DNA of 38,483 bases from a virus. The notes under the pieces are model-generated. The model was not told the DNA's origin, searched no databases, and was given only the letters and a program-made list of their open reading frames with translations. The DNA is taken from the IMG/VR virus record IMGVR_UViG_3300031183_000001; one strand, given 5' to 3'. Below are positions 1-38,483 of this stretch, piece by piece. The first letter of the stretch is position 1; the number at the start of each line of letters is the position of its first letter. Both the position numbers and the translations under genes were made by a program.

Positions 1-127
1 GGCGGCGCGTACCCAGCGGTCCTCGTCCCGGAGGTGGCGGACGACGACGGCGACGGTGCCCGGCTGGAGGCCGGGCAGCGCGGTCTGGAGGCGGGCGAGC
101 GGGTCGGGGCCCGGGTCGGCGCCGACC
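1..127. repeat. Terminal 127-bp copy, identical to 38357-38483 (circular assembly overlap)
   Basis: Base-for-base identity: ggcggcgcgtacccagcgg...gtcggcgccgacc occurs at both ends. Confidence 0.95.
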
Positions 128-408
128 TGGTCGGCGAGCCAGGTGAGCCGGCCGGTGAGCCGGCGGTCGAGGTCGGCCCACGTGGCGGCCTCCTGGGGCT
201 CGGCGAAGAGGACGGTGCCGACGGGGTCGCCGTGGTCGCCGAGGACGTGTCGGGTGCCCCACAGCGGGGATCGGAGCGTCGGGGCGGCGGCGAGCACCCC
301 TTCGTCGTCGGTGGCGGCTTCGCGGTGGACGTAGTTGGCGAGGGTGGTCCGGGCCAGGTGGAGTGACCAGATGGCGGCGCGGGCGTGGAGGTGGATCGGG
401 TGCTGCAA
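1..408 (-). CDS. 5' part (136 codons) of a 208-aa hypothetical protein split by the linearisation point
   Basis: TTG start at 408-406 with AGGAG (complement of 414-418) 5 nt upstream. The frame has a natural amino-acid composition and ends exactly on a codon boundary at base 1. It continues from 38356 down to the TGA at 38140-38138. The ORF is absent from the track because it is cut by the window edges. Confidence 0.7.
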   Translation of the reverse strand, partial: MQHPIHLHARAAIWSLHLARTTLANYVHREAATDDEGVLAAAPTLRSPLWGTRHVLGDHGDPVGTVLFAEPQEAATWADLDRRLTGRLTWLADQVGADPGPDPLARLQTALPGLQPGTVAVVVRHLRDEDRWVRAA

Positions 409-469
409 CGGTGCTCCTGTGTCGTTCGTGTGCCGGCCGCGCCCGGTGGTGGGCGCGGCCGGCGGTGGG

Positions 470-817
470 TCAGCGGCGGGTGGTGAGGAAGCGCCACCAG
501 CGGCGAAGGAAGCGGCGCTTGTCGCGCCACACGATGCTCATCGCGTCCCCGGCGTACGGGGCGACGGCCTCGCCTGGTGTGGGGCCGGTGATCGGCGGTA
601 GCGGCGGGTCGGCGGCGATCTGCCCGACGGGCCGCGGGCGGTCGACAGACCGGGCCCAGGACGGGGACGGCGGCGGTACGGCGGGGTGTCGGGCCCACCA
701 GGATGGGTTGCCGGGGGCGGTGTCGGGCCAGGTGGCGTAGCCGGGCCTGGTGAGTGAGATCGCCCGCCAGCGGGCGTCGCGCTCGTCACCGGTCGGTAGC
801 GGATGGGCGGCGGTCAT
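470..817 (-). CDS. Hypothetical protein, 115 aa
   Basis: C-terminal part of track ORF 470..1072. ATG at 817 is preceded by GGGAGGG and overlaps the upstream stop (ATGA). Confidence 0.7.
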   Translation of the reverse strand: MTAAHPLPTGDERDARWRAISLTRPGYATWPDTAPGNPSWWARHPAVPPPSPSWARSVDRPRPVGQIAADPPLPPITGPTPGEAVAPYAGDAMSIVWRDKRRFLRRWWRFLTTRR

Positions 818-1134
818 CGGTCGTCCCTCCCGACGGGTTGCCACGGGCCGATCCAGACCGTCCGCCCCACCACCTCCCACTCGCTCATGTCGTGCTGCTC
901 GTCGGCCCGGAGCTGGCGGCGGAGTTCGCCAGACCCGCGGTGCCAGTACCGTCGCTCGGTGCGGAGCCGGCCGCCGCCCATCTGATGGCCGATCTCGGTC
1001 AGCGCGGCTGTCCGGCCGGCCTGGTAGGCGGTGGCGACATCGCAGGGCCACGGCTGCTCGTCGTGCGCGCATCGGTTGCCGTTGCGGGTGCGGGTCGGCT
1101 GGTGCCGGTCGTACCCGGGCATGTTGCGGGTCAT
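814..1134 (-). CDS. Hypothetical protein, 106 aa
   Basis: Track ORF. ATGA start/stop overlaps at both ends (1131-1134 and 814-817). Confidence 0.7.
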   Translation of the reverse strand: MTRNMPGYDRHQPTRTRNGNRCAHDEQPWPCDVATAYQAGRTAALTEIGHQMGGGRLRTERRYWHRGSGELRRQLRADEQHDMSEWEVVGRTVWIGPWQPVGRDDR

Positions 1135-1727
1135 CGGCAGACGTCCTCGACGGCGGGCCAGCAGGTGCTACAGCGTGGGGCCGGGTCGCCGGTGGCGCGC
1201 GGGAGGGCTTCGCCGCACTGCGTGCAGTGTCCGCCGGGGCCGAGGGCCCAGGCGTCGGCGAGGGCTTGGACGGCGATCTGGGCTGCGGTGTCGGCGGTGA
1301 GGAGCGCGAGGAGCCCGTGATCGTCGCTGTGCGGGCGGAGGGCGTTGGCGACGATGCCGGCGAGTTCGGCGTCGGTGCGCCGCGGCGGGGCCTTGTCGGC
1401 GAGGGCCGCGGCCTCCTGCGCGATCTGTCGCAGGGTTGCGACCCGGCTGGTCAGCTCGTCGCGCTCGGCGCGCAGCCGCCGGACCTCGTCGGTGGGCCGC
1501 TCGTCACCGTGCGCGCGCGACGGGGAACCGGGGCCGGCCGCGGTGCTGCCGGGCCAGGTGACGGTGATGCGGCCGGTGGAGATGAGGTCGGCGACCGTCT
1601 GGACGTCGTCGGCGGTCGTGGTGGCGTGGCGGCGGTGGAGCCAGTTGCGGATGGTGTCGCCGTCGACGTCGACGGCGGCGTGGCGCATGATTGCGGCGGC
1701 TGCCTGACGGTGGTCAATCCCAGGCAT
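1131..1727 (-). CDS. Hypothetical protein, 198 aa, with C-terminal CxxC...CxxC zinc-ribbon-like motif
   Basis: Internal ATG at 1727 with AAGGAG upstream. The remaining N-terminal part of track ORF 1131..2423 is Arg/Pro-rich and overlaps the upstream gene. The C-terminus reads HCTQCGEALPRATGDPAPRCSTCW. Confidence 0.75.
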   Translation of the reverse strand: MPGIDHRQAAAAIMRHAAVDVDGDTIRNWLHRRHATTTADDVQTVADLISTGRITVTWPGSTAAGPGSPSRAHGDERPTDEVRRLRAERDELTSRVATLRQIAQEAAALADKAPPRRTDAELAGIVANALRPHSDDHGLLALLTADTAAQIAVQALADAWALGPGGHCTQCGEALPRATGDPAPRCSTCWPAVEDVCR

Positions 1728-1759
1728 GGTCTTCTCCTTGTCTCGGATTCCGTGGGCGG

Positions 1760-2452
1760 TCACCAGTCGGTCACCACCTGCCGCACGGCGGGCCCGTCGA
1801 GGACGACTACGCCGCCGTCGTCGATCAGCCGCTCCACGACCGGGTGGCCGTAGCGCTGTACGAGGGCGTCGTAGGCGGCGTCGGCGGATGGTCCGCTGTT
1901 GGTGGTGACGACCAGGCGGCGCCCGTTGGCACAGCGGTGGTCGACGATGCGTTGGAGCTGCTCCAGCCACCAGTCGGTGACCCGCTCCCGTCCGAGGTCG
2001 TCGAGGATGAGCAGGTCGCAGGTGGTGGCGTAGTCGTAGGTGAGAGGAGCGCCGGAGTCGGGTTTGAGGGCGGCGGACAGGTCGGCCGCGGTCCATGCCA
2101 TGACCCAGGTGTTCCGGGTGTGGACGTCGTTGGCGATGGCGTAGGCGGCGGTGGTCTTGCCGGTGCGGCTGGGTCCGGCGAGGAGTAGGGCGCGGGGGCC
2201 GTGGTCCCACCAGCGGCGGATCCGCCCGCCGGGGTCTTGGTCGGGGCGGAGGGTGTCGTAGCTGGCGGTGGCGTATCTGCTGGGCCGGCGGCGGAGGTAG
2301 GCGGCGGCCCGGTTGGCGGCCTGTCGGGCGAGCCGGGCTGCGTGTTCGGCGGCTTCGGCGTCGGCGAGGAGCTGGTCGGCGCGGCTGAGGTCGATGTGTC
2401 GGCGGGCGGCGAGGTCTTGCCACGGCCCGAGCCCAGCCTTGAGGGTGATCAT
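1760..2452 (-). CDS. DnaC/IstB-like AAA+ helicase-loader ATPase, 230 aa
   Basis: Walker A GPSRTGKT and Walker B LLILDDLG. ATG at 2452 with GGAGG upstream; overlaps the stop of the upstream gene. Confidence 0.85.
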   Translation of the reverse strand: MITLKAGLGPWQDLAARRHIDLSRADQLLADAEAAEHAARLARQAANRAAAYLRRRPSRYATASYDTLRPDQDPGGRIRRWWDHGPRALLLAGPSRTGKTTAAYAIANDVHTRNTWVMAWTAADLSAALKPDSGAPLTYDYATTCDLLILDDLGRERVTDWWLEQLQRIVDHRCANGRRLVVTTNSGPSADAAYDALVQRYGHPVVERLIDDGGVVVLDGPAVRQVVTDW

Positions 2453-3318
2453 CGGGTGCCTCCGGTGGTGCTGGCGTAGGTGGCGTTGGCGCCGGAGCGG
2501 AATGGGTTGTCGTCGCGGCGGTCGATGTGCCGGTTGGCGCCGGTGGCGATGGCGGGGGTTGTTGGGCGGCGGCGGGTGTCTTCGGCGGCCTTGCGCATCC
2601 AGTTGCGCCAGGTGGCCTCCCAGTCGGTGCGGCGGCCCTTCGCGCCGGGTTGGGCGCGCCAGTAGTCGCGGAACTTGGCGGTTTCGGTGGGGCCGTCGAC
2701 GCCGGGGCAGTGTTCGCGGAACCACGCCTTCATGGCGGGGGTGACTTCGAAGTCGTCGGGGATGCGGGTGCCCTTGGGTTCGCGGGGCGCGGCTTGGGGC
2801 GCGTTCCCCTCGCGCTCCCCCCTGTTCCCTGTTCCCTGTTCCCTGTTCCTTTCCAGGGGTGAGTCGTCCGTGACGGTGTCGTGAGGGCTCAGTGAGTTGT
2901 CAGTGAGTTCGTGGTGACTGGCCTTTTCCGCTGGTAGGGCCAGGTCGTCCGTGCTGGTGGCGGCGCTGTCCACACCGTTGTCCACGGGAGGCGGTGCGGG
3001 GAGCTTGCTGCGCGTCGGGCGGTTGATTTTCTGGTGCTCACGCCAGTTGGTGATGGCTAGGTAGGAGCGCTCACCGACCTTGTACCGACGGATCAGTGAG
3101 GACTCACTGAGTGCTCTGAGGTCGAGCTCGACGTCGCTGGCGAGCCGGTCGTCGAGGGGCCAGATGGCGGCTTTGATGAGCCGGGCGTCATCGACGCAGC
3201 GGCCCTCGTCGTCAGCGTGCGTCCACAGCCCGATGAAGGTCAGCCGGGCCTCGACTGGCAGGCTGGCGACGGTCAGCGAGGTGAAGAACTCCGGCTTGAT
3301 CGTCCTGATCCGGGCCAC
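2449..3318 (-). CDS. Phage replication initiator / replisome organiser (DnaD-like N-terminal domain), 289 aa
   Basis: The N-terminus MARIRTIKPEFF... is, from memory, characteristic of phage replisome-organiser proteins. GTG start at 3318. Sits directly upstream of the loader ATPase gene. Confidence 0.8.
   Translation of the reverse strand: MARIRTIKPEFFTSLTVASLPVEARLTFIGLWTHADDEGRCVDDARLIKAAIWPLDDRLASDVELDLRALSESSLIRRYKVGERSYLAITNWREHQKINRPTRSKLPAPPPVDNGVDSAATSTDDLALPAEKASHHELTDNSLSPHDTVTDDSPLERNREQGTGNRGEREGNAPQAAPREPKGTRIPDDFEVTPAMKAWFREHCPGVDGPTETAKFRDYWRAQPGAKGRRTDWEATWRNWMRKAAEDTRRRPTTPAIATGANRHIDRRDDNPFRSGANATYASTTGGTR
2821..2848. repeat. Four perfect tandem copies of the heptamer CCTGTTC (GAACAGG on the coding strand)
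   Basis: Read directly: cctgttc x4, inside the linker region of the initiator gene. Confidence 0.95.
2890..3109. promoter_or_regulatory. Iteron-like CAGTGAG motifs: two direct copies plus an inverted pair
   Basis: CAGTGAGTT at 2890-2898 and 2901-2909. CAGTGAG-GA-CTCACTG at 3094-3109. The repeat-bearing linker around 2810-2960 looks lower in G+C than its surroundings. Confidence 0.5.
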
Positions 3319-3358
3319 GTGGGTGTGCCTTCCTGATTCTGGAATGGGATGGGGTCAG

Positions 3359-3622
3359 TCAGGGGGTGGTTGGCCAGCAGTGGCGGCACCAGGTGACCTG
3401 GTGCTGGTCGGCGGCCTGCTGGCCGGGGAGGGTGAGCCCGGTGCGGGTGGATCGGCCGCATCGGGTGCGGCCTGCCGCGCCGAGGGCGTGGGCGGTGATG
3501 CCGCGGCGCATGGTGGCGATCCACACCTGGCCGTTCGTCGGGGCTGCTGTCCGCGAGGTGGGGCCCCATCGTTCGGCGATGAGCGCGGCGATGAGCGCGG
3601 CGCGGTCGTCGTTCCTGTCCAT
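3359..3622 (-). CDS. Hypothetical protein, 87 aa
   Basis: ATG at 3622 with GGAG upstream. C-terminal part of track ORF 3359..3775. Confidence 0.65.
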   Translation of the reverse strand: MDRNDDRAALIAALIAERWGPTSRTAAPTNGQVWIATMRRGITAHALGAAGRTRCGRSTRTGLTLPGQQAADQHQVTWCRHCWPTTP

Positions 3623-3834
3623 CACTGGTCTCCGATTCGGCGTCGGTGGGCGTCCTGGGCGTCGGCCGTGTCGGGCAGCGCGTGACGCGGGTGCCGGTGG
3701 GGCAGACCGCACCGGCAGAGGTGCTGGCCGGGGGTGATCGGGTCCGGTAGTCCCGGGTCCGGGACGTAGACGCACGGGGCGAGCCGGCTCTGGGCGGCCT
3801 GCCGGCGGCGCGGACGGGGACGGTGGCGGGTCAT
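3622..3834 (-). CDS. Hypothetical protein, 70 aa
   Basis: ATG at 3834 overlaps the stop of the upstream micro-ORF (TGATG). C-terminal part of track ORF 3622..3942. Confidence 0.55.
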   Translation of the reverse strand: MTRHRPRPRRRQAAQSRLAPCVYVPDPGLPDPITPGQHLCRCGLPHRHPRHALPDTADAQDAHRRRIGDQ

Positions 3835-3968
3835 CAGCGGGCCTTCCGGGCGGTGAGGGTGACGGTGACCGGGGTCAGCGGGATCGGCCGGAGTTGGCGG
3901 TCGGTGACGGCCCAGATGACCGGTTGGCCGCAGGACCGGCACGGCTCCGTCGGGTAGGTGTCAGTCAT
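3834..3968 (-). CDS. Micro-protein, 44 aa, with CxxC motif (MTDTYPTEPCRSCGQPVIWAVTDRQLRPIPLTPVTVTLTARKAR)
   Basis: Below the track length cutoff. ATG at 3968 overlaps the upstream stop (ATGACTGA) and its stop overlaps the next ATG. Third codon positions are G/C-rich. Confidence 0.5.
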   Translation of the reverse strand: MTDTYPTEPCRSCGQPVIWAVTDRQLRPIPLTPVTVTLTARKAR

Positions 3969-4314
3969 CGTGGTGCTGCTCCTTGTCGAGGGCGGCCCGT
4001 CCGGCGTCGGTCAGGACGTACCGGTCGGCGCTGGCCGGCAGGCCGTATCCGAGGGCGGCCAGCTCGGCGGCGGCGAGGGCGAGCAGGCTGGCCCGGTGGT
4101 GGGGGTGCATCGAGGTGATCCGGTCCCAGGCCCATCCGCCGGGGCAGGGCAGGCCCGGCGGGCAGTCGTGGACCAGGGCGTCGACGTGGTCGCGGGCGAG
4201 CTGGACCAGATCGCGTAGGGCGGCCAGGTGCTGGTCGGTGGCGGCGACCAGCGCCGGGGCGGGGTGGGGCCCCGGGGCCGGCATGCCGGCCCCGGGGGTG
4301 TGCCTGTCAGCCAC
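3961..4314 (-). CDS. Hypothetical protein, 117 aa
   Basis: Track ORF. GTG start at 4314 overlaps the helicase stop (GTGGCTGA). Confidence 0.7.
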   Translation of the reverse strand: MADRHTPGAGMPAPGPHPAPALVAATDQHLAALRDLVQLARDHVDALVHDCPPGLPCPGGWAWDRITSMHPHHRASLLALAAAELAALGYGLPASADRYVLTDAGRAALDKEQHHDD

Positions 4315-6007
4315 CGGTGCCCACCGCCAGGGCGACGGTGCGGTCCGGGCCGAGGGCGCACCGGCACTCGGTGTGGTGCGCGCCGCAGCGCCGGCAGTCG
4401 TCGAGGAGGGTGGCGTACCGGCTGCCGCCGGGTGGGGCGAGGATGTAGCCGTGGTCGGCCAGGTGGGCGGCGTCGCTGGCGGGTAGCGGCCCGTACGGCG
4501 TGTCCACCAGCGGTTCCGGTTCCGGGTCCGGGTCGGGGAGCGGATCCGCGGCCGGCTGCCAGCCGGGCACGCCGTCTACGTACCGGTCCACCCACGCCAG
4601 GCCGTACCGGTCCAGCACACGCCGGGCACGGGTCACCGCGACGTACGCCAGCATGCACTCCTCGCGCGCCGGCACCGGCGGCGCCTGACCACCCTCCGCC
4701 TTCGGCGGCTCCTGGAAGTCGCCCGCGATCCGGACCGTGTCCCACTCGCGGCCCTTCGCCTTGTGCGCGGTGCTGACGATCACGTCGGCGTGCTGCTCGT
4801 CGACCAGGGCGTCACACACCCGCATCACCTCGCGGGCGCCGTGCTTGTCGATCAGCCGGACGAACACCCGCAGGTCGGAGCCGCCCGCGTCCATCTCGAC
4901 GTACTCCTGCACCTCACGCCACGTCTGGAAGGCGAAGAGGTCGGGGTGATCGGTGGGGATCCCAGCCTGGAGCCTCTCGGCCGCTTCGGCCATCCGGCGG
5001 ATCTCGGCGCCACCACCGACCAGCGCCACGCGCCGGCCCGCGGCGAGCCCGTCCATCGCGCGCACGATCGCGCCGGCGTTGGACCGGCACAGCACCGCAT
5101 CGGGTACGGGGCAGGGCTGCACCCGGGAGTCGATCGCGGCGTACCCGCGCAACCGCAGCGGCGCGTCGAGCAGGTCCAACCACTTGTTGGCCTCGGCGGC
5201 CACCTTCTCGCCGAAGCGGAAGGACTGGCTGAGCTGACAACGCTGGCCCGAGAAGGTGGCCATGGCGTCGACCGCGCCACGCCACCCGTAGATGGCCTGG
5301 CAGCGGTCACCGACCAGGATCCGCTGGGCCTGCTGGGCCTCGACGAGTGCGGCCACGGCCGGGTTGGCGTCCTGGGCCTCGTCGAGCAGCACGTAGTCGC
5401 CCGGCAGCTGCGGCCCGGACATCGCCCAGATCTTGAGGTACACGTCGTGCGTGAAGCGCAGCTGCCCGTCAGGCCGGGTGAGGTCGGTGTCCCAGGCCCG
5501 CTGGGCGACCGGCACGAGGTAGCGGGCGAGCTCGACCTGGCCGGGCCGGTCGAGGCCGGGCACCAGCGGCACGTGCGTCCGGGTGATCTGCTCGTCCGCG
5601 CTGTAGCAGAACCGCTGGATCGTCTCCGTGGCCAGCCTCGCGAGCTGCTGTGGGGCGAGCATCACCTCGCCGACCTTGACCGGCTCGCGGATGCCCATGA
5701 TGATCGCCGTCTCGCGGGCCGGTACCCGCGGGCCGTTGAGTCGGTGTGCGTACTTCCGGCCGACCGCGCCGAAGGCGAAGCTGTGCGCCGTCCGGCAGAC
5801 CACCCCGGAGGGGAAACTCTTGGCCGCGTCCGTGGCGATCGCCTTGTTGTAGGCCAGGTACACGCCCCGCCGCTGGCCGGCGCGGGTGGCCAGCATCTTG
5901 AGCGTGGAGGTCTTGCCGGTGCCGGCGCCGGCCTCGATGGTGAGGTCGGCGCCGGTTGCCGCGGCGTCGATGATGGCCTGCTGCTCGTCGGTCGGACGGT
6001 GGCTCAT
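4307..6007 (-). CDS. SF1 (UvrD/RecD-like) DNA helicase, 566 aa, with PDPDPEPEP linker and Cys/His-rich C-terminal tail
   Basis: Walker A EAGAGTGKTS, a DEAQD box, and VTRARRVL near the end of the helicase core. ATG at 6007 with GGAGGTGG upstream. Confidence 0.9.
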   Translation of the reverse strand: MSHRPTDEQQAIIDAAATGADLTIEAGAGTGKTSTLKMLATRAGQRRGVYLAYNKAIATDAAKSFPSGVVCRTAHSFAFGAVGRKYAHRLNGPRVPARETAIIMGIREPVKVGEVMLAPQQLARLATETIQRFCYSADEQITRTHVPLVPGLDRPGQVELARYLVPVAQRAWDTDLTRPDGQLRFTHDVYLKIWAMSGPQLPGDYVLLDEAQDANPAVAALVEAQQAQRILVGDRCQAIYGWRGAVDAMATFSGQRCQLSQSFRFGEKVAAEANKWLDLLDAPLRLRGYAAIDSRVQPCPVPDAVLCRSNAGAIVRAMDGLAAGRRVALVGGGAEIRRMAEAAERLQAGIPTDHPDLFAFQTWREVQEYVEMDAGGSDLRVFVRLIDKHGAREVMRVCDALVDEQHADVIVSTAHKAKGREWDTVRIAGDFQEPPKAEGGQAPPVPAREECMLAYVAVTRARRVLDRYGLAWVDRYVDGVPGWQPAADPLPDPDPEPEPLVDTPYGPLPASDAAHLADHGYILAPPGGSRYATLLDDCRRCGAHHTECRCALGPDRTVALAVGTGG

Positions 6008-7284
6008 GCCGCCACCTCCGCCGGCTGCCGCTCGTCGACGGGCGGCGTGGTCTGCTCGACGTACCGGCGGAGCCGGTCGATCACCGCCGCCACCTCGTCG
6101 GCCGTCAGCTCGCGCGTGCTCGCCACCGTCCGGCCGACGACCTCGCTGGCGTACGCCAGCCGCTCATCCCGGTCCGTGATGTCCGCCTCGCTGAACAAGG
6201 CGAACATCCGTCGACGCTGGTGGTCCTGCTGGTCGAGCTGTTCGCGGCGGGCCTGCCACCGCTGCTTGAACAGCTCGGCCTCCGCGTCGGTGATCGTGCC
6301 GGCGAGGTGTGCCCGACGCGCGTCATGCCAGACCTGGCGGAGGGCGTCCTGGCTGGTGGCGTTGGCGACGGTCTCCAGGAGGCGGGTGGCGACCTCGCCG
6401 GGCGTGGCTGGCCCGGCGGGCGGCCCGGACACGGGCCGGGTCGCCGGCGTGCCCGGCTCCGCCGACGCGGCCAGGTCGGCGGCGGTCACCTGCGGCTGCA
6501 CCAGGTCCCGCACATGCGCCTCGCCCGGCTCGCACTTCAAGACGTCGAAGATCACCTTTTCCAAGGTGAGGTCGGGCATGGGGCGGGGCCGGTCCACTCC
6601 GGGACGGATGCCGGCGTGTACCGACCGGGCGCCGACGATCAGCGGCGGGTGATCCCGGCTAACCCGGATCCACACCGAGGCGTCGTACGCCAAGTTCCGC
6701 TGCCCCTCGACGCGGTACTCCCGGCTGCCCTCGATCGGGCGGCCGTTGGCGTCGAGCGCCGCCACCTCCTTGCCGCGGGCGGTCATGACGACGATGCCCG
6801 GCATCGTCATGAGCAGGGTCATGAGCCGCCGGTGCTTGGCGTTGATCTCGTTCCAGATGTCCATGGAGATCTGCGGCTCGGTGTCAGGCGCCAGTCGGCG
6901 GCCCTTCCGCGCCAGGCGTTCACGGGCTTTGGCGTCGGCGAGGGCCTTGAGGAGGTCCCACTCGGCGGTCATCGAGTCGATGACCAGCACGACCGGGGGC
7001 TCGCCGGCGTCGGCGGCCCGCTGGGCCTCAGCCTTGACCGCTTCCACAGCGGCGAGGATCTGCGTCCAGGTGCCGTCGTGCTCGACGATCAGGTAGCGGG
7101 CTCCGGGGATGGCGCCGTACTCGTCGGCCGAGCCCTCGCCCAGGTCGATCCAGTAGGTCTGACCGACCCGGGGGCTGGCGGACAACTCGGCGCAGGCCCA
7201 GGACTTGCCAGCCTTCTCCGGCCCCTCGATCAAGATCAGGGGCCACGGCACGCGGCCGGTGGGTTTACGGGTACGCAAGGTCAT
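6004..7284 (-). CDS. RecA-like / Sak4-like AAA ATPase, 426 aa, with long C-terminal extension
   Basis: Walker A GPEKAGKS and Walker B VLVIDSM. ATG at 7284 with GGAG upstream. The rest of track ORF 6004..7848 is an Arg/Pro-rich shadow. Confidence 0.85.
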   Translation of the reverse strand: MTLRTRKPTGRVPWPLILIEGPEKAGKSWACAELSASPRVGQTYWIDLGEGSADEYGAIPGARYLIVEHDGTWTQILAAVEAVKAEAQRAADAGEPPVVLVIDSMTAEWDLLKALADAKARERLARKGRRLAPDTEPQISMDIWNEINAKHRRLMTLLMTMPGIVVMTARGKEVAALDANGRPIEGSREYRVEGQRNLAYDASVWIRVSRDHPPLIVGARSVHAGIRPGVDRPRPMPDLTLEKVIFDVLKCEPGEAHVRDLVQPQVTAADLAASAEPGTPATRPVSGPPAGPATPGEVATRLLETVANATSQDALRQVWHDARRAHLAGTITDAEAELFKQRWQARREQLDQQDHQRRRMFALFSEADITDRDERLAYASEVVGRTVASTRELTADEVAAVIDRLRRYVEQTTPPVDERQPAEVAA

Positions 7285-7496
7285 CGGGCGTCTCCAGTCG
7301 TGCGGGGGGTGGCGTTGCGGCGGTGGCGGCCGGGCCCGTGGCGGCGGGTCGGCCCGGCGGGTGCGGCCTCGGCCGCGGCCTGCTCGGCGGGCGGGGTGAC
7401 GACCCGGGCGCGGCCGACCGCGCGGGTGGGGCCGAGACGGCGGCGGTGGTCGACGAGCCGCCCGTACAGGTGGTAGTCGTGGTCGGCGGTGCTCAC
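7281..7496 (-). CDS. Hypothetical protein, 71 aa
   Basis: GTG at 7496 preceded by GAGGAGG. Stop overlaps the next ATG (ATGA). Confidence 0.65.
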   Translation of the reverse strand: MSTADHDYHLYGRLVDHRRRLGPTRAVGRARVVTPPAEQAAAEAAPAGPTRRHGPGRHRRNATPRTTGDAR

Positions 7497-7897
7497 CGGC
7501 GGTCCTCCTCGTCGGTGGTCGGCAGGTCAGCGACGTAGGCCAGCCACTCGTGGGCGAGGCCAGCCAGGTGGCTGCCGGCGCGCTGCCGGTCGTCGGGCCG
7601 CCGCCACCGGGTGGCGGCGACCTGGCCGGCCAGCTCGGCCAGCTCGGCCCGGTAGCGGGCGAGCTGGCCGGTCTGCTGGCGGATGTGCCGGTGGGCGGCG
7701 GCGAGCCGGGCGGCCAGGGCGTCCAGCTCGGCCTGGTAGCCGGCGATGCGGGCGCGCTGGTGGCGGATCCGGGTCCGCTGCCGGGCGGCCCGGCGGGCGA
7801 CCGCCATCCGGGCCTGCTCGGCCCGGATGTAGGCGGCGGTCGCCCCACCGATCGCGCCGGACAGGCCGAGGATGGCCACGACGTAGATCGCGTCCAT
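7493..7897 (-). CDS. Membrane-anchored coiled-coil protein, 134 aa
   Basis: ATG at 7897. N-terminal hydrophobic helix IYVVAILGLSGAIGGATAAYI followed by heptad-like Arg/Ala/Leu/Gln sequence. Confidence 0.7.
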   Translation of the reverse strand: MDAIYVVAILGLSGAIGGATAAYIRAEQARMAVARRAARQRTRIRHQRARIAGYQAELDALAARLAAAHRHIRQQTGQLARYRAELAELAGQVAATRWRRPDDRQRAGSHLAGLAHEWLAYVADLPTTDEEDRR

Positions 7898-7899
7898 CG

Positions 7900-8274
7900 C
7901 TACCGGACCCAGTTGTCGTTGCAGCCCTCGGCGTGCGGGCCCGGGTATGCCTCGCCGCAGCAGGGCCAGGGGTCGGCGGTGCCGTCGAGGATGTCGAGGA
8001 CGGAGCGGGCCAGGTCGCGCAGTCCGGCGAGGTAGCCGCGGCCCCACTCGCTGGTCGGCTGGCCAAGGATCGCCGGCGGTTGGTCGCCGGCGTAGTCCAT
8101 GGCGAGGCGGCGTACGTCCAGCAGCGCGGCCAGGTCGGCGGCGGTGGACGTCTGCCGGTAGCGGGGCTGTGGGCCCATCGGTCCGGGCTGGGCCGGCACC
8201 TGGGGCGGGTCCTGCCAGGGCCGGACCGGGCCGGCCGGTGGGGTGGTCGGCTGCGGTTGGACGGGCGCGCTCAC
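7900..8274 (-). CDS. Hypothetical protein, 124 aa
   Basis: GTG at 8274 overlaps the upstream stop (GTGA) with GGGAGG upstream. C-terminal part of track ORF 7900..8604. Confidence 0.6.
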   Translation of the reverse strand: MSAPVQPQPTTPPAGPVRPWQDPPQVPAQPGPMGPQPRYRQTSTAADLAALLDVRRLAMDYAGDQPPAILGQPTSEWGRGYLAGLRDLARSVLDILDGTADPWPCCGEAYPGPHAEGCNDNWVR

Positions 8275-8945
8275 CGGGCACCTCCCACACCCGGGCCGGT
8301 GATGACACCACGCGCCAGAACCAGGCCCTCGTCGTCGCAGAAGACCCTCGCCTCGCCCCAGGCGAGCTCGACCTCGACGTCGATGGGCTCGACGTCGAGC
8401 GCCAGGTCCACCTGGTCGAGCAGGTCCTGGATGCGTACGTAGATCTCCTCTGCGAGGTCGTGGGCGTCCAGGCCGCCCCCAGCAGGAATCTCGATCGGCC
8501 GGATCGCCGGCAGCAGGGCGACCAACGGCGAGCTGATGGCCGGGCAGCGCTCGCAGGTGCGCAGACCGGCCCGCCAGTCGGACGGGGCGACGGCGTGGCC
8601 GCACAGCCCGGCCACCATGCCCGGCCGCTGGCTGTGGGGCACCCCGCTCGCGAAGTCGACCACGTACACCGCCGGCGGCTGCTCGGCCGGGGTGTCGACG
8701 AGGCCGGCGCCGCGGATCGCCCCGGCCACCTGGGCGAGGGACAGCGGCGCCAGGGTGAGCTCCGTCCGGGTGCCGTCAGCGCTGGTCCGGGCGGCGATGA
8801 CCCCGCCGTCCGGGTGCGTCAGATCCCGGATGGTGTCATCGTCGGCGAGCGGGGTGCGGGTGGTGTACCGCCATCCGGCGGCGAGCAGGTCGCGGGCCAC
8901 CGCCACGGCGGCACTGACCTCACTGCCGGTAGGCTTGCTGGTCAT
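8271..8945 (-). CDS. Hypothetical protein, 224 aa
   Basis: ATG at 8945 with AAGGAG upstream. C-terminal part of track ORF 8271..9410. Confidence 0.75.
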   Translation of the reverse strand: MTSKPTGSEVSAAVAVARDLLAAGWRYTTRTPLADDDTIRDLTHPDGGVIAARTSADGTRTELTLAPLSLAQVAGAIRGAGLVDTPAEQPPAVYVVDFASGVPHSQRPGMVAGLCGHAVAPSDWRAGLRTCERCPAISSPLVALLPAIRPIEIPAGGGLDAHDLAEEIYVRIQDLLDQVDLALDVEPIDVEVELAWGEARVFCDDEGLVLARGVITGPGVGGAR

Positions 8946-9019
8946 CTGGACTCCTTCGGATGCGATGGGGTAAGGGGTCTGGATGTGAGCCCTCGCCGTG
9001 CCGGGCGGGGGCTCGTCTG

Positions 9020-9277
9020 TCACGCGGCCCGGGCGGCGGCGCCACGGCGGCGACGGCGGGCGAGCCGGGCCTTCGCCTCGGCGAGGTCCCGGGCGCGTCG
9101 GCTCTCGACGGTGTGGGCGGCCAGGAACGCCGTCAGTTGGTCGTCGGTGAGGTATCGACGCTTGCCGATGCGGATGTGGTCGAACTCCCGCCGGCATGCC
9201 CGCTCCATCAGGGAGCGGAGAGGGATCGAGTACGTTGAGGCCACCTCGGACAGGGGATGGAGCCGGGGCAGGGTCAT
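9020..9277 (-). CDS. Small HTH DNA-binding protein (excisionase/MerR-like), 85 aa
   Basis: ATG at 9277 overlaps the upstream stop, with GAGGAG upstream. Contains LSEVASTYSIPLRSLMERACRREFDHIRIGKRRYL. Confidence 0.75.
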   Translation of the reverse strand: MTLPRLHPLSEVASTYSIPLRSLMERACRREFDHIRIGKRRYLTDDQLTAFLAAHTVESRRARDLAEAKARLARRRRRGAAARAA

Positions 9278-9480
9278 CACTTCTCCTCGGACGCGGTGAC
9301 GGGGACGGGGCACGCCTTGACGGTGTGGCGCGCGATGTAGTCGCACAGGCTGTCGCGCGTGATCCGGATCGGCCCGTTGCGGCCGGGGCCCTTGATGGCG
9401 ACCAGCTCACCCGCAGCGACGTAGCGACCGACGCTCCAGCGAGAGATCCGCAGATAGTCGGCTACCTCAGCGACGGTCAT
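9277..9480 (-). CDS. Excisionase-family HTH protein, 67 aa (Xis and/or Cro-like first gene of the leftward operon)
   Basis: MTVAEVADYLRISRWSVGRYVAAGELVAIKG...IRITRDSL matches the excisionase-type HTH pattern. Divergent from the repressor gene. Confidence 0.8.
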   Translation of the reverse strand: MTVAEVADYLRISRWSVGRYVAAGELVAIKGPGRNGPIRITRDSLCDYIARHTVKACPVPVTASEEK

Positions 9481-9663
9481 GAGCTCCACGCGACGCCTCC
9501 TGCAACGAGTTGCAACGTGATGTGCGGACAACACACTAACTCGCGTGGCATCGCGTTGCAACTCGTCTCATGACGAGACATCACGTCGCGTGATGATGCG
9601 ACTTGCAGCGCATTGCGAGACGGAACTATGTCCGGATCGTGTGATCGTGCTACAACGTGCTAC
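9481..9663. promoter_or_regulatory. Divergent switch region with several inverted and direct repeats (candidate operators)
   Basis: ACGAGTTGCAACG 9505-9517 pairs with CGTTGCAACTCGT 9554-9566. GTCTC-N5-GAGAC at 9565-9579. CATCACG-TCG-CGTGATG at 9579-9595, plus an extra CGTGATG at 9516-9522. Confidence 0.7.
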
Positions 9664-10077
9664 ATGACAGACGAGACGCCGGGCGTCGCGTACGACCTGT
9701 GGTTGCGCGTGCGCGCCGAGCAGGCATCCCGGGGCTGGACCGACGTCGAGCTACAGCGCCGATCGGGCATCCCACGGGGCACGGTCGACCGCCTACGGCG
9801 CGGCAAACGGGTACCCCAGGCACGGGTCGTCAACGCGCTGGCTGATGCGCTCGGAATCCCCCGCGCCGAGGCGGCCCGGCTCGCCGGGCTCGTCCCCGAA
9901 GGGCCAGCACCGGCGGCCGGCCAGGTCTCCGTGCGAGAGGCGATCCAACAGGATCCGACCTACACTGATGATGAACGCGCGGTCCTGCTGGCCCTGGTCG
10001 ACCTCATCGATCGGGCAGCAGCCCGTCGGCGTCGACGCCAGAAGGATGACGACGGCGACGACGAGGAAGCGGCCTAG
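9664..10077 (+). CDS. XRE-family HTH transcriptional regulator, candidate prophage repressor, 137 aa
   Basis: The HTH region reads WTDVELQRRSGIPRGTVDRLRRGKRVPQARVVNALADALG. Divergent from the lytic operon and adjacent to the integrase. The start is ambiguous (ATG 9664, ATG 9628 or TTG 9613). Confidence 0.8.
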   Translation: MTDETPGVAYDLWLRVRAEQASRGWTDVELQRRSGIPRGTVDRLRRGKRVPQARVVNALADALGIPRAEAARLAGLVPEGPAPAAGQVSVREAIQQDPTYTDDERAVLLALVDLIDRAAARRRRRQKDDDGDDEEAA

Positions 10078-11408
10078 TCGTCCTGGCTGATGGCGTCGTC
10101 GAGCGCGGTGATCACCGCGTCCTCGGCCGCCGGCATCAGGTCCCCGTAGATCTCGCTGGTGGTCGAGAGCTGTGCATGCCCGAGCCGGCGGGAGATAGCT
10201 AGGGGCGTGACGCGGGGATCGCTGAACAACCAGGCCGCGTGCGAGTGCCGCAGATCATGGGGTGTCGGCCGGCGGCGGAGCACCCCGGGACAGTCACAGG
10301 TGGACACCGCGGCCGGATCAGGGCCCATGTGAGCGTGGCAGCGAGTCATCCCGGCCGCGGTGATGGCGCCGCACGGCTCACCATGGTCGTTGGTGCCGCC
10401 GTAGTCGCGGCAGCGGCGGCGGCCCGGCTCAGCCCGGGGGACGCCCCGGTTCGGCGGCGGATGCGCCGGGCAGCGCATGGCGCGGATGACCGCCGGGTCC
10501 CAGTGCCGGAGCCGCCAGTTCCGGTAGTGGATCATGCCGCCGTTGGTCGCTCTGATCAGGAGCGCGTCGGCCGGTTGGCCCTCGACGAGCGGCCGGAGCG
10601 TCTCGTACAGGGCGTCGCTGATCGCGATCTCGCGGCGGCGTCGGCCCTTGGTGGTGCCCAGGTAGAGGCCGCCCCTGCCGTCCCGTTTCCAGGCCCGCCA
10701 GATCCTGACCTTCGCCCTGGAGGTGCCCGTCGGTGGCACGATGTGCCCCACGCTGAGCGCGACCGCCTCGGACCAGCGTGCACCCGTGCCGGCCAGCAGC
10801 TCGACCAGCGGACGATCCGCCGGGTCGACCGCCGCCAGCAACACCCGGTACTCCTCATGAGTAAGCCTCACCTGGCCGGGCTCGCCGGTGTCGTCGTGCT
10901 CGGTCAGGTCGCGGATCCAGTCGGTGCGCGTCACCGGGTTGTCGTCGATGAGCCGCTCGTGCACCGCCGCCCGGAACAGGGCATGCAACAGGGTGTAGTA
11001 GCGTGTCACGGATGTCGACCGGAGCCCGTCGGCGCGCAATCTGTTGAGAAAAGTGCCGATCTCGGTCGGGGTGACCCGGTCCAACCTCCTGTCGCCGATC
11101 GCGGGGTAGATGCGGTTGGCAAGCTGGGCCGCGTACCCGGCCCTGGTACCGGGGGTGATCCTCGTCTTGGCGGCCAGCCAGCGCTCGGCCCACTCGCGGA
11201 CGGTGGGCACCGTGGTGGTGTCCTCGTCGACGTCGAGGACGCCCATGGCGGCGTAGAGCTGGTCGGCTGTGATCTGGTGCCGGTGCGCCTCGGCGATGTC
11301 CCGGGCCTGCGCGGCGAGGTCCGCGGTGGGCCAGCTTGTGTACTGCTTGACGCCGTCGCGGCGCCAGACGACGCGCCAGGATCCGCCCCGCTGCTCGATC
11401 GATGCCAC
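10074..11408 (-). CDS. int: Tyrosine integrase, 444 aa, with a Cys/His-rich insertion in the catalytic domain
   Basis: Catalytic residues are readable: R in TGARWSE, H-x-x-R in HDLRHSH, H in LGHAQ, Y in EIYGDL. GTG start at 11408. The attP core lies about 135 bp upstream. Confidence 0.92.
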   Translation of the reverse strand: MASIEQRGGSWRVVWRRDGVKQYTSWPTADLAAQARDIAEAHRHQITADQLYAAMGVLDVDEDTTTVPTVREWAERWLAAKTRITPGTRAGYAAQLANRIYPAIGDRRLDRVTPTEIGTFLNRLRADGLRSTSVTRYYTLLHALFRAAVHERLIDDNPVTRTDWIRDLTEHDDTGEPGQVRLTHEEYRVLLAAVDPADRPLVELLAGTGARWSEAVALSVGHIVPPTGTSRAKVRIWRAWKRDGRGGLYLGTTKGRRRREIAISDALYETLRPLVEGQPADALLIRATNGGMIHYRNWRLRHWDPAVIRAMRCPAHPPPNRGVPRAEPGRRRCRDYGGTNDHGEPCGAITAAGMTRCHAHMGPDPAAVSTCDCPGVLRRRPTPHDLRHSHAAWLFSDPRVTPLAISRRLGHAQLSTTSEIYGDLMPAAEDAVITALDDAISQDD

Positions 11409-11421
11409 GCCGCGAGGCTAC

Positions 11422-11439
11422 GTCCCCATGGGGACAGAC
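11422..11439. repeat. 14-bp perfect palindrome GTCCCCATGGGGAC overlapping a GGGGACAGAC copy (candidate arm-type Int site)
   Basis: GGGGACAGAC at 11430-11439 recurs at 11658-11667 on the other side of the attP core. Confidence 0.5.
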
Positions 11440-11543
11440 GCCAGGGGCTTCAGCGCGTTTCCTGGTGACTGATCGTGCGATCCGCACATCAATTTCGGGG
11501 CAGATCCGGACATCCCGAGGTAGGGGCAACCGGTCGCAGCGGC

Positions 11544-11587
11544 CTTTTAATCAGCGGGTTCAGGGTTCGAGTCCCTGGCGGCCCACC
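11544..11587 (+). other. attP core: 3' half of a tRNA-Lys(UUU) gene, from anticodon loop to acceptor end; not an intact tRNA
   Basis: Parts in order: loop CTTTTAA, 3' anticodon stem TCAGC, variable GGGTT, T-arm CAGGG-TTCGAGT-CCCTG, acceptor GCGGCCC, discriminator A, then CC. No matching 5' acceptor strand or D-arm upstream. Confidence 0.8.
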
Positions 11588-11604
11588 GCCGTCACCAGGG
11601 CAAA

Positions 11605-11633
11605 CGCCCCGCCGGAGCGGGTCCGGCGGGGCG
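11605..11633 (-). terminator. Hairpin terminator downstream of the 11670..11954 gene
   Basis: CGCCCCGCCGGA-GCGGG-TCCGGCGGGGCG, a 12-bp stem. On the minus strand it is followed by TTTG. Confidence 0.6.
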
Positions 11634-11646
11634 CTACTCATCGTGT

Positions 11647-11667
11647 GGGGACACTTTGGGGACAGAC
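11647..11667. repeat. GGGGACAC / GGGGACAGAC direct repeats (candidate arm-type Int sites)
   Basis: GGGGACAC at 11647-11654 and GGGGACAGAC at 11658-11667; the latter is identical to 11430-11439. Confidence 0.5.
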
Positions 11668-11669
11668 CC

Positions 11670-11954
11670 CTACTCATCGCCGATGGCGCGTAGCGCCTGG
11701 GCCAGCCGGTCGACCGTCGTGGCCACGCCGTCCCGGTACGTGCCGCAGCAGTGAGCGACCGCCCTGACCACGATCGCCCCGATGATGGTGCACCCGCCGA
11801 GGATGATGACGGCCGTCGCGCCGGCGCCGGCCAGAGCAGTCGCCATCCTGGCGTGTCCGGCCTGCCAGGCCGCGACGCCCAGAGCGCCGAGCACCACCAC
11901 CCCGATCAAGGCTGCTGCACCGCCCGCGACGATCCACGCCCTTGTGGTTCTCAT
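11670..11954 (-). CDS. Small integral membrane protein, 94 aa, with 2-3 predicted TM helices
   Basis: Track ORF with ATG at 11954. Hydrophobic runs AWIVAGGAAALIGVVVLGALGVAAW and GATAVIILGGCTIIGAIVV. Confidence 0.7.
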   Translation of the reverse strand: MRTTRAWIVAGGAAALIGVVVLGALGVAAWQAGHARMATALAGAGATAVIILGGCTIIGAIVVRAVAHCCGTYRDGVATTVDRLAQALRAIGDE

Positions 11955-11983
11955 GACCCCGTCCGCCTAGGTTAGGTTTGCCT

Positions 11984-12022
11984 TCCTTCTTGCGATCTGC
12001 GAGTTGCAGATCGCAAGAAGGA
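11984..12022. repeat. 17-bp perfect inverted repeat with a 5-nt loop (hairpin or operator)
   Basis: TCCTTCTTGCGATCTGC-GAGTT-GCAGATCGCAAGAAGGA, located 30 bp upstream of the 11954 start codon. Confidence 0.85.
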
Positions 12023-12420
12023 GTCGATACAACATCCACACCTTACATTCCGGGTACCGGACAATCGTCTATCTAGGACCGTACGCTCGGCTAATAGCTG
12101 GCGGTAATCGGGTCATGATATCCGCGCCACGGTGGGTGATCTACGCAGCCAGGATCATGCGGGTGCAACCACTGTTGGTGGTCCAAATAGGACGCATAAA
12201 TCGATATCAGTCATATTCCTAGCTGTCCGACTCTGCGGATGGTGCAATTTCGCCATGTGGTGAAAGTCGGATTCCCGTCGCCTATGTGTGGGTGGAGGAG
12301 GCCGGGTGACGAAGCCGCCTCCTCCATGTCCCATCCAGCAGCGGCCTACTCCGTGGCCAGGCCGCACCACCAGTATCGACGGTCACCCAGGGGCAGCCGC
12401 TACCCTGGGGGTGTGCCAGA

Positions 12421-12435
12421 TTGGCACCGTGCCAA
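12421..12435. promoter_or_regulatory. Palindrome TTGGCACCGTGCCAA, candidate operator 5 bp upstream of the RBS of the WhiJ-like gene
   Basis: Perfect 15-bp palindrome. An identical copy lies at 13629-13643. Confidence 0.65.
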
Positions 12436-12454
12436 CAGCAGGGAGGTGCTAGAG

Positions 12455-13324
12455 ATGGCCGCGGTGAGCCCCCTCGCCCGCCGGCTCCGTCTCGGCGCCG
12501 AGATCCGACGACTGCGCGAGCAGCGCGGCATGACCGGCGCCGAGCTGGGCAAGGCCGCCGGCCTCGACAGGACCGCGATCAGCAAGATTGAGAACGGAGA
12601 GAGGCGACCCCTACCTGCGCTACTCCGAATCCTCGACGTCCTCGTCGACCAGGGCCCGGAGTACACCGGGCTGCTCCAAGTGGCCCGCGACGGCCTGGAG
12701 CGGGGCTGGTGGCAACAGCCGGCGTACGCCCGGATGGGCGAGCGGCAGGCACGGACCGCGGATCTGGAGTGCGGCAGCATCGCGATCAGCACCTACCAGA
12801 GCGCGATGCTGCCGGGTCTACTCCAGACCGAGGCGTACGCACGGCATCGCGCCGATCTGGCGATCGCTGGCGGCGCCGACATCGACCTGGATGGCTCCAC
12901 CGTCGGCCGCCTACGCCGCCAGCACGAGATCCTCGGCCCGGACGGGCCGACCTACGACGTCGTCCTAGAGCCGCAAGCCATCTGGCGGGCGCCCGTCCCG
13001 CCAGCGGTCATGGCCGAGCAACTCAAACACCTGCTCGACCTGATCACGACGCGACCGGGCCTGCGAGTCCGCGTGCTCCCGGTTGACGCCCGGGTCAACA
13101 CCGGATACGTGCCACGTAGCCCGTTCGTGGTCTACCGCTACCCCGACCCGGCCGACCTCACCCTGGTCGCCGTCGACACGGTGTCGACCGACCTGCTGGT
13201 GACCGAGCCGGCCGAGTCGGAGCGGTACGCGCAGATGCACCAGCAACTGTGCGCCGCCGCACTCTCCGAGGAGGAGAGTGCGGGTCTCATCCAGCAGGCG
13301 GCCGATGCGATGGCCGCCATGTAA
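12455..13324 (+). CDS. WhiJ-type XRE HTH regulator with DUF5753-like C-terminal domain, 289 aa
   Basis: ATG at 12455 with GGGAGG 8 nt upstream. HTH reads MTGAELGKAAGLDRTAISKIENGERRP. Hallmark motif LPGLLQTEAYARH. Confidence 0.88.
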   Translation: MAAVSPLARRLRLGAEIRRLREQRGMTGAELGKAAGLDRTAISKIENGERRPLPALLRILDVLVDQGPEYTGLLQVARDGLERGWWQQPAYARMGERQARTADLECGSIAISTYQSAMLPGLLQTEAYARHRADLAIAGGADIDLDGSTVGRLRRQHEILGPDGPTYDVVLEPQAIWRAPVPPAVMAEQLKHLLDLITTRPGLRVRVLPVDARVNTGYVPRSPFVVYRYPDPADLTLVAVDTVSTDLLVTEPAESERYAQMHQQLCAAALSEEESAGLIQQAADAMAAM

Positions 13325-13334
13325 GGAGGTCCCC

Positions 13335-13532
13335 GTGGAGTACAAGCCGTTCCGCAAGTCCAGCCGTAGCGATGCTGGTCAGGACTGCGTCGAGGTTGCC
13401 GACGCTGTCGACGGCAGCGCCGTCCTCGTCCGCGACAGCAAGGACCCGTCCGGCCCGGTGCTGAACTTCGGGTCGGTGTCCTGGTCGGCATTCGTCGACG
13501 CGGTCAAGGCCAAGGCTGGTCGCCTGGCCTGA
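13335..13532 (+). CDS. DUF397-family small protein, 65 aa
   Basis: GTG at 13335 with AAGGAGG upstream. Hallmark FRKSSRS...QDCVEVA...VLVRDSKDPSGPVLNF...W..F. Confidence 0.88.
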   Translation: MEYKPFRKSSRSDAGQDCVEVADAVDGSAVLVRDSKDPSGPVLNFGSVSWSAFVDAVKAKAGRLA

Positions 13533-13554
13533 CCTGACCTGTTCCTCACCTGGA

Positions 13555-13581
13555 GGGCCGGCAGCGGGATGCTGCCGGCCC
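13555..13581 (+). terminator. Hairpin terminator after the DUF397 gene
   Basis: GGGCCGGCAGC-GGGAT-GCTGCCGGCCC, an 11-bp stem. Confidence 0.6.
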
Positions 13582-13628
13582 TCGTCATGTTCGCTCCGTG
13601 ATTGCGGAGTGTCCTCTTGTGACATTGG

Positions 13629-13686
13629 TTGGCACCGTGCCAAGCTGGCACCGTGCTTCGGCACGGTGCCGGACCGGCACGGTGCA
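13629..13686. promoter_or_regulatory. Cluster of four GGCAC(C/G)GTGCC palindromic sites
   Basis: Sites at 13631-13641, 13647-13657, 13660-13670 and 13676-13686. The middle two also form GGCACCGTGC-TTCG-GCACGGTGCC. Confidence 0.7.
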
Positions 13687-13857
13687 AGGCGCACCGCTGG
13701 GCGCGGTAACACGGAGATCCCTTTGTGTTGACCACGCGCTCGGCACCCCAGGCGCCGCCTCGTCGCCTCCACGGGGCGGCGCCCCAGACCGGGTGTGGTG
13801 GTCGGAGCATGGACGGGCCCGGCCACCACGCCCCCGCCCGGACCAGGGGGTTGCGAG

Positions 13858-14028
13858 ATGGGCGCACGACACGAACACGAGGTCCGCAAGCGACAGCAGG
13901 CTGCCAGCGCCGGCCAGCAGCGGGACCAGAACGGCGACCAGGACGACGACCAGGACCGGGCACTGCTCGACCGGCTCGCCGACCGGTGGGGGCTCCCACA
14001 GGACGGGGGTCAGCGGTGCCCCCGCTGA
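13858..14028 (+). CDS. Small acidic/polar hypothetical protein, 56 aa
   Basis: ATG at 13858 within track ORF 13795..14028. Plausible amino-acid composition (MGARHEHEVRKRQQAASAGQQRDQNGDQDDDQDRALLDRLADRWGL...). Confidence 0.45.
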   Translation: MGARHEHEVRKRQQAASAGQQRDQNGDQDDDQDRALLDRLADRWGLPQDGGQRCPR

Positions 14029-14312
14029 CTCGCGCGCCTCGACCGGGCGACGTGCTCCGGGTGGCCAGAGCCGCGTCCGTCCAGTTCAGCGGTGACCGGG
14101 CACTCCGCTTCCGGGTCATCCGGGTGCATGACTGGACCACGTACCGGGGCTGGTGTTGGCTCGACGGCTACGTGCTCGACCGGCATGGTGAGGCGGTGGA
14201 CCGGCGGACGATCTACGTGCAGCCGGCAGGGCTGTGGCTGCTGGAGCCGCGGCAGGTGCCGGTACAGCGGCGGCCGGTCGGGGCCCGACGGCCGGCCGTG
14301 CGGCGCGCCTGA
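14016..14312 (+). CDS. Hypothetical protein, about 98 aa
   Basis: Only the C-terminal part of track ORF 13725..14312 looks protein-like (VQFSGDRALRFRVIRVHDWTTYRGWCWLDGYVLDRHGEAVDRRTIYVQPAGLWLLEP). The GTG at 14016 is a guess. Confidence 0.5.
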   Translation: MPPLTRAPRPGDVLRVARAASVQFSGDRALRFRVIRVHDWTTYRGWCWLDGYVLDRHGEAVDRRTIYVQPAGLWLLEPRQVPVQRRPVGARRPAVRRA

Positions 14313-14321
14313 CGGGCGCGC

Positions 14322-14397
14322 GGTGGCCCCGGCTGCCGGCACAGCCGGGGCCACCCCACGACGAACGGCCCCGGCCTCCTGTGTGGAGGCCGGGGCC
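14322..14397. terminator. Two strong hairpins between convergent genes (likely bidirectional terminators)
   Basis: GGTGGCCCCGGCTG-CCGGCA-CAGCCGGGGCCACC at 14322-14355. GGCCCCGGCCTCC-TGTGT-GGAGGCCGGGGCC at 14367-14397. Confidence 0.7.
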
Positions 14398-14470
14398 GGT
14401 GGACCGTCTGGGCCTACCCGGGTGAGGGCCGCGCCGAGCTGGGCATCCCGCAGGACGGCTGTCCAGCCTG

Positions 14471-14692
14471 TCATGCCGGCGAAGAACCAGCCTGCCGGAC
14501 GACCCAGGACCGTCGTAGCTGGTAGATACGCCTGCGCGCCAGCGGCTTGATCCTCCACCCCTCGCCCTCGGCGCCCCACACCTGGGCACGCCGATCCTCA
14601 TCGGCCAGCGAGCGTTGGATGGTGCGCGCGGAGACCTCCAGCAGCTTCGCCGCCTGGGCGACGCTTATCCACTCGCCATTGCCGCTGGTCAT
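14471..14692 (-). CDS. Small HTH DNA-binding protein, 73 aa, divergent from the translocase operon (Kor-like candidate)
   Basis: ATG at 14692 with GGGGGGAG upstream. Contains ISVAQAAKLLEVSARTIQRSL. Confidence 0.75.
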   Translation of the reverse strand: MTSGNGEWISVAQAAKLLEVSARTIQRSLADEDRRAQVWGAEGEGWRIKPLARRRIYQLRRSWVVRQAGSSPA

Positions 14693-14758
14693 GTCTCCCC
14701 CCGGGTCGCAGTCCACCACCGGATGATCCCACGACGGTCACGACACATCACGCTATGG

Positions 14759-14799
14759 CATGTCGCGACAGTTGCGCCAAACGCGACTGTCGCGACATG
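14759..14799. promoter_or_regulatory. Twin palindromes TGTCGCGACA within a 14-bp inverted repeat (candidate operators)
   Basis: CATGTCGCGACAGT at 14759-14772 and ACTGTCGCGACATG at 14786-14799, separated by a 13-bp spacer. The right arm overlaps the ATG at 14797. Confidence 0.7.
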
Positions 14800-16155
14800 A
14801 TGACGGGCATGAACATCACGGAGATCGCCGAGACGGTCACCAACGCCGTGCGCGACCACATCCAGCCCGTCCTCATCGGCGCTGGCGCGGTCGGCACCCT
14901 GATCGGCCTCTGGACGATCTGGCGGTGGTGGACCCGCGGCGAGGCCCACACCCGCATGGGTGTCCTCGCCGTCGCCCTGGCCACCGGTATCGCCGGCGAG
15001 GGCATGTGGGAGGTCGCGCGGTACGAGCTGGAACTGCCCCCGTACCTCGCCGTCGCGTTGTTCGCGTTCCTTGAGGTCGTCATGCTCAGCCAGGGCGCGA
15101 TGGCCCGGTACAAGCTGCGCGCCGGCCAAGAGCCCGCCGCCCGCCGGCACATGGGCTTCGTGTGGGCCGCCGCGGTGGCCTCTGGCCTGATCGCGGCCAG
15201 CGCCGGCAACTCGCTGACCGAGGTGCTCCTTCGGCTGATCGCCCCACCAGTCGCGGCCGGCATCGTGTGGATGGAGCTGACCGCCGACCAGGCCGTCGAC
15301 CGGCCCCGCCAGCAGACGAGCTGGATCTGGACGCCACGCCGCATCGGCATCCACCTCGGCCTGATCCGACCAGGCGCCGAGGACCTGGTCCAGGTCGACC
15401 GCGATCGTCGCATCGACGCGATCACCGTCACCGCCCACCGGCTGCACCACGGGTCGAAGAGGCTCGCCAGGATGCGCCGGGCCCGTCTCCGCCGGCTGGC
15501 GCTCCAGGCTGATGACGCGATGGTCGCCGAGGCGCAACGCCGGGTCGCCCGCGTTCACCGCATCGAGCGCCTGACCGCCCCCGACGCCGCGCCAGTCGAC
15601 CAGGTCGACGACCGGACCCGCGCCGCGCTGGACGAGATCCGCCTCCAGACCCGGGAGACCACCCGCCAGCTCCGCGCGCAGATGCCGACGCCGGACCACG
15701 CGTGGTCCAACAACGTGGTCCGCATCCCGACCCGTCTGGTGGGTCAGGGGTGGACCGCGCCGACGGACCAGGACGTGGACCGCTGGCTGGACCAGCAGTC
15801 GGACCAGACGGTGGACCACGCTCCGGTCCAGACCGCGGACCAGGCTGCGGACCAGACCGAGGGCACCGAGTCGGACCAGACGGTGGACCAGCCGGCGCGG
15901 GTAGACCGGCAGGTCAACGGCCGGTCCAAGCGTCGGTCTACGCCGCCTGCCGACAGCACGATCCCGCCCCGCGTCCAGCAGATGGCGCGAGAGCTTCGCC
16001 GCCGCTACCGGGGCGAGATCCCGCCCCGCGCAGAGGTGATGCGGACCCTCGGCTGGACGTCGGCGGACTACGCGAGCAAGGCAATCAACCTGGTCCGCGC
16101 TGAGCGCACCCGCACGGACCAGACCGACCCCGACCCCGACCGCGCCGCGGTCTGA
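14797..16155 (+). CDS. Multi-pass membrane protein (DUF2637/Spd-like N-terminus), about 452 aa, with a DQxx tetrapeptide repeat region
   Basis: Four to five hydrophobic helices in the first ~170 aa, then an Arg-rich helical region, then the repeats. The start could be 14797, 14800 or 14809. Confidence 0.8.
   Translation: MMTGMNITEIAETVTNAVRDHIQPVLIGAGAVGTLIGLWTIWRWWTRGEAHTRMGVLAVALATGIAGEGMWEVARYELELPPYLAVALFAFLEVVMLSQGAMARYKLRAGQEPAARRHMGFVWAAAVASGLIAASAGNSLTEVLLRLIAPPVAAGIVWMELTADQAVDRPRQQTSWIWTPRRIGIHLGLIRPGAEDLVQVDRDRRIDAITVTAHRLHHGSKRLARMRRARLRRLALQADDAMVAEAQRRVARVHRIERLTAPDAAPVDQVDDRTRAALDEIRLQTRETTRQLRAQMPTPDHAWSNNVVRIPTRLVGQGWTAPTDQDVDRWLDQQSDQTVDHAPVQTADQAADQTEGTESDQTVDQPARVDRQVNGRSKRRSTPPADSTIPPRVQQMARELRRRYRGEIPPRAEVMRTLGWTSADYASKAINLVRAERTRTDQTDPDPDRAAV
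15752..15891 (+). repeat. 12-bp-phased array of GGACCAG
   Basis: Registers start at 15765, 15777, 15789 and so on up to 15885. Seven are perfect GGACCAG, three have one mismatch and one is degenerate. The exact 20-mer TCGGACCAGACGGTGGACCA occurs at 15799-15818 and 15871-15890. Confidence 0.9.
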
Positions 16156-16168
16156 AAGGAGATTCCTC

Positions 16169-16486
16169 GTGTTGACCCGAGTCCGCGCCCACATCACCCA
16201 CGCCCGCCGCGTCTGGGCCGAGCAGTCCCAGATCACCGCGGCGACGGCCACCTACTACGACGACACCGAGGCCCTGGCCACCCGGGCGGCTGCGGCTGAG
16301 CGGATCGCCACCGGCCTCGACCGGCAGGCAGCCCACCTGGCCGCCTCGTGGCTGGCCAGGGCCGTGACCGCGCTGCCGCCGTCGGACACCGTGCAGGCAA
16401 TGGCCGCCGACTGGCGGCGGCGCGCCGAGGAGATGTGGTACGACCTGGCGACCGCCCTCGACCTTGCCGAGGGTCACGGTGCGTAA
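16169..16486 (+). CDS. Hypothetical protein, 105 aa
   Basis: GTG at 16169 with AAAGGAG 7 nt upstream. Track ORF. Confidence 0.75.
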   Translation: MLTRVRAHITHARRVWAEQSQITAATATYYDDTEALATRAAAAERIATGLDRQAAHLAASWLARAVTALPPSDTVQAMAADWRRRAEEMWYDLATALDLAEGHGA

Positions 16487-16610
16487 CCTCAACCCCTTGA
16501 TCCATCAAGGGGTTGAGAAGGGGTCTACGGCGGTGAAAGCCGCCCCCGGGGCCGTCCCAGCGGCCATCAACCTCTTGACGCCTCAACCCCTTGAACAACC
16601 GTGCGTAACC
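16477..16610. repeat. Repeat cluster of CTCAACCCCTTGA(T) (two direct copies, one inverted, one degenerate) plus GTGCGTAACC x2; includes a 14-bp-stem hairpin
   Basis: Hairpin CTCAACCCCTTGAT-CC-ATCAAGGGGTTGAG at 16488-16517. CCTCAACCCCTTGA at 16581-16594. GTGCGTAACC at 16479-16488 and 16601-16610. Degenerate CATCAACCTCTTGA at 16566-16579. Confidence 0.85.
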
Positions 16611-17711
16611 GACGGGGCGAAGAAGACACCGGCGAAGCGGCGGCGGTCGCTGCTGTTGGATCCGGCCGTCATCGTCACCGGTATCACGCTGCTCCTGGTC
16701 GGCGAGCTGGTCCTGTGGGCCGCGGTCGGTTGGCTGTGGTGGGCCGTCATCAACATGGGGATCGCGTTGGTCGTAGCCGCCGGGGTTCTGGCGTGGCGAC
16801 GACGCACCCCTGGATGGCTCGACAGGCTGCTCGGCGGCCGTAGCCGGCCCGGTCGCACGTCGACGACGACAACGCGGACCACCACACGGGGGGCTGGTGT
16901 TCCAGGGCGGGGTGTCCTCAGCCGGCTGCTGCCCGGCCGCGGCCGGGGCACTGCCAGCCCGAGTGGTGGTGGCCGCGGCGGTGGCCGGCCGAGGGGTGTC
17001 CTGGGCGGCCTGCTCCCCGGTGGTGGCGGCCGGTCCGCCGGGCGGCCTGCTGGTGGCCGGTCGTCGACGGGCCGGCCCGGCCGCAGCCCCGGCGGCGGGT
17101 GGTGGCCGTTCGCCGGCGGCGGCCGGGGCAAGAGCAGCAGCCCGAGGAACCCGAAGAAGGGGAACGGGAACGGCAAGAAGAGCAACGGCAGCAGCGTCCT
17201 GGGCGACATCGTGCACGGGCTGACCACCCCGGCACCAGGACGCAAGCCGTCACCAGGACCAGCCGCGACGGCGGCCAAGAAGGAGACCGAACGGAAGGAG
17301 AGCGAGCCGATGACGGTGCGACACGACGACGACGCCAGCCTCCAGCGATGGGGCCGCAACCTCAAGACGATCAGCCCGGCCATCGAGGAGTTGCTCCAAG
17401 CGGCCCGGCAGCAAGACGAGCTGGCCGAAGCGATCGCCTCCGGCGTCTCCAAGCTGGCCGTACAGGGCGAGTCGGAGCTGCCCGCGGACCGGGCACTCGT
17501 CGCCGAGGCCGAGGCCATCGCCGCCGAGCTCCGCGAGCTGATGACCGACGACAGGGCCGGCAGGCTGGCTCGGCTCAGGGACCGCGCGGACGAGCTGGCG
17601 CGGTCATACGGACGCCTGCACGAGGTCGACGAGGCGCGGCTCGCCGGCGAGCGCGGCGGCCGCGCCCGGGAGAAGCGGGCGGACGTGGCCGCCGCCGAGA
17701 GCGACACCTGA
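16533..17711 (+). CDS. Membrane protein, about 392 aa: two TM helices, a long Gly/Arg-rich low-complexity tract, and a C-terminal coiled coil
   Basis: Track ORF 16464..17711. GTG at 16533 is chosen because it follows the stop and hairpin of the previous gene. TM region reads VIVTGITLLLVGELVLWAAVGWLWWAVINMGIALVVAAGVLAW. Confidence 0.7.
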   Translation: MKAAPGAVPAAINLLTPQPLEQPCVTDGAKKTPAKRRRSLLLDPAVIVTGITLLLVGELVLWAAVGWLWWAVINMGIALVVAAGVLAWRRRTPGWLDRLLGGRSRPGRTSTTTTRTTTRGAGVPGRGVLSRLLPGRGRGTASPSGGGRGGGRPRGVLGGLLPGGGGRSAGRPAGGRSSTGRPGRSPGGGWWPFAGGGRGKSSSPRNPKKGNGNGKKSNGSSVLGDIVHGLTTPAPGRKPSPGPAATAAKKETERKESEPMTVRHDDDASLQRWGRNLKTISPAIEELLQAARQQDELAEAIASGVSKLAVQGESELPADRALVAEAEAIAAELRELMTDDRAGRLARLRDRADELARSYGRLHEVDEARLAGERGGRAREKRADVAAAESDT

Positions 17712-17750
17712 CAGCAACGGAACACCACAGACACGACGAGGGGAGACATC

Positions 17751-19823
17751 ATGGGCGGGGCGCGATGGGTACCCGCATGGCTGCTGGTCATGGCCGGCAT
17801 GGTCGTCCTGCTACGCAGCGACGTACCCCTGGAGTGGTGGTTGCCGCTTGGCGTGGCCGCCGTCGCTGCAGTGGTGACACTGATCATCACCTTGGTCCTC
17901 GAACAGCAGAGAGCGCTGGTCCACCGCCTCGTCGCCGTCGTGGGTGCCGGTGTGTGGACGGCGTGGGTGGCCCGGTCCGGGCCGTCCACCCTGCTGGTGC
18001 TGGCCGCGCTCGGCGGCGGCGCGATCGTCGCCGCCCTGGAGGTCGCCGCCGCCCGGGGCCGACCCACGGTGCTGTGGGTCGGCCCCGCCCCGGCCGACGT
18101 CGACCGCCGGCCGGGGCGAGTCCAGGAATGGGAAGCCCTACTGCGGCGGGTCGTCGTCAAGAAGGGCAGCGAGGGCGCATCGGCCCAGATCCGGGTCACC
18201 GAGGTGACCCCGTGGCCGGACCGCACCGCCGGCGAACAGGTACACGTCGAGCTGCCCGAGGGCATGACCGTCAAGGACCTGGCCGCGTACGCGGACCGCA
18301 TCGCCGCCGCCCGCCGGCTGCCGGCCGGATGCGTCGTCCGCACCCTCGACGGCCCCCACCAAGGCGCCGCGGTCCTCGACGTCATGCTGCGCGACGGCCT
18401 CGCCGGCGACGGCCGGACGATCACCGAACCGACCACACCGGCCTCGATCTACGACCCGATCGACGTCGCGTACACCGCCCGCGGCGAGGCCCTATCCGTG
18501 TCACTGCGGGAGCAGAGCATGATCGTCGGCGGCACCACCGGCAGCGGCAAGACCACCTTGCTGCACCGGCTGATCATGCACCTCGCCCGGTGCACCGACA
18601 CGCTGATCTGGGTGGTCGACCCCAACGGCGGCGGGGTGGCCGCGCCGTGGATCGGCCCGTGGGCACGCGGTGAGGCGCCGGCGCCCACGGTGGATTGGGT
18701 GGCCGAGGACCCGTACGAGGCGGCCGTGCTGGTCGCGGTCGCGGCCGCGATCGTCAAGGACAGGAAGACATCCCAGGAGGCGCTCAGGAGGAAGCGGCAG
18801 GCGAACTCGCACATCTTGCCGGTGGACCGGGACCTGCCACTGATCATGGTGATTACCGACGAGGGCGGAGAGCTGCGGCAGATGGCCGGCCTGCTCGCCA
18901 CCCTCGTGGACGAGGGGATCGCCCGGCTCGCCCAGATCGGCCGCGCCGAAGGCGGACGCGTCATCATGTCTGTCCTCCGCGGTACCGCCGACCTGCTCGG
19001 CAAGGGGCTCAGGTCCGTCGCCGGCGTCCGGGTCTGTCTGAGGATGAACGAGGAAGACGAGTGCGACTACATCCTGGGCGTCAACCCCGGCCGTGCCCGC
19101 CTGCTGCACCGGGGCAGCGCCTACGTCTACCGCACCGACACCGACTACCGCCCCGTCCTCGGCCGCACCCTCAACGTCGACCTGGCTGCCATCGAACAGC
19201 ACGCGGTCGCGACCGCGCACCTGCGGCCGACTCTGGACGACCGCGCTCGCCGGGTCGCCGCCCGGCTCACCGTCCAGGACGTCCTCGATGGCCGTGACCC
19301 GATGCAGCACCTGGAGATTGCCCGGCACCCGGTGATGCGGGACGTGGCGGCCGGCCGCGCGTACGAGGGCCGCTGGGAACGCAAGGCACGCATGCTCGCC
19401 GAGCTGCGCGGCGAAGAAGAGCCGCCCGAGGAGGAGCCGGCGCCTCGACGGGTGCTGTCGGACCGGCCCACGGTGGCCGCCCCGGGCAGCGCGGCGGAGC
19501 GGCTGTTGCTGGCTACGGGCGTCCGTGTCGACACTCCGGCGGCTGTCGCCGTCGAGACGGACGCCCGGCCACGGCTGCGGCTGGTCCCCGACACCGGCGA
19601 AGCCGAGGAGCCGACGCGGCCGTCGACGGCCCGCGAAGCTATCCTCGCGGTCCTGAACGACGCGCGGCCGGACCCACTGAGGGCTGCCGAGGTCCACGCC
19701 CGGGTGGCCGCGGACTACGGCATCGAGGTGACCCCACAGCGGGTCCACCAGGTCCTGGCCGCGCTCGTCAAGGCGGGCGATGTGCGGCAGGCCGGCGGCG
19801 GCCGGTACGAGATGGCCAGCTAA
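17751..19823 (+). CDS. FtsK/SpoIIIE-family DNA translocase with TraB-like architecture, 690 aa
   Basis: About four N-terminal TM helices. Walker A GGTTGSGKTT (around 18531-18554) and Walker B LPLIMVITDEGGE. The C-terminal ~70 aa look like a winged helix (REAILAVLNDARPDPLRAAEVHARVAADYGIEVTPQRVHQVLAALVKAGDV). ATG at 17751 with GAGGGGAG upstream. Confidence 0.92.
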   Translation: MGGARWVPAWLLVMAGMVVLLRSDVPLEWWLPLGVAAVAAVVTLIITLVLEQQRALVHRLVAVVGAGVWTAWVARSGPSTLLVLAALGGGAIVAALEVAAARGRPTVLWVGPAPADVDRRPGRVQEWEALLRRVVVKKGSEGASAQIRVTEVTPWPDRTAGEQVHVELPEGMTVKDLAAYADRIAAARRLPAGCVVRTLDGPHQGAAVLDVMLRDGLAGDGRTITEPTTPASIYDPIDVAYTARGEALSVSLREQSMIVGGTTGSGKTTLLHRLIMHLARCTDTLIWVVDPNGGGVAAPWIGPWARGEAPAPTVDWVAEDPYEAAVLVAVAAAIVKDRKTSQEALRRKRQANSHILPVDRDLPLIMVITDEGGELRQMAGLLATLVDEGIARLAQIGRAEGGRVIMSVLRGTADLLGKGLRSVAGVRVCLRMNEEDECDYILGVNPGRARLLHRGSAYVYRTDTDYRPVLGRTLNVDLAAIEQHAVATAHLRPTLDDRARRVAARLTVQDVLDGRDPMQHLEIARHPVMRDVAAGRAYEGRWERKARMLAELRGEEEPPEEEPAPRRVLSDRPTVAAPGSAAERLLLATGVRVDTPAAVAVETDARPRLRLVPDTGEAEEPTRPSTAREAILAVLNDARPDPLRAAEVHARVAADYGIEVTPQRVHQVLAALVKAGDVRQAGGGRYEMAS

Positions 19824-19842
19824 CCGGCCCGTAGACACTGAA

Positions 19843-19867
19843 GGGCCCCCGCCAGTGGCGGGGGCCC
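19843..19867. terminator. Hairpin terminator between convergent genes
   Basis: GGGCCCCCGCC-AGT-GGCGGGGGCCC followed by GTGTGTTGG. Confidence 0.7.
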
Positions 19868-19876
19868 GTGTGTTGG

Positions 19877-20116
19877 TCAGGAAGCGGCGAGGAGGCGGGC
19901 GATCGCGGATCCAGGCGGCGGCGCCACCGGCTGCCGACCCGGGCTACCGGCGGCGGGCAGCGTGCCGGACCGGAGCGCCCGGATCCGCTGTCCCTCGGCG
20001 ATCGCGGCCCGGATCGAGGCGAGCAGCTCGTCGGGGTCGGCTCCGGCGGCGACCGCCTCGATCGTGGCGTCGGCGGCCCGGCGGGCCAGCCGCGCAGCGT
20101 CGGTCTCGTGTGCCAT
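19877..20116 (-). CDS. Hypothetical protein, 79 aa
   Basis: ATG at 20116 within track ORF 19877..20134. Confidence 0.6.
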   Translation of the reverse strand: MAHETDAARLARRAADATIEAVAAGADPDELLASIRAAIAEGQRIRALRSGTLPAAGSPGRQPVAPPPGSAIARLLAAS

Positions 20117-20144
20117 ACCCCCACGATCCCACACCGCACGAAGA

Positions 20145-20176
20145 AGCGGCCCCCACCCGGTTGGGTGGGGGCCGCT
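20145..20176. terminator. 14-bp-stem hairpin
   Basis: AGCGGCCCCCACCC-GGTT-GGGTGGGGGCCGCT. Confidence 0.6.
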
Positions 20177-20239
20177 CTCACGTTGGTCGACATCCCTCCG
20201 ACTGCCGCGTCCGACAGCCGGCGATGCCGCACCGGCATC

Positions 20240-20407
20240 CTACAGCTCCGAGCCGTCGTCGTCGTCGGGGTACACCTCCAACACCGCGGTACCGCCGCCG
20301 ATCGCATACCGGCCCGGCGCCAACGGCTGGTCGCCGACGTACAGACGGCCGTCAACGTCGAAATAGACGGTGCCGTTGCCCAGGGATAGCGGTTCCTCCA
20401 TGTTCAT
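20240..20407 (-). CDS. Micro-protein, 55 aa (MNMEEPLSLGNGTVYFDVDGRLYVGDQPLAPGRYAIGGGTAVLEVYPDDDDGSEL)
   Basis: Below the track cutoff. Third codon positions are G/C-rich and the composition is natural. No clear RBS. Confidence 0.45.
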   Translation of the reverse strand: MNMEEPLSLGNGTVYFDVDGRLYVGDQPLAPGRYAIGGGTAVLEVYPDDDDGSEL

Positions 20408-20417
20408 ACCAGGCAGG

Positions 20418-20660
20418 CTACGGCCGCCGCCCGGCCTGGAGCGCGACCGCCGACGGCGAGTCGGGCTCGCCGACGCCAGACGTGACGATCGAGGTCAGCA
20501 GCGACAGCACGGCCGCGCCGACCGCGATCCCGCCAGCAGCCAGCCAGTCAGCCGACCACGCACTGACGAGCACGTCGCCGCCGAGGTAGAGCAGGACCGC
20601 CTGAGCGGCCGACTTAGCCGCCCGCTCGAACGCTTGCCGCCAGAACGATCTACTGAACAT
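20418..20660 (-). CDS. Holin (actinophage r1t-like holin pattern), 80 aa
   Basis: ATG at 20660 with GGGGAGG upstream. Contains FWRQAFERAAKSAAQAVLLYL and a second TM helix. Lies downstream of the endolysin. Confidence 0.75.
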   Translation of the reverse strand: MFSRSFWRQAFERAAKSAAQAVLLYLGGDVLVSAWSADWLAAGGIAVGAAVLSLLTSIVTSGVGEPDSPSAVALQAGRRP

Positions 20661-20934
20661 GGTAGACCTCCCCGCCGTCGTCATCCGACGGCCGCTCGGA
20701 TGATCGCGGTGCCGACTGCACTGGCAGCCCCGATGAGACCGGCGGCTGCGACGATCCACTGGCCGCGATACCGGCCAGGGCGCGCAACAGCGCCGGCTCC
20801 GCCATCAGCGCCGCGCTGATCAGCAGCGGCTCCCACCCCGCCCGTGACCATAGGGCGTAGCCGAATCCGGCCACGCCCACGCTCAGGCACACGATGTCCC
20901 GCACCAGCGGCGGGACGCCCGACTGTCGCCTCAC
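20650..20934 (-). CDS. Membrane protein, 94 aa, two TM helices (possible second holin or lysis accessory protein)
   Basis: Track ORF. GTG at 20934. Very high G+C at third codon positions in this frame. Confidence 0.6.
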   Translation of the reverse strand: MRRQSGVPPLVRDIVCLSVGVAGFGYALWSRAGWEPLLISAALMAEPALLRALAGIAASGSSQPPVSSGLPVQSAPRSSERPSDDDGGEVYHVQ

Positions 20935-21043
20935 TCGCCACGCTCGCCCCCCGGTGGTGTGCCCGTCGCCACCGACAACAACTGCTCTTCACGCACCATC
21001 GCCATCGCCCGCCCGGCGACCGCGGCACCGATCCGATCCACGG

Positions 21044-21973
21044 CTACCCCTGCCCGGTCGCCGCGGCGAGACGTGCCGCCAGCTCGCCCGCGCGGTCGCC
21101 GAACGCCGCCCGCAGCGCGGCCACCGCGTCGTCCAGGTCCTTCGTGCCGAGCCCGGCCAGCACCCCGTCGACGATCTCCTGCTCGTTGACCCAGTCCCTG
21201 CCGAGCATCGCCGCCTGGTTGGCCCGGATCTCGGTCAGCAGGGCGAGGATCTGCGGGATGTCCCGGTTGTGGATCAGGTGCGCCTGGTGCCAGGTGTACT
21301 CGGTCAGCAGCCGGGTGCTCGGCGCCGCCGAGCCGAGCCGCGCCACCTCCGCCGCGTACCTGCCGACCGCCTCCGACATCATGTCCTGTCCGCGTCGGAG
21401 TCCGGTCACCACGTCCTCTGCGCTCACGTCGTCCATCCCTCCTGCCAGCAGCGCGTCGACGTCGCGCCGGAATCGGTTCATGTCGAAGCTGGGATCGGTC
21501 TTGACGCTGGAGTGGCCGTAGCCGCCGGGCTGGTGCTCCTTGTGCCCGGCGACGCCCCAGCCGGTGCGGCGGCGGATCGCCGCCACACCGCGCACGTACG
21601 ACTTGTACTGCCGGTCGGTCCACGGCTCCCCGGCCGCGTGCTGGGCCTCGATGCCGAGCAGGCCCGAGTTCCCGACGCCCTTGAACGGGCCAGCCCAGCC
21701 CACCTTGACGTGGTTGCACCGGCCGGAAGCGATCACGTGCCAGTCCCCGGTGCGGGACAGATAGAGCTGCGCGATCGGGGGCGGCGCGGTGGGGGACCCG
21801 TTCAACAGGACGGAGATCTCACCGGCGTCGGTGGACGTACGGGAGCCGCGGGTCTCGTGGACGACGATCCCGCGCGGCGACCAGTCGTCCGCCCCGCGGC
21901 CACGCCAGCCGTCGACCTCGTGGACGGTGAGCCCGGCGGCGCGGAGTACGTCGGGCAGCCAGAGCAGCCGCAT
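21044..21973 (-). CDS. Endolysin: N-acetylmuramoyl-L-alanine amidase (PGRP/amidase_2-like) N-terminal domain plus an uncharacterised C-terminal domain, 309 aa
   Basis: ATG at 21973 with GAGGAGGG upstream. Contains GIVVHET..., GIEAQHAAGEPWT and VAGHKEH. Confidence 0.85.
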   Translation of the reverse strand: MRLLWLPDVLRAAGLTVHEVDGWRGRGADDWSPRGIVVHETRGSRTSTDAGEISVLLNGSPTAPPPIAQLYLSRTGDWHVIASGRCNHVKVGWAGPFKGVGNSGLLGIEAQHAAGEPWTDRQYKSYVRGVAAIRRRTGWGVAGHKEHQPGGYGHSSVKTDPSFDMNRFRRDVDALLAGGMDDVSAEDVVTGLRRGQDMMSEAVGRYAAEVARLGSAAPSTRLLTEYTWHQAHLIHNRDIPQILALLTEIRANQAAMLGRDWVNEQEIVDGVLAGLGTKDLDDAVAALRAAFGDRAGELAARLAAATGQG

Positions 21974-21986
21974 CAGGCCACCCTCC

Positions 21987-22241
21987 TCAGTCCTCGCCGC
22001 CCAGCGGCTGGTGCATGATCGCCACCGCGAGCATGTCCGGATGGATCGGCGCCGACAGAGTCGCCACGTCCCACCACTCCTCCCACCAGTTATCCGGGCA
22101 GCCCACCTCGGCACGCGCCTCGTCCAGGTACAGCGCCACGAGCTGACCCGGATCCTCGTGCGGACCCATCAGCCACAGATGGATGACACACTCCGGAGGC
22201 GGGGTCATGATCCGCAGGTACCAGGTGGTCGGGGTCGTCAT
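21987..22241 (-). CDS. Hypothetical protein, 84 aa
   Basis: Track ORF. ATGA overlap with the upstream gene. Confidence 0.7.
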   Translation of the reverse strand: MTTPTTWYLRIMTPPPECVIHLWLMGPHEDPGQLVALYLDEARAEVGCPDNWWEEWWDVATLSAPIHPDMLAVAIMHQPLGGED

Positions 22242-22795
22242 GATCCGGCCCCCAGGCGCTCCCAGGACACCGACATGGTCGGCTGGGTCCAGGTCGCGTT
22301 GACCACCGTCGCCAGCGTGCCGCCGGAGTCCTGGTAGGCCTGCAGCTCCACGTAGTCGCCCTCACCCAGGTAGATCAGCGTGTTGGGCGCCTGCACCGCG
22401 ACGACCGCGTTGACCCCGGCCGACTGGTACCTCTCCACGACGATCGATCCGTTTCGCAGCCACCGGGCGCCGCGACGTCCGGTCGCGTTGGCCGCGAAGC
22501 CCACGATCCCGGACACCCGATACCAGCCCGGGTAGCGGGCCGTGTACCGGGTGGTGTTGGTGTCGGTGGAGTGGCCGCCGACACCGTCCGGGTCATCGTC
22601 AAGATCCTCGGCCTGCCATGCGATCGCGGTCCAGGATCCGCTGGTGAGCGCCTGCGCGACCGTCGACCGCAGCACGGCCGCCGGCCGACGTACGAGGAAG
22701 TGGAGCGGGTCCCTGAGGTACGCGTGGAGGTTGGTTGAGTCGAGCGCGTCGACCCCGTCCTGCCAGGACGGCTTGGTCTGGGGTACGGCAGGCAC
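22238..22795 (-). CDS. Putative tail fibre / receptor-binding protein, 185 aa
   Basis: GTG at 22795 with GAGGAGGG upstream. Last gene of the tail block. Sequence looks beta-rich. Confidence 0.7.
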   Translation of the reverse strand: MPAVPQTKPSWQDGVDALDSTNLHAYLRDPLHFLVRRPAAVLRSTVAQALTSGSWTAIAWQAEDLDDDPDGVGGHSTDTNTTRYTARYPGWYRVSGIVGFAANATGRRGARWLRNGSIVVERYQSAGVNAVVAVQAPNTLIYLGEGDYVELQAYQDSGGTLATVVNATWTQPTMSVSWERLGAGS

Positions 22796-22806
22796 AGTCC
22801 CTCCTC

Positions 22807-24741
22807 TCAGTAGGCGATGACGGCATCCGGGCCGACCAGGTCGCCGACCATCGGGCACGGCGGCGGCTCACCCGGAGCCGGACCCAACAGCGGCGACGTG
22901 ACGAACTCAATCGTCCGGACGCGGCCCGGGCCGATCGTGTGTTTGATCCCGTTGATCACCTGGTAGGGCAGGTCTGCCGGGGTGCCCTCCGGCATGCCGG
23001 TGATCTCGATCAGGTCACCGACCCGTAACGACAGCAGCTCGGCCCGCTCCGTCGAGGAGCGGGACAGCATGTTGATTACGAATCCGGGCGACCGGGTACG
23101 CGGCGCCGCGTACGCCCGCAACGCCCAGCCGGCCAGGTTGCCGGCGTCCTCGGCCACATCACTGGCCAGCTCGTATCGCAGGCTGCGCACCCCGTGCCGG
23201 CGTGCCGCCGCCGGATCCACCCGACGCGCCGACCCGCCACCCGCCCGGGTGACGACTACCTCGGTCACCGGCTGATCCGGGCGCATCCGCATCGAGCCGC
23301 GCTGGATCCATCCCCACGGGATCGACATCCGCGGATTCTGGTTGTACCGGCGGCTGCGCGGCACGGCCGTGATCCGCCCGAGGCCGTCCGTGATGATCCA
23401 GTCCTGGCCGGCCTCACCGGCCGCGCGGATCGCCGCCGCCGGTGACTGGCCGGCGAGCCGTGCCGGCAGCAGCGGTGTCGCACACTCGTCCGGCATGGCG
23501 ATGTCCGCCTCGGGCACTCCCGCCCACCGGGCCAGGGTCCTGACCCGGTCCGCCACCGTCTGCCGGTGCAGGCCGTGATAGCCGGCCGCGTGCTGCGCGA
23601 GATGGTCGTCGTACGTCCATGTGGTCTCGTCGCCGACGCGTACCTGCACGTGCGCGATGGATCCGGCGTAGTACGACCCGATCTCCACCCACGGCACCGT
23701 GACCGGGGAGAGCGGGATACCGGTTCCAGCCGCCCTCAGATCATCCCCGACCCACAGGTCGAGACGTGACTGGGTCAGGTCCACCCGGATGGTGACGAGC
23801 CGCCAGGCGTCACTTTCCAGCCGCCGGCTGGCCACCACATCCCCGCCGTCCCAGGACACCCACATCGTCGACGGGTTGAGGTTGTCGGGGATGAGCACGT
23901 CGGTCAGCAACGCGACGTTCGGGATCCACAACGGCGTACCCGACGACCACACAGCTTCGACCTGCTCGACCTCAGCTTTGCGCACCCACATGGACACTGC
24001 GATGACGTGGTCGACCTCGACCTCGACCGGCAGGCGCATCTCGGCGTAGATGCTGTGCAGGCCCGGGGTGGTCTGCGATGGGATCATCGACCACGCGGGA
24101 TAGCTGGCGTCGTCCCCGGGCGGCCCGTCCACAGCCTGAGGCTTGATCAGCCGCGTCAGATCCCAATCGTCGGATCCGCCCTCGCCAGGGAACCTCTGGA
24201 TCTTGGGCTGTGCCAGCCGGCCCGTGATCAGCGACATCATCGGATGCTCGGGGTCGGACAGCGGGTAGTACTCAACCAGCCGCCCTGACCCGTTGTTGCG
24301 GATGTACTCGGCTAACGTCGACACGAATGGGGCAGCGCCGCCGTCGAGGCGGCCCATCCAGTCGACAGCAGTCACCGTCACCGGCTGGCTGGTCCGCGGA
24401 TCGACCACGCGCTGCTCCGGCATGCTCAGGATGCCGGCACCCAACGGGTAGTCGGCTCCGTCGAGGTGTTCGACCACCATGACACGCCGCCCCTGCTCCC
24501 AGCGGCCAAACAGCGGCGACGCCGCGTTGGCGGGTGTGAATCGGCCATCATGGTTGCGCAGCGCGAACTCGATCTCGGTCGGCCGTATCTCCGCCAGGTC
24601 GTCCTGGCGGCCGACCGTGACGGTCACCGCCCGACCCCCGTCCCCGTACGCGACCCGATCCGTGATCTCCACCCACTCAGGATTGTCCGGGTCGGGATCG
24701 GCCGCTAAGTCGGCCAAGACGCGAATCTCCGGATCCGCCAC
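22807..24741 (-). CDS. Minor tail protein (distal tail / baseplate-like), 644 aa
   Basis: Track ORF. GTG at 24741 with GGAGGG upstream. Lies immediately downstream of the tape measure gene. Confidence 0.85.
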   Translation of the reverse strand: MADPEIRVLADLAADPDPDNPEWVEITDRVAYGDGGRAVTVTVGRQDDLAEIRPTEIEFALRNHDGRFTPANAASPLFGRWEQGRRVMVVEHLDGADYPLGAGILSMPEQRVVDPRTSQPVTVTAVDWMGRLDGGAAPFVSTLAEYIRNNGSGRLVEYYPLSDPEHPMMSLITGRLAQPKIQRFPGEGGSDDWDLTRLIKPQAVDGPPGDDASYPAWSMIPSQTTPGLHSIYAEMRLPVEVEVDHVIAVSMWVRKAEVEQVEAVWSSGTPLWIPNVALLTDVLIPDNLNPSTMWVSWDGGDVVASRRLESDAWRLVTIRVDLTQSRLDLWVGDDLRAAGTGIPLSPVTVPWVEIGSYYAGSIAHVQVRVGDETTWTYDDHLAQHAAGYHGLHRQTVADRVRTLARWAGVPEADIAMPDECATPLLPARLAGQSPAAAIRAAGEAGQDWIITDGLGRITAVPRSRRYNQNPRMSIPWGWIQRGSMRMRPDQPVTEVVVTRAGGGSARRVDPAAARRHGVRSLRYELASDVAEDAGNLAGWALRAYAAPRTRSPGFVINMLSRSSTERAELLSLRVGDLIEITGMPEGTPADLPYQVINGIKHTIGPGRVRTIEFVTSPLLGPAPGEPPPCPMVGDLVGPDAVIAY

Positions 24742-24749
24742 ATGCCCTC

Positions 24750-26717
24750 CTACGTGGGGATCGACAGGTACTGGGCGACGGTCTGACCACGGTCGGCCGC
24801 CGCCCGAACCAGCCTGTCCTTGATGACCCGGCCGTCCTCGGTCTGGATGACCAGGCGTAGGGTCATCGCCTCAGCATGACCGCCGGCGGCGCCACCGGTG
24901 AGCGGTTGGACGGTCGCACCACGGCCGAGGTGGACCAGCTCCGGGCCGGCCTCACCGACGACAGCCAGGCCGGCGCCGATGATGTGGCCGCCTCGCGCCA
25001 GCATGGGCAGGCGGGGCGCCGAGATGGTGCGGCCGCCGACGCCGGGCACCCAGGACGGCACGGTCCACGACAACCTGCCGACCGTCGAGTTCCAGGCCCG
25101 GCTGATCGCGTTGAATCCGCTGCGGAACGGCCGGCTGATAAATTCTCCGATCCTCAGGAAGGCGTCCCTTATCTTGCCCGGCAATTCCTTGATCCAGTCC
25201 CAGGCAGACTTGGCCGCGTTCACCACGGCTTTCCAGGCGGATTTAGCTGCGCCGGAGATCGTGTCCCAATTCTTTACGATTACGGCGACGATCCATCCAA
25301 ACGGCCCGGTAATAATCGCAATCAAAAGCGGCCAATTATCCTTGATCCACGCCCATACAGATTTGATCGCACCCCAGATTAATTCCCAAGCGCCCTTCCA
25401 GAAATTGCGGAAACCCTCGAATTTCAGCCACAAACCAACGATGATGGCGATCAGGCCGATGATTGCGATAACGATCAGACCGATCGGGTTCAACATCATC
25501 ACGATGTTCAGGGCGGTTTGCAGGGCAATCCACACCTTGTAGACGCCGAGGATGACGCCGATGATCACGGCGAGGGCGCCCAGGCCGGTGATGATCGGAC
25601 CGATGACGCCCGAGTGCTTGTCGAGCCAGCCCACGACCTTCTCGATGGTCGGCAGCGCCTCGCCGAGCTTCTCCACCAGCGCCTGCTGGGCCTTGCGCTT
25701 GAACGCCTCCAGCCGCTGCGAGGCGGACTGCTCCAGCTGCTCGCCCATGCGAGCGGCAGCCCCGCCAACCTCGCCGAGAGACTGCGCGGCAGTGCCCAGA
25801 TCCAGGCCCATCAACGCGCCCTGGAGGTCCTCGGCCTTCGTACCGAACAGCGCGACGGCCGCCGCCTCGCGCTCGGTGGGGTCCTTCATCGCCTGGAGCC
25901 GCTCCAAGACCATGCCCAAGGCGTCCCGGGCCGCCGGGCCGCCCTCCGCGAAGATCGCGGTCATCTTCTCCGCGTTCAGGCCGATCGCCCTGAAGCCCTC
26001 GGCGCTGGTCTCGGACCCGTCGGCGGCCCGGATCGCGAACTCCTTCAGCGCATCGGCGACAACGTCCAAGTCGCGCGCGCCGGCCTGCAAACCCTGATTC
26101 ATCAGGCCCATCGCCTCCGCACCGCTCAAGCCGAGCTTCCGGAACTGCGTTGAGTATTCCGAGAAGGAGTCCAACAGGTCTCCGGCCTGGTCGCCGGACA
26201 CCTGAAAACCCCTGGTCAGCAGGTCGAAGGCTTCTTCAGCAGACGCCGCCAGCCCGGTCCGCACCATCTGCCCGGCCGCCCGTGCGGCCTGGGTCACGTC
26301 CAGGTCGAACGTGGAGGCCAGAGCCTGCGCCTTGACGGTCAGATCTTCAATCACGGCCGCGTCGGCGTTCTTCGGCAGCAGGCCAGCCTGCATGACCGAG
26401 CGGGCGGCGAGCATCGCGTCAGCCGCGGATTCGCCGAAGCCGCGGCCGTACACGCGGCCTGCCACCTCGCCGAGCTGCTGGGCGAGGACCGGGTCGCCGA
26501 CCTGCGCGGCCAGCCTCGCCCGTGCCCCCTCCAGCTCCAGGCCGCTAACCAGGCCAGCGCCGATGCCGGCCGCGAGCGCGGCACCGACGACGGGCCCGTA
26601 CTGGCGGGCGCGCTGGCCGGCGGCCTCCAGCTTGGTGCGGGCGGCCCTCAGTGCTCGGTCCAGGGCGGTGTCGTCGGCCTTGAGGTAGGCCACGAGTTCA
26701 CCGAGCTTCAACGCCAC
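24750..26717 (-). CDS. Tail tape measure protein, 655 aa
   Basis: GTG at 26717 with GAGGGGGGG upstream. Long helical Ala/Leu/Gly-rich protein with a hydrophobic core and a Trp-rich repeat region. Position follows the tail assembly chaperone genes G/GT. Confidence 0.9.
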   Translation of the reverse strand: MALKLGELVAYLKADDTALDRALRAARTKLEAAGQRARQYGPVVGAALAAGIGAGLVSGLELEGARARLAAQVGDPVLAQQLGEVAGRVYGRGFGESAADAMLAARSVMQAGLLPKNADAAVIEDLTVKAQALASTFDLDVTQAARAAGQMVRTGLAASAEEAFDLLTRGFQVSGDQAGDLLDSFSEYSTQFRKLGLSGAEAMGLMNQGLQAGARDLDVVADALKEFAIRAADGSETSAEGFRAIGLNAEKMTAIFAEGGPAARDALGMVLERLQAMKDPTEREAAAVALFGTKAEDLQGALMGLDLGTAAQSLGEVGGAAARMGEQLEQSASQRLEAFKRKAQQALVEKLGEALPTIEKVVGWLDKHSGVIGPIITGLGALAVIIGVILGVYKVWIALQTALNIVMMLNPIGLIVIAIIGLIAIIVGLWLKFEGFRNFWKGAWELIWGAIKSVWAWIKDNWPLLIAIITGPFGWIVAVIVKNWDTISGAAKSAWKAVVNAAKSAWDWIKELPGKIRDAFLRIGEFISRPFRSGFNAISRAWNSTVGRLSWTVPSWVPGVGGRTISAPRLPMLARGGHIIGAGLAVVGEAGPELVHLGRGATVQPLTGGAAGGHAEAMTLRLVIQTEDGRVIKDRLVRAAADRGQTVAQYLSIPT

Positions 26718-26804
26718 GAGGCACCCCCCCTCGCTGTCGGATATCAGACCGCCGCTATGAGTGATCACCGATACCGTGCATCGGATGTCCTGAAGGAGGC
26801 ACGA

Positions 26805-27215
26805 GTGAGAGCACGGCATGTAGCGGTAGCAGCAGCGGCAGTGATCGCGCTGACCGGCTGCGGGAGCAGCAGCGAGGACAAGCCGGCCGAGCCGGCGGCC
26901 CAGACGTCCGGCGCTCAGCAGGTCGTGGACGCCATCGCCGAGAAGTGGCCGCTGCCGAACCCGCGCGACACCACCAGCGGCTGCAAGGCGAAGGAGGGTG
27001 ACACGGGAAAGGGCTGCGAGTCCCGGATCACGACCGATGCTGTCACCGTAATCGAGTACGCCGACGACGCGACCGCAGCGGCAGCCGCGAAGACTCTGGC
27101 CAAGGTCGGTGACGCCCGCCAGGCTGGCCGGTACGTCCTGATGTGGACCGACGACCAGGACCTGACCAGCGAAGACGCCCGCACCGACATGGTGCGGATC
27201 GCCAAGAGCCTCTAG
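26805..27215 (+). CDS. Secreted lipoprotein, 136 aa (moron; candidate superinfection-exclusion factor)
   Basis: GTG at 26805 with GAAGGAGG 5 nt upstream. Signal peptide plus lipobox VRARHVAVAAAAVIALTG-C. Opposite strand to all flanking structural genes. Confidence 0.8.
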   Translation: MRARHVAVAAAAVIALTGCGSSSEDKPAEPAAQTSGAQQVVDAIAEKWPLPNPRDTTSGCKAKEGDTGKGCESRITTDAVTVIEYADDATAAAAAKTLAKVGDARQAGRYVLMWTDDQDLTSEDARTDMVRIAKSL

Positions 27216-27577
27216 CGCAGGCCCGGAATCCGGGGCGGGACGTCCGGCAGCTCCGGCTCGGGCGCGAGCGCCCGATACAGCCGGGTGTCAGCTGCCAGCA
27301 GGCCCGCTATCCGCACCTCCAGCCACCGCCAGGACCGGGAGCGCATCAGCTCCCGGTCCTCCACGTCGATGCCGTACTCGCTGTGCAGGTCGGCCTCGAC
27401 CAGTGCCCAGTGCGTCAGGATCTCTGTCCACGAGACGCCCGCCGTCCGCTCTTCCGGGAGCTCGTACCATTCCCAGAGCCCGGTGACGGGGTCGTACTCG
27501 CCGCGGCCGTACTCGTGGTCGTCGAGGATCCGCCCTGCCGGTGTGCTGCCCGGCGCTCCCGTCGGTTCGCCGGGCCC
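27212..27577 (-). CDS. T-frame extension of the tail assembly chaperone, giving the G-T fusion by -1 frameshift
   Basis: The -1 frame is open from the slippery site to the TAG at 27214-27212. It encodes protein-like sequence (ILDDHEYGRGEYDPVTGLWEWYELPEERTAGVSWTEILTHWALVEADLHSEYGIDVEDRELMRSRSWRWLEVRIAGLL...). Candidate heptamer G_GGC_CCG is the complement of 27571-27577. Confidence 0.65.
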   Translation of the reverse strand, partial: GPGEPTGAPGSTPAGRILDDHEYGRGEYDPVTGLWEWYELPEERTAGVSWTEILTHWALVEADLHSEYGIDVEDRELMRSRSWRWLEVRIAGLLAADTRLYRALAPEPELPDVPPRIPGLR

Positions 27578-27969
27578 CAGCCTTCCGGGCGGCCGCCAGA
27601 CGTCCAGAACCGTTCGGCGGCCTCCTCACCGCCGATGATCCAGATGTACGCGGTCTGGGCGCAGAACTGGATGTACGGATCCGGCACCTGGTCGTTGACC
27701 ATACGCTCGTAGGCGTCGCCGAGGACCCGCTCCGGCAGGGACAGATCGTCACCGCCGGGCAGCTGCGGCAGCGCCTCGATCCGGTCGACGACGGCCTGCA
27801 TCTCCGCCTCCGTAGAGGCGGCATGCAGCTCCCCGGTGATCTGCGCCAGCCGCCGGCACCACAGGCCCAGCTCGGCGGAGGCGAGCGGGACGGTGTACTC
27901 CCGGCCCAGCACGGTCAGGGTCAAGCCGGGTGAAAAGTACCTGTCGAGGTCAGTGAGCGTCGTAGCCAT
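27415..27969 (-). CDS. Tail assembly chaperone (gpG-like), 184 aa
   Basis: Track ORF located between the major tail protein and tape measure genes. ATG at 27969 overlaps the major tail protein stop. Confidence 0.8.
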   Translation of the reverse strand: MATTLTDLDRYFSPGLTLTVLGREYTVPLASAELGLWCRRLAQITGELHAASTEAEMQAVVDRIEALPQLPGGDDLSLPERVLGDAYERMVNDQVPDPYIQFCAQTAYIWIIGGEEAAERFWTSGGRPEGWGPANRRERRAAHRQGGSSTTTSTAAASTTPSPGSGNGTSSRKSGRRASRGQRS

Positions 27970-28724
27970 CAGACGTAGGTGTAGTCGTCGGCGGCCGTGT
28001 CAGCGGACTGCCCGGCCGCGGTGGTCACCCGCACGCTCACGACGCCGGACCCGGGCGGCGCGGCCGCCACGATGTGGCTGTCACTGACCACCGTGAAGTC
28101 CCCGGCTGGGTCGGAGCCGAAGTTGACAGCCGACGCGCCCATGAAGTGCCTGCCGTAGATGTTGACCAGGTCGCCGCCACTCTCGGCGCCCGTGGACGGG
28201 CTGAGCCCGGTCACCACCGGGGTCAGGTCGGCCAGCGGGTTGGTGATCTGCTGGAGCGGGCCCTGTCCCTGAAGGGTGATGCTGATGCCCTCGGTGTCGC
28301 CGACCGCGTTGTTGTCCCTGGCCCAGGATTTGACGTAGGCGCGGCCCTCCCACTCGTAGCCGGTGGCCCGCCCCTCCCGGTCGTAGAGCATCACGCCGAT
28401 CTCGCCGGAGCGCACGTCGGTCGCAACGGCGGCGAGGAACTTCTCCCGGAGGAACGCTTGCACCGGATCGAGGGTTTCCCCGTCGCTGCCCGTCGAGTGC
28501 TTGAACTTGAGTTCGATCCGCCACTGGCCGCCGGTGGTGGCCTCCCGCAGCCATCCTTCGTCGTCGTACGTCTCGTCGTCTTGGACACGCGGCTCGATGA
28601 TCGGGTTCAGCTCGTAGATGCCCCTGAGCTGCTGGTACTGGCTGGCCGGGTAGGTGGCGGTGTCGATGTCGACCCGTAGCCGGCGGGCGAGCATCGTCAC
28701 ACGGTCGGTCGGCGTGGTAGCCAC
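27969..28724 (-). CDS. Major tail protein with C-terminal Ig-like (IPT/TIG-type) domain, 251 aa
   Basis: GTG at 28724 with AGGAGG upstream. C-terminus PVVTGLSPSTGAESGGDLVNIYGRHFMGASAVNFG...VSVRVTTAAG resembles an Ig-like fold. Confidence 0.8.
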   Translation of the reverse strand: MATTPTDRVTMLARRLRVDIDTATYPASQYQQLRGIYELNPIIEPRVQDDETYDDEGWLREATTGGQWRIELKFKHSTGSDGETLDPVQAFLREKFLAAVATDVRSGEIGVMLYDREGRATGYEWEGRAYVKSWARDNNAVGDTEGISITLQGQGPLQQITNPLADLTPVVTGLSPSTGAESGGDLVNIYGRHFMGASAVNFGSDPAGDFTVVSDSHIVAAAPPGSGVVSVRVTTAAGQSADTAADDYTYV

Positions 28725-28732
28725 GGGTCCTC

Positions 28733-29179
28733 CTAGTCGGTGTTGTGCGCCGTCGGGCGCATGGTGTCGATGTAGTAGTTCTCCGACCGCTCCCATCGGC
28801 CGTTGCTGTCTTGGCCGAGGCTCGTGTAGGACTGCCGCCACACCTGCACCACGGCGATCCCGCCCCACGTCAGCCCGTGCGCGCCGTCGAGCGCATCGCA
28901 GATCGCGTCGGCCAGGTCGTCGGCCTCGCGGGGATCGGTGCCGGCGCGGATCCGGATCTGCACCGCGGTCTGGTGGTCGGCCAGCCCTGGCAGGGTGGTG
29001 CCGACCGGGTAGGCGGCGAGCGTGATGATCCGGTCCGGGGACTGCGGCACGGCCCGGATCACGATGCCGGTCTCGGTCGCCGCGTAGGCCCCGGACGGTC
29101 TCCACGCGCCGATGTCGGCCGCGGCGAGGTGCTCGGCGAGGCCGGTCAGGAGCCGGGAGGTCCAGCCGTCACCGGCCAT
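28733..29179 (-). CDS. Tail terminator / tail completion protein, 148 aa
   Basis: Track ORF; assignment from its position upstream of the major tail protein gene. Confidence 0.7.
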   Translation of the reverse strand: MAGDGWTSRLLTGLAEHLAAADIGAWRPSGAYAATETGIVIRAVPQSPDRIITLAAYPVGTTLPGLADHQTAVQIRIRAGTDPREADDLADAICDALDGAHGLTWGGIAVVQVWRQSYTSLGQDSNGRWERSENYYIDTMRPTAHNTD

Positions 29180-29180
29180 C

Positions 29181-29537
29181 TCAGCCTCCCAGGCGCTTGC
29201 GAGCGGCCGTGGCGACCAGGGCGAGCATGGTGTCCTTCTCGGTGCTCATGGGCTTCTCCAGGAACTTCGCCTGCCGTCCTTCGTCGTGCCGGAGCGTCAT
29301 GTCCTCGTGCTGTTTGACCGCGTAGGGTCGGTCATAGGAGACAGCCACCACGCCAGTGGTGCGGTCGACGGTGACCTCACCGGATCGCTCCAGGTCACCC
29401 TCCTCATGCGGCACCAGGGCGCTAGACGCCTGGAGCAGGTGCTCGGCGGCCAGCTCCAGGCCCTCCATGGACGCACGCCTGAACGCGGCGCGGACGTCGT
29501 CCCCGTCCCAGTGCAGCTCGAAGGCGTCATCGGCCAC
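29181..29537 (-). CDS. HK97 gp10-like head-tail joining protein, 118 aa
   Basis: Track ORF. GTG at 29537. Assignment from position and size. Confidence 0.7.
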   Translation of the reverse strand: MADDAFELHWDGDDVRAAFRRASMEGLELAAEHLLQASSALVPHEEGDLERSGEVTVDRTTGVVAVSYDRPYAVKQHEDMTLRHDEGRQAKFLEKPMSTEKDTMLALVATAARKRLGG

Positions 29538-29542
29538 GGCTA

Positions 29543-29884
29543 CTACTCCAGGGAGATCTCCAGGTGGCTTGGCAGGCCGATGCCGTGGTCGTCCAGTACA
29601 GCTACCGCCAGGACGCGGGCCACGCGCCCGGACGGCAGGGTGACCAGGGACCCGGGCGGCGCGACCGTGTCCGGCGGCGCGTACACGGTGGTGGAGGAGA
29701 CCGCCTCAGCGCCGGCGGCGTCCTGGGTCTGGACCCGGACCAGGCGGCGGGTTGCCTCGACGACGCACGGGGTGACGGTGGCCGGAGCAGCGTAGACGTC
29801 CCCGTACGCTCCGCTGCCCTGGTAGGCCTCGACGGTGACGGTGGCCGGCGAGGGAATGTGCGCGCAGAACTCAGACCAGTCCAT
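29543..29884 (-). CDS. Head closure / head-tail adaptor protein, 113 aa
   Basis: ATG at 29884 overlaps the upstream stop. C-terminal part of track ORF 29543..30109. Confidence 0.7.
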   Translation of the reverse strand: MDWSEFCAHIPSPATVTVEAYQGSGAYGDVYAAPATVTPCVVEATRRLVRVQTQDAAGAEAVSSTTVYAPPDTVAPPGSLVTLPSGRVARVLAVAVLDDHGIGLPSHLEISLE

Positions 29885-30309
29885 CACCAGCTCCAGATGC
29901 CGCGCCAAGACAGCACGGTCGGGGATACCGCCTGAAGGATGGCCCACGCCTGGGGCGACCAGTGCGCCGGTAGACCGGTCGAGCCTTGGCTGCCAGCCGC
30001 GGCACCGCCTCGCTGCACCGACAGCCGCCCGATGCTGAAGCCGGTGACCGAGCCGGCCCCGATGCCCTGCGCATCCCCCAGCGACCGGGTGTACTGGGCC
30101 TGAGCGCACACCGCATCCCGCAGCGCGTCGGTCACCTCCTCCTCGGTCGGTAGTCCGTCGTCGTCGACGTCGTAGACCGCGGTCCGGAGCATCTCCGTCT
30201 CGACCAGCAGTGATGCGGCCCGGAGCGCCGAGCCGATGTCAGACGGCGCCGGCGTGACCCCGGTCCAGGTCTCGTAGTCGCTACTGGTGGCGTACACCCG
30301 GATCGCCAT
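29884..30309 (-). CDS. gp6-like head-tail connector protein, 141 aa
   Basis: ATG at 30309 with GGAGGAGGGG upstream. Assignment from position. Confidence 0.7.
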   Translation of the reverse strand: MAIRVYATSSDYETWTGVTPAPSDIGSALRAASLLVETEMLRTAVYDVDDDGLPTEEEVTDALRDAVCAQAQYTRSLGDAQGIGAGSVTGFSIGRLSVQRGGAAAGSQGSTGLPAHWSPQAWAILQAVSPTVLSWRGIWSW

Positions 30310-30402
30310 GGGCAACCCCTCCTCCGGTTCCTCCGCTTCCCCCACGCAGCGCGGTCACGGCGCCGGCCCACTGTGCGGTGATGGCCCTCATCGCAGCCCC
30401 TC

Positions 30403-30669
30403 CTAGGTGATGAGGACGTGGACGGTGGCGCTGCCGGACGAGCCGCAGATCCCGTAGAGCGCGTCACTCTCGTGGATCTCGAACGGCGTCCACTGGTCGG
30501 TGTCGAGGAGAGCGGCGCCGGTGGCGTCGGTGACGCCGGCCGGGCCGAGGTACACCGGGTCATCGCCGGACGTGGAGCGCAGGTAGACGCGGCGGCCTCG
30601 GGCGGTGGAGGCCGGGACCAGGACGACGGCGGCCTGGTCGTCGACCTCCACCTGATCGCTGATGATCAT
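30403..30669 (-). CDS. Hypothetical protein, 88 aa
   Basis: Track ORF. ATGA overlap with the upstream gene. Confidence 0.7.
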   Translation of the reverse strand: MIISDQVEVDDQAAVVLVPASTARGRRVYLRSTSGDDPVYLGPAGVTDATGAALLDTDQWTPFEIHESDALYGICGSSGSATVHVLIT

Positions 30670-30989
30670 GACGGCGGCTCCTTAGCCTTGGCCGTCTTGG
30701 TGGCCTTGGCCGGAGCCGCCTCGGCGAGCTTGGCGCGAAGCTCGTCGCGCTCGGCGGTCAGGGCTTCGACCTGCGCCTTCGCCTCGGCCAGCTCAGCGCG
30801 CAGCACGGCCACCGGGTCCGGCGGCGGCGGAGGCTCATCCGGCGCCACATAGGGGGCACCGTCCGGGCCAGCCACACGCACGATGTCGCCGCGGGCCACC
30901 CGCTGCGCGATCGGCTCGGGCAGCGGGTGGTCCATCTGGATGATCATCCCGCCCTCGGTGCGGTACCAGCCGGTCTCGACCATGGTCAC
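30666..30989 (-). CDS. Hypothetical protein, 107 aa, with Pro-rich linker and coiled-coil tail
   Basis: Track ORF. Start is GTG at 30989 or ATG at 30983. Confidence 0.7.
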   Translation of the reverse strand: MTMVETGWYRTEGGMIIQMDHPLPEPIAQRVARGDIVRVAGPDGAPYVAPDEPPPPPDPVAVLRAELAEAKAQVEALTAERDELRAKLAEAAPAKATKTAKAKEPPS

Positions 30990-30992
30990 GCC

Positions 30993-31370
30993 TCACGCCC
31001 TCGGGATGAAGATCGCGTCGATGGTGCCGGCGAAGCCGCTCTCGTAGTCGATGTGGATCGACCCGTCCGACTGAAGGAACCGGCCGGACTCCAGCGGCCC
31101 GATGTAGACGACGCCGCTGGTGGCGGCGACCTCCACGACCAGGTCCCCCTGCCCAGCCGCGACCGCCGGCGGGTTGACCCCCTTCCTGATCATGATGTCG
31201 TGCGGGGTGCCGTCGGTGTGAGTGACCCGCAGGATGATCTGCTCCGGGATCGCGTTGTTGATGATCGACCCGTTGCTGACGAGCGTCGCATCGATCGTGG
31301 TCGCTCCCGTCGCCCCGTTGGACGAGCCGTTGACGGTCAGCGCCCGGGGAACCAGCGGTGTACGAGCCAT
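30993..31370 (-). CDS. Hypothetical head-associated protein, 125 aa (possible decoration protein)
   Basis: Track ORF immediately downstream of the major capsid gene. Confidence 0.7.
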   Translation of the reverse strand: MARTPLVPRALTVNGSSNGATGATTIDATLVSNGSIINNAIPEQIILRVTHTDGTPHDIMIRKGVNPPAVAAGQGDLVVEVAATSGVVYIGPLESGRFLQSDGSIHIDYESGFAGTIDAIFIPRA

Positions 31371-31387
31371 CTTGTCCTCCTTCCTGA

Positions 31388-32233
31388 TCAGGTCTGGGAC
31401 GCGAACGCGGTTGCGATCCCGTCCGGGCGGATGACCTTGGCGCCGTACACGTACAGGCCGCGCACCCGGTCGGCGAAGCGGTCCTCCGAGCGCATCGCCT
31501 CGGTCTTGGTGATCTGACTGGCGAAGGTGATCGCGTCGGACGTGCCGGCCAGCACCAGGTAGTCGTCGCCGGTCACCACCGGCATGTTGTTGCTCTTGTA
31601 CAGCTGGAAGCCGGCGGCCTGGCCGATGTAACCGCGCCGCAGAGCGGTCCCGCCGTCAGCGGCCGCACTCGCGTCGATGAACCGGTCGTCCCTCTGCAGC
31701 CGGCCGTGCAGCCACGGCGGGATGACGCACCAGCGGCCCTCGGACGGCACGTTGGCCTCGTCCAGTTTCACGCCCAGCGGGACGAGGATGTTGTCGTACA
31801 CGTAGCTGGGATTGGCGGTCGGCACCGAGACGGTGCTGAGCGCGTTGCCGGCGGCGACCTGCGTATGCAGCGACGCGATGTACTGGTCGACCACGTCGGC
31901 GATCGCGTACGCGGCCTCGTCCATCGCCTCGGACACGAAATCCCCGCGCGCCTGGGCGCGGTCGACGTCGTCGACGGTGAACGCCCAGTACTTCTCCTGG
32001 TCGACGACCAGGGTCCGCTCGGCGTCGTTGAGCTCTTCGTAGGTGATGTTGCTGTTGCGGGTATAGCTCTGAACCGTCGGCCGGGAGATCGACGTGATCC
32101 GCACCGTGTCCCCGCCACCCCGGATCTCACCCTCGTACCTGCGGTTGCACAGGCTGGCGAGGACCAGGTTCTTCTTGAGCGAGGTCAGGAGCAGCGCGGA
32201 CCAGATCTCCGGCACGAACTTCGTGATGGCCAT
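31388..32233 (-). CDS. Major capsid protein, 281 aa
   Basis: ATG at 32233 with GAGGAAGGG upstream. The N-terminus MAITKFVPEIWSA resembles coat-protein families from memory. Lies after the scaffold gene. Confidence 0.88.
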   Translation of the reverse strand: MAITKFVPEIWSALLLTSLKKNLVLASLCNRRYEGEIRGGGDTVRITSISRPTVQSYTRNSNITYEELNDAERTLVVDQEKYWAFTVDDVDRAQARGDFVSEAMDEAAYAIADVVDQYIASLHTQVAAGNALSTVSVPTANPSYVYDNILVPLGVKLDEANVPSEGRWCVIPPWLHGRLQRDDRFIDASAAADGGTALRRGYIGQAAGFQLYKSNNMPVVTGDDYLVLAGTSDAITFASQITKTEAMRSEDRFADRVRGLYVYGAKVIRPDGIATAFASQT

Positions 32234-32246
32234 CTGGCGCCCTTCC

Positions 32247-33020
32247 TCAGGTCATGAGGTGCTTGAGCCGGCCTTCCGCGTACGCCTTGGCGATCTCGTC
32301 AGGCGACATGGAGGCGAGCTGTTCGCGGGTGATCGGTGCCCCGGCCCCGCTACCGGCGCTGAAGTCGCCGCCCGACGGGGGCGGCGGCGGGGCCTGAGCG
32401 GGCTGGGGCTGGGCGGTCTCGGCCCGCATCCACGGGGCTGACTGGACGATCCGTTCGATCGTCGCCGTCAGCTGCTGCGGGAAGTCCGGCGCGCGCGGGT
32501 CAAGCTGCTTGGCAGCCTCGGCCCACGGGATGCTGGACAACAGCGCGGCGGGGTTGACACCGAGCTGCTGCGCGGCGGCGAGACCGTGCTGGGTGACGAC
32601 CGCGGTCCGCTCCGAGATGCGCCGTTCTGCGTTCTCTCGCCGAAGGCCGGCGATGAGGTTCTGAGCCCAGCCCGGCAGGCGGGAGATGTCCCGGTCATCC
32701 GGATCACCTTCCTGGCTGTCGGCGGGCTGGGGGAGCGGAGCGACCGGAACGTACTGCGGTCCCGAGGCCGCGGGCGAGAGCACCTGGCCCTGGCCCTGGG
32801 CGGGGACGAGCATGTACCCGGGCGGCACGTACACCGGTTGGCCCTCCGGTCCGGGCGCGCCGGGCGCCACGGGTGCCGGTGGGGCCGGGGGTGCGGCCGG
32901 CGCGGTGGCCGGGGCCGCTGGGGTGGCCGGACCGCTGGTGGGCGCGCCAGGCGCCGCAGGGGCCGAGCCGGTAGGCGGCGACGACGGGGTCGGTTCGCCG
33001 GTGGGTGTGGTCGTGGTCAT
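32247..33020 (-). CDS. Scaffolding protein, 257 aa
   Basis: Pro/Ala-rich N-terminus and helical C-terminus. Sits between the MuF-like and capsid genes. Confidence 0.8.
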   Translation of the reverse strand: MTTTTPTGEPTPSSPPTGSAPAAPGAPTSGPATPAAPATAPAAPPAPPAPVAPGAPGPEGQPVYVPPGYMLVPAQGQGQVLSPAASGPQYVPVAPLPQPADSQEGDPDDRDISRLPGWAQNLIAGLRRENAERRISERTAVVTQHGLAAAQQLGVNPAALLSSIPWAEAAKQLDPRAPDFPQQLTATIERIVQSAPWMRAETAQPQPAQAPPPPPSGGDFSAGSGAGAPITREQLASMSPDEIAKAYAEGRLKHLMT

Positions 33021-33081
33021 GCGGAGGCTCCTGGTCTCTCGCGTGGTGTGGTGTCCCGGCGCCTGGCCGGGGTGGTCTGGT

Positions 33082-34218
33082 TCAGCGAGGCAGGTTGCCG
33101 GCGCCGATCTGCTCGCGGTAGCGCAACCTCTTCAGCTCCGGGTTCCGAGCGAGGTGCGCCCTCATCTCGGCCTGCCACTGGCGGACCTTCGCCACGGCGC
33201 CTGCCTTCGCCTCGGGCGTGAGGGCCGCGGCCTCGCGCTCTTTCCACTTCCGGATCTGCCGCTCGATGGCCCGCTGCCTCTCCTTGGCCTCGTACCCCTT
33301 CGGGTTGGCCGTGGGGCGGGCCGGGCGGCGGGTCGCCCCGGGCAAGTAGGCCCTGAGGCTGTGCGTGCAGTTCGGGTGCTGCAACCCTGCCGCGCGGGCC
33401 TCATCCACGCTGCCGGCGATGTCCACCACCACGGTGCCCTCACCGACCATGCTCGGCAGCTCCACCCGACCACGCAGGTTGCCGGAGATGGACAACACCT
33501 TGCCTTCCCACGGCCTGCACCGAGGGCACTCCCGTGGGCTGTCGGACACGATCACCGTGTCCACGCCGAGGCTGCTCAGCCGGTCTGTCTGGCCCTGCAC
33601 GGCGGCCCGCTGGGTGACCGTGCGGACGGCCATCTCGACGTACGACGAGAGCCGCCAGGTACGCCCCCGGGAGTCGGTGAAGCTGGTCACGCCCTGGTCG
33701 ACGAGCCGGGCGTAAGCCCACTGGCTGGCCTGCCGACGGGTCATCCCACCAGCCACACTAACCGCGGTCGCCTGCTGGATCACCGTCCGGTACACGTCCA
33801 GCACGTGGCGCAGAACATTGGCGTGCCGCTGTCCGACGTCCGCGACCAGGGCGGCAGCGAGCGCTTCGATCACTGGGGTCCGGGCGAGCTGCCCGGCCGC
33901 CGCGGCCACAGCGTCCGGATCACGAGGTAGCAGCTGTGCAGGTAGCTGGGTTGTGGCGATCGCCTGCCCGGTGCGGTACGCCTCGGCGAGCGTGGCTCGT
34001 AGCTCGACCGCCGATTCGTCGGCGACCGCGTCTAGGATCCGCTCGGCTATGCGTCGCAGCGCGGATACCTGGGCGAGACGCGTGGCCGCCCAGTCCGGGG
34101 CGTCCATGCCTGCAGCGAGACGTCGGGTGACCTCTCGCAGGATGGCCTGTTCGGCTGCCCGGTACAGCTCGACCACGGACCGGGTAATCGCTTCGATCTG
34201 GTCGCCGGTGAGCGCCAT
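33082..34218 (-). CDS. MuF-like / SPP1 gp7-like minor capsid (head morphogenesis) protein, 378 aa
   Basis: Contains CPRCRPWEGKVL...HPNCTHSL. Lies directly downstream of the portal gene. Confidence 0.85.
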   Translation of the reverse strand: MALTGDQIEAITRSVVELYRAAEQAILREVTRRLAAGMDAPDWAATRLAQVSALRRIAERILDAVADESAVELRATLAEAYRTGQAIATTQLPAQLLPRDPDAVAAAAGQLARTPVIEALAAALVADVGQRHANVLRHVLDVYRTVIQQATAVSVAGGMTRRQASQWAYARLVDQGVTSFTDSRGRTWRLSSYVEMAVRTVTQRAAVQGQTDRLSSLGVDTVIVSDSPRECPRCRPWEGKVLSISGNLRGRVELPSMVGEGTVVVDIAGSVDEARAAGLQHPNCTHSLRAYLPGATRRPARPTANPKGYEAKERQRAIERQIRKWKEREAAALTPEAKAGAVAKVRQWQAEMRAHLARNPELKRLRYREQIGAGNLPR

Positions 34219-34221
34219 CGG

Positions 34222-35820
34222 CTACTCCTCCGGCTCCGCCGCCTGGTCCTCATTGCCGGCCAGGGCGCCGAGCGCCGGCCCGATCTCGACCGGGGCCGGC
34301 CGATCGCCGCGGATCCGGGCCACCTCGGCCTCGACCTGCTCGTCAGTCCAGTCTGGATTCCGCAGCCGCACCATCTCCCAGGTGGAGATCGCGTCGGCGG
34401 CGGAGAGGTACTGGATGATCTGGGCCTGGGTCAGCGGGTCGATCTTGACGGCGTCCGGCCACTCGATCTGCGGGCGCTGCGGGCGGATACCGGAGCCGTA
34501 GACGGCGGCGTCGACGTGCGTCCAGGTTTCCAGCAGGTCGGCGAGGGCTGATCGCCAGTAGCGGATCTTCCGCTCTCGGGTGATCAGCGACTTACGGTCA
34601 CGGGAGTTGATTTCGGTGGCGGTTACCGCCTGACCGTCCTGCGCGCCGCTGCCCAGCGTGCCGGGGCTGTAGCCGGCCGACTGGATGATGTCCCGCTTGA
34701 GCGCGTCGATGGCTTGCTGGTGCTCCTGTACCCGGATTGCGAACTGGACCTGCTCGATCTGGATCTTGTCGCCGCCTTCGGCGGCCATGGCGTTGACCGC
34801 CTCGTAGAGTTCTTGGTCCAGGTCCACCGTCGCACCCTGGCCAGGGCCGAGATTCTGCATGTACTCGCGGGGCACGACCAGCCGGGCCTTGCCCAGGTCG
34901 ATGTCTCGCACCAGCGACGAGTACGTCAGGTCCAGCGCGTCCAGCAGCGGCTCACAGCCGGCGATGTCCGGCCGGCCCAGGTGGACCGCATCCGGCATCG
35001 TCCGCCAGATCCGGTTCGGTCTGGTGTTCGGCACGTACACGGCTGTCAGCCGGTCGGTGCCGGTGCGCAGGCCCTGCCCATCGACGAGCCGGTCGCTGGC
35101 CAGCGGCGCGGTCTCCGGCCGCTCGGTCAGCGGCATCGGCCGGCCTAGCTCGTCGACGGTGCCTTCGTAGAGGCCGTGCCACACCCAGCCGGGCTCGTGC
35201 CGCTCCAGGTGCCGCCACACCGTGCGGCCGTCCCGCCCCAGCTCCCGCCAGAACGTCACCGCCGACAGGCTGCCCCACTTCCATTCGGGGACGGCGACGT
35301 CCGGCTGGACAGCGGTGATCCACGGGTACGGGCGGTCCGGACCCCACACGATCCGCAGGTAGACGCCGCCCATGGCCGCGCAGATCTCGGCAGCCTCCAG
35401 CAGGACGGCGTGGGTGTCGTCCTGCCAGAGCAGGTCGAGGCGGGCCTGGGCGGCCTCGTCGACGGGCTGGCCGTCGGGGCCGTCGGGGTCGGCGGTGACC
35501 CGCGGCGGCTCGGAGAAAAGCAGGTCGGCGGAGGCGGCGGCGATGTCGCCGGCCAGGGGGACGTGCAGGCGGGTGCGCTGCTGCGTCCGCGCCGTCGACG
35601 AGGACCAGAACCAGCGGCGCACCCGGTCGACGGCCTTGCTGAGGCGGCCGAACCGGTACTCGGTAGACTCCGTTGCTCCGCTGGGAGTGAGGCCGCCACC
35701 GTAGATCGCGGCGAGCTGGTTGGGGTCGCCGGTCCACCACGCCGCCCACACGGCCAGCTGCTCGTTGACCTTCTGGCAGGTCTTCGGCGGCCACTCAATG
35801 TTGCCGTCGGGTAGCGGCAT
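34222..35820 (-). CDS. Portal protein, 532 aa
   Basis: ATG at 35820 with GGGAGG upstream. Size and position after TerL fit a portal. Confidence 0.9.
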   Translation of the reverse strand: MPLPDGNIEWPPKTCQKVNEQLAVWAAWWTGDPNQLAAIYGGGLTPSGATESTEYRFGRLSKAVDRVRRWFWSSSTARTQQRTRLHVPLAGDIAAASADLLFSEPPRVTADPDGPDGQPVDEAAQARLDLLWQDDTHAVLLEAAEICAAMGGVYLRIVWGPDRPYPWITAVQPDVAVPEWKWGSLSAVTFWRELGRDGRTVWRHLERHEPGWVWHGLYEGTVDELGRPMPLTERPETAPLASDRLVDGQGLRTGTDRLTAVYVPNTRPNRIWRTMPDAVHLGRPDIAGCEPLLDALDLTYSSLVRDIDLGKARLVVPREYMQNLGPGQGATVDLDQELYEAVNAMAAEGGDKIQIEQVQFAIRVQEHQQAIDALKRDIIQSAGYSPGTLGSGAQDGQAVTATEINSRDRKSLITRERKIRYWRSALADLLETWTHVDAAVYGSGIRPQRPQIEWPDAVKIDPLTQAQIIQYLSAADAISTWEMVRLRNPDWTDEQVEAEVARIRGDRPAPVEIGPALGALAGNEDQAAEPEE

Positions 35821-35837
35821 CAGACCTCCCTTCCAGG

Positions 35838-37127
35838 TCAGGCGGCGAGCTGAAGCTGGTGGCGAAGCAGGTACCGCCACACCGAGCGCGTCGAGTAGAC
35901 CGCGTAGCGCAGAGCGTCGATCCCGTGATCATCTGCCTTGATCGGCTGCTCGATGCCCTTCGCGGCGGCGTCGTCGTCCCACGAGTAGCCGGGGATCTCG
36001 GCGAGCAGGTCGGTGCAGTCGGCGCTGATCCGCAGCAGCCCGAGCCCCAGCAGCGAGGACAACGCCTGGATGCTGGGCAGGACGGCGTTGTCGGCGACCC
36101 TCGTGGGCAGGCCGGCCTGGTGCATCTGGACCCGCAGCTCGATCGCCGAGGGGTCGACGATGACGTAGTCGGGGGTGATGCCGGTGAGCCCGGTGCCCGG
36201 GATCGGCACGTCGTGCAAGAACTGGCGGATCCGGTCGACGTACTCGGACACCGTCAGCTGGCGGCGCCGCAGGGACGAGTCCCAACGCCACTCGCGAACC
36301 ACGTACAGGACCCCGTCGACGCCGAGGCCCACGACGACGGCGTGGAGGGGGTTGCGGGTGCCGTGGTCGACACCCATGGAGATCCACCGGGTGATGGCGG
36401 GGATCTGGTCTGGGGCGATGACGTGACGGGTCTCGTCCCACATGTCGAAGACGGCGCCCTCGGCTTGCACCCACTCGCCGCGGATGAAGCGGCGGTACCA
36501 GAGGCCGGTGTACTCGGCCTTGAGGTTGGCGACGTAGGCGGGGTCAAGGTGTGGGTTGTCGTCGAGTGTCGAGTGCCAGGTCCTGAGGTTCAACTCGCCA
36601 GCGCGCAGCAGGTACTTCTTGCGGAGCCAGTGGGTTGGGCTGTCTGGGTTGGTGGTGCCGAACAGCTGTGCCCCAGGGACCGACAGCCGGGCGAGCACCT
36701 GGGTGAAGAAAGGCTCCGGGATGGTGGTGAGCTCGTCGCCGTAGGCGAGGCACAAGGTCATGCCGCGCACTTTGGGTTCGCTCTTGGCGTCGTTGGCGCC
36801 CAGGACGTCGACCTCGCGGCCCAGGATGCTTCCGGTTGGCGCGCCCGGGTTGTACTTGACCAGCCGTGCGAGTGGGCCGAACAGGGCCGGATCCTGGAGC
36901 ACGGAGAAGACGTTGCGGTTGACGCTCTCGCGGGTCTTGCCGAACAGCAGCACCCGGCCGCTGGCCGGGGCGGTCGCGACTGCCATTAAGAACCGCAACA
37001 GGCTTGCGACGGTCTTACCCGACCGGACGCTGCCCTGCCAGATGTTGATCCGGGCTGTCGACTCGACCACGCTGCGGAGGTGGATCGGCGACAGAGCCCG
37101 GGTGACGGTGTCGAGGTCAATCGCCAT
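35838..37127 (-). CDS. Terminase large subunit, 429 aa
   Basis: Walker A QGSVRSGKT. A C-terminal nuclease-like region with acidic motifs. Overlaps the end of TerS. Confidence 0.92.
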   Translation of the reverse strand: MAIDLDTVTRALSPIHLRSVVESTARINIWQGSVRSGKTVASLLRFLMAVATAPASGRVLLFGKTRESVNRNVFSVLQDPALFGPLARLVKYNPGAPTGSILGREVDVLGANDAKSEPKVRGMTLCLAYGDELTTIPEPFFTQVLARLSVPGAQLFGTTNPDSPTHWLRKKYLLRAGELNLRTWHSTLDDNPHLDPAYVANLKAEYTGLWYRRFIRGEWVQAEGAVFDMWDETRHVIAPDQIPAITRWISMGVDHGTRNPLHAVVVGLGVDGVLYVVREWRWDSSLRRRQLTVSEYVDRIRQFLHDVPIPGTGLTGITPDYVIVDPSAIELRVQMHQAGLPTRVADNAVLPSIQALSSLLGLGLLRISADCTDLLAEIPGYSWDDDAAAKGIEQPIKADDHGIDALRYAVYSTRSVWRYLLRHQLQLAA

Positions 37128-37620
37128 CGTGCTGGTTGAGCTGGTCGTACGCGGCGCCCAGGCCGCGGGCGAGGGCGCCGAGCATGCTCTTCGCGGCGTC
37201 GAGGCCGGGGTCAGCGTCGTACTCGTCGAGGCGGAGGCTGCGGTCGATCGCGGCGCCGATGGCCATCATCAGATCCCGCTGGTCCCGGGCTGGCGGCTGC
37301 GCGAGGACGCCGGTAACGAGGTTGCCCTCGCGGTCGAACTGGTAGACGACGTAGGGCACGTGCAGGCGGGCGCGGAGCTGGTCAACATCGTCGAGCAGGG
37401 CCAGGGCGAGCGCAGCCCGGCGTGCCCTGGCATCGGCCTTCTTGGCCTCGGTGGCGGCTCTCACCTGTTCACGGTCGAAGGTGAGGCCGAGCCGGGCGGC
37501 GATCCGGCTGACGGTCCGGCCTGAGCGGCCCATCGCCGCGGCGATGGCGTTACGACTCAGGCCCTGGGCATGCAGCTCTCTGACCCGGTCGTGGTCCTCC
37601 TGGGTGACAGGCCGTCCCAT
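37117..37620 (-). CDS. Terminase small subunit (N-terminal HTH), 167 aa
   Basis: Contains HAQGLSRNAIAAAMGRSGRTVSRIAARLG. ATG at 37620 with GGAGGTGA upstream. Confidence 0.8.
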   Translation of the reverse strand: MGRPVTQEDHDRVRELHAQGLSRNAIAAAMGRSGRTVSRIAARLGLTFDREQVRAATEAKKADARARRAALALALLDDVDQLRARLHVPYVVYQFDREGNLVTGVLAQPPARDQRDLMMAIGAAIDRSLRLDEYDADPGLDAAKSMLGALARGLGAAYDQLNQHDGD

Positions 37621-37806
37621 GGTTCACCTCCACCGGGCGCGGCGAGCGGGCCCTCGCCCGGGGTGTGCGCGGCTGGGCCACCACATCCAGCCGCGCACGC
37701 ATCCCCCCGCCACCCGCGCCGTCAGCCGGTCCGGAGACGACAACAGCCCGGTAGGGCGGCTCTACCGGGCTGCGGGCACACGCCACCTACGGCGTGAGTG
37801 AACAAA
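37621..37806. promoter_or_regulatory. Non-coding region upstream of terS with inverted repeats (terminator; candidate cos/pac neighbourhood)
   Basis: GTGCGCGGCTGG 37665-37676 pairs with CCAGCCGCGCAC 37687-37698. CAGCCCGGTAG-N7-CTACCGGGCTG at about 37744-37772. Confidence 0.4.
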
Positions 37807-38049
37807 TCATGCCGCGCGGGGCGCGGCCGGGGCAACTCGACGCGGCCGGCCCCGGGCGGAGCGCCGCACGGAGCGGTCGATCTCGGCGGCGCGTGCGAGG
37901 GGATACAGGACGGTGCGGCCGTCTCGGTAGGCGGGGAGTCCGGCGCGGTCGGCCCAGCGTCGGATCATCGCCGGGGTGACGTCGGGGCCGAGGACGGCGG
38001 CCAGCTCGGCCGCCGTCCCGTAGTACTCCTCGCCTAGGACGCGGATCAT
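37807..38049 (-). CDS. Small HTH DNA-binding protein, 80 aa
   Basis: ATG at 38049 within track ORF 37807..38259. Contains YGTAAELAAVLGPDVTPAMIRRWADRAGLPAY. Confidence 0.7.
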   Translation of the reverse strand: MIRVLGEEYYGTAAELAAVLGPDVTPAMIRRWADRAGLPAYRDGRTVLYPLARAAEIDRSVRRSARGRPRRVAPAAPRAA

Positions 38050-38078
38050 GCCGCCCAGGGTACGCACCCCGCGCACCC

Positions 38079-38102
38079 ACACCATAAGTGTCATTATGGT
38101 GT
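38079..38102. promoter_or_regulatory. Palindrome ACACCATAA-N6-TTATGGTGT overlapping a candidate TTGGGA-N16-TATGGT promoter (minus strand)
   Basis: Read directly. This is the only clearly A+T-richer patch between the split gene and the HTH gene. Confidence 0.5.
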
Positions 38103-38137
38103 TCCCAAATCGGACACCCGGACGCTGTAAGCGGGCG

Positions 38138-38483
38138 TCATGCGGCCGTCGCCGCCGCCACCGTCGCCCACACGTGCGCCGCACCCTCCACCACGACCGG
38201 CATCCGGCACCGGCACCCCTGCCCGGCACAACGGCACCGCGCCCCGCAGACGACGACACCGTGGTGACGGCCAGTCGGCAGCAGCCTCAGCGGTCGGGCC
38301 CCGCAGACCGGGCACTCGGTGCCGGCGAGCAGCTCGCCGGGCGGGTCGAGTCGCAGGGCGGCGCGTACCCAGCGGTCCTCGTCCCGGAGGTGGCGGACGA
38401 CGACGGCGACGGTGCCCGGCTGGAGGCCGGGCAGCGCGGTCTGGAGGCGGGCGAGCGGGTCGGGGCCCGGGTCGGCGCCGACC
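38138..38483 (-). CDS. 3' part of the 208-aa hypothetical protein split by the linearisation point (Cys-rich C-terminus)
   Basis: Same frame as 1..408 when the circle is closed at 38356/1. TGA at 38140-38138. C-terminus reads ECPVCGARPLRLLPTGRHHGVVVCGARCRCAGQGCRCRMP. Confidence 0.7.
   Translation of the reverse strand, partial: VGADPGPDPLARLQTALPGLQPGTVAVVVRHLRDEDRWVRAALRLDPPGELLAGTECPVCGARPLRLLPTGRHHGVVVCGARCRCAGQGCRCRMPVVVEGAAHVWATVAAATAA
38357..38483. repeat. Terminal 127-bp copy, identical to 1-127
   Basis: Same sequence as 1-127. Confidence 0.95.

What the first reader, a model, noticed from the sequence alone, without database searches (positions are those of the whole stretch)
12455..13532. 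Phage-borne WhiJ-type XRE(DUF5753-like) plus DUF397 gene pair
The 289-aa protein has an XRE-type HTH and the LPGLLQTEAYAR hallmark of the WhiJ/AbaA-like family. The tightly linked 65-aa protein has the DUF397 hallmark (KSSRS...CVEVA...VRDSKDP).

In Streptomyces and relatives these pairs are chromosomal, highly paralogous, linked to developmental and antibiotic control, and mechanistically unresolved. Some are annotated as antitoxin-like.

A copy on the lysogeny-side strand of a phage suggests either manipulation of host development or sporulation by the prophage, or use as an immunity or abortive-infection type module.
Basis: partly seen in the sequence, partly recalled or inferred. Interest (0 to 1): 0.7.

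Follow-up and report, generated by a model that had tools for sequence, protein, structure and literature searches.

The report
Phage-borne WhiJ/BldB-type regulator gene cassette
A temperate phage of Micromonospora-like bacteria carries a self-contained regulatory gene pair of the WhiJ/BldB family, which controls development and antibiotic production in actinomycetes; such pairs are already present but undiscussed in known phages, and this compact copy, with clear predicted binding sites and one or two likely target genes, could make the family's unknown mechanism easier to test.

Summary
Bases 12455-13324 encode a 289-aa XRE-HTH + DUF5753 protein, and 13335-13532 encode a 65-aa DUF397 protein. 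The Pfam E-values are 2e-39 and 5e-20. The window is a complete temperate siphophage genome with a 127-bp terminal repeat. Its attP matches the 3' end of Micromonospora tRNA-Lys.

A phage-borne copy is not new. PHROGs holds both families, and five Streptomyces phages carry the pair. In prophage Samy both genes are among the most expressed in all 10 non-inducing conditions.

The new part is the anatomy. A palindrome, GGCAC-N-GTGCC, occurs exactly three times in the window (0.18 expected), and all three flank the pair. One copy lies between a -10-like TACCCT and the ribosome-binding site of the XRE gene. Four units overlap a conserved promoter-like element after the DUF397 terminator, upstream of two small genes.

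This layout is conserved in Micromonospora prophages whose XRE protein is 66-67% identical. In more distant loci the half-sites change at both positions together.

My best reading is an autoregulated, lysogeny-expressed moron whose XRE protein controls adjacent variable cargo and whose DUF397 protein modulates it. A separate CI-like repressor argues against an immunity role. The biological role is untested.

The parts
12401..12406 (+). -10-like hexamer TACCCT of the inferred promoter P1
   Evidence: TAC[CG]CT is found at the matching upstream position in the window, in all 6 orthologous loci with 66-67% identical XRE protein, and in L009 and three L011 cassettes. The promoter function is inferred.
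12413..12434 (.). P1 operator: GTGCCA-gat-TGGCAC-c-GTGCCA, between the -10-like hexamer and the ribosome-binding site
   Evidence: It holds one of only 3 exact GGCACNGTGCC sites in the window (0.18 expected; 0 of 100 shuffles reach 3). A perfect GGCAC-N-GTGCC lies at the same place in L005, L006, L008, L140 and L162.
12455..13324 (+). XRE-HTH + DUF5753 regulator (WhiJ/Scr1 type), 289 aa
   Evidence: Pfam HTH_31 E 1.2e-13 and DUF5753 E 2.3e-39. phrog_9908 E 1.6e-51. AlphaFold2 model with pLDDT 95.9.
13335..13532 (+). DUF397 (BldB-type) small protein, 65 aa
   Evidence: Pfam DUF397 E 5e-20. phrog_10815 E 1.7e-18. A GGAGG ribosome-binding site lies in the 10-bp gap.
13553..13583 (+). GC-rich hairpin directly after the DUF397 stop codon, inferred terminator of the operon
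   Evidence: 13-bp stem, -32 kcal/mol, z -2.7. A hairpin is present at the same position in every related locus.
13616..13686 (+). P2: conserved CTTGTGACAT (-35-like GTGACA), a 16-nt spacer, -10-like CAAGCT, overlapped and followed by four GGCAC-N-GTGC(C) units at 13631, 13647, 13660 and 13676
   Evidence: In IMG/VR, all 8 high-GC matches to the P2 pattern lie 93-131 bp downstream of a DUF397 gene. The array can also fold as RNA (-50 kcal/mol).
13858..14028 (+). orfA, a 56-aa acidic protein; inferred first cargo gene of P2
   Evidence: Third-position GC is 0.84. Against the 99%-identical contig L004 there is a 5-nt indel just upstream of the ATG and an in-frame 3-nt indel inside the ORF. No family match.
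14016..14312 (+). orfB, a 98-aa basic protein (pI 11.7) of an unnamed family; inferred second cargo gene
   Evidence: 445 cluster representatives at E<=1e-3 and a conserved core AASVQF...W.WLDGY. In L166 a homologue sits divergently next to another XRE-DUF5753/DUF397 pair.
14322..14398 (.). Two strong hairpins (14322-14355 and 14366-14398) that close the cassette and separate it from the convergent gene at 14471-14719
   Evidence: -75 kcal/mol, z -5.4; repeats I13 and I22.

Best explanation
The pair is a self-contained, lysogeny-expressed regulatory cassette (a moron) of the WhiJ/BldB (XRE-DUF5753/DUF397) family, carried by a temperate Micromonospora-type phage.

Proposed mechanism:
1. The XRE protein binds the palindrome GGCAC-N-GTGCC, probably as a dimer.
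2. One site lies between the -10 element and the ribosome-binding site of its own operon, so the protein represses itself.
3. Four sites overlap a second promoter (P2) just after the operon's terminator, so the protein also controls the small genes downstream. These are orfA and orfB here and different small proteins in related phages.
4. The co-transcribed DUF397 protein does not bind DNA. It modulates the XRE protein by direct contact and sets when the cargo is released.

Shown here: family membership; the operon anatomy; the restriction of the motif to the two flanks; its conservation and co-variation in related loci; and a separate CI-like repressor elsewhere in the genome.

Inferred: DNA binding by this protein, the direction of regulation, the role of DUF397, and the biological effect of the cargo.
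For: - Family membership.
- Motif restricted to the pair: exact GGCACNGTGCC occurs 3 times, all flanking the pair, against 0.18 expected (positions).
- Conservation: the window and all 6 loci with 66-67% identical XRE protein have the perfect palindrome upstream, plus the P2 element with 2-4 units 84-107 bp after the DUF397 stop, while the surrounding intergenic DNA has diverged.
- Co-variation: in L009 and L163 (60% identity) the half-site changes from GGCAC to GACAC at both P1 and P2.
- Association: the P2 pattern in IMG/VR is tied to DUF397 in 8 of 8 high-GC hits.
- Mobility: the cassette sits next to attP here but between tail and lysis genes in L005-L008 and L162, and its cargo differs.
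- Expression of homologues: SAMYPH_90/91 are in the most-expressed gene set in 10 of 10 non-inducing conditions.
- Family precedent (PMC10294661): WhiJ9 binds DNA in its own intergenic region downstream of its promoter, shows about 2-fold autorepression and controls the neighbouring gene iosA. BldB does not bind DNA and hetero-oligomerises. 129 natural WhiJ-BldB fusions exist.
- Independent link to cargo: an orfB homologue lies next to a different XRE-DUF5753/DUF397 pair in L166.
Against: - No binding or expression data exist for this phage.
- The promoter assignments rest on conservation only. The generic sigma-70 and terminator scans found nothing.
- WhiJ9 binds direct repeats (CGxxCTCAAC), not palindromes, and activates its target, so the family precedent is not exact.
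- The P2 array also folds into a very stable RNA hairpin with a UUCG loop (-50 kcal/mol, z -5.7). It could be a second terminator.
- The Streptomyces phage copies do not show this operator and P2 layout.
- Neither cargo protein has a known function.
Confidence: 0.55

Rival explanations
1. The pair manipulates the host. The phage DUF397 or XRE protein plugs into the host's own WhiJ/BldB/AbaA network, for example by hetero-oligomerising with host BldB paralogues, and so changes sporulation or antibiotic production in the lysogen. This is compatible with the best explanation as its biological output.
For: - BldB hetero-oligomerises with paralogues, and loss of BldB changes development (PMC10294661).
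- Overexpressing or deleting pairs in S. coelicolor changes antibiotic production and differentiation (PMC10364602).
- The closest XRE homologues are in Micromonospora genomes, which carry many such pairs.
- The Samy homologues are expressed in lysogens.
- Phage Darolandstone carries the full trio with an AbaA-like HATPase_c_2 protein.
Against: - No host target was identified.
- The operator motif is local to the cassette. Host genomes could not be scanned for it.
- The proteins most similar to the phage XRE (66-68% identity), where context was examined, are themselves prophage-borne. This suggests a phage-restricted lineage rather than a recent capture of a host developmental regulator.
Confidence: 0.2
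2. The cassette is a superinfection-exclusion or abortive-infection module. It holds an effector (orfA/orfB, or the DUF397 protein itself) under tight repression and releases it when another phage infects.
For: - It sits in a moron position at the prophage end next to attP, beside a 94-aa membrane protein.
- The cargo under a conserved regulatory unit is variable.
- DUF397 genes are linked to about 4% of VMAP-ternary conflict systems (PMC7159879).
- The HTH domain resembles CapH and restriction-modification controller proteins.
Against: - PADLOC gives only matches to the HTH domain of the XRE protein (capH, control protein, RmrA models); DUF397, orfA and orfB match nothing.
- No recognisable effector domain is present.
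- orfB has no homologue in 50,697 phage records.
Confidence: 0.12
3. The XRE protein is the phage's master immunity repressor, or part of the lysis-lysogeny switch, with the DUF397 protein acting as its anti-repressor.
For: - It is an XRE-type HTH protein on the strand opposite the lytic genes and close to the integrase.
- It is expressed in lysogeny in Samy.
- The predicted autoregulation resembles that of CI-type repressors.
Against: - A separate 154-aa HTH_31/HTH_3 protein (9613-10077) occupies the canonical position between the integrase and the divergent early operon.
- The operator motif is absent from the early and late regions.
- In related prophages the cassette sits between tail and lysis genes.
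- Samy has a different putative immunity repressor, SAMYPH_32.
Confidence: 0.06
4. The pair is a type II toxin-antitoxin system, with DUF397 as toxin and XRE as antitoxin, that stabilises the prophage.
For: - This is the original comparative-genomics prediction (PMC2701414).
- It is a bicistronic operon with predicted autoregulation and an HTH protein encoded first.
Against: - None of the 14 S. coelicolor pairs tested, nor Scr1/Scr2, behaved as a toxin-antitoxin system (PMC10364602, PMC6262351).
- The XRE partner is a 289-aa two-domain protein, not a short labile antitoxin.
- DUF397 has no known toxin fold.
Confidence: 0.05

Closest known systems
iosA-whiJ9-bldB9 locus of Streptomyces venezuelae (PMC10294661)
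   Same: - An XRE-DUF5753 regulator is followed by a DUF397 gene.
- The regulator's binding site lies downstream of its own promoter, giving autorepression.
- The regulator controls an adjacent small gene of unknown fold.
- The DUF397 partner does not bind DNA.
   Different: - WhiJ9 binds three direct repeats (CGxxCTCAAC) and activates iosA from 113 bp upstream.
- Here the sites are palindromes that overlap the core promoters, which suggests repression.
- The target lies downstream of the DUF397 gene rather than divergent from the regulator.
- This copy is phage-borne, not chromosomal.
Scr1/Scr2 (SCO4441/SCO4442) and the other 14 XRE-DUF397 pairs of S. coelicolor (PMC6262351, PMC10364602)
   Same: Same two-gene architecture and the same Pfam domains. 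These pairs are pleiotropic regulators, not toxin-antitoxin systems.
   Different: They are chromosomal, their operators and direct targets are largely undefined, and identity to the window protein is low. The best NCBIfam match, Sco1979, scores 110.8 bits against a cut-off of 350.
Phage copies: Samy SAMYPH_91/90, Success gp6/gp7, and Darolandstone, Picard and Mojorita gp26/gp25 (phrog_9908 and phrog_10815)
   Same: All carry an XRE-DUF5753 plus DUF397 pair on a temperate actinophage. In Samy the layout is also integrase, attP, small genes, then the pair, and the pair is expressed in the lysogen.
   Different: - Identity is only 27-30% for the XRE protein and 44-58% for the DUF397 protein.
- The hosts are Streptomyces.
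- The GGCAC-N-GTGCC operators and the P2-cargo layout were not seen there.
- Darolandstone adds an AbaA-like HATPase_c_2 gene, which is absent here.
Controller (C) proteins of restriction-modification systems, such as C.Esp1396I and C.BclI
   Same: They are the best structural matches for the HTH domain. They bind adjacent palindromic operators in their own promoter and act as concentration-dependent switches for a downstream gene.
   Different: C proteins are about 80 aa with no second domain and no DUF397 partner. This is a resemblance in how the system may work, not family membership.

Membership tests
WhiJ/Scr1-type XRE-DUF5753 regulators | N-terminal Cro/C1-type HTH domain | tested here: met
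   HTH_31 E 1.2e-13 and HTH_3 E 2.8e-11. Structural matches to C proteins and HipB.
WhiJ/Scr1-type XRE-DUF5753 regulators | Full-length C-terminal DUF5753 domain with the LPGLLQTE motif | tested here: met
   DUF5753 matched over 2-178 of 178 profile positions, E 2.3e-39. P120, G121, L122, Q124 and T125 are invariant or nearly invariant.
WhiJ/Scr1-type XRE-DUF5753 regulators | A DUF397 gene immediately downstream on the same strand | tested here: met
   10-bp gap containing a GGAGG ribosome-binding site.
WhiJ/Scr1-type XRE-DUF5753 regulators | Orthology to a named member (NCBIfam Sco1979 equivalog) | tested here: not met
   110.8 bits against a cut-off of 350. It is a family member but not an orthologue of Sco1979.
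WhiJ/Scr1-type XRE-DUF5753 regulators | Sequence-specific DNA binding and autorepression | not testable with these tools
   Only inferred, from operators that are conserved and co-vary.
BldB/DUF397 small proteins | DUF397 domain, at most about 100 aa, with CxE and RDS motifs | tested here: met
   E 5e-20 over 53 of 55 profile positions. CVE and RDS are seen in the sequence. The motif definition is from PMC7159879.
BldB/DUF397 small proteins | Homo- or hetero-oligomerisation; no DNA binding | not testable with these tools
   Known for BldB and BldB9 (PMC10294661).
whiJ-bldB-abaA three-gene clusters | An adjacent AbaA-like HATPase_c_2 (anti-sigma-like) gene | tested here: not met
   No HATPase match in any neighbouring gene. 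Phage Darolandstone gp27 does have one.
Type II toxin-antitoxin systems | One partner is toxic and the other neutralises it | not testable with these tools
   The literature is negative for 15 S. coelicolor pairs. DUF397 has no sequence match to a solved structure, so no toxin fold could be recognised.
Phage CI-type immunity repressors | Sits between the integrase and a divergent early operon, with operators at the early promoters | tested here: not met
   Another HTH gene (9613-10077) holds that position. The operator motif occurs only beside the pair.
Morons (independent prophage transcription units) | Own promoter and terminator, variable position among related phages, and expression in the lysogen | tested here: inconclusive
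   Terminator hairpins and conserved promoter-like elements are present. The position varies among relatives. Expression is shown only for the Samy homologues.
Catalogued anti-phage defence systems (PADLOC) | Match to a defence-system protein model beyond the HTH domain | tested here: not met
   Only HTH-level matches for the XRE protein (capH, control protein, RmrA); nothing for DUF397, orfA or orfB.

The most novel reading that the evidence does not exclude
Actinophages carry a portable WhiJ/BldB switch. It consists of a dimeric XRE protein with a catalytically degenerate phospholipase-D-like sensor domain, a DUF397 partner, and a fixed two-promoter operator layout. This switch keeps interchangeable small effector genes silent in the lysogen and releases them on a signal. 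The effectors would reprogram host development or exclude rival phages. If so, the phage version would be the minimal natural form of the WhiJ/BldB system and would reveal its general mechanism.
Probability: 0.15. Interest if true: 0.75.

Novelty: new member of a known kind. Interest (0 to 1): 0.45.

Why it matters
BldB was among the first four bld developmental genes identified in Streptomyces, yet its biochemical function is still unknown. Actinomycete genomes that have bldB carry a median of 19 paralogues (PMC10294661), which makes genetics difficult.

A phage-borne copy is isolated from that redundancy. It comes with a short, well-defined predicted operator at two promoters and one or two candidate target genes, so it offers a small system for direct tests:
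- Does the XRE protein bind these sites?
- Does the DUF397 protein release it?
- What does the cargo do?

It also raises a question that the papers searched here do not address: why do temperate actinophages repeatedly carry, and in Samy express, members of a host developmental regulator family?

Tried and rejected
- Megablast of 9500-16500 against 50,697 phage records found no match.
- The generic sigma-70 promoter and intrinsic-terminator scans found 0 sites, so they are uninformative for this 72% GC genome.
- ARAGORN found no tRNA in the window. The attP tRNA fragment was found by eye and then confirmed against genomes.
- The first genome scan, with a 39-mer that included the degenerate anticodon arm, found nothing.
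- Rfam found no family in the window.
- Foldseek against BFVD returned only HTH-level matches.
- PADLOC gave only HTH-level matches.
- Pfam, PHROGs and a phage tblastn search gave nothing for orfA or orfB.
- The sequence search of solved structures (PDB) found nothing for DUF5753 or DUF397.
- The longer ORFs 12239-13324 and 13278-13532 were rejected as the true gene extents.
- The ORFs 13725-14312, 13379-14140(-) and 14010-14579(-) were rejected as whole genes on codon-position GC. The 5-nt indel against L004 also argues against 13725-14312.
- The P2 array as a purely RNA structure was considered. The predicted hairpin is mostly invariant (covariation term -0.52), and its central pair is broken in 3 of 9 sequences. 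The same sequence also recurs at P1. I therefore prefer protein operators, but the RNA reading is not excluded.
- The Streptomyces phage copies were searched for the same operators, and none were seen.
Full report
**1. The observation**

The ORF at 12455-13324(+) encodes a 289-aa protein. It matches HTH_31 (E 1.2e-13) and HTH_3, and it matches DUF5753 over the whole profile (E 2.3e-39). The ORF at 13335-13532(+) encodes a 65-aa DUF397 protein (E 5e-20).

Codon-position GC is typical of real genes in this 72% GC genome: third position 0.87 and 0.85, second position about 0.5. The possible 5' extension 12239-12454 does not show this pattern.

The ATG at 12455 follows a GGGAGG. Orthologues start at the same conserved N-terminus, SPLARRLRLG. 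The DUF397 gene starts 10 bp after the XRE stop codon, behind a GGAGG. The coordinates and the family assignment are correct.

**2. The surroundings**

The window has a 127-bp terminal direct repeat, so it is a complete, circularly assembled genome of about 38.4 kb.

On the minus strand it carries:
- the large terminase, portal, capsid, tape-measure and amidase genes;
- a tyrosine integrase (10074-11408);
- excisionase-like HTH genes;
- a replication initiator, a DnaC-like loader and a UvrD-like helicase.

Between the integrase and the pair lies a 31-nt stretch (11557-11587) identical to the 3' end of Micromonospora tRNA-Lys(UUU). Its anticodon arm is degenerate. This is the attP core.

After integration the pair would therefore sit at the prophage end opposite the integrase. 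In Streptomyces phage Samy the order around attP is the same: integrase, attP, small genes, then the pair.

A second XRE-type protein (9613-10077, HTH_31 E 6e-8) sits between the integrase and the divergent early operon. That is the canonical position of a CI-like repressor.

**3. The anatomy of the cassette**

The palindrome GGCAC-N-GTGCC occurs exactly three times in the window, against 0.18 expected. None of 100 shuffles reached three. All three copies flank the pair.

Upstream, GTGCCA-gat-TGGCAC-c-GTGCCA (12413-12434) lies between a -10-like TACCCT (12401-12406) and the ribosome-binding site.

Downstream, a GC-rich hairpin (13553-13583) follows the DUF397 stop codon. Then comes a conserved CTTGTGACAT, and 16 nt later a CAAGCT. 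Four palindromic units at 13631, 13647, 13660 and 13676 overlap and follow this element.

Two small ORFs with good coding signal come next:
- orfA (13858-14028, 56 aa). Its coding status is supported by comparison with a 99%-identical contig, which shows a 5-nt indel just upstream of the ATG and an in-frame 3-nt indel inside the ORF.
- orfB (14016-14312, 98 aa, pI 11.7). It belongs to an unnamed family with 445 cluster representatives.

Two strong hairpins (14322-14398) close the unit.

**4. Comparative evidence**

The closest XRE homologues, at 65-68% identity, are in Micromonospora.

Six such loci were read: L005, L006, L008 and L140 from IMG/VR proviruses, L162 from M. cathayae, and the near-duplicate L007. 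In these the pair lies between tail genes and the lysis cassette, not next to the integrase.

Despite that different position, each locus has the same layout:
- TAC[CG]CT upstream;
- a perfect GGCAC-N-GTGCC before the ribosome-binding site;
- a terminator hairpin after the DUF397 gene;
- the CTTGTGAYRT element 84-107 bp after the DUF397 stop, with 2-4 palindromic units.

The surrounding intergenic DNA has diverged.

In loci with 60% identity (L009, L163) the half-site becomes GACAC/GTGTC at both the upstream and the downstream position. This is what one expects if the locus's own regulator reads both sites.

A pattern scan of IMG/VR for the P2 element gave 30 hits. All 8 high-GC hits lie 93-131 bp downstream of a DUF397 gene. 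The other 22 are unrelated low-GC sequences.

The gene after P2 differs between loci. It is orfA/orfB here, a Cys-rich protein of about 145 aa in L005-L008 and L162, and other small CxxC proteins elsewhere.

An orfB homologue also sits divergently beside an unrelated XRE-DUF5753/DUF397 pair in L166. This is an independent link between that family and this kind of regulator.

**5. Mechanism**

The best-supported reading is an autoregulated bicistronic operon. Its XRE protein binds the palindromes at its own promoter and at P2. The operator positions, at or after the -10 element and across the core of P2, suggest repression.

The precedent is WhiJ9 of S. venezuelae (PMC10294661):
- It binds its own intergenic region downstream of its promoter.
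- It shows about 2-fold autorepression.
- It controls the neighbouring gene iosA.
- BldB does not bind DNA and hetero-oligomerises with paralogues.
- 129 natural WhiJ-BldB fusions exist.

By analogy, the DUF397 protein would be a modulator of the XRE protein. These steps are inferred, not shown. WhiJ9 uses direct repeats and activates its target, so the analogy is not exact.

The P2 array can also fold into a -50 kcal/mol RNA hairpin. However, the predicted pairs are mostly invariant rather than covarying, the central pair is broken in 3 of 9 sequences, and the same sequence recurs at P1. I therefore favour protein operators without excluding an RNA role.

**6. Structure**

AlphaFold2 gives a confident model, with pLDDT 95.9 for the full protein and 93.9 for DUF5753 alone.

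The HTH domain resembles restriction-modification controller proteins and HipB.

The best PDB matches for DUF5753 are all phospholipase-D-superfamily domains:
- NgoAVII R protein (E 1.7e-3, TM-score 0.48 normalised to the query);
- SauUSI (0.41-0.43);
- PLD3 (0.44-0.46);
- Streptomyces PLD (0.29-0.35).

The scores are borderline, and no HKD motif appears among the conserved residues. This is a lead, not a finding. From my own knowledge, single-HKD nucleases act as dimers, which would suit binding to palindromic sites.

**7. Comparison with what is known**

The pair is a member of the XRE-DUF5753/DUF397 family (WhiJ/BldB, Scr1/Scr2).

It lacks the AbaA-like third gene. It falls below the Sco1979 equivalog cut-off.

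Phage-borne copies already exist:
- PHROGs 9908 and 10815;
- phages Samy, Success, Darolandstone, Picard and Mojorita. Darolandstone even carries the AbaA-like HATPase_c_2 protein, annotated there as 'histidine kinase'.

In Samy both genes are in the most-expressed gene set in 10 of 10 non-inducing conditions. A different gene is the putative immunity repressor.

The toxin-antitoxin idea has been tested and not supported for 15 S. coelicolor pairs.

In the searchable library I found no paper that discusses these pairs in phages.

**8. Verdict**

The pair itself is a new member of a known kind.

The conserved operator, terminator, P2 and variable-cargo layout, and its movement between positions in different prophages, were not found described in the papers searched. 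They make the family's mechanism more directly testable.

The biological role (host development, exclusion of other phages, or something else) remains open.

Noticed in passing
window 1-127 and 38357-38483: A 127-bp terminal direct repeat: the window is a complete, circularly assembled phage genome of about 38.4 kb.
   Followed up: yes
window 11557-11587: attP core: 31 nt identical to the 3' end of Micromonospora tRNA-Lys(UUU), preceded by a degenerate anticodon arm. Several Micromonospora genomes carry extra partial copies of this tRNA end, which suggests other elements use the same site.
   Followed up: yes
window 9613-10077 (+) and 9579-9595: A 154-aa HTH_31/HTH_3 protein that converges on the integrase gene and is divergent from the early operon; probably the CI-like repressor. 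An inverted repeat, CATCACG-tcg-CGTGATG, lies in the 50-bp divergent region.
   Followed up: partly
window 12722-13324 (DUF5753 domain): The predicted fold of DUF5753 gives its best PDB matches to phospholipase-D-superfamily domains only (NgoAVII R, SauUSI, PLD3, Streptomyces PLD). TM-scores are 0.29-0.48, and no HKD motif was seen. I found no paper describing this.
   Followed up: partly
window 14016-14312; loci L164-L168: orfB belongs to an unnamed family of proteins of about 100 aa in Micromonosporaceae (445 cluster representatives, core AASVQF..FRVIRV.DW.TY.GW.WLDGY, basic tail) with no Pfam or PHROG model. It is found in prophage accessory regions, and once divergently next to another XRE-DUF5753/DUF397 pair.
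   Followed up: partly
L005 5297-5740, L162 11302-12119, L009 7752-7961, L010 7637-8067, L011 10753-11037 and 12917-13626, L163 11625-12018: The genes after the P2 element in related loci often encode small proteins that share a Cys motif, roughly CxxC-x4-5-C-x4-W/Y (for example RRCTWCSSPFPCTAVQWA and RYCGWCGGTWPCERYRWA). Their function is unknown.
   Followed up: no
window 14755-19823 (+) and 14759-14799: A plus-strand block of four genes ends in an FtsK/SpoIIIE-like ATPase (phrog_31069, E 2.6e-57). The three before it have no family match. An 18-bp-arm inverted repeat (TGTCGCGACA twice) lies at the block's start.
   Followed up: no
window 11955-12454, hairpin 11984-12022: A 500-bp relatively AT-rich intergenic region lies between the 94-aa membrane-protein gene and the XRE gene. 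It holds a perfect 17-bp-stem hairpin (-33 kcal/mol, z -6.5) about 30 bp upstream of the membrane-protein start codon.
   Followed up: no
window 11670-11954 (-): A 94-aa predicted membrane protein lies directly next to attP and has no family match. The position is typical of lysogenic-conversion or exclusion genes.
   Followed up: no
L002 2308-2751 (phage Darolandstone gp27): The gene annotated 'histidine kinase' is a 147-aa HATPase_c_2 protein divergent from the XRE-DUF397 pair. This amounts to a complete whiJ-bldB-abaA-type trio on an isolated phage.
   Followed up: partly
L011 8001-12740; L010 5286-7110: One metagenome contig carries three XRE-DUF397 cassettes in tandem, each with its own P1 and P2 elements. 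A 59.6-kb phage contig that encodes a DNA polymerase III alpha subunit carries the pair plus an extra orphan DUF397 gene.
   Followed up: partly
window 10074-11408 (-): The tyrosine integrase matches the Pfam catalytic domain in two stretches. From the translation, an insertion rich in Cys and His (about residues 300-380, for example CRDYGGTNDHGEPCG..CHAH..CDC) appears to lie between them.
   Followed up: no

Follow-up and report, generated by a model that had tools for sequence, protein, structure and literature searches.

The stretch of DNA analysed here (38,483 nucleotides, referred to as the window) carries at positions 14471–20116 a module made up of a divergent small HTH gene, an operator, four plus-strand genes (g1 to g4), a convergent gene and flanking hairpins. 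Its features, with the evidence or qualification attached to each, are as follows.

14317–14360 and 14366–14398, no strand: two tandem G+C-rich hairpins (inverted repeats and folding energy)
14471–14719, minus strand: candidate repressor in a Kor-like role, 82 aa, with an HTH (sub-threshold HTH_17/excisionase matches, E about 1e-3)
14759–14799, no strand: operator-like palindrome of 41 bp that contains the 10-bp palindrome TGTCGCGACA twice (inverted repeat, 18-nt arms)
14797–16155, plus strand: g1, 452-aa membrane protein (alternative starts at 14809 or 14755)
15765–16122, plus strand: GGACCAG array inside the g1 linker (TRF, shuffles, codon statistics)
16169–16486, plus strand: g2, 105-aa soluble protein (good GC3, good ribosome-binding site upstream)
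16533–17711, plus strand: g3, protein with a TM hairpin, a Gly/Arg-rich tract on the cytoplasmic side and a helical C-terminal domain (locus comparison, hhalign)
17751–19823, plus strand: g4, predicted membrane-anchored FtsK/TraB-type dsDNA translocase (Pfam, PHROG, NCBIfam, AlphaFold, Foldseek)
19843–19867, no strand: perfect 11-bp-stem hairpin between g4 and the convergent gene (−31.4 kcal/mol, z −4.3)
19877–20116, minus strand: 79-aa helical protein, convergent with g4 (tblastn)

The four co-directional genes, the divergent HTH gene and the palindromic operator proposed in the initial annotation were all confirmed from the sequence. Each of the plus-strand ORFs is intact, with a GC3 of 0.85–0.92 and GC1 exceeding GC2, the codon-position pattern of real genes; the 105-aa g2 has a good GC3 and a ribosome-binding site. 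The GC content of the operon is the same as that of the rest of the phage. Also borne out was the full set of virion, lysis and integrase genes around the operon, all of which lie on the minus strand. The carrier is a temperate, siphovirus-type phage of a filamentous soil actinomycete, and its remaining programmes are all encoded on the minus strand: head and tail genes (terminase, portal, MuF-like head protein, major capsid, connectors, major tail and tape measure) together with endolysin, holin, tyrosine integrase, helicase, replication initiator and DnaC-like loader.

The g4 product has four TM helices (residues 9–101), the motifs GTTGSGKT (Lys267) and VITDEGGE (Asp370/Glu371), a disordered linker (556–625) and a winged helix (627–688), and no variation at the Walker A and B residues is seen among 23 homologues. 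Pfam FtsK_SpoIIIE matched it at 30.4 bits (cut-off 24) and phrog_31069 at E 2.6e-57. When the AlphaFold model (pLDDT 82.5) was searched with Foldseek, the FtsK motor came first (E about 1e-18 across about 420 columns), with TcpA, a conjugative coupling protein, EccC and HerA next in that order; a PDB profile search likewise led to FtsK. Fold, model and motifs agree on the FtsK/SpoIIIE motor with N-terminal TM helices and winged-helix tail that had been read from the letters. Membership of the TraB family, claimed at the same time, stands in part: NCBIfam plasmid_TraB is the best curated family match and is collinear over residues 7–517, but g4 scores only 33.6 bits on this equivalog model, far under the cut-off of 800, and its resemblance to pIJ101 Tra is confined to the Walker A region. 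TraB has a published three-part architecture (PMC4447253), which the four TM helices and C-terminal winged helix of g4 reproduce. Identity to actinomycete plasmid translocases with the same gene order is 30–34% (E 1e-44 to 1e-48). As judged from these matches, the closest named relatives of g4 are the plasmid TraB-type translocases.

In all close loci, g3 lies directly upstream of the ATPase gene. Its two TM helices, which form a hairpin at residues 38–89, and its Gly/Arg-rich tract are as initially described, whereas the supposed coiled coil was rejected, this region being a helical C-terminal domain, about 155 aa long and conserved. No Pfam family matched g3. An hhalign comparison of the C-terminal domain with its plasmid/P1312 counterpart gave 94% and E 1.4e-7, and gp101 of phage Hiyaa bridges the g3 family and the plasmid counterpart family. 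On this profile evidence, g3 is homologous to the protein encoded just upstream of the translocase in actinomycete plasmids.

The multi-pass nature of g1 was confirmed: five N-terminal hydrophobic helices form a membrane domain, followed by a helical stalk, by a disordered acidic, Asp-Gln-rich linker and, at about residues 388–452, by a three-helix HTH-like C-terminal domain, which in g1 homologues has HTH Pfam matches. The suggestion that the operon encodes Spd-like membrane partners holds for architecture and position, in which g1 is SpdB-like, but not for homology, since comparison with DUF2637 and SpdB gave no significant match; a bona fide DUF2637 protein occupies position 1 in the related locus L038. 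The g2 product is poorly conserved, with homologues only in L027 and L011 and no family match in profile searches. Homologues of the convergent 79-aa gene were found by tblastn directly downstream of the ATPase gene in L001, L002, L004 and L007, and related sequences are present in L027, L001 and L038; this gene probably belongs to the module.

The arms of the operator palindrome (18+18 nt) are 94% complementary and the element overlaps the g1 start codon. Exact copies of its 10-bp unit number two in the whole window, both within 14759–14799; folded as RNA, the element reaches −34.3 kcal/mol (z −7.2). Contig L027 keeps both the 82-aa HTH gene and the operator, and other relatives of the cassette have a GntR/UTRA gene in the place of the HTH gene. 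The label of Kor-like repressor is thus apt as regards divergent orientation, palindromic operator and kil-kor logic, but the protein is HTH_17-like (at sub-threshold level) rather than GntR. The strong hairpins noted on both sides of the operon were substantiated by their folding energies (z −4.3 to −7.7). The upstream pair has a folding energy of −75 kcal/mol (z −6.2) when read as plus strand and of −81 kcal/mol (z −7.7) as minus strand, and by its predicted structure is a bidirectional terminator-like insulator between the plus-strand gene at 14016–14312 and the minus-strand HTH gene.

What is new at this locus is that the g1 linker is encoded by a GGACCAG array which is under constraint at the DNA level. 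Seven copies lie at 15765–15891 with a period near 12 nt and one more at 16116 (TRF: period 12, 9.1 copies), and they are read in frame as x-Asp-Gln. The whole window contains 29 copies, compared with 9.65 ± 3.1 in shuffles. The codon before the unit ends in G in 8/8 cases within the array as against 4/29 elsewhere (p = 1.3e-5), and the same count over four diverged genes gave 26/28 (p = 7e-10). Other cassettes contain different dense arrays of 6–8-mers, that of L010 extending over about 800 bp of apparently non-coding DNA. This constraint, taken together with the arrays in other cassettes, suggests that the GGACCAG array is a candidate cis-acting site. There are precedents in plasmids, where TraB recognises the 8-bp direct repeats of which clt loci consist (PMC4447253) and SpdA2 of pIJ101 has its binding site within the gene that encodes it (PMC4170104). 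The GGACCAG array tracks the type of g1 rather than the winged helix of the ATPase, relatives with a very similar winged helix being without it, and L015 combines a similar g1 C-terminus with a different 7-mer array; the classical pairing of TraB winged helix and clt is therefore not demonstrated. As a separate observation on the other loci, part of their repeat signal comes from low-complexity coding tracts, and slippage could produce such repeats.

To place the module in a wider context, we compared related loci. Many prophages and phage contigs of Micromonosporaceae have the cassette, often together with a divergently placed GntR/UTRA regulator, and a survey of its co-occurrence with virion genes, as had been proposed, found it always accompanied by phage genes in the loci surveyed. 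The notion of a singular phage–AICE chimera was accordingly rejected. On many different phage backbones its proteins remain 37–70% identical, implying long-term selection in phages, and neither dN/dS near 1 nor frequent frameshifts were found among homologues in the loci read. The cassettes are mosaic, the L027 ATPase being 99% identical to g4 and the L027 g1 only about 50% identical to its counterpart here. In one phage type the cassette is co-directional among early genes, and two isolated phages, P1312 and Hiyaa, have it in a looser form, the latter with no annotated integrase; the position among early genes and the Hiyaa version fit a role independent of lysogeny. Hence the earlier argument from a prophage-expressed accessory arm is not general. 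On the basis of these comparisons, we consider the module to be a standard accessory module of a Micromonosporaceae tailed-phage lineage. Outside phages, five actinomycete plasmids (pSQ10, pTH1, pAGRA3207_2, pADI95-16c and the unnamed NBC_01178 plasmid) share the order regulator, TM+HTH protein, TM protein with Gly/Arg tract and C-terminal domain, translocase. Annotated genes include GntR in pTH1 and pAGRA3207_2, a downstream NUDIX gene in pTH1 and DUF3307 genes in pAGRA3207_2 and pADI95-16c, and the position-1 protein of pTH1 is a homologue of pIJ101 SpdB (E 9e-11). These plasmid modules are largely uncharacterised, so functional inference rests on the pIJ101 SpdB link and the TraB literature.

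Since the operon is kin to plasmid genes that pump dsDNA between hyphae, it may give the phage genome a means of moving that needs no virus particles. In mycelial actinomycetes, plasmids and AICEs rely on modules of this type, TraB with Spd-type partners, both to conjugate and to spread within the mycelium. We judge the chances to be about even that 14471–20116 encodes a self-contained, repressor-gated TraB/Spd-type machine that carries phage DNA through septa or from hypha to hypha. By analogy with the kil-kor logic of plasmids, the small HTH protein would bind the double palindrome over the g1 start and hold the operon off. On derepression, g4, with the fold and motifs described above, would assemble through its four TM helices into an FtsK-like membrane ring and pump duplex DNA. 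The g3 protein, linked to the pump by gene position and homologous to the plasmid partner, might be anchored by its TM hairpin and present the Arg/Gly-rich tract and conserved domain to the pump. The C-terminal HTH of g1, held by the five-helix anchor, could tether phage DNA at the membrane through the constrained array in its own linker. The net effect would be that phage DNA crosses hyphal cross-walls or enters neighbouring hyphae without virions. However, export of naked DNA is of little obvious benefit to a lytic phage unless the recipient compartment supports replication.

A pump and tether of this kind might instead retain phage DNA in, or move it into, the right compartment without any cell-to-cell transfer. 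Such FtsK/SpoIIIE-like segregation would act during hyphal septation or sporulation on excised, replicating or pseudolysogenic phage DNA. The FtsK fold and winged helix of g4 are in keeping with it, as is the resemblance of the repeat arrays to centromere or KOPS-type sites; ‘DNA segregation’ was proposed by the authors of P1312, the Hiyaa version is compatible with it, and pIJ101 SpdA2 and sps act on segregational stability, not transfer (PMC4170104). We nevertheless regard it as unlikely. The closest non-phage relatives occur in plasmid transfer-type operons (with GntR, NUDIX and the SpdB homologue) and not in par loci, the cassette is without a ParA or ParB partner, and an integrated prophage would have no need of the device.

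Less probable still is that the operon is expressed from the prophage as a superinfection exclusion or defence system, its membrane complex blocking, expelling or trapping incoming foreign DNA. The setting is favourable to this: here, as in several prophages, the lysis genes lie to one side of the cassette and the prophage end to the other, the late genes are on the opposite strand, and the cassette is terminator-insulated, has its own regulator and is neighboured on the plus strand by lysogeny-type genes (an Xre/DUF5753 and DUF397 pair and a repressor-like ORF). Indeed, the dedicated repressor and lysogeny-side strand seem to suit prophage-expressed exclusion as well as they suit DNA movement. 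Against this, PADLOC matched no known defence system in the operon and returned generic P-loop similarity only (mad8, SspH, E about 1e-8), the pump and its partner also occur in early gene blocks and in Hiyaa, tight operator-gated repression is unexpected for a constitutively protective prophage gene, and the candidate self-encoded recognition arrays point to action on the phage's own DNA. That the block is an inert AICE or plasmid remnant, cargo with no phage-related function, is very improbable despite its homology to plasmid transfer genes, its modular, insulated layout and its mosaicism, given that family and profile searches found neither a second integrase nor a Rep or NUDIX gene within it or beside it, that its GC is uniform with the phage and its four ORFs intact with high GC3, and that its proteins have been conserved across so many backbones.

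The preferred reading, movement of phage DNA by a TraB/Spd-type machine, draws on the likeness to the Streptomyces plasmids pSVH1, pIJ101 and pSN22. There, as at this locus, an FtsK-like translocase sits in the membrane and ends in a winged helix, multi-TM Spd-type proteins are encoded in the same operon, the repressor is divergent and follows kil-kor logic, the cis sites are short direct repeats, sometimes in coding DNA, and the host is mycelial. Here, in contrast, the regulator is HTH_17-like and not GntR, g1 is not detectably SpdB/DUF2637, and the module is carried by a tailed phage that has the full virion and lysis genes. The five plasmid modules (from Nocardiopsaceae, Thermomonosporaceae and Streptomyces) share with the locus the gene order, a translocase match that includes part of the N-terminal region, a g3-type partner with TM hairpin, Gly/Arg tract and homologous C-terminal domain, and a position-1 protein with TM helices and C-terminal HTH, as in g1; unlike the phage, they are without virion genes, and some have GntR, DUF3307 or NUDIX genes.

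Among phages, homologous ATPases (31–33% identity; PHROG 31069) are encoded by Thermobifida phage P1312 (ORF62–64) and Streptomyces phages Hiyaa, Spocter, Keanu and Galactica (gp98–102), adjoined by a g3-type protein or domain and a TM+HTH gene with a short-repeat array. In those records the genes are called hypothetical, membrane protein or DNA segregation, and the module, regulator and cis array are undescribed; the present case differs in being a compact four-gene operon with dedicated repressor and insulators in a temperate 38-kb phage. The logic proposed for the g1 HTH and GGACCAG is that of pIJ101 SpdA2/sps, in which an Spd-family DNA-binding protein has its site within its own coding region, although sps consists of one palindrome and SpdA2 is small and soluble, whereas here the array has eight direct repeats and g1 is membrane-anchored, its binding being putative. 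Finally, chromosomal FtsK/SpoIIIE proteins share with g4 the alpha/beta motor fold, Walker motifs, a membrane anchor and a C-terminal winged helix, which in those proteins reads short polar DNA motifs. At the sequence level g4 has very little in common with them (profile E 5e-6 over about 95 residues), its N-terminal domain is different, and g4 is the gene of a mobile element, with dedicated partner proteins.

Codon-position GC analysis bore out the four-gene plus-strand operon proposed in the initial annotation, with GC3 values of 0.85-0.92 across all four genes. The divergent small HTH gene, the palindromic operator and the strong hairpins on both sides were likewise recovered, the hairpins being very stable (z -4.3 to -7.7 against shuffles). 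A conserved convergent gene is also to be counted in the module, which has the following parts.

14471-14719, minus: 82-aa HTH protein, candidate divergent repressor
14759-14799: 41-bp palindrome with two TGTCGCGACA units, between the 82-aa gene and g1, covering the g1 start
14797-16155, plus: g1, an N-terminal set of five hydrophobic helices, then a helical stalk, a disordered linker rich in Asp-Gln and a C-terminal three-helix domain
16169-16486, plus: g2, a 105-aa soluble protein
16533-17711, plus: g3, combining a TM hairpin with an extended Gly/Arg tract and a conserved ~155-aa helical domain
17751-19823, plus: g4, with four TM helices, the motifs GTTGSGKT and VITDEGGE, and a disordered linker ahead of the C-terminal winged helix
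19877-20116, minus: 79-aa convergent gene

The first gene of the operon, g1, encodes five predicted membrane helices (residues 7-166); in its model, linker residues 300-387 have pLDDT values of 30-45 and the three-helix C-terminal domain (about residues 388-452) is confident (pLDDT ~90). The 82-aa divergent protein gave weak matches to HTH_17 and excisionase models. It had been proposed as a Kor-like repressor, and the divergent regulator-operator layout agrees with this proposal; however, in Kil-Kor systems the regulator class of the traR/korA pairs is the GntR-type TraR/KorA repressor, whereas the window's regulator is HTH_17-like. GntR/UTRA regulators take the divergent position in three related cassettes that carry g1-family genes (L025, L039 and L040). 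The 82-aa protein would repress the operon from the palindrome, which has no further copy within the window that would tie the operon to the phage immunity circuit. Scans of this high-GC DNA for sigma-70 promoter and intrinsic-terminator consensus sequences returned nothing useful.

The product of g4 carries a Walker A motif, GGTTGSGKT (Lys267), and a Walker B motif, VITDEGGE (Asp370/Glu371), that are invariant in 23 homologues. Pfam FtsK_SpoIIIE (PF01580) matched g4 at 30.4 bits against a cut-off of 24, with the match confined to residues 237-280 around Walker A, while a PDB profile search returned FtsK at E 5e-6 and phrog_31069, an 'FtsK/SpoIIIE-like protein', matched at E 2.6e-57. The AlphaFold model (pLDDT 82.5) comprises TM helices (9-101), a motor (120-555) and a winged helix-turn-helix (wHTH) of three helices and a beta-hairpin (627-688). 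It therefore displays the three-part architecture of TraB, in which N-terminal membrane association is followed by a translocase domain and a C-terminal wHTH (PMC4447253). Foldseek aligned the model with the FtsK motors 2iut, 6t8b and 2ius over ~420 columns (E 1e-16 to 1e-18), followed by the conjugative coupling protein TcpA, then EccC/EssC and then HerA. The best NCBIfam model was plasmid_TraB (NF041214), collinear over g4 7-517 and model positions 10-501 of 639, but at 33.6 bits it falls below the curated equivalog cut-off of 800. Hence the placement of g4 in the TraB/FtsK clade holds for fold, architecture and nearest family; the protein combines an FtsK fold with TraB architecture, yet is no member of the curated TraB equivalog family. 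It would pump double-stranded DNA as a hexamer. Against PADLOC-DB v2, g4 gave generic ATPase matches only (mad8, 1.4e-8; SspH, 3.9e-8) and g1, g2 and g3 gave nothing significant; membership in a known anti-phage defence system was rejected, as PADLOC returned no system match.

A tblastn search of 72,556 plasmids matched 30 actinomycete plasmids. In the five that we examined (pSQ10, pTH1, pAGRA3207_2, pADI95-16c and the NBC_01178 plasmid) the gene order is that of the window, with first a TM+HTH protein, next a large TM protein containing a Gly/Arg-rich tract and last an FtsK-like gene. In one of the five, the NBC_01178 plasmid, the TM+HTH protein carries a DUF2637 annotation; pTH1 and pAGRA3207_2 each have an annotated divergent GntR regulator, and a NUDIX gene lies downstream in pTH1. 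The translocases of these plasmids are 30-34% identical to g4 (E 1e-44 to 1e-48). The relationship extends to g3, whose conserved C-terminal domain is always encoded directly upstream of the ATPase: profile-profile comparison of its family with the counterpart from plasmids and Thermobifida phage P1312 gave 94% probability (E 1.4e-7), and gp101 of Streptomyces phage Hiyaa matched both the plasmid g3-type family (E 7.7e-19) and that of the window (E 1.5e-5). This g3-type family, common to plasmids and phages, is without a Pfam entry. In L040, a 122-aa gene (8069-8437) just upstream of a distant FtsK-like ATPase has a precomputed Pfam match to PF28214, 'TraA-like'. Identification of the g3 C-terminal domain with PF28214, a family absent from the local Pfam copy, was rejected, since hhalign finds no relation.

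The description of g1 as Spd-like stands in part. It is a multi-TM protein encoded in a translocase operon, but g1 and 7-8 family members had no match in Pfam, including DUF2637 (PF10935), hhalign against seven plasmid or phage proteins from the first position of such operons gave probabilities of at most 7%, and Foldseek against PDB and BFVD was non-significant (E at least 0.03). Since none of these links is significant, g1 was rejected as a DUF2637 or SpdB protein and resembles SpdB-type proteins in architecture and position only. The position-1 protein of pTH1 does match SpdB of pIJ101, a genetically defined spread protein (E 9e-11).

The surrounding 38.5 kb (G+C 72%) gave a clean gene map by codon-position GC analysis, with a siphovirus late block and an early/replication block on the minus strand.

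Late block, minus, right to left: small-terminase-like protein, TerL (35838-37127), portal, MuF-like head protein, scaffold-like protein, major capsid (31388-32233), connectors
Late block continued, minus, right to left: major tail, tape measure, minor tail proteins, endolysin, holin
Left end, minus: early/replication block with helicase, RecA/Sak4-like protein, replication initiator, DnaC-like loader
9277-9480, minus: 67-aa HTH_17-like gene, one side of a putative immunity switch
9664-10077, plus: 137-aa HTH repressor-like ORF, its other side, outside the calls of the GC3 filter
10074-11408, minus: tyrosine integrase
12413-13532, plus: Xre-HTH+DUF5753 protein (303 aa) and overlapping DUF397 protein (84 aa), adjoining the integrase

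Pairs of the Xre+DUF5753/DUF397 type are frequent in Streptomyces-type genomes. The probable immunity switch at 9277-10077 is centred on a divergent region of ~180 bp with lower GC and dense GTTGCAAC- and CACGTGATG-type repeats. Ahead of a small gene (14016-14312), the gene-poor ~480 bp at 13533-14015 contain the palindrome GGCAC(C/G)GTGCC four times (13632-13685), in what looks like an operator. Inside the replication-initiator gene (2449-3318), iteron-like direct repeats at 2820-2920 (CCTGTTCC and CTCACTGA, four copies each) probably mark the phage replication origin. No close nucleotide relative of the window was present among 50,697 phage records, and a nucleotide search found no similarity of the operon to known phages. 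The sole nucleotide matches were to Mycobacterium phage Kersh (~210 bases at 77%) and Micromonospora phage pMLP1 (77% over 665 bases), the latter within the RecA/Sak4-like gene (6599-7263) and the longest to any deposited phage in the window's first 25 kb. Protein homologues indicate a host among the Micromonosporaceae, and the pMLP1 match supports this.

AICEs are compact elements defined by Int, Rep (RepSA, RepAM or Prim-Pol) and Tra (FtsK domain), without virion genes (PMC3218068). The window contains Int and Tra, but its replication genes are phage-type (a phrog_1408 initiator, the DnaC-like loader and the helicase) and it has a full virion and lysis set, so that it does not fit the AICE definition. 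A nested AICE was also rejected: an int, rep or NUDIX gene of its own is absent and GC content is uniform.

Homologues of g4 numbered 114 among 5.8 billion proteins, nearly all matching over their full length at 37-99% identity; the named sources were Micromonospora, Plantactinospora, Polymorphospora, Verrucosispora and Actinoplanes. A survey of co-occurrence with virion genes, as the initial annotation had proposed, found phage genes in every inspected context. The cassette thus recurs in many phage loci, contrary to the idea of a single chimera.

L001, Micromonospora chersina: holin, Sipho_Gp37 and Dit
L025, Polymorphospora rubra: tail genes; two GntR genes upstream
L026, Actinoplanes: holin and tail genes; cassette adjoins comEC/holA
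L037, Micromonospora sp. WMMD1102: amidase and tail genes
L038, Verrucosispora: genuine DUF2637 protein at position 1
L027, metagenome: holin
21 loci, IMG/VR: viral contigs

A scan of GTDB representative genomes with the ATPase profile matched 600 pattern stretches and confirmed 0; because isolate (NCBI) genomes encode 50-62% identical proteins, this result reflects a tool miss and not absence. In prophages the cassette is placed between lysis or tail genes, which run on the opposite strand, and the end of the prophage. One contig type of 44-50 kb has it co-directional among early genes, in the order YqaJ, cassette, DEAD helicase and PolA. Looser versions occur in the isolated phage P1312 (ORF62-64), which behaved lytically in its published description, and in Streptomyces phages of the Hiyaa group (gp98-102). 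Neither an integrase nor a repressor is listed among the 125 features of the Hiyaa record. At 49800-56661 of this genome (NC_048139.1), an FtsK-like gene, a g3-domain gene and a membrane-protein gene are present despite there being no annotated integrase. The annotations of Hiyaa further include a PurZ-like 2-aminooxy adenylosuccinate synthetase and a lyase of PurB type, suggestive of a genome with modified bases. The metagenome contigs L027 and L028 match the window's regulator, operator, g2, g3 and g4 at 97-99% identity and its g1 at only ~50%; it looks as though most of g1 was recently replaced in an otherwise identical cassette, with retention of a repeat array, GGACCAG, in its linker.

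This array has a 12-nt period (TRF, 9.1 copies) and encodes the g1 linker, with seven in-frame plus-strand copies at 15765-15891 and an eighth at 16116; the window holds 29 GGACCAG against 9.65 +/- 3.14 in shuffles. The repeats are read as x-Asp-Gln. Although the residue ahead of Asp varies (Thr, Leu, Ser, Ala, Val), the third base of its codon is G in 8/8 cases, compared with 4/29 before Asp-Gln elsewhere in the window's genes (Fisher p = 1.3e-5). In diverged g1 genes the figures are 7/7 (L027), 5/5 (L039) and 6/8 (L040), giving 26/28 over the four genes (p = 7e-10). Because the free codon position is fixed while the first two bases vary, the pattern argues for selection on the DNA 7-mer and not just for peptide-repeat slippage.

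The array follows the type of g1 and not the ATPase. L039 and L040 keep it with only distantly related ATPases (E 5e-8 and 0.008), whereas L001, L025 and L002 lack it even though their wHTH recognition helix is very similar to that of g4; the g4 wHTH is accordingly not supported as the reader of GGACCAG. The g1 gene of L025 has a different C-terminal HTH and no array, and L015 has a g1 with a similar C-terminus but CTGCCCA x7 in place of GGACCAG. In plasmids, the clt loci consist of direct 8-bp repeats that TraB recognizes (PMC4447253), and SpdA2 of pIJ101 binds a site within its own gene (PMC4170104). Our inference is a cis-site role for the array, with the HTH of g1 itself as the most likely reader; g1 would thereby tether the DNA.

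Other cassettes hold other dense short-repeat arrays.

L010, 6680-7440 (similar in L009 and L019; IMG/VR contigs): ~70 CGTACGG, in either orientation, spread over ~800 bp that lack a credible ORF
L013: ~40 CGGACAG around the g1-like gene
L020, 11735-12739: 22 CGTACG, in frame as Arg-Thr via a CGT codon, within the linker of the TM+HTH-like ORF that directly follows the ATPase
P1312 ORF62 (L035 8641-10275; KT021004 38715-40349): N-terminal HTH-like segment, linker, C-terminal 4-TM domain
L016, L017, L024 and Hiyaa: CCGGACC-type arrays

The L010 array lies between the g1-like gene and g3 and is far bigger than any described plasmid clt. CGT is a rare Arg codon in high-GC actinomycetes, and the L020 array further indicates that a coding linker can be under selection at the DNA level. 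The linker of P1312 ORF62 comprises ~900 bp with ~55 GGACC/GGTCC units, and the protein is a permuted version of g1. ORF62 is annotated as hypothetical, is overlapped by an opposite-strand ORF call and lies directly downstream of the FtsK-like ORF63. A universal GGWCC core was rejected, as this motif peaks in the window, L027, L001, L025, P1312, L016 and L024 only and not in the other loci.

The analysis establishes the fold and architecture of g4, the kinship of g4 and g3 with proteins of plasmid transfer operons, the conserved synteny, the repressor-operator layout, the recurrence in phages and the constrained array. We favour, at about even odds, an outcome in which phage DNA is moved across septa or between hyphae, an idea already raised for phage SpdB2 homologues. 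More tentatively, and with well under an even chance, a lineage of tailed phages of mycelial actinomycetes may be able to spread by a second route that needs no virions. Its genome would be pumped across hyphal cross-walls or into adjacent hyphae by a repressor-gated membrane machine of TraB/Spd type, and a membrane-tethered HTH protein would recognize a dual-coding 7-mer array that also encodes its own disordered linker, the motif being lineage-specific (GGACCAG, CGGACAG, CGTACGG or GGACC/GGTCC). That the module segregates or retains phage DNA when hyphae septate or sporulate is an unlikely alternative, at perhaps one chance in several. FtsK-like genes have been annotated in actinophages before and mentioned as possible developmental or segregation factors. 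Exclusion or defence expressed from the prophage, the other function initially suggested, would suit the placement of the cassette in this window, but the lack of PADLOC matches, the early-gene and Hiyaa contexts and the self-directed arrays make it doubtful. An inert AICE remnant is highly improbable given the long-term conservation in phages and the absence of an int, rep or NUDIX gene of its own.

If the module moves phage DNA between compartments or cells, the boundary between transduction-type and conjugation-type spread would be blurred, and the handling of compartmentalized, multicellular hosts by phages, a current question in Streptomyces phage biology, would be explained. Virion-independent spread of a phage genome becomes directly testable, and the arrays predict a protein-DNA recognition code inside a gene's own linker that is concrete and cheap to test. 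The 'FtsK-like' genes of many actinophages should be read as parts of multi-gene modules and not as isolated morons, and the module would offer a genetic handle on the poorly understood partner proteins of TraB-type conjugation. In the searchable literature we found no description of the multi-gene module as such, of its homology to plasmid operons via the g3-type partner, or of kil-kor-type gating or dual-coding repeat arrays in such modules; SpdB2 homologues had been noted in phiC31 and VWB. SpdB2 is reported to form pores, to bind peptidoglycan and DNA and to be needed for pock formation. At the place of g1, L038 and the NBC_01178 plasmid encode DUF2637 proteins and pTH1 an SpdB homologue. 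With SpdB, SpdB2 and DUF2637 proteins g1 shares an integral membrane design of the ~4-TM type and an operon with a translocase.
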